From UHGV virus genome UHGV-0063792: 23,367 nt of DNA; one strand, written 5' to 3'. The notes below the pieces were generated by a model. The model made no database searches. It was not told the DNA's origin and saw nothing but the letters and a program-made list of their open reading frames with translations. Made by a program: the position numbers and the translations under genes. Source of the DNA: a virus. This document shows positions 1-23,367 of this stretch, one piece after another (within the stretch, counting starts at the first letter, position 1; each line of letters starts with the position of its first letter).

Positions 1-142
1 CTTCCTGTGGAGCGTCGTCTACAGTCCAAGCATATGTAATAGTTCCGCCTCCAGTTTCACCACTGGGTGTAGCAGTAAACTGCTTAGTTTCATCAATAAC
101 CCCTGTCGGTGTTTTAGGAGTTATATCAACTGTAAAAGTCAT
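1..142 (-). CDS. hoc: Hoc, highly immunogenic outer capsid protein (N-terminal part; gene continues beyond window start)
   Basis: Minus-strand ATG at 142..140 preceded by AAGGA; translation MTFTVDITPKTPTGVIDETKQFTATPSGETGGGTITYAWTVDDAPQE matches the recalled N-terminus of T4 Hoc; open to window edge. Confidence 0.85.
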   Translation of the reverse strand, partial: MTFTVDITPKTPTGVIDETKQFTATPSGETGGGTITYAWTVDDAPQE

Positions 143-151
143 AAGTTATCC

Positions 152-832
152 TTATTTTAATGTTACGAAAGAAGAGTTGCGTGTTTCACGAATTAGAACT
201 GATCCGTCACGGTTAATGTAATAAATTAAGCTAAATAAAGTTTGGTGTGCTGACGCATGTTCAAAACTAGTTGGGTGAGATTTCCAATCAGGAGTTTCAG
301 CAATCCATTGATAAATCCACCAAGGAACAGTACAGAATCCTGGATTTTTTCCAATCAACTGAAGATTCGGGCTAAAGTTTTCCGGAAGAGTAAATACAGA
401 CGGCTTTTCAGATTCAATAATCTCAGCTACAGCCTGTTCAAATTTTTCTTCAACAAATGGAGTATCTTCAATCAAAACATCGGTATTTTCAGGAATTTTA
501 TCTGTTTCTACTACTTCAATTTTAATGTCAGATTTAACCGGAGAATCAATCAAAAGTGCTGCTTCTGGATTGACTTCTTCATCGTCATATTTTAACCCCT
601 CTGCAGCATCAGCAGCATCAATTAAGTCTTTAATAGATAACCCATCAGTCTCCGGCATAGGTTCACTAGCGAGCTTCTGGAGAGCTTCTTCAATATCATT
701 AACGATATTATCAAAAGATTTATTCTTTTTGACCTTTATACCAAACTGTTCAGCATATTCAGCTAATTTAGCTTTAGCTTCTTTATTATCATCAAGAGCC
801 TTCAGCTCTGCAATATAATCTTTATCTATCAT
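152..832 (-). CDS. inh: Inh-like protein (prohead protease inhibitor), 226 aa
   Basis: 226-aa ORF immediately upstream of hoc on the same strand, GAGGAAA SD before the ATG; acidic protein; assignment by synteny and size with T4 inh. Confidence 0.7.
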   Translation of the reverse strand: MIDKDYIAELKALDDNKEAKAKLAEYAEQFGIKVKKNKSFDNIVNDIEEALQKLASEPMPETDGLSIKDLIDAADAAEGLKYDDEEVNPEAALLIDSPVKSDIKIEVVETDKIPENTDVLIEDTPFVEEKFEQAVAEIIESEKPSVFTLPENFSPNLQLIGKNPGFCTVPWWIYQWIAETPDWKSHPTSFEHASAHQTLFSLIYYINRDGSVLIRETRNSSFVTLK

Positions 833-882
833 AATATTTCCTCAGTATAAATATAGATATATTTATTACATGGTATTTAGAC

Positions 883-2394
883 ATGACTGACATTAAAGTA
901 CATTTTTATGATTTTAGTCACGTGAGAATTGATTGCGAAGAAAGTACATTTCATGAACTCCGTGATTTCTTTAGCTTTGAAGCTGATGGGTATCGTTTTA
1001 ATCCGAAGTACAAATATGGCCACTGGGATGGACGAATTCGTCTTTTAGATTATAATCGCCTTCTTCCATTCGGTTTAGTCGGGCAAATTAAAAAGTTCTG
1101 CGATAACTTTGGCTATAAAGCCTGGATTGACCCACAGATTAACGAAAAAGAAGAATTATCAAGAAAAGATTTTGATGAATGGCTTTCTAAATTAGAAATC
1201 TATTCAGGAAATAAAAGAATTGAACCGCATTGGTATCAAAAAGATGCAGTGTTCGAAGGATTAGTTAATCGTCGTAGAATTCTTAATCTTCCAACATCCG
1301 CTGGTAAATCGTTAATTCAAGCTTTGCTTGCGCGATATTATTTGGAAAATTATGAAGGTAAAATTCTTATCATTGTTCCAACAACTGCTCTAACAACTCA
1401 GATGGCTGATGACTTCGTTGACTATCGTTTATTCAGTCATGCAATGATAAAGAAAATTGGTGGCGGAGCATCAAAAGATGATAAATATAAAAATGATGCA
1501 CCAGTCGTTGTTGGTACATGGCAAACTGTAGTAAAACAACCGAAAGAATGGTTCTCACAGTTTGGAATGATGATGAATGATGAATGCCATCTTGCTACAG
1601 GAAAAAGTATTTCATCTATCATATCAGGTTTAAATAACTGCATGTTCAAATTTGGTCTATCTGGTTCATTACGTGATGGCAAAGCCAATATCATGCAGTA
1701 TGTTGGAATGTTTGGTGAAATATTTAAGCCAGTAACGACTTCTAAGTTAATGGAAGATGGACAAGTAACTGAGCTAAAAATTAATAGTATTTTTCTTCGC
1801 TATCCCGATGAGTTCACTACTAAATTAAAGGGAAAAACTTATCAAGAAGAAATAAAAATTATTACGGGGCTTAGTAAAAGAAATAAATGGATCGCTAAAT
1901 TGGCTATTAAGCTTGCACAAAAAGATGAAAACGCTTTTGTCATGTTTAAACATGTATCACATGGTAAAGCTATTTTCGATTTAATTAAAAATGAATACGA
2001 TAAAGTTTATTACGTATCAGGGGAAGTTGATACCGAAACCCGCAATATAATGAAAACCTTAGCTGAAAATGGTAAAGGAATAATTATAGTAGCTAGTTAT
2101 GGTGTATTTTCTACTGGTATTTCAGTTAAAAATCTGCATCACGTTGTTTTAGCGCACGGTGTTAAATCAAAAATCATTGTATTACAAACAATCGGTCGTG
2201 TATTACGTAAGCATGGTTCTAAAACAATCGCAACAGTCTGGGACCTCATAGATGACTGTGGTGTCAAGCCAAAATCTGCTAATACTAAAAAGAAATATGT
2301 TCACTTGAACTATCTTTTAAAACACGGCATTGATCGTATTCAGCGCTACGCAGATGAAAAATTTAATTACGTAATGAAAACAGTTAATTTATAA
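883..2394 (+). CDS. uvsW: UvsW SF2 DNA/RNA helicase (recombination/repair, R-loop unwinding), 503 aa
   Basis: 503-aa ORF; Walker A-like LPTSAGKS, DECH box (MMMNDECHLA), helicase C-terminal motifs; N-terminus MTDIKVHFYDFSHVRIDCE as in T4 UvsW. Confidence 0.9.
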   Translation: MTDIKVHFYDFSHVRIDCEESTFHELRDFFSFEADGYRFNPKYKYGHWDGRIRLLDYNRLLPFGLVGQIKKFCDNFGYKAWIDPQINEKEELSRKDFDEWLSKLEIYSGNKRIEPHWYQKDAVFEGLVNRRRILNLPTSAGKSLIQALLARYYLENYEGKILIIVPTTALTTQMADDFVDYRLFSHAMIKKIGGGASKDDKYKNDAPVVVGTWQTVVKQPKEWFSQFGMMMNDECHLATGKSISSIISGLNNCMFKFGLSGSLRDGKANIMQYVGMFGEIFKPVTTSKLMEDGQVTELKINSIFLRYPDEFTTKLKGKTYQEEIKIITGLSKRNKWIAKLAIKLAQKDENAFVMFKHVSHGKAIFDLIKNEYDKVYYVSGEVDTETRNIMKTLAENGKGIIIVASYGVFSTGISVKNLHHVVLAHGVKSKIIVLQTIGRVLRKHGSKTIATVWDLIDDCGVKPKSANTKKKYVHLNYLLKHGIDRIQRYADEKFNYVMKTVNL

Positions 2395-2409
2395 GGGCTT
2401 CGGTCCTTT
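2393..2409 (+). other. UUCG-tetraloop hairpin immediately after the uvsW stop
   Basis: AAGGGC-UUCG-GUCCUU, 6-bp stem with one G.U; no strong U tract, so more likely an RNA stability/processing element than a terminator. Confidence 0.3.
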
Positions 2410-2419
2410 GGAGAAAAAG

Positions 2420-2650
2420 ATGTTACTAGAATTTAAACAATTTCTTTATGAAGCTTCTATTGATGAATTTATGGGTAAAATTGCCTCTTGTCAAACATTA
2501 GAAGGTTTAGAAGAACTTGAAGCTTATTATAAGAAAAGAGTTAAAGAAACTGAATTAAAAGATACTGATGACATCTCAGTCAGAGATGCTTTGGCAGGAA
2601 AAAGAGCTGAATTAGAAGATTCAGACGATGAAGTAGAAGAAAGCTTTTAA
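2420..2650 (+). CDS. uvsW.1: UvsW.1-like small acidic protein, 76 aa
   Basis: GGAG at 2410-2413, 6 nt before ATG 2420; the track ORF 2408 start is a TTG; acidic C-terminus; position directly after uvsW. Confidence 0.7.
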   Translation: MLLEFKQFLYEASIDEFMGKIASCQTLEGLEELEAYYKKRVKETELKDTDDISVRDALAGKRAELEDSDDEVEESF

Positions 2651-2682
2651 ATTAAAAAAGGCCCAACCAAAAAGGAAGGGCC
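2651..2682 (-). terminator. Candidate rho-independent terminator for minus-strand transcripts at the uvsW.1/uvsY.-2 convergence
   Basis: GGCCCAACC-AAAAA-GGAAGGGCC imperfect hairpin (2660-2682); on the minus strand it is followed by UUUUUUAAU. Confidence 0.4.
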
Positions 2683-2705
2683 AAAACTATAGACTAAAGG
2701 TCACA

Positions 2706-2873
2706 CTATAGCAAAAGTTGCGTTTCATTTAATTGTTCTTCCGAACTTTCTGAAACTGGTAGTTCTTTAATGTAATTATAGCAAGGCCCAGGATGTACAG
2801 GACCTTTGTCTGTTTCAACAACCAATGCAGAATCGATTGGAGTTTTACAGACAACACAAATCTTATCTGACAT
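2706..2873 (-). CDS. uvsY.-2: Small Cys-containing protein, 55 aa (position of T4 uvsY.-2); below the ORF-track size cutoff
   Basis: ATG at 2873..2871 preceded by GAGGAGA; translation MSDKICVVCKTPIDSALVVETDKGPVHPGPCYNYIKELPVSESSEEQLNETQLLL; stop TAG 2708..2706. Confidence 0.55.
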   Translation of the reverse strand: MSDKICVVCKTPIDSALVVETDKGPVHPGPCYNYIKELPVSESSEEQLNETQLLL

Positions 2874-2898
2874 GATTGTCTCCTCTGAATTATATATC

Positions 2899-2906
2899 TA
2901 TTTATA
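2899..2906 (-). promoter_or_regulatory. Candidate T4 late promoter (TATAAATA) upstream of uvsY.-2
   Basis: Exact TATAAATA on the minus strand, about 25 nt upstream of the ATG at 2873. Confidence 0.35.
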
Positions 2907-3126
2907 CAACTCTCATATGCATATCAATGCCCATATCTTTAGAATAAAAATATTCATCAAGATATCCGGCAAATTTTCCTTTAATATAAAGAACATCTTC
3001 ACCGCACGGGTGGTCGGCCAGGATACGAATATCCTGACGCTTAAGATTATGCTTTTTCATTAAGAATTGAATTTCCGTTTCAAATTCTTCTTCATAATTA
3101 AAAGCATCATCAATGTTATATCTCAT
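2902..3126 (-). CDS. uvsY.-1: UvsY.-1-like protein, 74 aa
   Basis: ORF whose start overlaps the uvsY stop (TAATG); synteny with T4. Confidence 0.65.
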   Translation of the reverse strand: MRYNIDDAFNYEEEFETEIQFLMKKHNLKRQDIRILADHPCGEDVLYIKGKFAGYLDEYFYSKDMGIDMHMRVV

Positions 3127-3539
3127 TATTTTCCAGCCTCAAATGCTCGCATGTCTTGAATATGCTTAATAGCAAATCCACGTGATTTAATAGCATCAAG
3201 AGCTCCGCTACAGAAATCTAATAAAATCCCCCAATACTGTAACGAGGTATCAACCTTTAAAACATCCTTATCAGCTGATAGAACTGTCTTCATTTCTGAT
3301 TTCTCGTAACGATCCATACTAAATTCATCACCATCTCCTCGTCCCGAGTAGTAGTCTAATTTAGCTTTAAGAGCAACTTTTTTCTGTGCTTCAATTCTAA
3401 GCATTTCCTTTTTAATACTTGAATGCTTATTAAGCCATTTACTATATAACATCACATTATTAGCTGCTTCATACTGTAATTTAGTCGAATCTATAAACAC
3501 ATCTTTCTTCAATTCTTCTTGAAGATCTTCTAATCTCAT
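3126..3539 (-). CDS. uvsY: UvsY recombination mediator protein, 137 aa
   Basis: 137-aa ORF MRLEDLQEELKKDVFIDSTKLQYEAANNVMLYSKWL, matching T4 UvsY in sequence and length. Confidence 0.9.
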   Translation of the reverse strand: MRLEDLQEELKKDVFIDSTKLQYEAANNVMLYSKWLNKHSSIKKEMLRIEAQKKVALKAKLDYYSGRGDGDEFSMDRYEKSEMKTVLSADKDVLKVDTSLQYWGILLDFCSGALDAIKSRGFAIKHIQDMRAFEAGK

Positions 3540-3579
3540 ATTGTTCTCTATTCAATTGTTATTGGATGGACTTAGATTC

Positions 3580-3606
3580 ATTATACCACGTTTATACGTG
3601 AAGCAT
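3580..3606 (-). promoter_or_regulatory. MotA-dependent middle promoter of uvsY; corresponds to the T4 replication origin ori(uvsY)/oriF region
   Basis: Minus strand reads aATGCTTCA (MotA box), 13 nt, then TATAAT; the ATG is about 40 nt downstream. Confidence 0.55.
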
Positions 3607-4004
3607 TATACTCTATTACTGGAAGCCAGTTGTAGTTTTATCTGCTCAATATCATCAGGGTTATCGATGACTGAAAAGCGTATTTCTACTATCAAAGTAT
3701 AATCATCATAAACCGGTATTACATTAACTGCTAATTTATCAATACGTGGCTCATAGTTTCTTACTGCGCTTTCGATATTACGCTCAACCGTGTCAGCAGT
3801 AAGAGGAGTCATATTCTCAAAAAGTTGGTCAGATAAATCGCATCCAAATTCAGGGTCAAACGGTCTTGAACCTTTTCTTGTTGTAATAATTCCTAAAAGA
3901 CTATTTTTAATTGACCTTAATCCAAGTGATCTTGAAACGTCTTTGTTCCAATCCATTTTCATCTCTGGGTCAATATCAGAATAAAGCTTATTAATATTTG
4001 CCAT
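3606..4004 (-). CDS. 25: gp25 baseplate wedge subunit (lysozyme-fold), 132 aa
   Basis: 132-aa [31 protein letters not shown], matching T4 gp25; TAATG overlap with gene 26. Confidence 0.9.
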   Translation of the reverse strand: MANINKLYSDIDPEMKMDWNKDVSRSLGLRSIKNSLLGIITTRKGSRPFDPEFGCDLSDQLFENMTPLTADTVERNIESAVRNYEPRIDKLAVNVIPVYDDYTLIVEIRFSVIDNPDDIEQIKLQLASSNRV

Positions 4005-4630
4005 TACAATAGCTCAAAGAATTCTTTGAGTCCTCTTATTACATGAGCGTGAGTTTTTCCACACTCTGGACATTTAATTGGAACAGCCAAATAAACAGTA
4101 GGCTTTAAAAGCATATCTTTTATAGCTACAATATCTGACTCTGTGATGATAGAATATAAATCTTCTAGTTCCTTTTCATTTAAGTCTTCAACTGGAATGC
4201 TTTCCCCGTTAGCATGAATCGTTTCTATACATGATACTATCATGTGGGCTATATTTTTATCATCAAAAATTTTAGGGTATCGGAATTTAATTTTAATGTC
4301 ACCCAGTGTATACCAAAGGTCTTCTGGTGCATCTATTTGTGTATGTAATAGATTTATATGGGTTGGTATTTCAGTTCCGCAGGTGCACTTCCAGGAGTTT
4401 TCGTGATTAACTTCTCCAAGAGAATGCGCCCATAAATGAATCAACAATAGTTCTGATTCTTGGCGATTTAAATCTTTTGCATTTGTGCAGTCTTTGATTA
4501 GCTTTTTAACAATTACTTCTACAGAACCATTATTTTTGGCAGTAATAAGTTCTAGATATTCTTTAAGAGTAAATGCGCGACAGTTGATTATTTTAGAACC
4601 AACTCTCACATCAAATTTGTATTCATACAT
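4004..4630 (-). CDS. 26: gp26 baseplate hub subunit, 208 aa
   Basis: 208-aa ORF, AAAGGAG SD; size and position as T4 gene 26. Confidence 0.85.
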
Positions 4631-4651
4631 ATTTAGCTCCTTTATTTATCA

Positions 4652-4659
4652 TATTTATA
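4652..4659 (-). promoter_or_regulatory. Late promoter TATAAATA for genes 26-25
   Basis: Exact TATAAATA on the minus strand, about 20 nt upstream of the gene 26 ATG. Confidence 0.5.
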
Positions 4660-4663
4660 AATA
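4656..4663 (+). promoter_or_regulatory. Late promoter TATAAATA for gene 51 and the downstream hub operon
   Basis: Exact TATAAATA on the plus strand; GGAG at 4672-4675; ATG at 4681. Confidence 0.5.
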
Positions 4664-4680
4664 GAATAAAAGGAGCATCT

Positions 4681-5430
4681 ATGGCAAACATTATTCGTTG
4701 TAAATTACCAGATGGTGTTCATCGTTTTAAACCATTTACGGTAGAAGATTATCGAGATTTTTTGTTAGTTCGAAACGATATAGAGCATCGGTCACCACAA
4801 GAACAAAAAGAAATAATTACTGATTTAATTGATGATTATTTTGGAGACTATCCGAAGACTTGGCAACCATTTATATTTTTGCAGGTATTTGTAGGTTCAA
4901 TAGGTAAAACTAAAGTACCAGTCACATTTGTATGTCCAAAATGTAAAAAAGAAAAGACAGTTCCATTTGAAATATATCAAAAAGAATTAAAGGAACCTAT
5001 TTTTGATGTAGCTAATGTTAAAATTAAATTAAATTTTCCTTCTGAGTTTTATGAAAATAAAGCAAAGATGATTACTGAAAATATTCATTCTGTTCAAGTA
5101 GATGAAATGTGGTATGATTGGAAGGAAATTAGTGAATCGAGTCAAATAGAACTTGTTGACGCCATCGAGATAGAAACATTAGAAAAAATTCTCGATGCAA
5201 TGAATCCTATTAATTTAACATTGCACATGTCGTGTTGTGATAAGTACATTAAAAAATACACTGATATAGTAGATGTGTTTAAGCTATTAGTTAATCCAGA
5301 TGAGATATTTACTTTTTATCAAATTAATCACACGCTTGTAAAAAGTAATTATAGCTTAAATTCAATAATGAAAATGATTCCTGCCGAGCGCGGATTCGTA
5401 TTAAAACTGATTGAGAAGGATAAACAATAA
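4681..5430 (+). CDS. 51: gp51 baseplate hub assembly catalyst, 249 aa
   Basis: 249-aa ORF with strong SD; size and position as T4 gene 51. Confidence 0.85.
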
Positions 5431-6602
5431 TGAGTATGTTGCAACGCCCCGGATATCCAAATCTCAGCGTTAAATTATTTGAGAGTTATGACGCTTGGAG
5501 TAATAATAGATTTGTTGAATTAGCTGCTACTATTACCACATTAACTATGCGGGATTCTCTTTATGGTCGAAATGAAGGAATGCTACAATTTTATGATTCT
5601 AAAAATATCCATACAAAAATGGATGGAAATGAAATAATTCAGATTTCTGTAGCTAATGCAAACGATATTAATAATGTTAAAACAAGAATTTATGGATGTA
5701 AGCATTTTTCTGTATCTGTAGATTCAAAAGGTGATAACATCATTGCTATTGAATTGGGAACTATTCATTCTATAGAAAATCTTAAATTTGGTAGACCATT
5801 TTTCCCTGATGCAGGTGAATCTATAAAAGAAATGCTTGGTGTCATTTATCAAGACCGCACATTATTAACTCCAGCAATAAATGCTATAAATGCTTATGTT
5901 CCTGATATTCCATGGACTAGCACATTTGAAAACTATTTGTCATATGTAAGAGAAGTTGCTCTAGCGGTAGGAAGCGATAAGTTCGTATTTGTATGGCAAG
6001 ACATCATGGGAGTTAACATGATGGACTATGATATGATGATAAATCAAGAACCATATCCAATGATTGTAGGTGAGCCAACTTTAATAGGTCAATTCGTCCA
6101 AGAATTGAAATATCCATTAGCATATGATTTTGTTTGGTTGACTAAATCAAACCCGCATAAACGTGATCCAATGAAAAATGCTACTATCTATGCTCATTCA
6201 TTTTTAGATTCTTCATTACCAATGATTACTACAGGAAAGGGTGAAAACTCTATTGTAGTGTCAAGGTCAGGTGCTTATTCTGAAATGACTTATAGAAATG
6301 GATATGAAGAAGCTATTCGTCTTCAGACTATGGCGCAATATGACGGCTATGCTAAATGTTCTACTGTCGGTAATTTTAACTTGACTCCTGGCGTTAAAAT
6401 TATTTTTAATGATAGTAAAAACCAATTTAAAACAGAATTTTACGTTGATGAAGTTATTCACGAATTATCAAATAATAATTCCGTAACTCATCTATATATG
6501 TTCACTAATGCAACGAAACTGGAAACAATCGACCCAGTTAAGGTTAAAAATGAATTTAAAACTGATACTACCACTGAAGAAAGTAGTTCTTCCGATAAGT
6601 AA
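5430..6602 (+). CDS. 27: gp27 baseplate hub subunit, 390 aa
   Basis: 390-aa ORF starting in a TAATG overlap with gene 51; matches T4 gp27. Confidence 0.9.
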
Positions 6603-7083
6603 TAAAGAAGTTTCTATTCCTAAGATGGGTCTTAAACATTATAACATTTTAAAAGATGTTAAAGGTCCTGATGAAAATTTAAAGCTTCTTATTGATTCTA
6701 TTTGTCCAAATTTATCACCGGCAGAAGTTGATTTCGTTTCTATTCATTTATTGGAATTTAATGGAAAGATTAAATCTCGTAAAGAAATAGATGGCTATAC
6801 TTATGACATTAATGATGTTTATGTATGCCAAAGATTAGAATTTCAATACCAAGGAAATACATTTTATTTTAGACCTCCTGGAAAATTTGAACAATTTTTA
6901 ACGGTGAGCGATATGTTATCTAAATGCTTGCTTAAGGTCAACGATGAAGTTAAAGAAATTAATTTTCTTGAGATGCCAGCATTCGTTTTAAAATGGGCAA
7001 ATGATATTTTTACAACTTTAGCAATTCCTGGCCCTAATGGTCCAATAACTGGAATTGGCAATATTATTGGATTATTTGAATGA
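6550..7083 (+). CDS. 28: gp28 baseplate hub distal subunit, 177 aa
   Basis: Start chosen at ATG 6550 (AAGG SD 7 nt upstream), giving the T4 gp28 length of 177 aa; the track ORF 6508 start is a TTG; overlaps the gene 27 3' end by 53 nt in another frame. Confidence 0.7.
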
Positions 7084-8852
7084 AAAAGCCACAAGAAATG
7101 CAAACGATGCGTAGAAAAGTTATTTCAGATAATAAACCAACACAGGAAGCGGCTAAATCCGCTTCCAATACTTTATCTGGACTTAATGACATTTCTACAA
7201 AATTGGATGATGCTCAAGCTGCTTCTGAATTAATAGCTCAAACCGTTGAAGAAAAATCGAATGAAATAATTGGAGCAATTGACAATGTAGAAAGCGCAGT
7301 GAGTGATACTACTGCTGGTTCTGAGTTAATTGCTGAAACTGTCGAAATTGGCAATAATATTAATAAAGAAATCGGTGAATCGCTCGGAAGTAAATTAGAT
7401 AAATTAACGAGTTTACTCGAGCAAAAAATCCAGACAGCCGGAATTCAACAAACAGGAACTAGTTTAGCTACGGTTGAAAGCGCTATTCCTGTTAAAGTTG
7501 TTGAGGACGATACAGCTGAATCCGTGGGTCCTTTATTACCAGCTCCTGAAGCAGTTAATAATGATCCTGACGCTGATTTTTTCCCTGCCCCTCAACCAGT
7601 TGAACCTAAGCGAGAGTCACCGGAAGAAAAACAGAAAAAAGAAGCATTTAATTTAAAATTATCTCAAGCTTTAGATAAATTAACAAAGACTGTTGATTTT
7701 GGATTTAAAAAATCCATTTCAATTACTGATAAAATATCAAGCATGCTATTTAAGTATACTGTCAGTGCTGCTATTGAAGCTGCTAAAATGGTTGCATTAA
7801 TAATGGCTGTTGTTATTGGAATAGACCTACTGATGGTTCATTTTAAATATTGGTCAGATAAATTTTCAAAAGCCTGGGATTTGTTTAGCACTGATTTTAA
7901 AACTTTTTCAAGCGAAACCGGAACTTGGGGTCCTTTATTACAGAGCATCTTTGAATCTATTGATGAAATTAAAAAGTTCTGGGAAGCGGGAGATTGGGGC
8001 GGTTTGACGGTAGCTATTGTAGAAGGGCTTGGAAAGGTTCTTTATAATTTAGGAGAACTTATTCAGCTTGGAATGGCTAAATTATCAGCAGCAATTCTTC
8101 GAGTTATTCCTGGTATGAAAGATACTGCTGACGAAGTAGAAGGAAGAGCACTGGAAAATTTCCAAAATTCTACTGGAGCATCTCTCAATAAAGAAGACCA
8201 GGAAAAAGTTGCGAATTATCAAGATAAACGAATGAATGGAGACCTTGGTCCGATAGCAGAAGGACTAGACAAAATTGCGAACTGGAAAACTCGTGCATCT
8301 AACTGGATTCGTGGTGTTGATAATAAAGAAGCATTGACAACTGATGAAGAACGCGCAGCAGAAGAAGAAAAATTAAAGCAGCTTTCACCAGAAGAAAGAA
8401 AAAATGCTTTAATGAAGGCTAATGAAGCCCGTGCCGCGATGATTCGTTTTGAAAAATATGCTGATTCAGCTGATATGAGTAAAGACTCAACGGTTAAATC
8501 AGTTGAAGCTGCCTATGAAGACCTTAAAAAACGAATGGATGACCCGGATTTAAATAATTCACCGGCAGTTAAAAAAGAACTTGCTGCTAGATTTTCTAAA
8601 ATTGATGCTACTTATCAAGAGCTCAAGAAAAATCAGCCTAATGCCAAACCTCAAACTTCTGCTAAATCGCCAGAAGCAAAACAAGTCCAGGTAATAGAAA
8701 AGAACAAAGCACAGCAAGCTCCTATTCAACAAGCATCTCCTTCAATCAATAATACTAATAATGTTATTAAGAAAAATACTGTCGTTCATAATATGACACC
8801 CGTAACGAGCACGACTGCTCCTGGTGTATTTGATGCGACTGGAGTTAATTAA
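7080..8852 (+). CDS. 29: gp29 baseplate hub subunit / tail length determinator, 590 aa
   Basis: 590-aa ORF, ATGA overlap with gene 28; Ala/Glu/Lys-rich extended protein as T4 gp29. Confidence 0.9.
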   Translation: MKKPQEMQTMRRKVISDNKPTQEAAKSASNTLSGLNDISTKLDDAQAASELIAQTVEEKSNEIIGAIDNVESAVSDTTAGSELIAETVEIGNNINKEIGESLGSKLDKLTSLLEQKIQTAGIQQTGTSLATVESAIPVKVVEDDTAESVGPLLPAPEAVNNDPDADFFPAPQPVEPKRESPEEKQKKEAFNLKLSQALDKLTKTVDFGFKKSISITDKISSMLFKYTVSAAIEAAKMVALIMAVVIGIDLLMVHFKYWSDKFSKAWDLFSTDFKTFSSETGTWGPLLQSIFESIDEIKKFWEAGDWGGLTVAIVEGLGKVLYNLGELIQLGMAKLSAAILRVIPGMKDTADEVEGRALENFQNSTGASLNKEDQEKVANYQDKRMNGDLGPIAEGLDKIANWKTRASNWIRGVDNKEALTTDEERAAEEEKLKQLSPEERKNALMKANEARAAMIRFEKYADSADMSKDSTVKSVEAAYEDLKKRMDDPDLNNSPAVKKELAARFSKIDATYQELKKNQPNAKPQTSAKSPEAKQVQVIEKNKAQQAPIQQASPSINNTNNVIKKNTVVHNMTPVTSTTAPGVFDATGVN

Positions 8853-8860
8853 GGAATAAT

Positions 8861-9955
8861 ATGGCAATTGTTAAAGAAATAACTGCTGATTTAATTAAAA
8901 AGTCCGGTGAGAAAATTTCAGCCGGACAGAGTACTAAATCAGAAGTAGCAACTAAAACATACACTGCCCAGTTTCCAACTGGGCGTGCTAGTGGTAATGA
9001 CACTACAGGGGACTTCCAGGTAACAGATCTATATAAGAATGGATTATTATTTACTGCATACAATATGTCATCTAGGGATTCTGGAAGTCTTAGAACGATG
9101 AGATCTAACTACTCTTCTTCATCTTCGAGTATTTTACGTACAGCCAGAAACACTATCAGTAATACAGTATCAAAACTATCAAATGGACTAATATCAGATA
9201 ATAATTCAGGAACAATAAGTAAAGTTCCTGTTGCAAATATTCTTTTACCTAGATCTAAATCTGACGTCGATACGTCATCACATAGATTTAATGATGTTCA
9301 AGATAGTCTTATTACAAAAGGTGGAGGTACTGCTACTGGTGTGCTAAGCAATATGGCTTCAACCGCAGTATTTGGAGCGCTGGAAAGTATAACACAAGGT
9401 ATAATGGCTGATAATAATGAACAGATTTATACGACAGCCAGAAGCATGTACGGCGGTGCTGAAAATAGAACTAAAGTGTTCACTTGGGATTTGACTCCGC
9501 GCTCAACAGAAGATTTAATGGCTATTATTAATATCTATCAGTATTTTAACTATTTTTCTTACGGTGAAACTGGTAAATCTCAATATGCTGCTGAAATAAA
9601 AAGATATCTAGATGAGTGGTACCGTTCTACTTTTATTGAGCCGTTAACTCCAGAAGATGCAGTTAAAAATAAGACGTTATTTGAGAAAATGACATCGAGT
9701 TTAACTAACGTTCTTGTAGTTTCAAACCCGACAATTTGGATGGTGAAAAACTTTGGTGCAACATCTAAGTTTGATGGAAAAACGGAAATATTCGGTCCAT
9801 GTCAAATCCAGAGTATCAGATTTGATAAAACACCTAATGGTAACTTTAACGGATTAGCTATTGCTCCAAATCTCCCTAGTACATTTACTCTCGAGATTAC
9901 TATGAGAGAAATTATCACGTTAAACCGTGCTTCTTTATATGCGGGGACTTTTTAA
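8861..9955 (+). CDS. 48: gp48 baseplate tail-tube junction protein, 364 aa
   Basis: 364-aa ORF with AAGGAA SD; matches T4 gp48. Confidence 0.9.
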   Translation: MAIVKEITADLIKKSGEKISAGQSTKSEVATKTYTAQFPTGRASGNDTTGDFQVTDLYKNGLLFTAYNMSSRDSGSLRTMRSNYSSSSSSILRTARNTISNTVSKLSNGLISDNNSGTISKVPVANILLPRSKSDVDTSSHRFNDVQDSLITKGGGTATGVLSNMASTAVFGALESITQGIMADNNEQIYTTARSMYGGAENRTKVFTWDLTPRSTEDLMAIINIYQYFNYFSYGETGKSQYAAEIKRYLDEWYRSTFIEPLTPEDAVKNKTLFEKMTSSLTNVLVVSNPTIWMVKNFGATSKFDGKTEIFGPCQIQSIRFDKTPNGNFNGLAIAPNLPSTFTLEITMREIITLNRASLYAGTF

Positions 9956-10920
9956 TGTATTCTTTAGAGGAATTTAATAATCAAGCAATAAACGCAGATT
10001 TCCAACGTAATAATATGTTCAGCTGTGTTTTTGCTACAACTCCATCAACTAAAAGCTCTTCGTTGATAAGTTCAATTAGCAACTTTTCTTATAATAACTT
10101 AGGCCTAAATTCAGATTGGTTAGGATTAACTCAAGGCGATATTAATCAGGGAATTACTACGCTAATTACAGCTGGCACACAAAAACTGATAAGAAAATCA
10201 GGGGTTAGTAAATATCTTATTGGTGCCATGAGTCAACGTACAGTTCAAAGTTTATTAGGCTCATTTACAGTTGGTACATATTTAATTGACTTCTTTAACA
10301 TGGCATATAACTCATCTGGATTGATGATATACTCTGTAAAAATGCCAGAGAATAGATTATCCTATGAAACTGACTGGAACTATAATTCTCCTAATATTCG
10401 TATAACTGGGAGAGAATTAGACCCTTTGGTTATTTCATTCAGAATGGATTCAGAAGCTTGTAACTATCGTGCAATGCAAGACTGGGTTAACGCTGTTCAA
10501 GACCCAGTAACTGGATTGCGTGCTTTGCCGCAAGATGTCGAGGCTGATATTCAGGTTAATCTTCATTCTCGCAATGGATTACCACATACTGCGGTGATGT
10601 TCACTGGATGCATTCCAGTGTCCGTAAGCGCTCCTGAGTTATCATATGATGGAGATAACCAAATAACTACATTTGATGTTACTTTTGCGTATAGAGTCAT
10701 GCAGGCTGGAGCAGTTGATAGACAAGCTGCGCTTGAATGGCTTGAATCTGCTGCTATAAATGGTATTCAAAGCGTTCTCGGAAATAGTGGAGGTGTCACT
10801 GGACTATCTAATTCGCTTTCACGACTTAGTAGATTAGGGGGAACTGCAGGAAGCATTTCAAATATTAACACTATGACAGGAATTGTCAATTCGCAAAGTA
10901 AAATATTAGGAGCAATATAA
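9955..10920 (+). CDS. 54: gp54 baseplate tail tube initiator, 321 aa
   Basis: 321-aa ORF, TAATG overlap with gene 48; matches T4 gp54. Confidence 0.9.
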   Translation: MYSLEEFNNQAINADFQRNNMFSCVFATTPSTKSSSLISSISNFSYNNLGLNSDWLGLTQGDINQGITTLITAGTQKLIRKSGVSKYLIGAMSQRTVQSLLGSFTVGTYLIDFFNMAYNSSGLMIYSVKMPENRLSYETDWNYNSPNIRITGRELDPLVISFRMDSEACNYRAMQDWVNAVQDPVTGLRALPQDVEADIQVNLHSRNGLPHTAVMFTGCIPVSVSAPELSYDGDNQITTFDVTFAYRVMQAGAVDRQAALEWLESAAINGIQSVLGNSGGVTGLSNSLSRLSRLGGTAGSISNINTMTGIVNSQSKILGAI

Positions 10921-10922
10921 CA

Positions 10923-10954
10923 ATGGGGACCTTTCGGTCCCCATATTTTTATTT
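10923..10954 (+). terminator. Rho-independent terminator after gene 54, probably bidirectional
   Basis: AUGGGGACC-UUUC-GGUCCCCAU 9-bp GC-rich stem followed by AUUUUUAUUU; also sits at the 3' end of the convergent alt.-3-like gene. Confidence 0.6.
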
Positions 10955-11239
10955 ACGGAATGAAATGAAAGCAGCAACTGAAGCAACTAAACTGTCTTCA
11001 ATATAAACTTCAATTTTTACCGGAGCTTCTGACTCAAATTTACCTGTTACTACACCCTGAAAAATACTTTCAGTCTGTTCTGGCTTTGAAAAATTTTCAG
11101 AAGGAAAAATTCCGAACTTTTTATCTGTTCCAAAAATTTTGATAAATTCATCGTAAACTGCTTCATTAAAAGCATTATCAGCAGGAATAACGCCTTCAAC
11201 TACAAGTTCTTGACCTAAAAAGCGCAAAGAAGATTTCAT
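10949..11239 (-). CDS. alt.-3: Hypothetical protein, 96 aa (position of T4 alt.-3)
   Basis: 96-aa ORF with GAGGAAC SD; convergent with gene 54. Confidence 0.55.
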   Translation of the reverse strand: MKSSLRFLGQELVVEGVIPADNAFNEAVYDEFIKIFGTDKKFGIFPSENFSKPEQTESIFQGVVTGKFESEAPVKIEVYIEDSLVASVAAFISFRK

Positions 11240-11270
11240 TTTGTGTTCCTCATGTTATGTCAGTAAGACT

Positions 11271-11300
11271 ACTATAACACAACACGAGGGACTTGTAAAC
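11271..11300 (-). promoter_or_regulatory. Candidate sigma70-type early promoter for the alt.-3-like gene
   Basis: Minus strand GTTTAC, 18 nt, TATAGT with an upstream TGn; about 30 nt before the ATG at 11239. Confidence 0.35.
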
Positions 11301-11440
11301 TACATCTTGAACTTTTTAGACATTCCGTTGATGTTAACCAAAGAAGCTAAGATTTGAGAAACTTCGTTTTCCTCTTCTTTTGATTCTTCTACAAGGAATT
11401 GATTAAATCCAGCCATTGGACGAACTTCACCAGTTTCCAT
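11300..11440 (-). CDS. 46-aa acidic ORF downstream of alt; may instead be the displaced C-terminus of Alt (see findings)
   Basis: ATG 11440..11438 to TAG 11302..11300 (METGEVRPMAGFNQFLVEESKEEENEVSQ...); the same frame is open upstream to 11518 with no start codon. Confidence 0.3.
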   Translation of the reverse strand: METGEVRPMAGFNQFLVEESKEEENEVSQILASLVNINGMSKKFKM

Positions 11441-11505
11441 TAGATGGTCGCCATCATATACTGATTCTTCTAATTGTTCAGAAGGAGGAACGATTGTACC
11501 TTCGA

Positions 11506-13362
11506 TTAGATATACTTGTTATAAGCAGTTTCTTTCATAAAGTAAGTACTTACTTTATTAATCTTCAGTAAAATTCCACGTGGTAGAATAACTTCAGCTT
11601 CTGACGGAAATCCTGATAAATGACCCGGAACGATAACTTTGATTCGCTCAGCTCCTTTAATTACCATACCCACGCTAGTTTCAGCATCTTCATTAGCATA
11701 TGTAGAATGACTACCCATATGCATCAAATCTTCTGCATCAACGGAACCTTCTCCTTCACCAGAAAATACTGCGCCGGAATCATCTAGAGCCATATAGTTT
11801 TTACCATGCTCACCGAAGATATTTGGTTTAAGCGATGTGGATACGAAGTTCTTGAAATAGAACATTTTATTTTCAATGTTATGACGCAAAGTTTTAAAGG
11901 TAACTTCTTGTCCACGGTAAAGTGTAGTTCCTGGAGGAAGAACTGAACCTTTAGCGAATGCAGAATCAAGCGTCTCAATATGTTTAATAGCTCGTTCCAT
12001 ATATTCTTCACGGGTAGAATCTGGTTTACCCAAAAGGAACGAGTTCATTTCAACATATGAATCTGCACAATAATCTTCAATTACATCAGATTCAGCTTGA
12101 GTTAATCCTTTTGGAGTTACTTCAGTGCTTGCGTATTCATATGCCTGAGCAGCAGATTCATTAATCAATTTATAAATGCCATTCATGACAAATTGAATAA
12201 TAGCTGTCTTTTCATCTGGCGTAGCTTTAGAACCTTTAACCAAATCATTGATAATTTTCTTAATAACATCAAAGCTATTAGAAATATTAATATCAGCAAG
12301 ATCGCTTAAAATTTTATCAGTCTTATAATCAAAGAATTCTTTATTCTTTAAATATTCTTGAGAACCTTGATATGTTATATCGCTCTGTAACTTGATAGAT
12401 GGATCACGTAAACGTGCATGGGCTAATGCAATATGATTTCGGAAGCTTTCGAGTTCATAATCACTAGATTTAAAACGAGAAGCGCTTCTCATACCGCCTA
12501 TAGCTCCTTTGCTGAAGTTTGAACCAATTTGAATAACGCCAGAGTTCATTGGTCCTTCTGCTTTATACACCGGAACTTTAGATTCAAACTCTTGATATTT
12601 CTTAGCAGCGAAGCTATCACCCTGAAGTGAAGCATCAACAGTAGAATATTGAGCTTGTGCTGCTAATCGACGACTAATTTTAGTTTTCTGAATAACAGCT
12701 TGGTCCGTGCGCTTATCATTTTCTAAAGCAATAGAAGCAGCAACAGCAACAGCTTTAGGAACAGCATTACCTGTTTTAACATCTACATAAACATCACCAA
12801 CCTTTGATTCAACTTTTGTGAATAACTCAGTTGAAATAGGAGGTACACCTGGAATGTCTTCTAAATTGGCATTTTTACGATAAACCATAATATATGCGTA
12901 CTTTTTATCATAATCCCAGATTTCCTTTAAAAGAACATATCGACCTGCTCCTTTAGTACGTACTAAACGGTCAGCAATAACTTGCATTTGACGAGCAGCG
13001 CCATTTGTTTTACTCTTTAGTACGCGGAATAAGCATGCATCAATTTTATACTGTTTCATTGTTTGAAGAGCAGTATCAAAAACAGCGTTAATGACGCCAA
13101 TTGGATTTCCACCCAAGTTTCTAAGTTTAACCAGTGATAATTTCTCGTTGACACCTATCATTACGATATGCATCATTTTATCGCCCGGCTTAACGTTTTT
13201 ATTTGTATCACCTCCAGAGGTGTATGTACAAAATCTAAATCCAGGAAGCACGCTTTCTTCGCCGGCTTGAATAGCAAAAATTTGAGGTATTTTATGCTTA
13301 GGATTTAAGTTAACAACCGGCGCCGAAGCGCCGTCAAATAATTCTGTAATAAGTTCCATCAT
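11506..13362 (-). CDS. alt: Alt, head-packaged mono-ADP-ribosyltransferase, 618 aa as read here
   Basis: R-S-E ART motifs near the C-terminus (TLYRGQ, FVSTSL, SEAEVILPRG); N-terminus MMELITELFD; position between gene 30 and gene 54 as in T4. Confidence 0.85.
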   Translation of the reverse strand: MMELITELFDGASAPVVNLNPKHKIPQIFAIQAGEESVLPGFRFCTYTSGGDTNKNVKPGDKMMHIVMIGVNEKLSLVKLRNLGGNPIGVINAVFDTALQTMKQYKIDACLFRVLKSKTNGAARQMQVIADRLVRTKGAGRYVLLKEIWDYDKKYAYIMVYRKNANLEDIPGVPPISTELFTKVESKVGDVYVDVKTGNAVPKAVAVAASIALENDKRTDQAVIQKTKISRRLAAQAQYSTVDASLQGDSFAAKKYQEFESKVPVYKAEGPMNSGVIQIGSNFSKGAIGGMRSASRFKSSDYELESFRNHIALAHARLRDPSIKLQSDITYQGSQEYLKNKEFFDYKTDKILSDLADINISNSFDVIKKIINDLVKGSKATPDEKTAIIQFVMNGIYKLINESAAQAYEYASTEVTPKGLTQAESDVIEDYCADSYVEMNSFLLGKPDSTREEYMERAIKHIETLDSAFAKGSVLPPGTTLYRGQEVTFKTLRHNIENKMFYFKNFVSTSLKPNIFGEHGKNYMALDDSGAVFSGEGEGSVDAEDLMHMGSHSTYANEDAETSVGMVIKGAERIKVIVPGHLSGFPSEAEVILPRGILLKINKVSTYFMKETAYNKYI

Positions 13363-13382
13363 AGCCTCTCTAGTGTTTATTC

Positions 13383-13390
13383 TATTTATA
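13383..13390 (-). promoter_or_regulatory. Late promoter TATAAATA for alt
   Basis: Exact TATAAATA on the minus strand, about 20 nt upstream of the alt ATG, followed by GAGAGG SD. Confidence 0.5.
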
Positions 13391-13395
13391 AAATT

Positions 13396-13413
13396 AAAGG
13401 CCCGAAGGCCTTT
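13396..13413 (-). terminator. Rho-independent terminator (UUCG tetraloop) after the 62-aa ORF
   Basis: Minus strand AAAGGCC-UUCG-GGCCUUU, perfect 7-bp stem, followed by AAUUUUAU. Confidence 0.5.
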
Positions 13414-13600
13414 AGTAATCTAGTGGTAAGAGAGTACGATATATTTCAAACTTTGGTCCTTTTTCATAGGCATCAAATGTTTCTGTAAATTTATTATAAG
13501 CGTATGCATCTACAAATTCGAGAATGACTTGTGATACAGAAGTAGAAACATCTCCACCTTCTTTTTGAGCAATGACAATTGTTTCTAAGTAAGCTTTCAT
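13412..13600 (-). CDS. Hypothetical small protein, 62 aa, between ligase and alt
   Basis: ORF with ATGA overlap onto the ligase stop; translationally coupled. Confidence 0.55.
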   Translation of the reverse strand: MKAYLETIVIAQKEGGDVSTSVSQVILEFVDAYAYNKFTETFDAYEKGPKFEIYRTLLPLDY

Positions 13601-15060
13601 AAACCAGTTACCTCATGAAAATCACCAAATACATCCTCGAATGTATTAGCTTTAGTTTTATCTTCACGTAAACGAATCGCAATCGGAAGAAATAATTTAA
13701 CGTAATCAGTGCGGCCATCAGATTTTAACCAACCGTTGCATTCGCACTCTAGAATTTTTCCAATATAATAATTTTGGTTTTCCATAATGCGAGTACGGTC
13801 AAGTTCATGCGATTTTACACCGGCTTTATCTTTTAAGCCTGAACCAGCATTTACCTTAATTTTTCCACACTCTGATTCAAGAATAAATCCACCCGCTTTA
13901 GTAGGGTCTTTACGGTGAGGATAAATTCCTACAATTTTTAAATCAACATCAATTACTTCTTTAAATTTATAGAGATTTTTTGAACGAGCATTTTCCCACA
14001 ATCCATCGGTATTTTTGAGAATAATACCTTCAAGACCTTGGTCAATATACTTTTTATAAATTACCTTAGCTTCATCTAGGTTATTTACTACCTGGTTTTC
14101 AATTAAAATTACTTTATCATAACCTGATGTCATTTGTTCTAGTTTAGAAAAACGTACATCATATTTCAAACGAAATGCAGGAAGACCGTATATTTCTACC
14201 AACGGGACATAATCCCAGACCTGAAACTTCATGCATTGAGCTTCTTTTTCAGAAATGGTTCCCTTTAAAGATTTATTGGCGATGCCATTAGATGCAGTAC
14301 GTGATTCAGCTACTTCGGCGAATTCTTTAGCTTTACTAATTTCAGGATAAGCATCAAAAAGAAAATCTAGGCCTTCTGGCTCCTTTTCAACTTGCTCATG
14401 GTATACCAATTCGCCATCAATTAACACACCTTCTGGATGAATCTGGCGAGCTTCTGCAGTCATTTTGATTAACTCTTCCTTAAGAAGATCTAATCCTAGA
14501 TATTCATTACCAGCTCGTGATAAAAGACGAACATCATCTAATTCATCACCTCTGACTTCAGCAAAACACCGAGCTCCATCAGCTTTTAACTGGGCAAAGG
14601 CTGGAAATTTGATATTCTTATTAATGCCTTTTTCATCATAAGAACTTGCAAGCATTTGAGGTTGTTCAGGAATTAAACCTGGCCAAACTTTGTTTGCAAT
14701 AGATACTGAAGCACCGCATTCAAGGTCTCGCATCATCACCCGACGCAAAACTTCAACATCATCTTTTTTACCGTCAGTAATATATCCAGTTAATTCCTCA
14801 ATTGCCGCATTTCCAGTCAATTTCCGAGTAGCTAACGTGAATTCAATGAAGTCAAGCATATCGGTAAGAGTCAACATTCCAAAACTCTGGGTAGCAATAC
14901 CCGGTTTAGGCCATTTCTTGATATAATACTGTAACCCACGAGAATAAGTCAGACGATATACTCGTTTAAGCAATTCATTATCTTTATTCTTTTCAAGAAT
15001 TGCTTGCTTCTGCTTAGTTGAACCAATAGATGCTATTTCGTTCAGAATTTTAAGAATCAT
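13597..15060 (-). CDS. 30: ATP-dependent DNA ligase (gp30), 487 aa
   Basis: 487-aa ORF with adenylation motif KxDG (AQLKADGARC) and N-terminus MILKILNEIASIGSTKQKQAILEKN, as T4 DNA ligase. Confidence 0.92.
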   Translation of the reverse strand: MILKILNEIASIGSTKQKQAILEKNKDNELLKRVYRLTYSRGLQYYIKKWPKPGIATQSFGMLTLTDMLDFIEFTLATRKLTGNAAIEELTGYITDGKKDDVEVLRRVMMRDLECGASVSIANKVWPGLIPEQPQMLASSYDEKGINKNIKFPAFAQLKADGARCFAEVRGDELDDVRLLSRAGNEYLGLDLLKEELIKMTAEARQIHPEGVLIDGELVYHEQVEKEPEGLDFLFDAYPEISKAKEFAEVAESRTASNGIANKSLKGTISEKEAQCMKFQVWDYVPLVEIYGLPAFRLKYDVRFSKLEQMTSGYDKVILIENQVVNNLDEAKVIYKKYIDQGLEGIILKNTDGLWENARSKNLYKFKEVIDVDLKIVGIYPHRKDPTKAGGFILESECGKIKVNAGSGLKDKAGVKSHELDRTRIMENQNYYIGKILECECNGWLKSDGRTDYVKLFLPIAIRLREDKTKANTFEDVFGDFHEVTGL

Positions 15061-15326
15061 TGTTCATCCTTTAGAGTTTGGTTTACAGCTCTATTATAAA
15101 TCAATTCATCATTAAGCTCAGTCAAAGACCTGTGGTACGTGGTTCTAACTTTATTTCCTTGCATCCAGTGCTTGACGTAAATGAAACCTTGCTCTACGCA
15201 TTTTTTAAAAATTCGTTCGTCTTTTTGAGCTCGGAATTCTGGATTGCATCTAAAAAATTGATTTACGTGACCATAATCACGTGTAGTATTACCTTCATTT
15301 TCATAAATAGTGTGAACAACAAACAT
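15057..15326 (-). CDS. Hypothetical protein, 89 aa (30.1-like position)
   Basis: ORF with ATGA overlap onto the ligase start and TAATG overlap with the upstream gene. Confidence 0.6.
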   Translation of the reverse strand: MFVVHTIYENEGNTTRDYGHVNQFFRCNPEFRAQKDERIFKKCVEQGFIYVKHWMQGNKVRTTYHRSLTELNDELIYNRAVNQTLKDEQ

Positions 15327-16162
15327 TAGAATGCTCCTTGGAAAATATTATCACCACAAGTAGGTCTATTATACAAATACTCTATACCACCGGGTTTAAT
15401 ATAGTTCCATGTCTGAAACGGATGCGTCTGATATGGATGATATGGATTATAAGGATTAAATCCAGGAGTTCTCCAGGTAGTGTTCCAACGAAAAGAATCA
15501 TTTTTAATCATCTTTTCAATTACATCTTTTATAGCTTTTTCACTATCAAAACTTTCTTTATTTTCCTTTGGTGAAAAAAGCTTATTCTCTACATCGTTCC
15601 ATGTATAAACTCGCTGTGCAGTTTTTGGAATACTGTCACGCTCTCCTCGAGCCATCCAATACACAGGAACACGTAATATTTCACTCGCATGATCGCAGTG
15701 GTGAGCGAGATCGTCAATATAACAAATTACATTATATTTCTCTTTTGCCTTTTTGAACAACTCTTCTTTTGAAGAATCATGACCACACATCATTACTTCT
15801 GAGAAGGCACCAGGAAAAAGAGCATTCAAATTAAATTGACGATTCAGCAAAGCGTCAATAGAATCACCCAATGCTGTAACAGCTACAAAATTATAATCTT
15901 CTTTTAATTTGTTAATTACACACAGAGCATCTTTATATGGAGACAAATAACGAATAAAATCTGATCGATTGTATTTTTCAATTAGCTTAACGCCAAGTTC
16001 TTCATCACAGTTAAAGAGTTTACCAGGAGAAATAAATTTCTCATCTTGGATCATTTTTAAAATATGTTCTAACGGAAGATTATATTTCTGAGCAAAATAA
16101 GGAAGGCCTGATTGCCAGCTTAAACATACTCCATCAATATCAGTTAAAATAGTAGGCTTCAT
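15326..16162 (-). CDS. HAD-superfamily hydrolase-like protein, 278 aa (30.2-like position)
   Basis: N-terminal ILTDIDGV (HAD motif I, DxDGx[TV]) and later YIDD acidic motif; Pro/Tyr-rich tail NPYNPYHPYQTHPFQTWNY. Confidence 0.6.
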   Translation of the reverse strand: MKPTILTDIDGVCLSWQSGLPYFAQKYNLPLEHILKMIQDEKFISPGKLFNCDEELGVKLIEKYNRSDFIRYLSPYKDALCVINKLKEDYNFVAVTALGDSIDALLNRQFNLNALFPGAFSEVMMCGHDSSKEELFKKAKEKYNVICYIDDLAHHCDHASEILRVPVYWMARGERDSIPKTAQRVYTWNDVENKLFSPKENKESFDSEKAIKDVIEKMIKNDSFRWNTTWRTPGFNPYNPYHPYQTHPFQTWNYIKPGGIEYLYNRPTCGDNIFQGAF

Positions 16163-16617
16163 AGAGAGTCTCTTAATAGGTTTAACACATCAATAAATTC
16201 AGCTTCGGTTAGTATTGTATCATCTTTTGTTAGACCACTAGCCATGCTGTGCTTCAAAACTTTTCCTTTCGAGGCTTGTAATGCATCACGAAAGCCCTTG
16301 TTTTGGATCGCTGCTTCAAAATATGCATTTGTGTATAATTCTTTCCACGCCGGGGAGTATCTTGAAAATGGAACTCCAAGCCAGAAGAGGGTCCCATGGT
16401 CCTGAGCTCTAGCATAAGACCTTCCAGCTTGTTGGGCGGCAAGCCCGGATAATCCAAATATACGACGTTGTTGTTCAACGTTTTTCACCTTACATCCTTG
16501 GAGGAATCCTTCGAGACCTCCGAATTGAATACCATCCATGACGAAAGGCCATTGGGCAAAATTACTTAATGCGCATGATGGCCATCTAAAATTACTTCTA
16601 ATCTCTAACTCAGACAT
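16159..16617 (-). CDS. NADAR / YbiA-like (DUF1768) domain protein, 152 aa (30.3-like position)
   Basis: Motif LSNFAQWPFVMDGIQFGGLEGFLQGCK resembles the NADAR core (SNF..P...DG......E.[FY]Q..K); start set at ATG 16617 because the track ORF 16623 start is a TTG. Confidence 0.6.
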   Translation of the reverse strand: MSELEIRSNFRWPSCALSNFAQWPFVMDGIQFGGLEGFLQGCKVKNVEQQRRIFGLSGLAAQQAGRSYARAQDHGTLFWLGVPFSRYSPAWKELYTNAYFEAAIQNKGFRDALQASKGKVLKHSMASGLTKDDTILTEAEFIDVLNLLRDSL

Positions 16618-16673
16618 TTTCAATGCTTATAATTTCAACATCAGCCCAATGACCATAGCAAGGAAGACGAAAT

Positions 16674-16805
16674 TCAACTGGCCAGTTCTAATATAATAGA
16701 CTTAACTTGTGGTTCTTCATGTTCATCAGTATATGGATTTTTATCTGTTACTTTATATGTGACCTTAATGTACTGAATTCCAAAAATCTTATTAATTATA
16801 TTCAT
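16674..16805 (-). CDS. Hypothetical micro-protein, 43 aa; below the ORF-track cutoff
   Basis: ATG 16805..16803 in ATGA overlap with the upstream gene stop; translation MNIINKIFGIQYIKVTYKVTDKNPYTDEHEEPQVKSIILELAS. Confidence 0.3.
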   Translation of the reverse strand: MNIINKIFGIQYIKVTYKVTDKNPYTDEHEEPQVKSIILELAS

Positions 16806-16999
16806 ACTAATTCCTTTAATCCGTAGATAGGAGATAATTCATCGCCCATACGAAGGTCTTCATTTCCATCTACCCAAGAAACAATATAAGCCTCTTTTAT
16901 TTGAATACCACTCCATTTAAACGGAGGTAGAACCTTAGAAATTAATCCAGGTATACCAACTCCCTTTAATTCAACAGTTTGACCTAAAAAGAATTTCAT
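16802..16999 (-). CDS. Hypothetical protein, 65 aa
   Basis: ORF with TAATG overlap to the upstream gene. Confidence 0.5.
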   Translation of the reverse strand: MKFFLGQTVELKGVGIPGLISKVLPPFKWSGIQIKEAYIVSWVDGNEDLRMGDELSPIYGLKELV

Positions 17000-17286
17000 T
17001 AAAACCTCATCTGAAAACCGTGCGATTTAACATTACCGCCATTAATATCAGAACTATTAATTTCACGTGCAATTGAGGGATCAATGTCAATTTCGCGATT
17101 GAGTTTAGTGATAGCTAAAGTATCGCGCCCATTTACAGTACGGAACTCTAAAGGGCAGACTACATTAACGTAGTTTTTAATCGATTCACTGGTAGGTTGC
17201 AAATGTGCAGGAAGGTCTTTAGGCGCCTTTGAGAAAACTACTTCGCAGAAGTTTTTACGGGTATCAAAATAAGTAGTCATAAACAT
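16999..17286 (-). CDS. Hypothetical protein, 95 aa
   Basis: Start set at ATG 17286, 8 nt after GAGG; the track ORF 17337 start is a TTG. Confidence 0.5.
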   Translation of the reverse strand: MFMTTYFDTRKNFCEVVFSKAPKDLPAHLQPTSESIKNYVNVVCPLEFRTVNGRDTLAITKLNREIDIDPSIAREINSSDINGGNVKSHGFQMRF

Positions 17287-17303
17287 AACATTTTCCTCAG
17301 TAA

Positions 17304-17317
17304 GGGGCCAAAGCCCC
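17304..17317 (+). other. GC hairpin in the short intergenic space
   Basis: GGGGC-CAAA-GCCCC; on the plus strand it is followed by UCAUUUAUUUU, so it could terminate antisense plus-strand transcription, or act as an mRNA processing/stability element on the minus strand. Confidence 0.3.
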
Positions 17318-17326
17318 TCATTTATT

Positions 17327-17692
17327 TTAAATATCAAATTCGTTAAGAACTACATCAAAGATTGCTTCAAGATGCTCAGGTTTAGCTCTGTTACTCAGAA
17401 TATGACGAATCCAAGTTTTAACCAAAAGCTTGCGATTAACGCCATTCCAGCAAGGATGAGTCCCTAAATCGCGTTCACGGAAATCATCATCCAGAGCGAT
17501 TTTAAAGTTGGAACCTTCCATCGTGATTGAAACCGTGATACCGTTTTCAAATCGCATATAAATGTAATTAGGAGTCATATACTGCTCAATTTCGCATACT
17601 GATCCATTTTGATGTTTCCAAAGGCAAATAGTATCAATAGAACCTGCAATACCATTAGAAACATATTTACGTTCAAAGTTGATGTAGTTCAT
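17327..17692 (-). CDS. Hypothetical protein, 121 aa
   Basis: Start set at ATG 17692 with GGAGAATAAA immediately upstream; the track ORF 17704 start is a TTG. Confidence 0.6.
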   Translation of the reverse strand: MNYINFERKYVSNGIAGSIDTICLWKHQNGSVCEIEQYMTPNYIYMRFENGITVSITMEGSNFKIALDDDFRERDLGTHPCWNGVNRKLLVKTWIRHILSNRAKPEHLEAIFDVVLNEFDI

Positions 17693-17728
17693 TTTATTCT
17701 CCAAGATGTTTAATTGCGGTACAGGTAT

Positions 17729-17757
17729 ATAATATCATATCCTGTACCAAAGTAAAC
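17729..17757 (-). promoter_or_regulatory. Candidate early promoter
   Basis: Minus strand GTTTAC, 17 nt, TATTAT; the -10 lies in the loop of the inverted repeat GGTACAGG/CCTGTACC; followed by GGAGAATAAAATG. Confidence 0.4.
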
Positions 17758-17759
17758 AA

Positions 17760-18092
17760 TTATTTTACTACTTTCCAATGCTGCATGTCAAGTTTACCAA
17801 CTTTTTTCATCTTCTCAATTAAGCGTTCGGCACGTTGGCGAGCTGTAACATAATACCATTCACCTAATTCATTTTGTTCAATTTTTCCAACGATTACTGT
17901 ATTCAATTCATAAATCCAACCAGTAAAGAAATTATGAACTTGAATTGTAAAGGTGAAATCTGTTCCCATACCTTCTGTTGTTTCTACTTCAATAATATCA
18001 CCTTCAACTGCCATTAAGAACCACATAGTTTCATCATATTTACCATTGAAGCATTTAGTTTTAACTGCAGCGTTCAGATTAATCGTTTTCAT
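17760..18092 (-). CDS. Hypothetical protein, 110 aa
   Basis: ORF with ATG start preceded by AAAGGAGAATAAA. Confidence 0.6.
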   Translation of the reverse strand: MKTINLNAAVKTKCFNGKYDETMWFLMAVEGDIIEVETTEGMGTDFTFTIQVHNFFTGWIYELNTVIVGKIEQNELGEWYYVTARQRAERLIEKMKKVGKLDMQHWKVVK

Positions 18093-18124
18093 TTTATTCT
18101 CCTTTGTTTGTGTAAGATAATACT

Positions 18125-18154
18125 ATCATATCACAAAGGAACCATACTGTAAAC
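18125..18154 (-). promoter_or_regulatory. Candidate early promoter
   Basis: Minus strand GTTTAC, 18 nt, TATGAT; shares the GATATGATA motif and the GGAGAATAAAATG RBS with the promoter at 17729-17757. Confidence 0.3.
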
Positions 18155-18170
18155 AACTTTATGCAATCTT

Positions 18171-18202
18171 TGGAAAATAAAAAAGGACTCCCGAAGGAGT
18201 CC
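18171..18202 (-). terminator. Strong rho-independent terminator (UUCG tetraloop)
   Basis: Minus strand GGACUCC-UUCG-GGAGUCC, perfect 7-bp stem, followed by UUUUUUAUUUUCC; 5 nt after the stop of the small basic protein gene. Confidence 0.65.
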
Positions 18203-18207
18203 TCAAC

Positions 18208-18384
18208 TTATGCTTTCTGCTTACCAAAACGAGAAGCATCATCTCGAAGAACCGCACGTGCTCGGCGCATGATCTTCTCAACAGTTTGATTGATACGAGA
18301 GTTCGACCCACGCTTGTAGCCAGCGCGTTTAGAATCACCAACTTTCTTTTCAACTGCTTTCTTTGCTTTAGCTTGTTTTGCCAT
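18208..18384 (-). CDS. Small Lys/Arg-rich basic protein, 58 aa (possible alternative start at 18426 giving 72 aa)
   Basis: MAKQAKAKKAVEKKVGDSKRAGYKRGSNSRINQTVEKIMRRARAVLRDDASRFGKQKA; weak AAGAG SD; followed by the strong terminator. Confidence 0.5.
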   Translation of the reverse strand: MAKQAKAKKAVEKKVGDSKRAGYKRGSNSRINQTVEKIMRRARAVLRDDASRFGKQKA

Positions 18385-18426
18385 TATAAATTCTCTTTTA
18401 AATGAAAATGCAGGACTTATTGGCAT

Positions 18427-18782
18427 TGCCTGCGCAAGCCCTCAAGGGGAACATAGGTTTTTTGATATTTAACGACCAGGATAACCATAAACCCGTCATC
18501 ATACCTTATAGCTCTTATCTGTTGCACACCGTTAGCTTAAAGGTTCCGGGTTCGATTTCTCGAGGATAAGATATATACTGATGGATATATAGGCCTTGAG
18601 GCGTACTCCCGATTGGCCATCACCTCGGGGTAGCATGCACTTGCCGCTATAAGAATAACATTCAAGAGGTACACCGTAAAACTGCCGGGGTCTTAAAACT
18701 ATAATGATTCGCAAATCATTAATCAGACAGTTCGACGGCTCCTCGTTTTAACTTCACACTAAGGCAGTGAATCTCCAATAAA
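18427..18782. other. 355-bp non-coding, locally GC-rich region with multiple hairpins between rIII and the small basic protein gene
   Basis: No ORF with an ATG start and RBS on either strand; inverted repeats at 18560-18600, 18608-18629, 18702-18721 and 18752-18770. Confidence 0.4.
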
Positions 18783-19031
18783 TTACTTCAGTGTTACCAC
18801 AAAGTGACGAACTGCTTTTCGTGCAGCAGAAGCCAGAGGCTTAGCATATTTAAGTTCATCTTTTTCCTGAAGCTCAGCAGCTAATGCAGTTTGAGCAGGA
18901 TTCAGATGTTTGAAATAACGCAGGATTTCAAGAGCTTCGGCTTCAACATCAATAGATGCGCCATAGTTTTCGTGACCATTATTCCATGCGTTTCGTTGCA
19001 GTTCAAGAGCGTGTTGTAATTGTTTAATCAT
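18783..19031 (-). CDS. rIII: RIII lysis-inhibition accessory protein, 82 aa
   Basis: 82-aa ORF MIKQLQHALELQRNAWNNGHENYGASIDVEAEALEILRYFKHL, matching T4 RIII in sequence and length. Confidence 0.85.
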   Translation of the reverse strand: MIKQLQHALELQRNAWNNGHENYGASIDVEAEALEILRYFKHLNPAQTALAAELQEKDELKYAKPLASAARKAVRHFVVTLK

Positions 19032-19170
19032 TTAAAAATTCTCGTTAGAGATTAAAACTCGGTAGTCACGTTCTTCTGAATTTCATCTTCTTTCGACAGA
19101 TCTCTCAGTTGTAGACTACCACATAGAATTGTTCGGTTAACTTATTATTCCGACACCAAATTCATATTAT

Positions 19171-19178
19171 TATTTATA
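19171..19178 (-). promoter_or_regulatory. Possible late promoter TATAAATA upstream of rIII
   Basis: Exact TATAAATA on the minus strand just after the gene 31 stop, about 140 nt upstream of the rIII ATG; the long spacing lowers confidence. Confidence 0.25.
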
Positions 19179-19514
19179 TCACTTATAAAGACACGGAATA
19201 GCTTTATAGTGACAGGTAACGAATTTTTGTTTAATTTCTTTTGGCTGCTTAAAACCCAGAGCTACAAAAGGGTGTGGAACGTTTCGAATTTGACCAACTG
19301 GAAGAGAAGTCAAATCACCAACTTCACAGAAACCTTCAGGAACATCAGGACCGACAGAGTGAACTACACACAGTTCAGGAACTTCACCTTGAACACGTTT
19401 ACCGATAATAAGTCCTGATTCTGTAACTTCTTCATCACCGGCTTGTGCAGGTTCAGAAACTAAAATAACATATTCACCGACAGCACGAATTGGTAGCTGT
19501 TGTACTTCAGACAT
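19179..19514 (-). CDS. 31: gp31 co-chaperonin (GroES analogue for capsid protein folding), 111 aa
   Basis: 111-aa [33 protein letters not shown] with AAGGA SD; matches T4 gp31. Confidence 0.9.
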
Positions 19515-19544
19515 CGTTTTTCCTTTTTGTTAACAGATGAATTA

Positions 19545-19569
19545 ATAATAACAAATAATTCTTAAAGCA
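19545..19569 (-). promoter_or_regulatory. Candidate MotA-dependent middle promoter for gene 31
   Basis: Minus strand aaTGCTTTA (MotA box), 12 nt, TATTAT; about 30 nt upstream of the gene 31 ATG. Confidence 0.4.
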
Positions 19570-19570
19570 T

Positions 19571-19879
19571 TTATTTACCAATAAATTGGAGCAAATGCTC
19601 AACTTTCATACCATTAACGGAAATCAATTTGTCAATAGAAAAACCTCGCCATGCACCAAGTTCAACATCAAATACTGGAATCATATCAGTAGATTCTTTC
19701 CGAGTAGATTCAGTCAATTTACCAGTTTGCATGGTTGGCATAAAGTCAGCATCGCGAGTACCTTTCATAACACGAATAGTACCATCAGACTTTTCAAAAA
19801 CTACGTTTGAAACACCCATGGACAATTTAGTTTTCAAAATTTCACGAATTGCTACTTTTTGTTCAGTCGTCAGTTTCAT
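19571..19879 (-). CDS. Hypothetical protein, 102 aa (31.1-like position)
   Basis: ORF whose ATG directly follows the TAA that closes the start-less frame upstream (TAAATG). Confidence 0.6.
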   Translation of the reverse strand: MKLTTEQKVAIREILKTKLSMGVSNVVFEKSDGTIRVMKGTRDADFMPTMQTGKLTESTRKESTDMIPVFDVELGAWRGFSIDKLISVNGMKVEHLLQFIGK

Positions 19880-20118
19880 TTATTTACCTATTACAGTTTT
19901 AATATGAGTTGTTCCACGTTCTTTAAGAGTGGAAAGTAATTTTTGGCATTTTTCTAAATCAGATTTCCAACTATGTGGTCTATCAATACAAACCCAGTTT
20001 GACTTATAATACTGCTTCCATTTAGAGAAAAAATACTTCTTATACTCTACAGCAAATGAAATGTTCTCGTTGGAATAAGAGAACTAATTGCTGTGAGCTG
20101 TACCAAACGAAATTTCAT
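19880..20118 (-). pseudogene. Frame-disrupted small gene between cd and the 102-aa ORF
   Basis: ATG at 20118..20116 (TAATG overlap with the cd stop) opens a 23-codon frame ending in TAG near 20050; the -1 frame is open without any ATG for 62 codons from about 20083 to TAA 19882..19880. Confidence 0.35.
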
Positions 20119-20699
20119 TATTCACCACAGAATTCGTTGATATTTTCCCAGTTTAACTTATTTAAGTTTTTCTTAGGAACATTAAACACTTCAATACCTG
20201 CATTTCGCAGAATATCATCCCAGCCAGGTTTATTTTTATCGTATGTTTCACAATAAACCAGCTTTTTAATTCCAGATTGAGCTATTGCTTTTGCACAATC
20301 TGGGCAAGGAGAAAGTGTTACATACATAGTAGCACCTTCAATTGAAGAACCGTTTCGTGCAGCAAACAAAATCGCATTTAGTTCAGCATGAATTTCATTT
20401 TTAGACGACCATTCAGAGTGCGCGCTACGATGTTCTTTCGCCAATACAAAACGATCAGTTGAACCAAACGATACACATTCAGGCTTATGACCTTGAATGA
20501 TAGTATGTTTAGGCTTATTCAGCAACCAACCTTGCTCAGCAGCATAATCACAGCAGTTCACACCACCTGCAGGTGAACCATTATATCCAGTAGAAATAAT
20601 ACGTCCATTCTTTTCAATTACTGCTCCTACTTTCCAGGAGCAACATTTTGATTCTTGTGATACTAAATATGCAATTTGAAGTACTGTACTCGCTTTCAT
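20118..20699 (-). CDS. cd: dCMP deaminase, 193 aa
   Basis: Cytidine/dCMP deaminase zinc motifs HAE (IHAELNAI) and PCxxC (SPCPDCAKAI); 193 aa as T4 Cd. Confidence 0.9.
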   Translation of the reverse strand: MKASTVLQIAYLVSQESKCCSWKVGAVIEKNGRIISTGYNGSPAGGVNCCDYAAEQGWLLNKPKHTIIQGHKPECVSFGSTDRFVLAKEHRSAHSEWSSKNEIHAELNAILFAARNGSSIEGATMYVTLSPCPDCAKAIAQSGIKKLVYCETYDKNKPGWDDILRNAGIEVFNVPKKNLNKLNWENINEFCGE

Positions 20700-21034
20700 T
20701 TCATAATCACCAGATAAGCAGATTTAGCAGTTTCAACACGATAAATTTCGTGACGAAGTTTAGTTATACTTTTAATAACAGAACTAATTATATTCTGCCC
20801 ATCTTTAAAGCGGTTTTTCTTATCAATAAAAATTGCACCAGCCATCTTTTTGTGAAGCTCAACTGGATACTTCGTCACAATAATAGCATCATACACAGAA
20901 GGATGAATACTATTCACTAGAGTATCGTTCATTAAAGTTATTCTAATGAACTGTGCTGTTTCAGAGTCAAGCGCTCTATGATCGCCAGTATCATTTTCAA
21001 GACAATTATCAATTATATCAGTTAAATTCATCAT
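20696..21034 (-). CDS. Hypothetical protein, 112 aa (cd.x-like)
   Basis: ORF with ATGA overlaps at both ends. Confidence 0.6.
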   Translation of the reverse strand: MMNLTDIIDNCLENDTGDHRALDSETAQFIRITLMNDTLVNSIHPSVYDAIIVTKYPVELHKKMAGAIFIDKKNRFKDGQNIISSVIKSITKLRHEIYRVETAKSAYLVIMK

Positions 21035-21267
21035 AGTACGCCATACACCCTTTGTGCTTCAACTAATCCATCAAAATCCAATTTGAGATGTGTTATTTGG
21101 TCACCATCACCTGGATTCACAATTACTAATACCGAACGAGGAGTTTCGGTAATAACACGAACCGACGTTTCAGGAAATCGTTCAGAAACCTTATTTACCA
21201 ATTCTTGAGCAAATAGTTTAACTTTTTCTTGGAATTCTTTAACAGTAATTGGTTTTTCGCTTAGCAT
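21031..21267 (-). CDS. Hypothetical protein, 78 aa (cd.x-like)
   Basis: ORF with ATG start; overlaps the upstream gene stop by 7 nt. Confidence 0.55.
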   Translation of the reverse strand: MLSEKPITVKEFQEKVKLFAQELVNKVSERFPETSVRVITETPRSVLVIVNPGDGDQITHLKLDFDGLVEAQRVYGVL

Positions 21268-21788
21268 GTTGATCCTAGCTCCTTACTTTCAACATTTTTA
21301 ACTAATTTGACAGAAACTAATTCAGCATCTTGGGTAATCATTACCGGACCTTCTTCATGCTCTTCAAGATATTCTAGAGCTTTCTTTTTAGCTTCTTCCT
21401 TCGTATCAGTTTGAGCATAGATATAGAACATACAACCAGTAATACCTACTACTTTCCACTTAATTTCTTTATCAGTTTTAATTTCAAATTTACTTACAGA
21501 ATCATCTTTTTGAACTTCTTCGAAAAAAGAATATTCTAACATATAAGCAATTGAAAATAACGGGCTAACTTTATAGGATTCACCCATTACATCAACAGCT
21601 TTATACCAACAATCATCAATTTCACGTTTAATGCTAATAACATTTTTCGCAGGATCTATTTTTACTTTAAATGAATTTTCCCCAATAAACTGGGCAATTC
21701 GTTTATTGGCCCCGCAAGTTTCATTAAAAATATCTTTATATCCAGCTTTAAAGCGATAAACCTTATCTTCTTCAAACCATTCGCTCAT
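21261..21788 (-). CDS. Hypothetical protein, 175 aa (cd.x-like)
   Basis: ORF with GAGGAAAT SD 9 nt before the ATG; downstream of the candidate early promoter at 21819-21848. Confidence 0.6.
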   Translation of the reverse strand: MSEWFEEDKVYRFKAGYKDIFNETCGANKRIAQFIGENSFKVKIDPAKNVISIKREIDDCWYKAVDVMGESYKVSPLFSIAYMLEYSFFEEVQKDDSVSKFEIKTDKEIKWKVVGITGCMFYIYAQTDTKEEAKKKALEYLEEHEEGPVMITQDAELVSVKLVKNVESKELGSTC

Positions 21789-21818
21789 TTCAATTTCCTC
21801 ATTTGTTTTGGTAGAGCT

Positions 21819-21848
21819 ATAATATCACAACTCTACCGTAAAGTAAAC
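21819..21848 (-). promoter_or_regulatory. Candidate early promoter
   Basis: Minus strand GTTTAC, 18 nt, TATTAT, with the -10 in the loop of the inverted repeat GGTAGAG/CTCTACC; same architecture as the promoter at 17729-17757. Confidence 0.4.
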
Positions 21849-21850
21849 TA

Positions 21851-22126
21851 TTAAATTGCTTTGAATTCTGATGTCTGTGATTCAAAGCGAATGTCGCCTT
21901 TGATAACTAGCTCAGCATCAAGACCAAATACAACAATGATATGCGCGGAACCTGGATACAACGTAATGGCAATAGAATCCACCTGGTCTGGAAGCAAAGC
22001 GTTCAATACATGAGTCACTTGAGCGTGGATTCGAAGTTCAGCTGCATTATCAAGCTTTTCAAACATGTTATTAGCGATAATTTGGCTAAACACTACTTCT
22101 ACGATTTTAGAGTAAGTCGGAAACAT
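21851..22126 (-). CDS. Hypothetical protein, 91 aa (cd.x-like)
   Basis: Start set at ATG 22126, 6 nt after GAGG; the track ORF 22156 start is a TTG. Confidence 0.5.
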   Translation of the reverse strand: MFPTYSKIVEVVFSQIIANNMFEKLDNAAELRIHAQVTHVLNALLPDQVDSIAITLYPGSAHIIVVFGLDAELVIKGDIRFESQTSEFKAI

Positions 22127-22128
22127 AT

Positions 22129-22329
22129 TTACCTCACATAATTTTCTTCGAGCCAATCAATAACATCCAAAGCGTTATCAAAAGTTGCGCCATCTACTTT
22201 GTCTTCTGTTTCATAATCAAGAACATCTAGGCCTACTCTTCCGTCAACAATAGGCCATAGACAAAATAGATATTTCTTTTCTTTTTCAATTTTATCACAA
22301 AGACGATAAATCTTTTCTAGGTTATTCAT
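22129..22329 (-). CDS. Hypothetical acidic protein, 66 aa (cd.x-like)
   Basis: ORF with ATG start and weak GGAA SD. Confidence 0.5.
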   Translation of the reverse strand: MNNLEKIYRLCDKIEKEKKYLFCLWPIVDGRVGLDVLDYETEDKVDGATFDNALDVIDWLEENYVR

Positions 22330-22517
22330 ACGTTTTCCATGGTAAAGGCAGTTTAGTTTTCTTTACTACTAGTTCAACATCAGGATTCTTTTCTCTTAAT
22401 TTAAGGCATTCCTCCCATGCTCTATTTTCACTAGTAAATACCCAAAATTGCCCATTACTAGTACCAACTAAACCGCTATTTACAATAACAAAGCCCAAGT
22501 TTCATGGTGCCAAGCCA

Positions 22518-23367
<850 letters not shown>

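Follow-up and report, generated by a model that had tools for sequence, protein, structure and literature searches.

The window, i.e. the whole stretch of 23,367 nucleotides analysed here (UHGV virus genome UHGV-0063792), is a Tequatrovirus (T4-like) segment, with Escherichia phage vB_EcoM_G4498 (NC_054918) as the nearest relative. Between positions 1 and 13359 it differs from G4498 by 4 substitutions and 1 indel, an extra TA at 11510-11511, and apart from one mosaic patch the window shows almost no mismatch to this phage. It is also 100% identical, over the 8 kb compared, to a 135,198-nt scaffold deposited at ENA (ERZ28598798, LIJU14-1_SAMEA2338790_METAG-scaffold_90). The window thus derives from the metagenomic phage represented by scaffold_90, and judging from these alignments we regard it as a G4498-like Tequatrovirus assembled from a metagenome.

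In the relatives, two genes for ADP-ribosyltransferases (ART) that are packaged in the capsid and injected lie in tandem between alt.1/gene 30 and alt.-3/gene 54. The first is alt, which encodes the 682-aa orthologue of T4 Alt, and the second, named alt.-2 in RB32, encodes an Alt-like paralogue of 685 aa. In G4498 they occupy positions 1949-3997 and 4001-6058 of the locus, respectively. In the window the alt-like gene, located upstream of alt.-3 and gene 54, comes directly after alt.1 and gene 30, because alt itself is deleted. A paper on CmdTAC, followed as a lead, was set aside, as it concerns alt.-3 and not Alt; alt.-3 of the window is of the wild-type length of 96 aa.

The truncated Alt-like reading frame

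The alt-like reading frame of the window (11506..13359, minus strand) encodes 617 aa followed by TAA, namely 616 native residues, then Ile and the stop. If the product is counted from an in-frame ATG at 13362 instead of ATG 13359, it gains one Met, giving 618 aa. Records of 4 contigs, ENA scaffold_90 among them, contain exactly the 617-aa product, and the look-up of the 618-aa product, counted from the first ATG, returned no record. The C-terminal end reads ...FMKETAYNKYI*, the TAA being at 11508..11506, and a neighbouring minus-strand frame is open from 11518 down to the TAG at 11302..11300. The frame break reported in the first-pass annotation was thus recovered with the same coordinates and translations.

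Several profiles recognized the truncated product. PHROG 802 (Alt-like RNA polymerase ADP-ribosyltransferase) matched it at profile positions 2-599 of 674 (E 2.7e-228), Pfam PF03496 matched residues 417-608 (E 1.5e-19), and PF26846 (Tevenvirinae_ADPRT) is listed for the exact 617-aa product among precomputed matches. These three profiles assign it to the Alt / Alt-like family of the Tevenvirinae. The catalytic signature R / S-T-S / E-x-E, typical of ARTs specific for arginine (C3- and CT-type), is present as YRG (R482), STS (507-509) and EAE (587-589), and R482, S507, S509, E587 and E589 show no variation across 27 Alt and Alt-like sequences. The catalytic E-x-E motif (E587-A-E589; 11593..11601, minus strand) is retained, 28 residues ahead of the premature stop, and so is the N-terminal ITE-6 prohead-protease motif, which lies within the N-terminal propeptide. 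A complete ART fold and a C-terminal tail in one frame, i.e. a protein of 682-712 aa, are absent from the window ORF unless the extra TA is removed.

A TA duplication orphans the 3' end of the gene

The lesion is a tandem duplication of TA at 11510..11513 (minus strand), with TATAT in the window versus TAT in the relatives, and causes a +2 frameshift. A single-nucleotide indel had been proposed at this place; the alignment shows two nucleotides, and either of the two TA units could be the extra one. The context reads AAGTATATC in the window versus AAGTATC in the relatives; in codons, G4498 and AR1 have AAC AAG TAT CTA ATC (N K Y L I), whereas the window has AAC AAG TAT ATC TAA. This duplication is the sole indel in 13,359 nt compared with G4498. 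Removal of the TA yields 685 aa from ATG 13359 (686 aa from ATG 13362), close to the fused product of about 687 aa that had been predicted, and this protein, which reads ...AYNKYLIEGTIV... across the junction, is 100% identical to G4498 gp222.

The orphaned 3' coding region (11300..11509, minus strand) comprises codons L617-M685 and the original TAG (11302..11300) and is nucleotide-identical to G4498. The open frame that contains it begins QVYLIEGTIV and reads QVYLIEGTIVPPSEQLEESVYDGDHLMETGEV...KFKM, and its 72 codons match PHROG 802 at positions 600-674 (E 2.9e-22). Since the profile is covered from 2 to 599 by the first frame and from 600 to 674 by the second, both belong to a single gene, of which they form successive parts. 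Together with the identity to gp222 after removal of the TA, this supports the earlier view that a frameshift truncates an Alt-family ADP-ribosyltransferase and that the downstream frame is its C-terminus. An open stretch of 72 codons has a chance of about 0.005 at this A+T content (our own estimate, with about 7% stops per random codon), and its openness is accounted for by its homology to the Alt-like C-terminus.

The TA duplication was found in 0/384 related phage records (best match 89/91), and exact-match scans for the junction in IMG/VR, GTDB genomes and JGI metagenomes found none, while the intact, TA-free junction was found twice in IMG/VR. Among the matches listed, homologues with full N-termini measure 682-712 aa. 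Three gene calls that are shortened at the N-terminus (P0007, P0009 and P0010) keep the C-terminal tail, and none of the homologue sequences examined ends at the stop of the window. The simplest course of events would be that TA was gained at codon 617 by replication slippage on TAT, after which the shifted frame reads Tyr616-Ile-stop. If the mutation is real it must be very recent, since not a single substitution separates the orphaned part from G4498.

Recoding or a separate small gene

An overlap of only about 10 nt and an intact downstream frame would favour recoding, in which ribosomes shift by -1 or +2 at the junction and make the full-length protein despite the insertion. However, the junction (AAG UAU AUC UAA UCG) contains no X XXY YYZ slippery heptamer, and, as read from the sequence, the -1 frame offers no re-pairing to a P-site tRNA-Ile on AUC. 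Folding of the 111 nt that surround the junction is no more stable than that of shuffled sequences (z = -0.09), and a break at this position is kept in 0/384 related records. Recoding is therefore extremely unlikely, and the first-pass annotation had rightly discounted a programmed -1 shift.

Gene callers annotate a 46-codon ORF with an ATG start (METGEV...KFKM; 11303..11440, minus strand), which begins at M640 inside the propeptide and is among the gene calls of the ENA contig. The highly conserved propeptide sequence could in principle be made as a free functional peptide, of 46 aa from ATG 11440 or of 38 aa from ATG 11416, the latter with a weak GGTGA match 8 nt upstream. Several observations speak against such a small gene. 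ATG 11440, for which no convincing ribosome-binding site had been seen before, has no Shine-Dalgarno match, whereas the real neighbouring genes have matches of 4-6 nt at a spacing of 3-7 nt. The only profile matches of the frame are to the C-terminal end of the Alt-like family, and no independent conserved family was found for the tail: the other members examined of its 90% cluster that carry the tail (78-187 aa) are longer C-terminal fragments of Alt-like proteins. The split occurs in one lineage only, with zero divergence since. Alt homologues ending at 11506 beside an independent small protein, an arrangement in which there would be no frame break, were thus not found, the listed homologues with full N-termini being of 682-712 aa and the tail not independent. 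A scan for promoters and terminators near the junction gave nothing above chance.

A separate small gene is consequently very improbable, and we judge the 46-codon ORF at 11440 not to be a gene. The orphan frame is instead the displaced original 3' end, which encodes the last 15 residues of the predicted mature protein, followed by the 54-residue C-terminal propeptide, and is probably neither translated on its own nor reached by recoding.

Parts of the enzyme removed by the truncation

The Pfam ART match covers profile positions 13-191 of 196 in the intact protein versus 13-180 in the truncated one, so that positions 181-191 are lost. In the AlphaFold model of an intact homologue (P0001, mean pLDDT 75), the ART domain ends in a hairpin formed by strands 596-607 and 612-623, and the window protein stops after Y616 (plus Ile617), inside the last predicted strand. 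When the family profile was compared with PDB sequences, the ART chains of 4xsg, 5h03 and 5gtt, which are among the solved C3-like and binary-toxin structures, were found to end exactly at the strand aligned to KYLIEGTIV. A PDB search with the single sequence, in contrast to this profile search, gave no match. The fold matches were Vis, Certhrax, C3 and CDTa.

In T4 Alt the prohead protease cuts at ITE-6 and LTE-619, as established by mass spectrometry (Ali et al. 2017, PMC5694885), and the cut at LTE-619 frees a C-terminal propeptide of 63 residues (PMC5694885). QLEE/SVYDGD of the paralogue aligns opposite ELTE/SVIYDGD of T4 Alt, and the predicted prohead-protease site LEE-631 (codons 11473..11465, minus strand), aligned to LTE-619, is out of frame in the window. 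The predicted C-terminal propeptide, S632-M685 (54 aa; 11303..11464, minus strand), is encoded 3' of this site and is now out of frame as well. The premature stop falls 15 residues before LEE-631, and the whole 54-aa propeptide is lost. Twelve residues of the tail are invariant in the 27 Alt and Alt-like sequences (E631, Y634, D635, G636, D637, E641, G643, E644, F651, F654, K682 and F683); these are common to both paralogues.

Arguing from the fold, the 617-aa product is most likely a null or weakened (hypomorphic) enzyme. A protein ending 15 residues short of the natural mature C-terminus might keep some activity.

Identity of the gene and loss of alt

The truncated gene had been taken for alt, but its product shares only 46-47% identity with T4 Alt and with G4498 gp221, compared with 100% with gp222 once the TA is removed. 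By sequence it is the second tandem paralogue, of the RB32 alt.-2 type, and not the orthologue of T4 alt. In a search for distant DNA matches with the 311-nt junction query, the match to T4 was confined to the last 70 nt of the query.

A three-way alignment showed that true alt is absent from the window through a deletion of 2052 bp. At the junction of this deletion lies a 27-nt stretch, ATGGAACTTATTACAGAATTATTTGAC (13333..13359, minus strand), which encodes MELITELFD including the ITE-6 site and is identical at the 5' ends of alt and of the alt-like gene. Recombination between these identical 27-nt ends probably removed alt. The alt-deletion junction had no single spanning match in any of 499 phage records, and scans of IMG/VR and GTDB genomes found none.

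With alt deleted and its paralogue truncated, the phage probably delivers no functional Alt-type enzyme into its host. Alt is listed as non-essential (PMC9026906), and loss of Alt-type enzymes should for this reason be tolerable. T4 Alt is also reported to help evade Mokosh type I (2025 bioRxiv preprint 10.1101/2025.11.20.689424), so its loss would cost the phage on some hosts.

Genuine mutation or artefact

If the extra TA were a consensus, sequencing or assembly error, the phage would have an intact 685-aa Alt-like gene. Such an error is suggested by the fact that the TA allele is unique among 384 isolate genomes and that the source is a metagenome assembly. The window moreover carries an unusual number of short tandem duplications (TA, AG and TATCA) that are unique to it among the records searched. 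Because of the AG duplication, located at about 20078, the homologue of gene 31.2 has only 23 aa, versus 78 aa in G4498, and this duplication occurs in none of the other 451 matching phage records; the TATCA duplication (18124-18128) is intergenic and occurs in none of the other 503 matching records. In addition, gene 30.4 has lost 11 nt and is reduced to 43 aa, versus 68 aa. Against an error, however, all the small indels of the window sit in dispensable genes or intergenic DNA and none in an essential gene, for which we roughly estimate a chance of about 0.09. This placement fits real mutations filtered by selection, the numbers being small. Outside the mosaic patch the window is, furthermore, nearly error-free relative to G4498.

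The identical insertion is also present in a second assembly record, the 1,730-nt contig ERZ1310103 NODE_8384 at ENA, which is 100% identical to the window over 1730 nt. The coverage of this contig is only about 2.75x (k-mer), which weakens its testimony, and its name is of the SPAdes style. As the two records follow different contig-naming styles, suggestive of different assemblers, an assembler artefact becomes less likely. Insertions of 2 nt outside homopolymers are atypical of Illumina or assembler error. A split alt-like gene is also present in the record of an isolate, phage UTI-E4, where it may be an error or may be real.

On balance, a genuine TA mutation is more likely than an assembler artefact, though a shared read set or a read-level error may account for the two records. 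The assembly error left open by the first-pass annotation thus keeps some weight, reduced by the second record, and we consider an artefact of any of these kinds unlikely.

Significance of the frameshift allele

Taken together, the data point with good confidence to a recent and real TA frameshift in the Alt-like paralogue, with an orphaned 3' end and a probably impaired enzyme, in a phage from which alt has also been deleted. Neither a new gene nor a recoding signal is involved: a known, dispensable accessory gene has acquired an ordinary frameshift of recent date and is on its way to becoming a pseudogene.

We hold it rather improbable, for the following three proposals jointly, that there is more to the allele than decay. 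It could be a selected variant in a wild lineage that has shed both injected Alt-type enzymes, for example as an escape from a host defence that senses Alt activity or where their cost exceeds their benefit in the gut host. The 617-aa product could also be an active, 'pre-matured' enzyme that the C-terminal propeptide no longer controls, or the cluster of tandem duplications within 23 kb could reflect a slippage-prone replication phenotype.

Under the preferred reading of a decaying frameshift allele, the finding is chiefly of use for annotation: the 617-aa and 46-aa ORFs should be joined in a single entry for the Alt-like paralogue, marked as a frameshifted (pseudo)gene, rather than listed as 'alt' and a hypothetical protein. 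The natural truncation adjoins the boundary of the C-terminal propeptide known from mass spectrometry of T4 Alt, for which targeting, tethering or activity control are candidate roles. If isolated, the phage would be a ready-made mutant without alt and without the Alt-like C-terminus, suitable for probing the roles of the propeptide and of the Alt enzymes, for instance in the evasion of Mokosh type I that the preprint reports for T4 Alt.

Comparison with known systems

The genes G4498 KMC10_gp222 (YP_010070297), AR1_201 and RB32 alt.-2 occupy the same position as the window gene and share its PHROG 802 and PF03496 (and PF26846) assignments. Compared with gp222, the window gene is broken at codon 617 of 685.

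T4 Alt (NP_049811, 682 aa), the RNA-polymerase ADP-ribosyltransferase that is packaged in the capsid and injected, is of the same family and architecture. Both proteins share the N-terminal MELITELFD, the ITE-6 site, the R/STS/ExE signature and a tail with YDGDxLMETGE, which in the window is out of frame. T4 Alt is nevertheless a paralogue of the window gene, and T4 has no intact copy of the latter.

What T4 has in its place are alt.-1 and alt.-2, another decayed state of the same paralogue, which the T4 annotation describes as the duplicated first part of alt, interrupted by a stop codon. The short PHROG families 23015 and 15247 (function unassigned) align with the window protein over its residues 1-56 and 62-117 and are, from these matches, taken to be of the alt.-1/alt.-2 type. 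The downstream frame of the window had been compared with such small genes; T4 alt.-1 and alt.-2 are N-terminal remnants left after a large deletion, whereas the orphan of the window is the C-terminal tail, separated by a 2-nt insertion and with no decay yet.

In the isolate Escherichia phage UTI-E4 (OL870317), the annotation splits this paralogue into two overlapping CDSs, which implies a frame break; it lies elsewhere than that of the window, at about codon 290-297. On long contigs, C-terminal fragments of 78-187 aa are annotated as genes of their own, and this hints that the paralogue has been broken repeatedly, as in T4.

Loss of alt and fate of its paralogue

The alt gene proper, which encodes a 682-aa protein in both T4 and the closest relative, Escherichia phage vB_EcoM_G4498 (G4498), is absent from the window. 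The deletion junction lies at 13333-13411, its counterpart being positions 1949-4000 of the G4498 locus, so that 2052 bp have been lost. The deletion is bounded exactly by the 5' ends of alt and of alt-like, the Alt paralogue gene, which are identical over 27 nt, and the paralogue is thus placed under the alt promoter and ribosome-binding site. The junction was spanned by a single match in none of 499 phage records, nor was it found in IMG/VR or GTDB. Together, the deletion of alt and the frameshift in alt-like probably leave a phage without any intact Alt-type enzyme.

Elsewhere, too, alt-like is recorded in pieces. The annotation of Escherichia phage UTI-E4 (OL870317; positions 301-2359 of the extracted locus) splits it into a pair of overlapping CDSs, and in contigs of 30-168 kb its C-terminal fragments, of 78, 121, 163 and 187 aa, have been called as separate genes. 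Taken together, these cases hint that the frame of the paralogue is broken repeatedly, either in nature or in assemblies.

Genes flanking alt-like

The adjoining gene alt.-3 (DUF5498; 10949-11239) is intact and encodes the wild-type product of 96 aa. T4 Alt.-3 mutants with a C-terminal extension have been reported to evade the CmdTAC defence (PMC11618068); no extension of this escape type is present in the alt.-3 of the window. Upstream of the ADP-ribosyltransferase gene, a 62-aa ORF homologous to alt.1 (13412-13600) matches the Pfam family PF24647, 'Phage blade protein' (E 1.9e-29), and shares 4 nt with the DNA ligase gene, at the latter's end. A terminator-like hairpin comes after the ORF, at 13414-13395.

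A divergent patch and further tandem duplications

Identity to G4498 is 99.955% to the left of the alt locus (1-13359) and 99.3% to its right (13400-23367), where the differences are concentrated between about 15000 and 17000: of the 73 positions at which the right-hand part differs, counting substitutions and gap positions alike, approximately 58 fall within this mosaic patch. Both the left-right contrast and this bunching suggest a recombination patch in the 30.1-30.4 region. Even G2540, the best of the other records, reaches no more than 95.5% identity there. Within the patch, the gene 30.4 homologue (16674-16805) lacks 11 nt that G4498 has, at about 16686; this deletion alters the C-terminus of gp30.4 (43 aa instead of 68 aa).

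Between genes, on the downstream side of 30.8, there is a 5-nt tandem duplication, TATCA (18124-18128), found in none of the other 503 matching phage records. An A-run at 18179 also differs from G4498 by 1 nt; this difference appears to be common to other phages, since the best records are 5 nt from the window and not 6. In the homologue of gene 31.2 (minus strand, ATG at 20118), a 2-nt tandem duplication, AG (CT on the coding strand; 20078-20079), cuts the 31.2-like protein from 78 aa to 23 aa. None of the other 451 phage records that match here has this duplication, which is a lesion of the same type as the TA duplication in alt-like.

Follow-up and report, generated by a model that had tools for sequence, protein, structure and literature searches.

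Do two overlapping phage genes, one encoding a NADAR protein and the other a HAD-type hydrolase, act together in reversing ADP-ribosylation of DNA, or do they only share a crowded transcription unit? The question was raised by a 23,367-nucleotide stretch of viral DNA (UHGV-0063792, referred to here as the window), which is a segment of a Tequatrovirus (T4-like) genome. Its DNA is 98.9% identical to that of phage slur07, and matches to it were found in 669 phage records. An earlier note, made from the sequence, had read the two genes, together with an 89-aa ORF, the DNA ligase gene and alt, as a module for nucleic-acid damage reversal or counter-defence. The two genes correspond to T4 genes 30.3 and 30.2, and the features of the region are as follows.

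18125..18204, minus strand: hairpin resembling a terminator at 18204-18183, then a promoter-like site at 18153-18125, from a consensus scan only
16674..16805, minus strand: gene 30.4, a truncated form of 43 aa as against 68 aa in T4, from protein and DNA alignments
16159..16617, minus strand: gene 30.3 (adfN), 152 aa, beginning MSELEIRSNF, with its ATG at 16617
15326-16162, minus strand: gene 30.2, 278 aa, beginning MKPTILTDIDGV, containing CYIDD and carrying the tail NPYNPYHPYQTHPFQTWNY
15563..16162, minus strand: residues 1-200 of the gene 30.2 product, a predicted HAD core with a helical C1-type cap, NT5C-like, from motifs, AF2 and Foldseek
15326..15562, minus strand: C-terminal tail of the gene 30.2 product, rich in Pro and aromatic residues (residues 201-278, with the stop codon), from pLDDT and alignment
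15057..15326, minus strand: gene 30.1, 89 aa, DUF3045 (PF11243 at 2.9e-64)
13597..15060, minus strand: gene 30, ATP-dependent DNA ligase, 487 aa (PF01068 at 1.1e-32)
13395..13414, minus strand: terminator-like hairpin at the end of alt.1, between the ligase unit and alt, from a consensus scan only

The gp30.3 protein of the window was identical to T4 gp30.3 (AdfN) at 150 of 152 residues (98.7%), with the same length and genomic position. The two substitutions are R74H and I124M, the latter restoring the family-consensus Met beside H123. The ORF itself extends to 16623 (16159-16623, minus strand), and use of an in-frame TTG at that position would give a protein of 154 aa instead. Searches of PDB sequences with gp30.3 and gp30.2 as single sequences returned chance-level matches only, so that profiles and structure prediction were required; an NCBIfam search gave nothing useful. 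gp30.3 matched Pfam PF08010 over all of the profile (positions 1-138 of 138; E=5e-70; 234.1 bits, the cut-off being 36). The canonical NADAR family PF08719 was not matched by gp30.3 itself; it was matched by 20 of 46 members of its clade (best E=1.5e-7), and a profile of the clade matched E. coli YbiA (2B3W, E=0.0037) over the LSNF...EGF.Q core. The AF2 model (pLDDT 94.2, pTM 0.89) had as its best three Foldseek matches in the PDB 2B3W (4.4e-5, TMq 0.67), 8BAT and 8BAU, and besides these three NADAR structures, from YbiA, Geobacter lovleyi and Phytophthora, no PDB match fell below E=1. In an alignment of 46 homologues E36 and H123 were invariant and K43 was at least 90% conserved; the window protein has each of these residues as well as an intact C-terminal helix, modelled at residues 138-151. 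Roles for these residues have been described (PMC11825919; PMC11125620). The assignment of the 152-aa ORF to the NADAR family is thereby confirmed, the profile search, structure prediction and active-site comparison proposed for it having recovered the family and found the catalytic residues kept.

In common with T4 AdfN, the window protein has the catalytic pair E36 and K43, a last-strand His that is specific to the clade, and the C-terminal helix. It resembles the Geobacter lovleyi NADAR (8BAT) and E. coli YbiA (2B3W) in its alpha+beta fold (TMq 0.54-0.67). With DarG1-type NADARs and YbiA, to which it is only ~15% identical in sequence, it has in common the LSNF...EGF.Q..K core motif and, according to the literature, the hydrolysis of guanine-linked ADP-ribose (PMC11125620). 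In contrast to the DarG1-type proteins it is an orphan, lacking both a cognate DarT and the N-terminal extension of DarT1-linked NADARs. The last-strand residue is His in gp30.3, Glu in YbiA and Asp in DarG1-type proteins, and AdfN, unlike the DarG1-type antitoxins, fails to rescue uninfected E. coli from DarT1 (PMC11125620).

That a phage NADAR reverses DarT-type DNA ADP-ribosylation is already established: the protein was discovered, named AdfN (anti-DarT factor NADAR) and characterized in T4 (Johannesman et al., Nat Commun 2025; PMC11825919), and was also assayed in a second study (Toxins 2024; PMC11125620). T4 and T2 phages deleted for 30.3/adfN form no plaques on DarTG1 hosts, purified AdfN strips ADP-ribose from DNA, and the E36A and K43A mutants are impaired (PMC11825919). 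The role against guanine ADP-ribosylation by DarT-type toxins that had been suggested for the NADAR gene is therefore correct, and the plaque assay of deletion mutants proposed for it has in effect been carried out in T4 and T2 (PMC11825919). Supplied alone in trans, adfN fully restored plaquing of RB69 on DarTG1 and fully complemented an adfN deletion of T4-GT7; the published work also states that full activity of AdfN(T4) requires a T-even factor not yet identified. Because the function has been demonstrated for a 98.7%-identical protein and the catalytic residues are intact, we infer by orthology that gp30.3 of the window is a DNA ADP-ribosylglycohydrolase of the NADAR superfamily. In this respect the window supplies one more near-identical adfN allele and nothing beyond.

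The partner gene is less well charted. To our knowledge, some 100 genes of T4 have yet to be assigned a function, and gene 30.2 is among them. Our literature search for gp30.2 or gene 30.2 found no functional study, and a review of T4 relatives mentions neither 30.2 nor 30.3 (PMC2993671). The window protein was identical to T4 gp30.2 at 274 of 278 residues and matched phrog_420 at 9e-94; with gp30.2 itself as query there was no Pfam match at E<=0.1 and no NCBIfam model at its curated cut-off. Members of the family occur only in T4-like phages. All four HAD motifs were found (I, D8-x-D10-G; II, T96; III, K132; IV, D150-D151), and among 41 homologues D8, D10 and K132 were invariant and T96, D150 and D151 at least 90% conserved. 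The AF2 model was confident over residues 1-200 (block-mean pLDDT 84-98, above 90 for 1-190 and 84 for 191-200) and consisted of a Rossmann-like HAD core with a helical C1-type cap after motif I, the helices lying at residues 16-86. Foldseek returned 104 PDB matches at E<=1e-3, and the best 50 of the 104 were all HAD-superfamily folds, led by cdN (2jao, 2.3e-8) and 3bwv (TMt 0.71); the matches to cdN, mdN and 3bwv had E values of ~1e-8 and a probability of 1.0. With cdN/mdN (2JAO, 2I7D, 1MH9) and 3BWV the protein shares the HAD core and the helical cap. As in these proteins, an aromatic residue comes after a DxDGV-type motif I, and motifs II-IV are in register. Over ~205 columns the rmsd to cdN, mdN and 3BWV was 4-4.5 A at 14-18% identity. 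gp30.2 differs from them in its additional, disordered tail of ~80 residues.

2JAO was the sole PDB sequence match of the gp30.2 family profile, and the viral fold neighbours in BFVD are annotated as 5' nucleotidases. Relatives of gp30.2 gave weak matches to PF00702 (9 of 41) and to the NT5C family PF06941 (8 of 41, best E=1.2e-4), all below the curated cut-offs; a distant relative (L156:8001-8591) reached 22.3 bits against the NT5C cut-off of 24.8. Since this threshold was not reached, we class gp30.2 as NT5C-like by fold rather than as a member of NT5C. We conclude from the alignment and the structure model that gp30.2 is a predicted HAD-fold phosphatase with intact catalytic motifs, which upholds the earlier HAD call on the 278-aa protein; the label nucleotidase is putative and comes from fold similarity and the weak matches of family members. 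That gp30.2 can be narrowed to an NT5C-like HAD phosphatase with its catalytic residues intact directs biochemical screening to nucleotide substrates.

How tightly are the two genes bound to each other and to their neighbours? The chaining by overlapping codons that had been remarked upon is plain in the sequence: 30.3 and 30.2 share an ATGA (16159-16162), 30.2 and 30.1 a TAATG (15324-15328), and 30.1 and 30 another ATGA (15057-15060). Such ATGA/TAATG overlaps occur at ~19 of 31 annotated junctions in this region of slur07, and overlapping stop and start codons were accordingly rejected as the mark of a module, since most junctions there overlap. The two downstream proteins are close to their T4 counterparts, gp30.1 sharing 88 of 89 residues with T4 gp30.1 and the ligase being 99.2% identical to T4 gp30; in a published transposon screen of T4, gene 30.1 proved dispensable on K-12, and insertions in it were neutral on DarTG1. 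The block had been placed next to alt and near pseT. It does lie in the region of these genes, but alt, whose protein matches Pfam PF03496, is not a direct neighbour, being separated from the ligase block by alt.1 (62 aa, 13412-13600) and the terminator-like hairpin, and pseT is ~6 kb away, as placed from the slur07 annotation and the coordinate offsets between slur07 and the window. A frameshift in pseT, suspected from the list of ORFs, was rejected; the end of the window cuts the gene. On the upstream side the promoter-like site at 18153-18125 reads TTTACA-17-TATGAT with a TG, and 18125..18204 is, judged from the sequence, the likely start of a transcription unit running from 30.8 to alt.1 and holding 30.3 and 30.2. 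The consensus scan found no more promoter-like sites than in shuffled sequence, so that the boundaries of this unit are no more than suggestive.

Among 78 loci seeded with gp30.2 homologues, a ligase gene lay at most 2 kb downstream in 74, whereas a NADAR gene was adjacent or near in 35 and absent in 43. Conversely, gp30.2 was present in 19 of 80 loci seeded with NADAR genes, the other 61 having none within 8 kb. Several T4-like phages carry their 30.3 and 30.2 homologues ~55 kb apart on one contig, and in divergent T4-like phages the HAD gene lies beside UvsY, UvsX, gp59, PhoH or dCMP deaminase. Where the NADAR gene is found away from 30.2 (L017, L026), the search for a conserved partner yielded only small ORFs without informative Pfam domains. 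We conclude that gp30.2 tracks ligase and the DNA-metabolism cluster, not NADAR. Given the strong synteny among T4-like genomes, the adjacency to ligase may itself be inherited gene order rather than functional coupling.

Genetic data bearing on the question come from HIDEN-SEQ, a published genome-wide transposon screen of T4. On DarTG1, insertions in 30.3 were lost (log2FC -7.25, adjusted p = 0), while those in 30.2 were neutral over 71 TA sites (log2FC -0.12, p = 0.61, adjusted p = 1), as were those in 30.1 (-0.01) and alt (-0.01); these values are from one screen, made in T4 and not in the phage of the window, and a contribution of 30.2 could be hidden by redundancy. gp30.2 was considered as the T-even potentiator of AdfN and was rejected in view of the neutrality of 30.2 insertions on DarTG1. 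It is no longer an obvious candidate for the T-even factor, and a probably unproductive experiment is avoided.

Taken together, we consider it very probable that 30.3 is adfN, that 30.2 encodes a separate HAD phosphatase, and that their common early unit reflects genome architecture and not a joint mechanism. The AdfN of the window, an orphan ADP-ribosylglycohydrolase of the NADAR family, would be made early in infection and, as shown for its T4 orthologue, would hydrolyse the N-glycosidic bond by which the host toxin DarT1 attaches ADP-ribose to guanine in phage DNA; removal of the ADP-ribose would allow replication to proceed in cells carrying DarTG1. gp30.2 would be an Mg2+-dependent HAD phosphatase with a closed helical cap, its nearest structural relatives being 5'(3')-deoxyribonucleotidases. 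It would probably act as a phosphomonoesterase on a small nucleotide-like substrate, such as a (deoxy)nucleoside monophosphate, in phage DNA metabolism. The placing of both genes in a tightly packed early transcription unit from 30.8 to alt.1 would be a matter of T4 genome architecture. Across the Straboviridae, gp30.2 is conserved with ligase and with replication and recombination genes irrespective of an adjoining NADAR gene, and it would be dispensable for DarTG1 resistance.

A more specific version for gp30.2 is possible, if somewhat doubtful, namely that it is a conserved, ligase-linked nucleotide phosphatase with a particular job either in the DNA metabolism of T4-like phages or in their conflict with the host, tethered by its fast-evolving tail to the replication and repair machinery. 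Candidate jobs would include the clearing of a particular (deoxy)nucleoside monophosphate or of a nucleotide-derived immune signal. In line with this, its gene lies beside ligase or replication/recombination genes in 74 of 78 loci from very divergent Straboviridae, and the small number of conditions screened to date have given no phenotype for it.

The close association with ligase also raises the idea that gp30.2 is a DNA or RNA 3'-phosphatase, resembling the HAD domain of PNKP, which readies nicks for the ligase whose gene lies two positions further downstream. The adjacency in 74 of 78 loci, which is kept even where gene order is inverted (L156-L158), would fit, as would a weak match of gp30.2 to a PHROG annotated as polynucleotide kinase (phrog_415, E=0.0029) and the presence of phage kinase-phosphatases among its distant viral fold matches. 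Capped HAD enzymes generally act on small molecules, however, and those directed at macromolecules, such as the phosphatase domain of T4 Pnkp, are cap-less; the helical C1-type cap modelled at residues 16-86 thus points to a small-molecule substrate. In addition, the closest fold and sequence matches are nucleotidases and not PNKP, and the phage already encodes PseT, the polynucleotide kinase/3'-phosphatase. Both PseT and gp30.2 are phage HAD phosphatases of the same early region and tied to ligase, but PseT is a two-domain enzyme acting on nucleic-acid ends, whereas gp30.2 lacks a kinase domain and its active site is capped. We regard a role in end processing as quite unlikely.

The functional module that the earlier note had proposed fares no better. 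On that reading, gp30.2 would act with AdfN, and 30.3-30.2-30.1-30 would be a dedicated cassette for de-ADP-ribosylation and repair of DNA; gp30.2 might remove, by dephosphorylation or in another way, the released ADP-ribose or ribose-5-phosphate, or might be the T-even factor for AdfN. Translational coupling of 30.3 and 30.2 through the ATGA overlap is in keeping with this, as is the further T-even protein that AdfN(T4) needs for full activity according to the literature. HAD phosphatases and YbiA-type NADARs both act in the metabolism of riboflavin intermediates in bacteria, which is a loose parallel. The NADAR gene near or adjacent in 35 of 78 gp30.2 loci (~45%) also exceeds the share expected if genes were placed at random in a genome of 170 kb. 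Against this, overlapping junctions are generic in the region, 61 of 80 NADAR loci lack gp30.2 within 8 kb, 43 of 78 gp30.2 loci lack a NADAR gene, and some T4-like phages hold the two genes ~55 kb apart. A conserved co-occurrence of NADAR and HAD genes was not found (19 of 80 and 35 of 78, as compared with 74 of 78 for ligase), nor was a common phenotype on DarTG1 in the published T4 HIDEN-SEQ data, in which 30.3 insertions were lost, 30.2 insertions were not depleted, and 30.1 and alt were neutral. For DarTG1 the module is largely refuted, and a joint action of gp30.2 and AdfN is very unlikely.

The Pro/Tyr-rich tail of gp30.2 had been singled out as unusual for an enzyme. Its composition is indeed unusual, but it is predicted to contain one helix (residues 207-220) and to be disordered in the remainder, with pLDDT <50 at residues 229-232, 244-260 and 269-278, and it is poorly conserved, being absent or unalignable in many homologues. 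No long tail was present in 40 of 95 family members (~40%), so that the conserved function of gp30.2 resides in the enzyme core. A motif, IEY[LWY]xx[RQ]P[TQ], occurred in 15 of the 55 long-tail forms; the window protein has it as GGIEYLYNRPT, common to a subset of relatives. We conclude that the tail is a disordered, lineage-variable appendage, and we speculate that it could be a docking segment. That gp30.2 works mainly through this tail, as an adaptor or regulator docking a host or phage protein with phosphatase activity secondary or lost, is hardly credible: the odd composition, disorder, fast evolution and short lineage-specific C-terminal motifs would suit it, but the catalytic HAD residues are strongly conserved over 41 diverse homologues and ~40% of the family does without the long tail.

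Gene 30.4, immediately upstream of adfN, carries an 11-nt deletion at ~16686 that gives an apparent frameshift; the undeleted form was found in 379 of 392 phage records. A second apparent frameshift lies in alt, at 11510. Owing to the deletion, the 8-nt overlap of 30.4 with the start of adfN, present in T4 and slur07, is gone in the window phage. In the published T4 transposon screen, insertions in 30.4 were mildly depleted on DarTG1 (log2FC -1.79, adjusted p = 0.014), which may reflect a real helper of AdfN instead of polarity, and the natural frameshift could be used for testing 30.4 in this role.

Genes 30.3 (adfN) and 30.2 lie in a T4-like (Tequatrovirus) genome segment: over the 1.7 kb surrounding them, DNA identity to Escherichia phage slur07, an annotated near relative, is 98.9%, and 669 phage records match. 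Residues identical to those of T4 number 150/152 in gp30.3, 274/278 in gp30.2, 88/89 in gp30.1 and 483/487 in the ligase. Genes, junctions and signals found by consensus scan are as follows.

18204-18183, minus strand: GC-rich terminator-like hairpin with a T-run
18125-18153, minus strand: promoter-like site directly after that hairpin, TTTACA-17-TATGAT with an upstream TG
beyond 30.4 in minus-strand order: 30.5 to 30.8, minus strand
16674-16805, minus strand: 30.4, shortened
16159-16617, minus strand: 30.3
16159-16162, minus strand: ATGA, 30.3/30.2 junction
15326-16162, minus strand: 30.2
15324-15328, minus strand: TAATG, 30.2/30.1 junction
15057-15326, minus strand: 30.1, DUF3045
15057-15060, minus strand: ATGA, 30.1/30 junction
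13597-15060, minus strand: gene 30, DNA ligase (PF01068)
13412-13600, minus strand: alt.1
13395-13414, minus strand: second hairpin, at the end of alt.1
11506-13362, minus strand: alt, ADP-ribosyltransferase domain (PF03496)

All three stop/start overlaps described in the earlier note are present. The promoter-like site at ~18125-18153 and the hairpin at 13395-13414 weakly suggest a unit of ten genes, 30.8 through alt.1; alt would fall outside it, beyond the hairpin.

Identification of the 152-aa ORF as a NADAR protein was borne out. PF08010, the Pfam family of gp30.3 itself, was matched at 5e-70; 20 of 46 diverse homologues also matched PF08719, the canonical NADAR model, and the family profile reached E. 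coli YbiA (PDB 2B3W) across the LSNF...EGF.Q..K core. An AlphaFold2 model built from the homologue alignment was very confident (pLDDT 94.2), and its sole meaningful matches in the PDB were three solved NADARs: YbiA, that of Geobacter lovleyi, and that of Phytophthora with bound ADP-ribose. Among the 46 homologues, E36 and H123 never vary and K43 hardly does; a clade-specific His in the last strand has been recognized (PMC11125620).

The proposal that this protein counters DarT-type guanine ADP-ribosylation is likewise correct, and already known from T4 (PMC11825919; PMC11125620), whose gp30.3 has been renamed AdfN, anti-DarT factor NADAR (PMC11825919). The suggested plaque assay of deletion mutants has been published: without adfN, T4 and T2 form no plaques on hosts carrying DarTG1, a toxin-antitoxin defence with the ADP-ribosylating toxin DarT1. 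Expression of adfN rescues RB69, which encodes a version shortened by 15 residues; AdfN carrying E36A or K43A is impaired, and the purified protein strips ADP-ribose from DarT1-modified DNA (PMC11825919). An independent study found guanine-ADPr hydrolysis in vitro (PMC11125620). The deletion phenotype recurred in a T4 transposon screen, where 30.3 was strongly depleted on DarTG1 (log2FC -7.25, adjusted p = 0; 10.1101/2025.11.20.689424, Data S6). By analogy with the T4 orthologue, AdfN here would act early in infection, hydrolysing the guanine-linked ADP-ribose carried by phage DNA. A 74-aa ORF within adfN in another frame (16254-16478, minus strand) is the counterpart of T4-annotated 30.3' (T4p206, 'internal translation in a different reading frame').

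Whereas both protein identities and the NADAR function held, the further claim that NADAR, HAD protein, 89-aa ORF, ligase and Alt form one module was not supported. Profile searches across 158 related IMG/VR loci placed a ligase gene at most 2 kb from gp30.2 in 74/78 loci and a NADAR gene in only 35 of those 78; gp30.2 occurred in 19/80 NADAR-seeded loci, and several T4-like genomes carry the two genes ~55 kb apart. In the most divergent T4-like phages, the HAD gene adjoins UvsY, UvsX, gp59, PhoH, a PD-(D/E)XK nuclease or dCMP deaminase, as on three metagenomic contigs.

L156, 5928-9333: ligase, two small ORFs, HAD, UvsY
L149, 5863-9709: dCMP deaminase ... HAD, UvsX
L153, 4471-10594: PhoH ... 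PD-(D/E)XK nuclease, HAD, patatin, gp59

Genetics also argues against a 30.3-30.2 module. In the T4 transposon screen on DarTG1, insertions in 30.2 (71 sites) were neutral (log2FC -0.12, p = 0.61), as were those in 30.1 and alt; 30.1, 30.2 and 30.3 are each non-essential for T4 on a K-12 host (10.1101/2025.11.20.689424). adfN alone in trans fully restored RB69 plaquing on DarTG1 and fully complemented a T4-GT7 adfN deletion (PMC11825919). Overlapping stop and start codons are moreover the rule here, occurring at ~19/31 minus-strand junctions in the slur07 annotation.

Uninfected E. coli gains no protection from DarT1 through AdfN(T4), non-T-even phages gain only a little, and a further T-even factor has been proposed (PMC11825919). 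Its translational coupling makes gp30.2 the obvious choice for that factor, yet the transposon data speak against this. Relevant to this missing cofactor, the only other significant gene besides 30.3 within the DarTG1 rows covered was 30.4, moderately depleted in the T4 HIDEN-SEQ data (log2FC -1.79, adjusted p = 0.014); 30.5 was not significant (log2FC -3.0; 10.1101/2025.11.20.689424). Because 30.4 lies directly upstream of adfN with an 8-nt overlap in T4 and slur07, its depletion is probably, and most simply, a polar or translational-coupling effect on adfN. In the window, 30.4 lacks 11 nt (AGGGACCCTAA) at ~16686 relative to T4 and slur07. The resulting frameshift leaves 43 aa (68 aa in T4) and abolishes the overlap with the adfN start codon, giving a 56-nt untranslated gap. 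The undeleted form is present in 379/392 phage records matching the stretch, and a similar-sized deletion in only one of the 392, vB_EcoM_G2540. The deletion may be an artefact of sequencing, or it may be genuine and reduce AdfN translation.

With AdfN function already published, the modest residual question is the substrate and partner of gp30.2. This 278-aa protein itself had no Pfam or NCBIfam match and falls in PHROG 420, a family without assigned function; virtually all of the 100 homologues detected come from T4-like phages. The HAD motifs noted earlier proved conserved: across 41 homologues D8, D10 and K132 never vary, while conservation of T96, D150 and D151 is at least 90%, corresponding to motifs I to IV in the correct order. 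The AlphaFold2 model (block-mean pLDDT >90 for residues 1-190, 84 for 191-200) places a helical cap after motif I. Foldseek returned 104 PDB matches at E<=1e-3, the best 50 all of HAD-superfamily fold; 5'(3')-deoxyribonucleotidases from mouse and human head the list, together with a deoxyribonucleotidase-like protein from a bacterium. The single PDB sequence match of the family profile was the same 5'(3')-deoxyribonucleotidase as among the top fold matches; relatives matched PF00702 and NT5C below threshold, and viral fold neighbours outside the family carry 5' nucleotidase annotation. We conclude from these motifs, model and matches that gp30.2 is, by motifs and predicted fold, a catalytically intact HAD phosphatase, NT5C-like in fold, with NT5C family membership not demonstrable. 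D8 would carry the aspartyl-phosphate intermediate, D10 would serve as general acid/base and D150/D151 would bind Mg2+; the enzyme may dephosphorylate a small nucleotide-like substrate enclosed by the cap. That the gene persists beside ligase and replication/recombination genes suggests that it may serve in housekeeping of DNA precursors or DNA metabolites.

The tail of gp30.2 (residues ~201-278) is an appendage outside the enzyme proper. It is predicted to be disordered save for one helix, cannot be aligned across lineages and is missing in 40/95 family members; a short motif, GIEYLxxxPT, occurs in only 15 of the 55 long-tailed forms.

The window carries one alt paralogue, compared with two in tandem in slur07. 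Its ORF (11506-13362, minus strand) encodes 618 aa versus 685 aa for the slur07 orthologue, with 98.9% identity over 617 aa. Two extra nt within a TATA run at ~11510 shift the frame, and the conserved final ~67 residues can still be read in a different one.

Follow-up and report, generated by a model that had tools for sequence, protein, structure and literature searches.

What does the spacer between genes rIII and 30.9 of a T4-like phage carry, if not a protein? The question is raised by a stretch of viral DNA of 23,367 nucleotides (UHGV-0063792, referred to here as the window), in which a first-pass annotation made from the letters alone had marked a GC-rich, structured interval. Three explanations were offered for it, with no choice made between them: the interval could be an uncharacterised structured RNA, it could act in regulation or resemble an origin, or it could be what remains of a decayed gene or mobile insertion. 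The phage is a Tequatrovirus; over the 451 bases around the spacer, it is 100% identical to Escherichia phage vB_EcoM_G4498 and several other phages. The essential co-chaperonin gene 31 (19179–19514), rIII (18783–19031), 30.9 (18208–18384) and 30.8 (17760–18092) are all found on the minus strand, as is the gene-sense strand of the spacer. The upstream neighbour in the direction of transcription, rIII, is an ORF of 82 amino acids for a lysis-inhibition accessory protein (phrog_1457 at 4.7e-44) and bears the same annotation in the identical phage records and in T4. The downstream neighbour, 30.9, encodes a basic protein of 58 amino acids (phrog_1427 at 2.3e-31) with the length and start of its T4 counterpart.

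The start of 30.9 is the ATG at 18384, which is annotated in T4 and conserved, and not the ATG at 18426. As a result, the left edge that had been drawn at 18427 with reference to a 72-codon ORF is displaced, and the true spacer extends over 18385–18782, or 398 nt compared to 244 nt in T4. The interval is indeed enriched in GC (0.435, and 0.469 in the core described below, against 0.352 for the whole window), and every sequence feature that had been listed for it was found in place.

The spacer encodes no conserved protein and is non-coding, as had been proposed. The ORFs within it are a 60-aa frame with a TTG start, a 36-aa frame with a GTG start, a 34-aa frame with an ATG start and, on the opposite strand, a 55-aa frame with an ATG start; no Pfam or PHROG family was found for the ORFs inside the spacer. 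None of the six frames is free of stops in any of the 23 distinct variants of the core, and the variants differ by insertions or deletions of 1, 2 and 9 nt, the first two of which are not divisible by three. The 34-aa ORF begins in a conserved AUGAUG, and its frame closes after 3 to 10 codons in other genera. On these grounds a protein-coding gene across the core was rejected, and the search for a protein-coding homologue spanning the interval in relatives returned none. Since the frames are not kept in relatives, the two hypothetical proteins that are recorded over the region in NC_054918 are artefacts of ORF calling.

Fold and strand of the core RNA

From the comparison of related phages, the segment 18507–18651 (minus strand; RNA position i is 18652 minus the window coordinate) is almost certainly a non-coding RNA of about 145 nt, self-contained and compactly folded, which is referred to here as the core and has seven helices named P1 to P7. 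The closing stem P1 (RNA 2–6 with 140–144) varies freely in sequence and meets P2 (7–9 with 58–60), P4 (61–67 with 74–80) and P5 (81–87 with 133–139) in a four-way junction that has zero linker nucleotides. P2 continues into P3 (18–30 with 35–51) by way of a large invariant internal loop, AAGUGCAU / CUCAAG, and P4 is a plain hairpin. P5 opens into a three-way junction formed with P6 (89–92 with 97–100), which is capped by a GNRA loop (GAAA), with P7 (101–105 with 121–126), which presents an invariant 15-nt loop, GAACCUUUAAGCUAA, and with the invariant strand GCAACA. Within the core, GCUAAcGGUGuGCAACAGAU is the longest run that is invariant.

The consensus was obtained by folding an unfitted MAFFT alignment of ten genera with RNAalifold, giving 44 pairs in seven helices, 16 of which are compensatory. 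A covariance model (R1) built from the ten-genus alignment had a score of 176 bits and, when searched against IMG/VR and metagenome contigs, recovered full-length copies, including two divergent ones at 100–106 bits. Once 25 distinct sequences had been fitted to the model, 98.5% of the pair cells were standard and 23 of the 44 pairs were compensatory with both sides changed; the same pairs had come from the unfitted alignment, and an earlier, similar count on the core gave 99.1% paired with 21 compensatory pairs. None of 500 shuffles attained such values, and sliding the partners by one to three columns left 25–42% paired. Each of the seven helices contains at least one compensatory pair, so that conserved structure, the absence of which had been named as an argument against a structured RNA, is present throughout the fold.

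The strand can be assigned from the same data. On the minus strand, G·U occupies 52 cells and A·C only one, and the P6 loops read GAAA or GUAA only when this sense strand is considered. Together these point to the minus, gene-sense strand as the functional RNA, opposite to the strand that had been read in the first-pass annotation. Single-sequence folding was not significant in either direction (z = -1.28 sense, -0.12 antisense), and its centroid agrees with the consensus P1–P7 structure. Folding one sequence by itself would have missed the structure, and the evidence beyond chance is comparative and not thermodynamic. The alignment against other T4-like genomes that had been suggested revealed base-pair covariation and no protein-like conservation. 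A scan over all column pairs for pseudoknots or tertiary pairs produced nothing convincing, and candidate UGCA/UGCA and AAGG/CCUU tertiary pairings were discarded as they are broken by variants.

Several of the stems noticed from the single sequence can be placed within this fold. The TATATA/TATATA inner stem corresponds to P4 and CCCGA/TCGGG to the upper part of P3, both with compensatory changes. The outer CTCGAGG/CCTTGAG stem did not survive comparison: it is 76% paired with no compensatory changes and competes with the well-supported P6. A repeated YCGGGKT motif is within chance, with five occurrences where 3.0±1.7 are expected in the window, and at least as many in 20 of 100 shuffles.

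Among known RNAs, a tRNA presents the most familiar outline, as the core is cloverleaf-like: three arms and the closing stem meet at its four-way junction. The arms of the core are much larger, however, there is no CCA end, and the supposed T-loop is on the non-functional strand: the string GGGTTCGATTTC that had been described as T-loop-like, and equally the GGTTCGATT-like string, is merely the complement of the GAAA-capped hairpin P6. A search of the whole window with ARAGORN gave no tRNA or tmRNA. With the specificity domain of RNase P RNA (E. coli M1), the core shares CGAUGGCC and the 10-mer GUGCAACAGA, which we take to be J11/12 of M1; the order of the segments in the core differs, however, and the Rfam models of RNase P gave no match. 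The Smith-Waterman score of 20, compared to 16.7±2.1 for shuffles (p ~0.09), is not significant, and we regard this likeness as a coincidence.

The recommended covariance-model scan was performed with Rfam 15 (4227 models) against 18385–18782 on both strands, and no family matched the spacer at E≤10; the copy from a Klebsiella phage gave one chance snoRNA match at 14 bits. A blastn search of the core against 5,426 E. coli genomes found no match, and comparison with plasmids found only two chance matches of 30 nt. The most conserved block of 19 bases has no exact match among 185,579 GTDB species representatives, and pattern scans for divergent members of the core found only chance matches in coding sequence (L020, L093, L095). 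The literature, for which coverage was incomplete and a prior description is therefore possible, yielded no account of the core, nor of any ToxI-like unit in a T4-like phage, and a search of part of the supplements to a catalogue of gut-microbiome RNA motifs gave no match. With its covarying structure, defined strand and lack of an Rfam family, the core lends strong support to the first of the listed options, an uncharacterised structured RNA, and we rate it as a new RNA family among phage-encoded structured non-coding RNAs, no Rfam or literature description having been found.

Distribution and conservation of the core

A 153-nt segment (18503–18655) is absent from T4 as exactly that stretch. 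It is found in 408 phage records at one copy per genome, with Klebsiella phages (161) and Escherichia phages (131) followed by phages of Shigella, Enterobacter, Yersinia, Salmonella, Citrobacter, Serratia, Raoultella and Erwinia. In all loci examined, the core is positioned between rIII and 30.9 in the gene-sense orientation. Half of the gp31-anchored loci (20 of 40) contain it, and both presence and absence are seen within single genera; T2, T6, RB69 and sister genomes of JS98-type phages have an unrelated element of ~45 nt in the same slot. The distance from the rIII stop to the start of the core ranges from ~10 nt (CF1, Cronus) to ~130 nt, and that from the end of the core to the 30.9 start from ~65 to ~240 nt, the intervening modules differing between genera. 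It is gained or lost precisely at P1, and where it is cleanly absent rIII, 30.9 and all other modules of the spacer are retained. In these comparisons, the core behaves as an exchangeable, dispensable cassette among the small structured RNA modules that make up the mosaic of the spacer.

At the nucleotide level, the identity of the core to the window copy is 77–99%, compared to 61–81% for gp31 and 65–84% for rIII. By this measure the core is more conserved than the flanking genes, and some of the high similarity between genera may have come from recent exchange among co-infecting T4-like phages, and not from constraint alone. From the higher identity of the core and from its invariant runs, a very strong constraint may be deduced that includes the loops and junctions. 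Since its conservation exceeds that of the essential co-chaperonin gene, the core is very probably important to the ~400 phages that carry it. That it was overlooked, despite T4-like phages being the best-studied large lytic phages, is probably explained by its absence from T4, T2, T6 and RB69.

These observations bear directly on the proposal that the interval is what a decayed gene or mobile insertion has left behind, with no function of its own, or a site that acts at the level of DNA as an origin or in recombination. In favour of this are the cassette-like presence and absence at one slot and the small ORFs that are annotated over the core in some GenBank records. A decayed remnant is contradicted, however, by a spacer that is more conserved than the flanking genes, with the core itself conserved above essential neighbours and its seven helices maintained by compensatory changes. 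An origin-like DNA element is disfavoured by the tolerance of G·U wobble on one strand only, and the ORFs have no protein family and no frame that is open in any variant. Both forms of the proposal are largely refuted, and we consider the chance that either holds to be very slight.

The ToxI-like unit and other modules of the spacer

The core is one part of a spacer that is structured over its whole length, in which RNA modules form a mosaic and follow one another in a different order from genus to genus. Directly following the rIII stop is a single, diverged ToxI-like (type III antitoxin-like) RNA unit (18746–18777, minus strand, UGGAGAUUCACUGCCUUAGUGUGAAGUUAAAA). ToxI is the RNA antitoxin of ToxIN, an abortive-infection system of the type III toxin-antitoxin kind, and its published repeat of 36 nt is AGGTGATTTGCTACCTTTAAGTGCAGCTAGAAATTC (PMC8610362), a sequence that is partly confirmed by a primer in a second source (PMC5772629). 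The window and T4 copies agree with the published ToxI at ~20 of 34 positions, and the copies from Klebsiella phages at 30 of 34. A 3-bp internal stem covaries across the family (UGC/GCA, CGC/GCG, CAC/GUG, AGC/GCU); the TTCAC/GTGAA stem-loop that had been noted in the first-pass annotation is the internal hairpin of this unit.

A second covariance model (R2) matches the window at 18741–18785 with 49.4 bits, a score that is partly circular as the window sequence was among its 12 training sequences. R2 gave one match per locus in 24 of 44 sources, and every match was in this spacer and in sense orientation, many of them being training sequences; elsewhere in 302 kb there was no R2 match and no tandem array. 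The phage unit resembles ToxI in its alignment to the 36-nt repeat, its covarying internal stem, its A-rich 3' end and its location on the transcribed strand, but it differs in being a single copy, diverged in the window, with no toxN gene nearby, its neighbours being rIII and 30.9. Judged by sequence, 18746–18777 aligns with the ToxI-like RNA family and is provisionally placed there. The 145-nt core, in contrast, has no likeness to ToxI in sequence or structure, is non-repetitive and is four times longer.

The unit and the core can be found together or apart. In Klebsiella-type phages and in the loci L052, L060 and L074, the ToxI-like unit directly abuts P1. CF1, Cronus, COW86c and Ent31 have the core without the unit, and T4, T2, T6 and L061 have the unit without the core.

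Between the unit and the core is module 2 (18663–18745, minus strand), predicted to fold as a long irregular helix with the pairings CGAGG/CCUCUUG, GCCGU/ACGGU and AACUGUC/GGCAGUU. It is 100% identical in RB69 and 98.8% identical in JS98, where rIII is 84–86% identical, the value for RB69 being 86%. Compensatory changes are seen in L062 (GCCAU/AUGGU) and in L054, the latter both in AAUUGUC/GACAAUU and in the inner hairpin. This hairpin (18702–18721, minus strand) reads UAAUGAUU-UGCG-AAUCAUUA and is followed by UAGUUUU; it had been reported from the other strand as TAATGATT/AATCATTA, and its pairing is kept through the changes in L054.

On the other side of the core, module H (18456–18504, minus strand) is a hairpin whose conserved loop reads UUUAUGGUUAUC in the window and UUGUAGGUUAUC in most genera; CGUUAAAUAUCAAAAAACC comes next. 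It is found in nearly all genera, either upstream or downstream of the core, and is kept in T4, T2, T6 and RB69. As a bacterial antitoxin repeat module H was rejected, its four single matches in Bacteroidota MAGs being taken as chance, and a pairing of its loop with P5 was rejected as no consistent covariation could be seen by eye. Module T (18433–18455, minus strand) consists of UAUGUUCCCCUUGAGGGCUUGCG with a small CCC/GGG hairpin and is conserved across genera; it precedes the core in L081 and follows it elsewhere. From sequence and predicted fold, a terminal hairpin (18410–18433, minus strand) is made of GCAGGCAAUGCCAAUAAGUCCUGC, then AUUUUCAUUU, and is followed by the ribosome-binding region of 30.9 (18385–18409, minus strand). 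Other genera have a different hairpin at the position of the terminal hairpin (GGGAGC...GCUCCC), and the Shine-Dalgarno region has, in many genera, a potential pairing partner in the stretch ahead of 30.9 (UCUCC...GGAAGA).

Transcription and possible roles of the core

No sigma-70-type promoter (-35/-10 with a spacing of 16–18 nt) was found on either strand of 18385–18782; the middle and late promoter types of T4 were checked by eye in the spacer. A scan for terminators reported no site within the spacer. The hairpin at 18702–18721 with its UAGUUUU tail was considered as an intrinsic terminator and rejected since its stem is A/U-rich and the scan does not report it, although weak termination may occur there. 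An intrinsic terminator with a 9-bp GC-rich stem and a U-run does follow 30.9 (18183–18204, minus strand), is annotated as such in NC_054918, and is likely the end of the transcript that carries the spacer. With this as the sole strong terminator and with the core in sense orientation, the core is most simply made within the gene 31-rIII-30.9 transcript, and it could be cut out of that transcript.

This location suggests a role in cis, in which the core would be a processing or stability module of the rIII-30.9 mRNA, or a protein operator that tunes the neighbouring genes through a binder such as, for example, gp30.9, RegA, or ribosomal protein S1 with RIII. The core is inside the transcription unit, in sense, with neither a promoter nor a terminator of its own, and the entire spacer is structured and conserved above the genes. 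The 30.9 protein is small, very basic and of a kind able to bind RNA, and the potential pairing of the stretch before 30.9 with the Shine-Dalgarno region in many genera also speaks for a role in cis. RIII binds S1 and modulates the cleavage of early mRNAs by RegB in this gene block, a link that makes a cis role attractive (PMC9409239). However, neither the distances to the two neighbours nor the order of modules is conserved, and rIII, 30.9 and the remaining modules persist when the core is cleanly missing. A near-invariant RNA of 145 nt with a four-way junction also exceeds what is needed of a stability hairpin. Overall, we regard a cis-acting element as unlikely.

Riboswitch aptamers such as c-di-GMP-I (GEMM-I) combine a GNRA tetraloop with a multi-helix junction, and hairpin and twister-sister ribozymes are built on a perfect four-way junction with conserved loops in the arms. 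The compact fold, invariant junction nucleotides and GNRA loop modeled for the core would fit an aptamer or a ribozyme equally well. As an aptamer, the core might bind a small molecule, for example a metabolite of the nucleotide pool or of signalling, and so control read-through into 30.9 or its translation. Its resemblance to GEMM-I and similar aptamers extends to a size of 100–150 nt, a freely covarying P1, invariant unpaired nucleotides at the junction, a GNRA-capped helix and a position upstream of a gene, after which come hairpins with U-rich tails or hairpins that possibly sequester the Shine-Dalgarno region. In contrast to these aptamers, the core has no match to an Rfam riboswitch family and no conserved expression platform at P1, where module H, module T, the 45-nt element or nothing may follow. 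Module T is even upstream of the core in L081, the spacing to the 30.9 start ranges from ~65 to ~240 nt, and T4 expresses 30.9 without the core. A riboswitch thus seems improbable.

Alternatively, the core may be a new RNA with self-cleaving or other catalytic activity, by which the polycistronic transcript would be processed between rIII and 30.9. The linker-free junction of four helices with conserved internal loops in its arms recalls the hairpin and twister-sister ribozymes, the loop and junction sequences are extremely conserved, and small ribozymes are common in phage intergenic regions with a patchy distribution like that of the core. The likeness is architectural only, however, as no Rfam ribozyme family matches even at E≤10 and no cleavage-site signature is recognisable. 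A ribozyme would be a long shot by our assessment.

Our best guess, put forward tentatively, is that the core is a folded accessory RNA that acts in trans, possibly as a counter-defence decoy. Action in trans is likelier than that of a fixed cis-regulator given the variable distance and order of the core with respect to its neighbours, its loss without disturbing them, and the strong constraint upon it. The core would then bind a partner as a folded RNA, and it may participate in the conflict between phage and host as a decoy or as an antitoxin-like inhibitor of a host factor. The precedent is the pseudo-ToxI of Pectobacterium phage ΦTE, a non-coding RNA by which a phage is described as mimicking an antitoxin (PMC3475682). 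It is this precedent and the ToxI-like units in the same spacer that suggest counter-defence by analogy. The association is weak since the core and the ToxI-like unit occur independently of each other. Mimicry of the host is opposed by the lack of similarity to E. coli or plasmid sequence and the absence of the conserved block from the GTDB representatives, and an antitoxin by the non-repetitive nature of the core and a length four times that of type III antitoxin units. With these objections in mind, the specific counter-defence role in trans is doubtful.

Perhaps, and we would not press the point, the core is the first representative of a new class of phage RNA whose action depends on its fold in three dimensions, either as an RNA-only inhibitor or decoy of a host protein involved in defence or RNA metabolism, or as a new class of ribozyme or riboswitch. 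If a role in counter-defence were true, the rIII-30.9 spacer of T-even-type phages could be considered an "RNA anti-defence island" of exchangeable cassettes, namely the ToxI-like unit, the core, the 45-nt alternative, and modules H and T. The presence of ToxI-like units in the spacer, diverged even in T4, suggests that RNA-based counter-defence may be common in this group of phages. Many of the carriers are phages of Klebsiella, Enterobacter and E. coli that are under consideration for therapy. Since nature provides isogenic-like pairs of phages with and without the core, its function is directly testable. A minor, practical observation concerns the databases: several GenBank records carry spurious proteins over the core.

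Variable and ToxI-like elements of the spacer

The core, a 145-nt, seven-helix RNA (window 18507-18651, minus strand), is found in an insertion slot of the rIII-30.9 spacer that lies between window positions 18655/18656 and 18503/18502. Depending on the phage, this slot contains the core, an unrelated element of approximately 45 nt (UACUAUCAUGCGUCAGAAAAGUGUUAUCUGUGUAAGUCUUGGUGG) or, in T4, nothing. The loci compared were T2 (L087, 11348-11635), T6 (L088), RB69 (L086, 12344-12606), L054 and L061. Relatives of the 45-nt element are present at other spacer positions in L050 and L078, as are more diverged relatives in L068 and L081.

The spacer of many T4-like phages also appears to carry single units resembling ToxI, the RNA antitoxin of the type III toxin-antitoxin system ToxIN. 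Such units were located on the minus strand of the window (18746-18777), L003 (about 1641-1676) and T4 (L002, 2245-2288), and in L055 (3214-3259) and L074 (3158-3204). The unit is diverged in T4, T2 and T6 and missing from the RB69 spacer. In Klebsiella phages, it directly adjoins P1, the closing stem of the core, and these copies match Pectobacterium ToxI at 30 of 34 positions. No earlier mention of ToxI-like units in this spacer was found in the searchable literature.

Conserved RNA modules

Module 2 (window 18663-18745, minus strand) is 100% identical between the window and RB69 and 98.8% identical between the window and JS98, whereas rIII is only 84-86% identical in the same comparison. 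In L054 and L062, compensatory changes preserve the helix pairing of module 2. Module 2 looks like a second functional RNA, of which a weak rIII terminator is perhaps a part.

Between module T, another spacer RNA module (window 18433-18455, minus strand), and the 30.9 start, phages of Klebsiella, Citrobacter, Enterobacter and Serratia (L003, L004, L009, L010, L066-L071, L076, L079, L080 and L083) have a conserved hairpin domain of approximately 60 nt, GGGAGCUACAACYGAAAGAACUGUCGAAAGAAGUUGAAMCUCRGAAGAACGUGCUCCC, in which the C-GAAA-G motif occurs twice. At the corresponding position, the window carries a simple hairpin instead.

The 30.9 region and its annotation

In L051, L052 and L070-L071, the 30.9 protein is 88-97% identical to the window copy while rIII is only 67-76% identical, which suggests mosaic exchange of this small region between genera. 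An Rfam search gave a weak match to the Rhizobiales sRNA Atu_C8 at window 18169-18252 (minus strand); its 31 bits fall short of the gathering score (50). The 30.9 terminator hairpin explains the match, which does not represent a true family member.

Public records place hypothetical proteins over the non-coding RNA, for example NC_054918.1 gp208 (window 18532-18714) and gp209 (window 18417-18527), and in some the 30.9 protein, which is small and basic, is named '1,4-alpha-glucan branching enzyme'. Both are likely annotation artefacts.

Follow-up and report, generated by a model that had tools for sequence, protein, structure and literature searches.

A private two-base duplication interrupts a T4 gene 31.2-like reading frame in a Tequatrovirus genome sequence

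We examined the interval between cd and 31.1 in a 23,367-nt stretch of viral DNA (UHGV virus genome UHGV-0063792), hereafter called the window, which belongs to a Tequatrovirus and is closest to vB_EcoM_G4498 (99.0% identity over 23.4 kb). The genes of this locus are read from the minus strand, and the coordinates of the features discussed are collected in Table 1. The stop codon of cd (TAA, 20120-20118) shares its last A with an ATG located at 20118-20116 (TAATG), and a Shine-Dalgarno-like sequence, GGTGA, is found just 5' of this native ATG. The frame that opens there is made of 13 native codons (MKFRLVQLTAISS), after which 10 codons are read out of frame (LIPTRTFHLL) before a TAG is reached at 20049-20047. 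A second frame begins after another TAG, at 20086-20084, shares 34 nt with the 3' part of the first (20083-20050, about 11 codons) and ends in a TAA that is directly followed by the ATG of 31.1, at 19879 (TAAATG). No ATG, GTG or TTG is present in this second frame, which contains only three ATT codons and one ATA codon. An earlier, sequence-only reading of the locus had described an ATG overlapping the cd stop, a frame closed after 23 codons and a start-less second frame whose TAA is fused to the start of the next gene, and all of this was confirmed on the minus strand. The length that it gave for the second frame, 62 codons, has to be corrected to 67, which is also the number of residues in the peptide that it wrote out.

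Table 1. Genes, reading frames and private insertions and deletions of the window discussed in the text
Feature	Position	Strand	Basis or sequence change
cd (dCMP deaminase, 193 aa)	20118..20699	-	ORF list; annotation in relatives and T4
Truncated 31.2 frame, 23 codons, MKFRLVQLTAISSLIPTRTFHLL and stop	20047..20118	-	ORF list; alignment with intact orthologs
Displaced remainder of 31.2, 67 sense codons (19883-20083) and TAA (19882-19880)	19880..20083	-	
31.1 (102 aa, WYL_2 / SH3 beta-barrel)	19571..19879	-	Pfam PF10902, E = 2.1e-20; T4 annotation
Lesion in 31.2, 2-bp tandem duplication	20078..20079	-	Coding TC to TCTC; pairwise and multiple alignments
Lesion in alt-like ADP-ribosyltransferase gene (gene 11506-13362), +2, AT duplication	11510-11511	-	
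11-bp deletion breaking the 68-aa gene 30.4	before 16686	-	Coding GAAAAGGACCCTAACTGG to GAACTGG
5-bp tandem duplication in early-promoter-like sequence upstream of 30.8	18124-18128		TATCA (+ strand)

In G4498, DalCa, phage 132 and T4, as in all close relatives, the space between cd and 31.1 is occupied by a single gene of 237 nt encoding 78 aa, whose ATG overlaps the cd stop and whose own stop abuts the 31.1 start. The T4 counterpart is gene 31.2 (NP_049827, T4p216, 78 aa; 'ORF A (AA 1-78)' of X17657). The 67-codon frame of the window corresponds to residues 13-78 of the intact 31.2 protein and is nucleotide-identical to 31.2 of DalCa. Its translation matched the phrog_2010 profile with E = 9.6e-33 over positions 13-77 of 78, which places this open frame far beyond chance, and the 78-aa protein obtained after repair of the frame matched the same profile with E = 1e-40. 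The family PF26895 (Phage_T4_Y13C) is carried by 31.2 homologs in a large protein collection, according to precomputed assignments. The repaired protein is 96% identical to that of T4 gene 31.2, with which the interval also shares its position between cd and 31.1, its TAATG start and its TAAATG end. Judged from these sequence similarities, the interval is orthologous to gene 31.2 of T4, which encodes an early-region protein. However, the frame of T4 31.2 is intact (78 aa), whereas that of the window is broken by a +2 duplication after codon 13. The locus thus has the profile match and the position between cd and 31.1 with an overlapping start that characterize the family, while the single uninterrupted ORF of 77-80 codons is missing; because the duplication closes the frame after 23 codons, we consider the locus to be a disrupted (pseudo)gene of the family rather than an intact member.

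Comparison of 1161 bp of the window, running from 31.1 through cd, with at least 23 phage genomes showed that the 2-bp duplication was the sole difference (99.8% identity, 1159 bases in the record against 1161 in the query, two gap columns). On the coding strand, AGTTCTTATT became AGTTCTCTTATT, and on the + strand AAGAAC became AAGAGAAC. The exact placement of the two bases is ambiguous within 20078-20082, and they fall after codon 13 of 31.2. Their deletion restored a 78-aa protein, MKFRLVQLTAISSYSNENISF...TVIGK, identical to that of DalCa. The proposal that one gene of about 80 aa, 31.2-like, once filled the interval and is now frame-shifted was therefore borne out, since the relatives carry a 78-aa gene from which the window differs by these 2 bp only, and the tblastn comparison suggested for it recovered the 31.2 protein in 613 phage records. 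The duplication was absent from all 501 phage records matching a 79-nt probe that spans the site; the best match reached 97.5% (77 of 79 bases), so that none of the 501 carries it. Exact-pattern scans of IMG/VR and of metagenome and genome contigs returned no copy of the mutant allele either, but these negatives are weak, since the wild-type probe itself gave no match in IMG/VR and was found in only 4 metagenome contigs.

An imperfect inverted repeat is present at 20062-20085 (GTTCTC/GAGAAC, with a loop of 10 nt), and the duplication lengthened it from 5 to 6 complementary bases. This lengthening may be a coincidence, or it may hint at a hairpin-associated mutation mechanism.

The gene order cd-31.2-31.1-31 and the length of 77-78 aa are kept in the Tequatro-, Gapriver-, Gelderland- and Dhakaviruses. 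This applies to the Gaprivervirus VR7, the Gelderlandvirus STP4-a and the Dhakaviruses CLB_P2 and MX01, with identities ranging from 47% to 58%. In each of 40 records sampled evenly from the 613 tblastn matches, a single unbroken match adjoining cd covered the protein from its first residue to residue 76-78. An alignment of 24 homologs contained 14 invariant columns, among which were V23, E24 and Y25, F29, F30 and S31, and W33 and K34. Pairwise dN/dS values (Nei-Gojobori), taken where dS was not saturated, ranged from 0.09 to 0.31. The conserved position in four genera of Tevenvirinae and these dN/dS values argue that 31.2 is a real gene. Had the relatives encoded no more than a 23-aa protein, followed by sequence that is not conserved, this would have spoken against a broken gene; what they contain is a full gene under purifying selection.

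The AlphaFold model of 31.2 was poor when made from the single sequence (pLDDT 44.8) and confident when made with the alignment of 24 sequences (pLDDT 83.5). The fold predicted from the 24 homologs consists of strands at residues 2-11, 17-26 and 34-38, a helix at 47-66 and a last strand at 71-74. A Foldseek search of this model against viral models gave no match at E <= 0.001, the best being N4 gp5 with E = 5e-3. PADLOC gave no match to 31.2, and searches of the literature for gp31.2 or Y13C returned nothing relevant.

A coding sequence that is interrupted by a stop and continues in another register resembles the bypass of T4 gene 60 and programmed -1 sites, and translational bypassing is classically associated with T4. 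A programmed -1 (or +2) frameshift or a gene-60-like bypass could in principle bridge the break so that the full-length protein is still made, a possibility that the sequence-only reading had kept among its alternatives. A ribosome that shifted within the 34 nt shared by the two frames could continue into an open product, and a 6-bp hairpin (GUUCUC, a loop of 10 nt, GAGAAC) lies on the overlap, where the local fold was marginally more stable than that of shuffled sequences (z = -1.97; 6 of 200 shuffles folded as well). However, neither a slippery site nor a bypass signal could be found. The overlap contains no X XXY YYZ heptamer and no run of four or more identical bases; the one heptamer nearby, AAATTTC, does not have the required phase and is located 5' of the TAG that precedes the second frame, and the putative take-off codon, the CTG before the stop, is not repeated downstream in the phase that a bypass requires. 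A search of Rfam with E <= 1 over positions 18500-21500 gave no match. The signals that define gene 60 and -1 sites are thus absent from the window, and the interruption itself is not conserved: the two-frame arrangement was seen in none of the 501 DNA matches, and the 40 sampled protein matches are all single-frame. Recoding would also require that its signal had appeared at the same time as the insertion. We consider recoding at this locus to be highly improbable, and this part of the sequence-only reading was not upheld.

The same comparisons bear on the idea that the gene has been split into two products that are each functional, namely a micropeptide of 23 aa and a C-terminal fragment translated from a non-canonical start such as the ATT at codon 8. 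The stub retains the native start with its GGTGA sequence, and ATT codons are available in the second frame, as such a split would require. However, the arrangement was found in no relative, neither in the 501 DNA matches nor in the 40 sampled protein matches, the second frame lacks any ATG, GTG or TTG, and no evident Shine-Dalgarno sequence precedes its ATT codons. The stub gave no family match, and the C-terminal fragment would, according to the structural model, miss the first strand of the predicted beta-sheet. We give this explanation hardly any credence. We read the locus as a known gene in which either an ordinary frameshift, private to the window, or an error in the sequence has broken the frame, and not as a new feature.

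We regard it as probable that the duplication is a real and recent null mutation in a dispensable gene. By shifting the frame, it stops translation from the native start after 23 codons and leaves the other 65 native codons in a second frame without a usable start. The frameshift removes everything past residue 13, including the whole of the invariant core, and the product of such a null allele would be only a 23-residue peptide devoid of this VEYKK-FFS-WK core. The event would be very recent, because no further change has accumulated, and the loss would be tolerated, because 31.2 appears to be dispensable in laboratory growth. Ribosomes would now terminate about 167 nt 5' of the 31.1 ATG. With this earlier termination, any termination-reinitiation coupling from 31.2 to 31.1 would be lost, and 31.1 would consequently have to rely on its own weak AGG site.

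The knock-down of T4 31.2 in a CRISPRi-ART screen gave a value of -0.96 (P = 0.82) and the classification 'Not Fit' (PMC11879866, supplementary file 15). In the same screen, 31.1, cd and 30.4 were likewise 'Not Fit', and gene 31 was 'Fit' (PMC11879866). Since the screen missed 13 known essential T4 genes (PMC11879866), the classification of 31.2 supports its dispensability without being conclusive. Overall, 31.2 appears to be dispensable for growth under laboratory conditions.

Two independent frameshifts of 31.2, which also speak for its dispensability, were found in other public assemblies. In the first, from Logan SRR19902444 (a 74-kb contig; P0006, L009 1501-1740), a run of T was shortened from T6 to T5, and in the second, from ENA ERZ28657093 (P0005, L010 1314-1556), a T run was lengthened by two bases, from GGGTTTG to GGGTTTTTG. 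As in the window, 31.2 is broken in both by a small indel, while the downstream codons are otherwise unchanged. However, these indels are located in T runs and at other codons, whereas that of the window is the duplication of a TC dinucleotide outside any run. In the ENA sequence, cd was also called shorter (152 aa).

Private insertions, deletions and substitutions of the window were counted against its seven closest relatives, which gave four indels and 28 substitutions. Besides the duplication in 31.2, the indels comprise two that break a frame, in the alt-like gene and in 30.4, and a 5-bp duplication upstream of 30.8 (Table 1). The alt-like lesion changes GATTAGATAC to GATTAGATATAC on the + strand and gives an ORF of 618 aa instead of 685; deletion of the 2 bp restored the C-terminus of G4498 gp222, and the duplication was found in none of 405 probe-matching phage records. 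At 30.4, the 11 bp missing from the window are kept in 450 of 452 records matching the probe; G2540 has a different length at this spot. The TATCA duplication had no other carrier among 505 probe-matching records. Of the 28 substitutions, 22 are clustered in the block 15198-16594 (ligase-proximal 30.1-30.3), which was probably acquired, as a mosaic segment, from another lineage of Tequatrovirus, and about six are located elsewhere.

Inspection by eye of the minus strand at the TATCA duplication showed TTTACA-17 nt-TAGTAT in the relatives and TTTACA-17 nt-TATGAT in the window. The promoter-like site of the window thus has a better -10 hexamer with an unchanged spacing.

A single alt-like gene is present in the window, and all seven of the closest relatives have two tandem paralogs (2058 nt and about 2049-2097 nt). 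The absent paralog corresponds to G4498 gp221 and is next to alt.1 and the ligase gene (window positions ~13358-13362, as compared with 13558-15606 in L003). Since the remaining alt-like copy is frameshifted, an intact enzyme of the Alt type may be lacking in this phage.

The main competitor of a real null mutation in 31.2 is an artefact of sequencing, assembly, polishing or editing that added two bases to the sequence of a phage whose 78-aa 31.2 is in fact intact. We hold this to be the less probable of the two, but a serious possibility. Sequencing error had also been named as an alternative in the sequence-only reading. When a phage gene that is otherwise conserved shows an isolated frameshift, the cause is often an error. 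The insertion is unique when compared with the 501 relatives, and nothing else separates the window from many genomes over 1161 bp; the three further private indels in the same 23 kb, of which two are frame-breaking (+2 in the alt-like gene and -11 in 30.4), also point in this direction. Four private indels against about six private substitutions outside the mosaic block make the window unusually rich in indels, a profile that could just as well result from a flawed assembly. On the other hand, the lesion is a clean tandem duplication of a dinucleotide and is not located in a homopolymer, and the common platforms do not usually make errors of this kind. The three private insertions of the window are all tidy tandem duplications outside homopolymers. 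Compared with G4498, the remainder of the window proved to be of high quality, free of homopolymer noise and with 55 mismatches in 23,367 bases, only 4 of them in the first 13.4 kb. The four private indels all lie in non-fitness genes, in genes known to be non-essential or between genes; none is in an essential gene, an outcome for which chance would give about 1 in 9 if essential genes make up about 40% of the window, a proportion that is our rough estimate from the annotation.

The same set of changes could have been left by a distinct mutational process acting in the lineage of this phage, in which case the four small rearrangements would be due neither to ordinary drift nor to error. Candidate processes could be duplication of the acridine or topoisomerase type, a mutator acting through replication slippage, or mutagenesis or evolution in the laboratory. 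Classical frameshift mutations of T4 are small duplications and deletions, attributed to Streisinger slippage or to acridine- or topoisomerase-linked duplications. The three duplications of the window (2, 5 and 2 bp) are similar to those of the classical rIIB and lysozyme frameshift mutants of T4, which likewise carry tandem duplications of 1-5 bp in a non-essential gene. However, unlike the classical mutants, the window offers no evidence of exposure to a mutagen or of a mutator background, and we regard a distinct process as unlikely. If it were nevertheless at work, this would be a viable phage with true knock-outs of 31.2, of 30.4 and of its one remaining alt-like gene.

For biology at large, the recent null mutation that we favour in 31.2 has little significance, and it is mostly an annotation matter. 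If it is real, the window contains a natural knock-out that adds to the evidence from the screen for the dispensability of 31.2, and a phage in which 31.2, 30.4 and the alt-like gene are all broken would lend itself to a search for conditional phenotypes, for instance in hosts carrying defence systems. In the annotation, the locus should appear as a disrupted 31.2, or be corrected once the reads have been checked, and not as a 23-aa gene followed by an orphan frame.

The labels given to these small genes in other phages differ. Both 31.2 and 31.1 are labelled 'tail fiber protein' in many phage records (for example MH992510, KJ000058 and OL770107), and 'deoxycytidylate deaminase' was also given once, without supporting similarity. 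Since phrog_2010 is annotated as a family of unknown function and 31.1 belongs to the WYL_2/SH3 beta-barrel proteins, the label 'tail fiber protein' appears to be a propagated mis-annotation.
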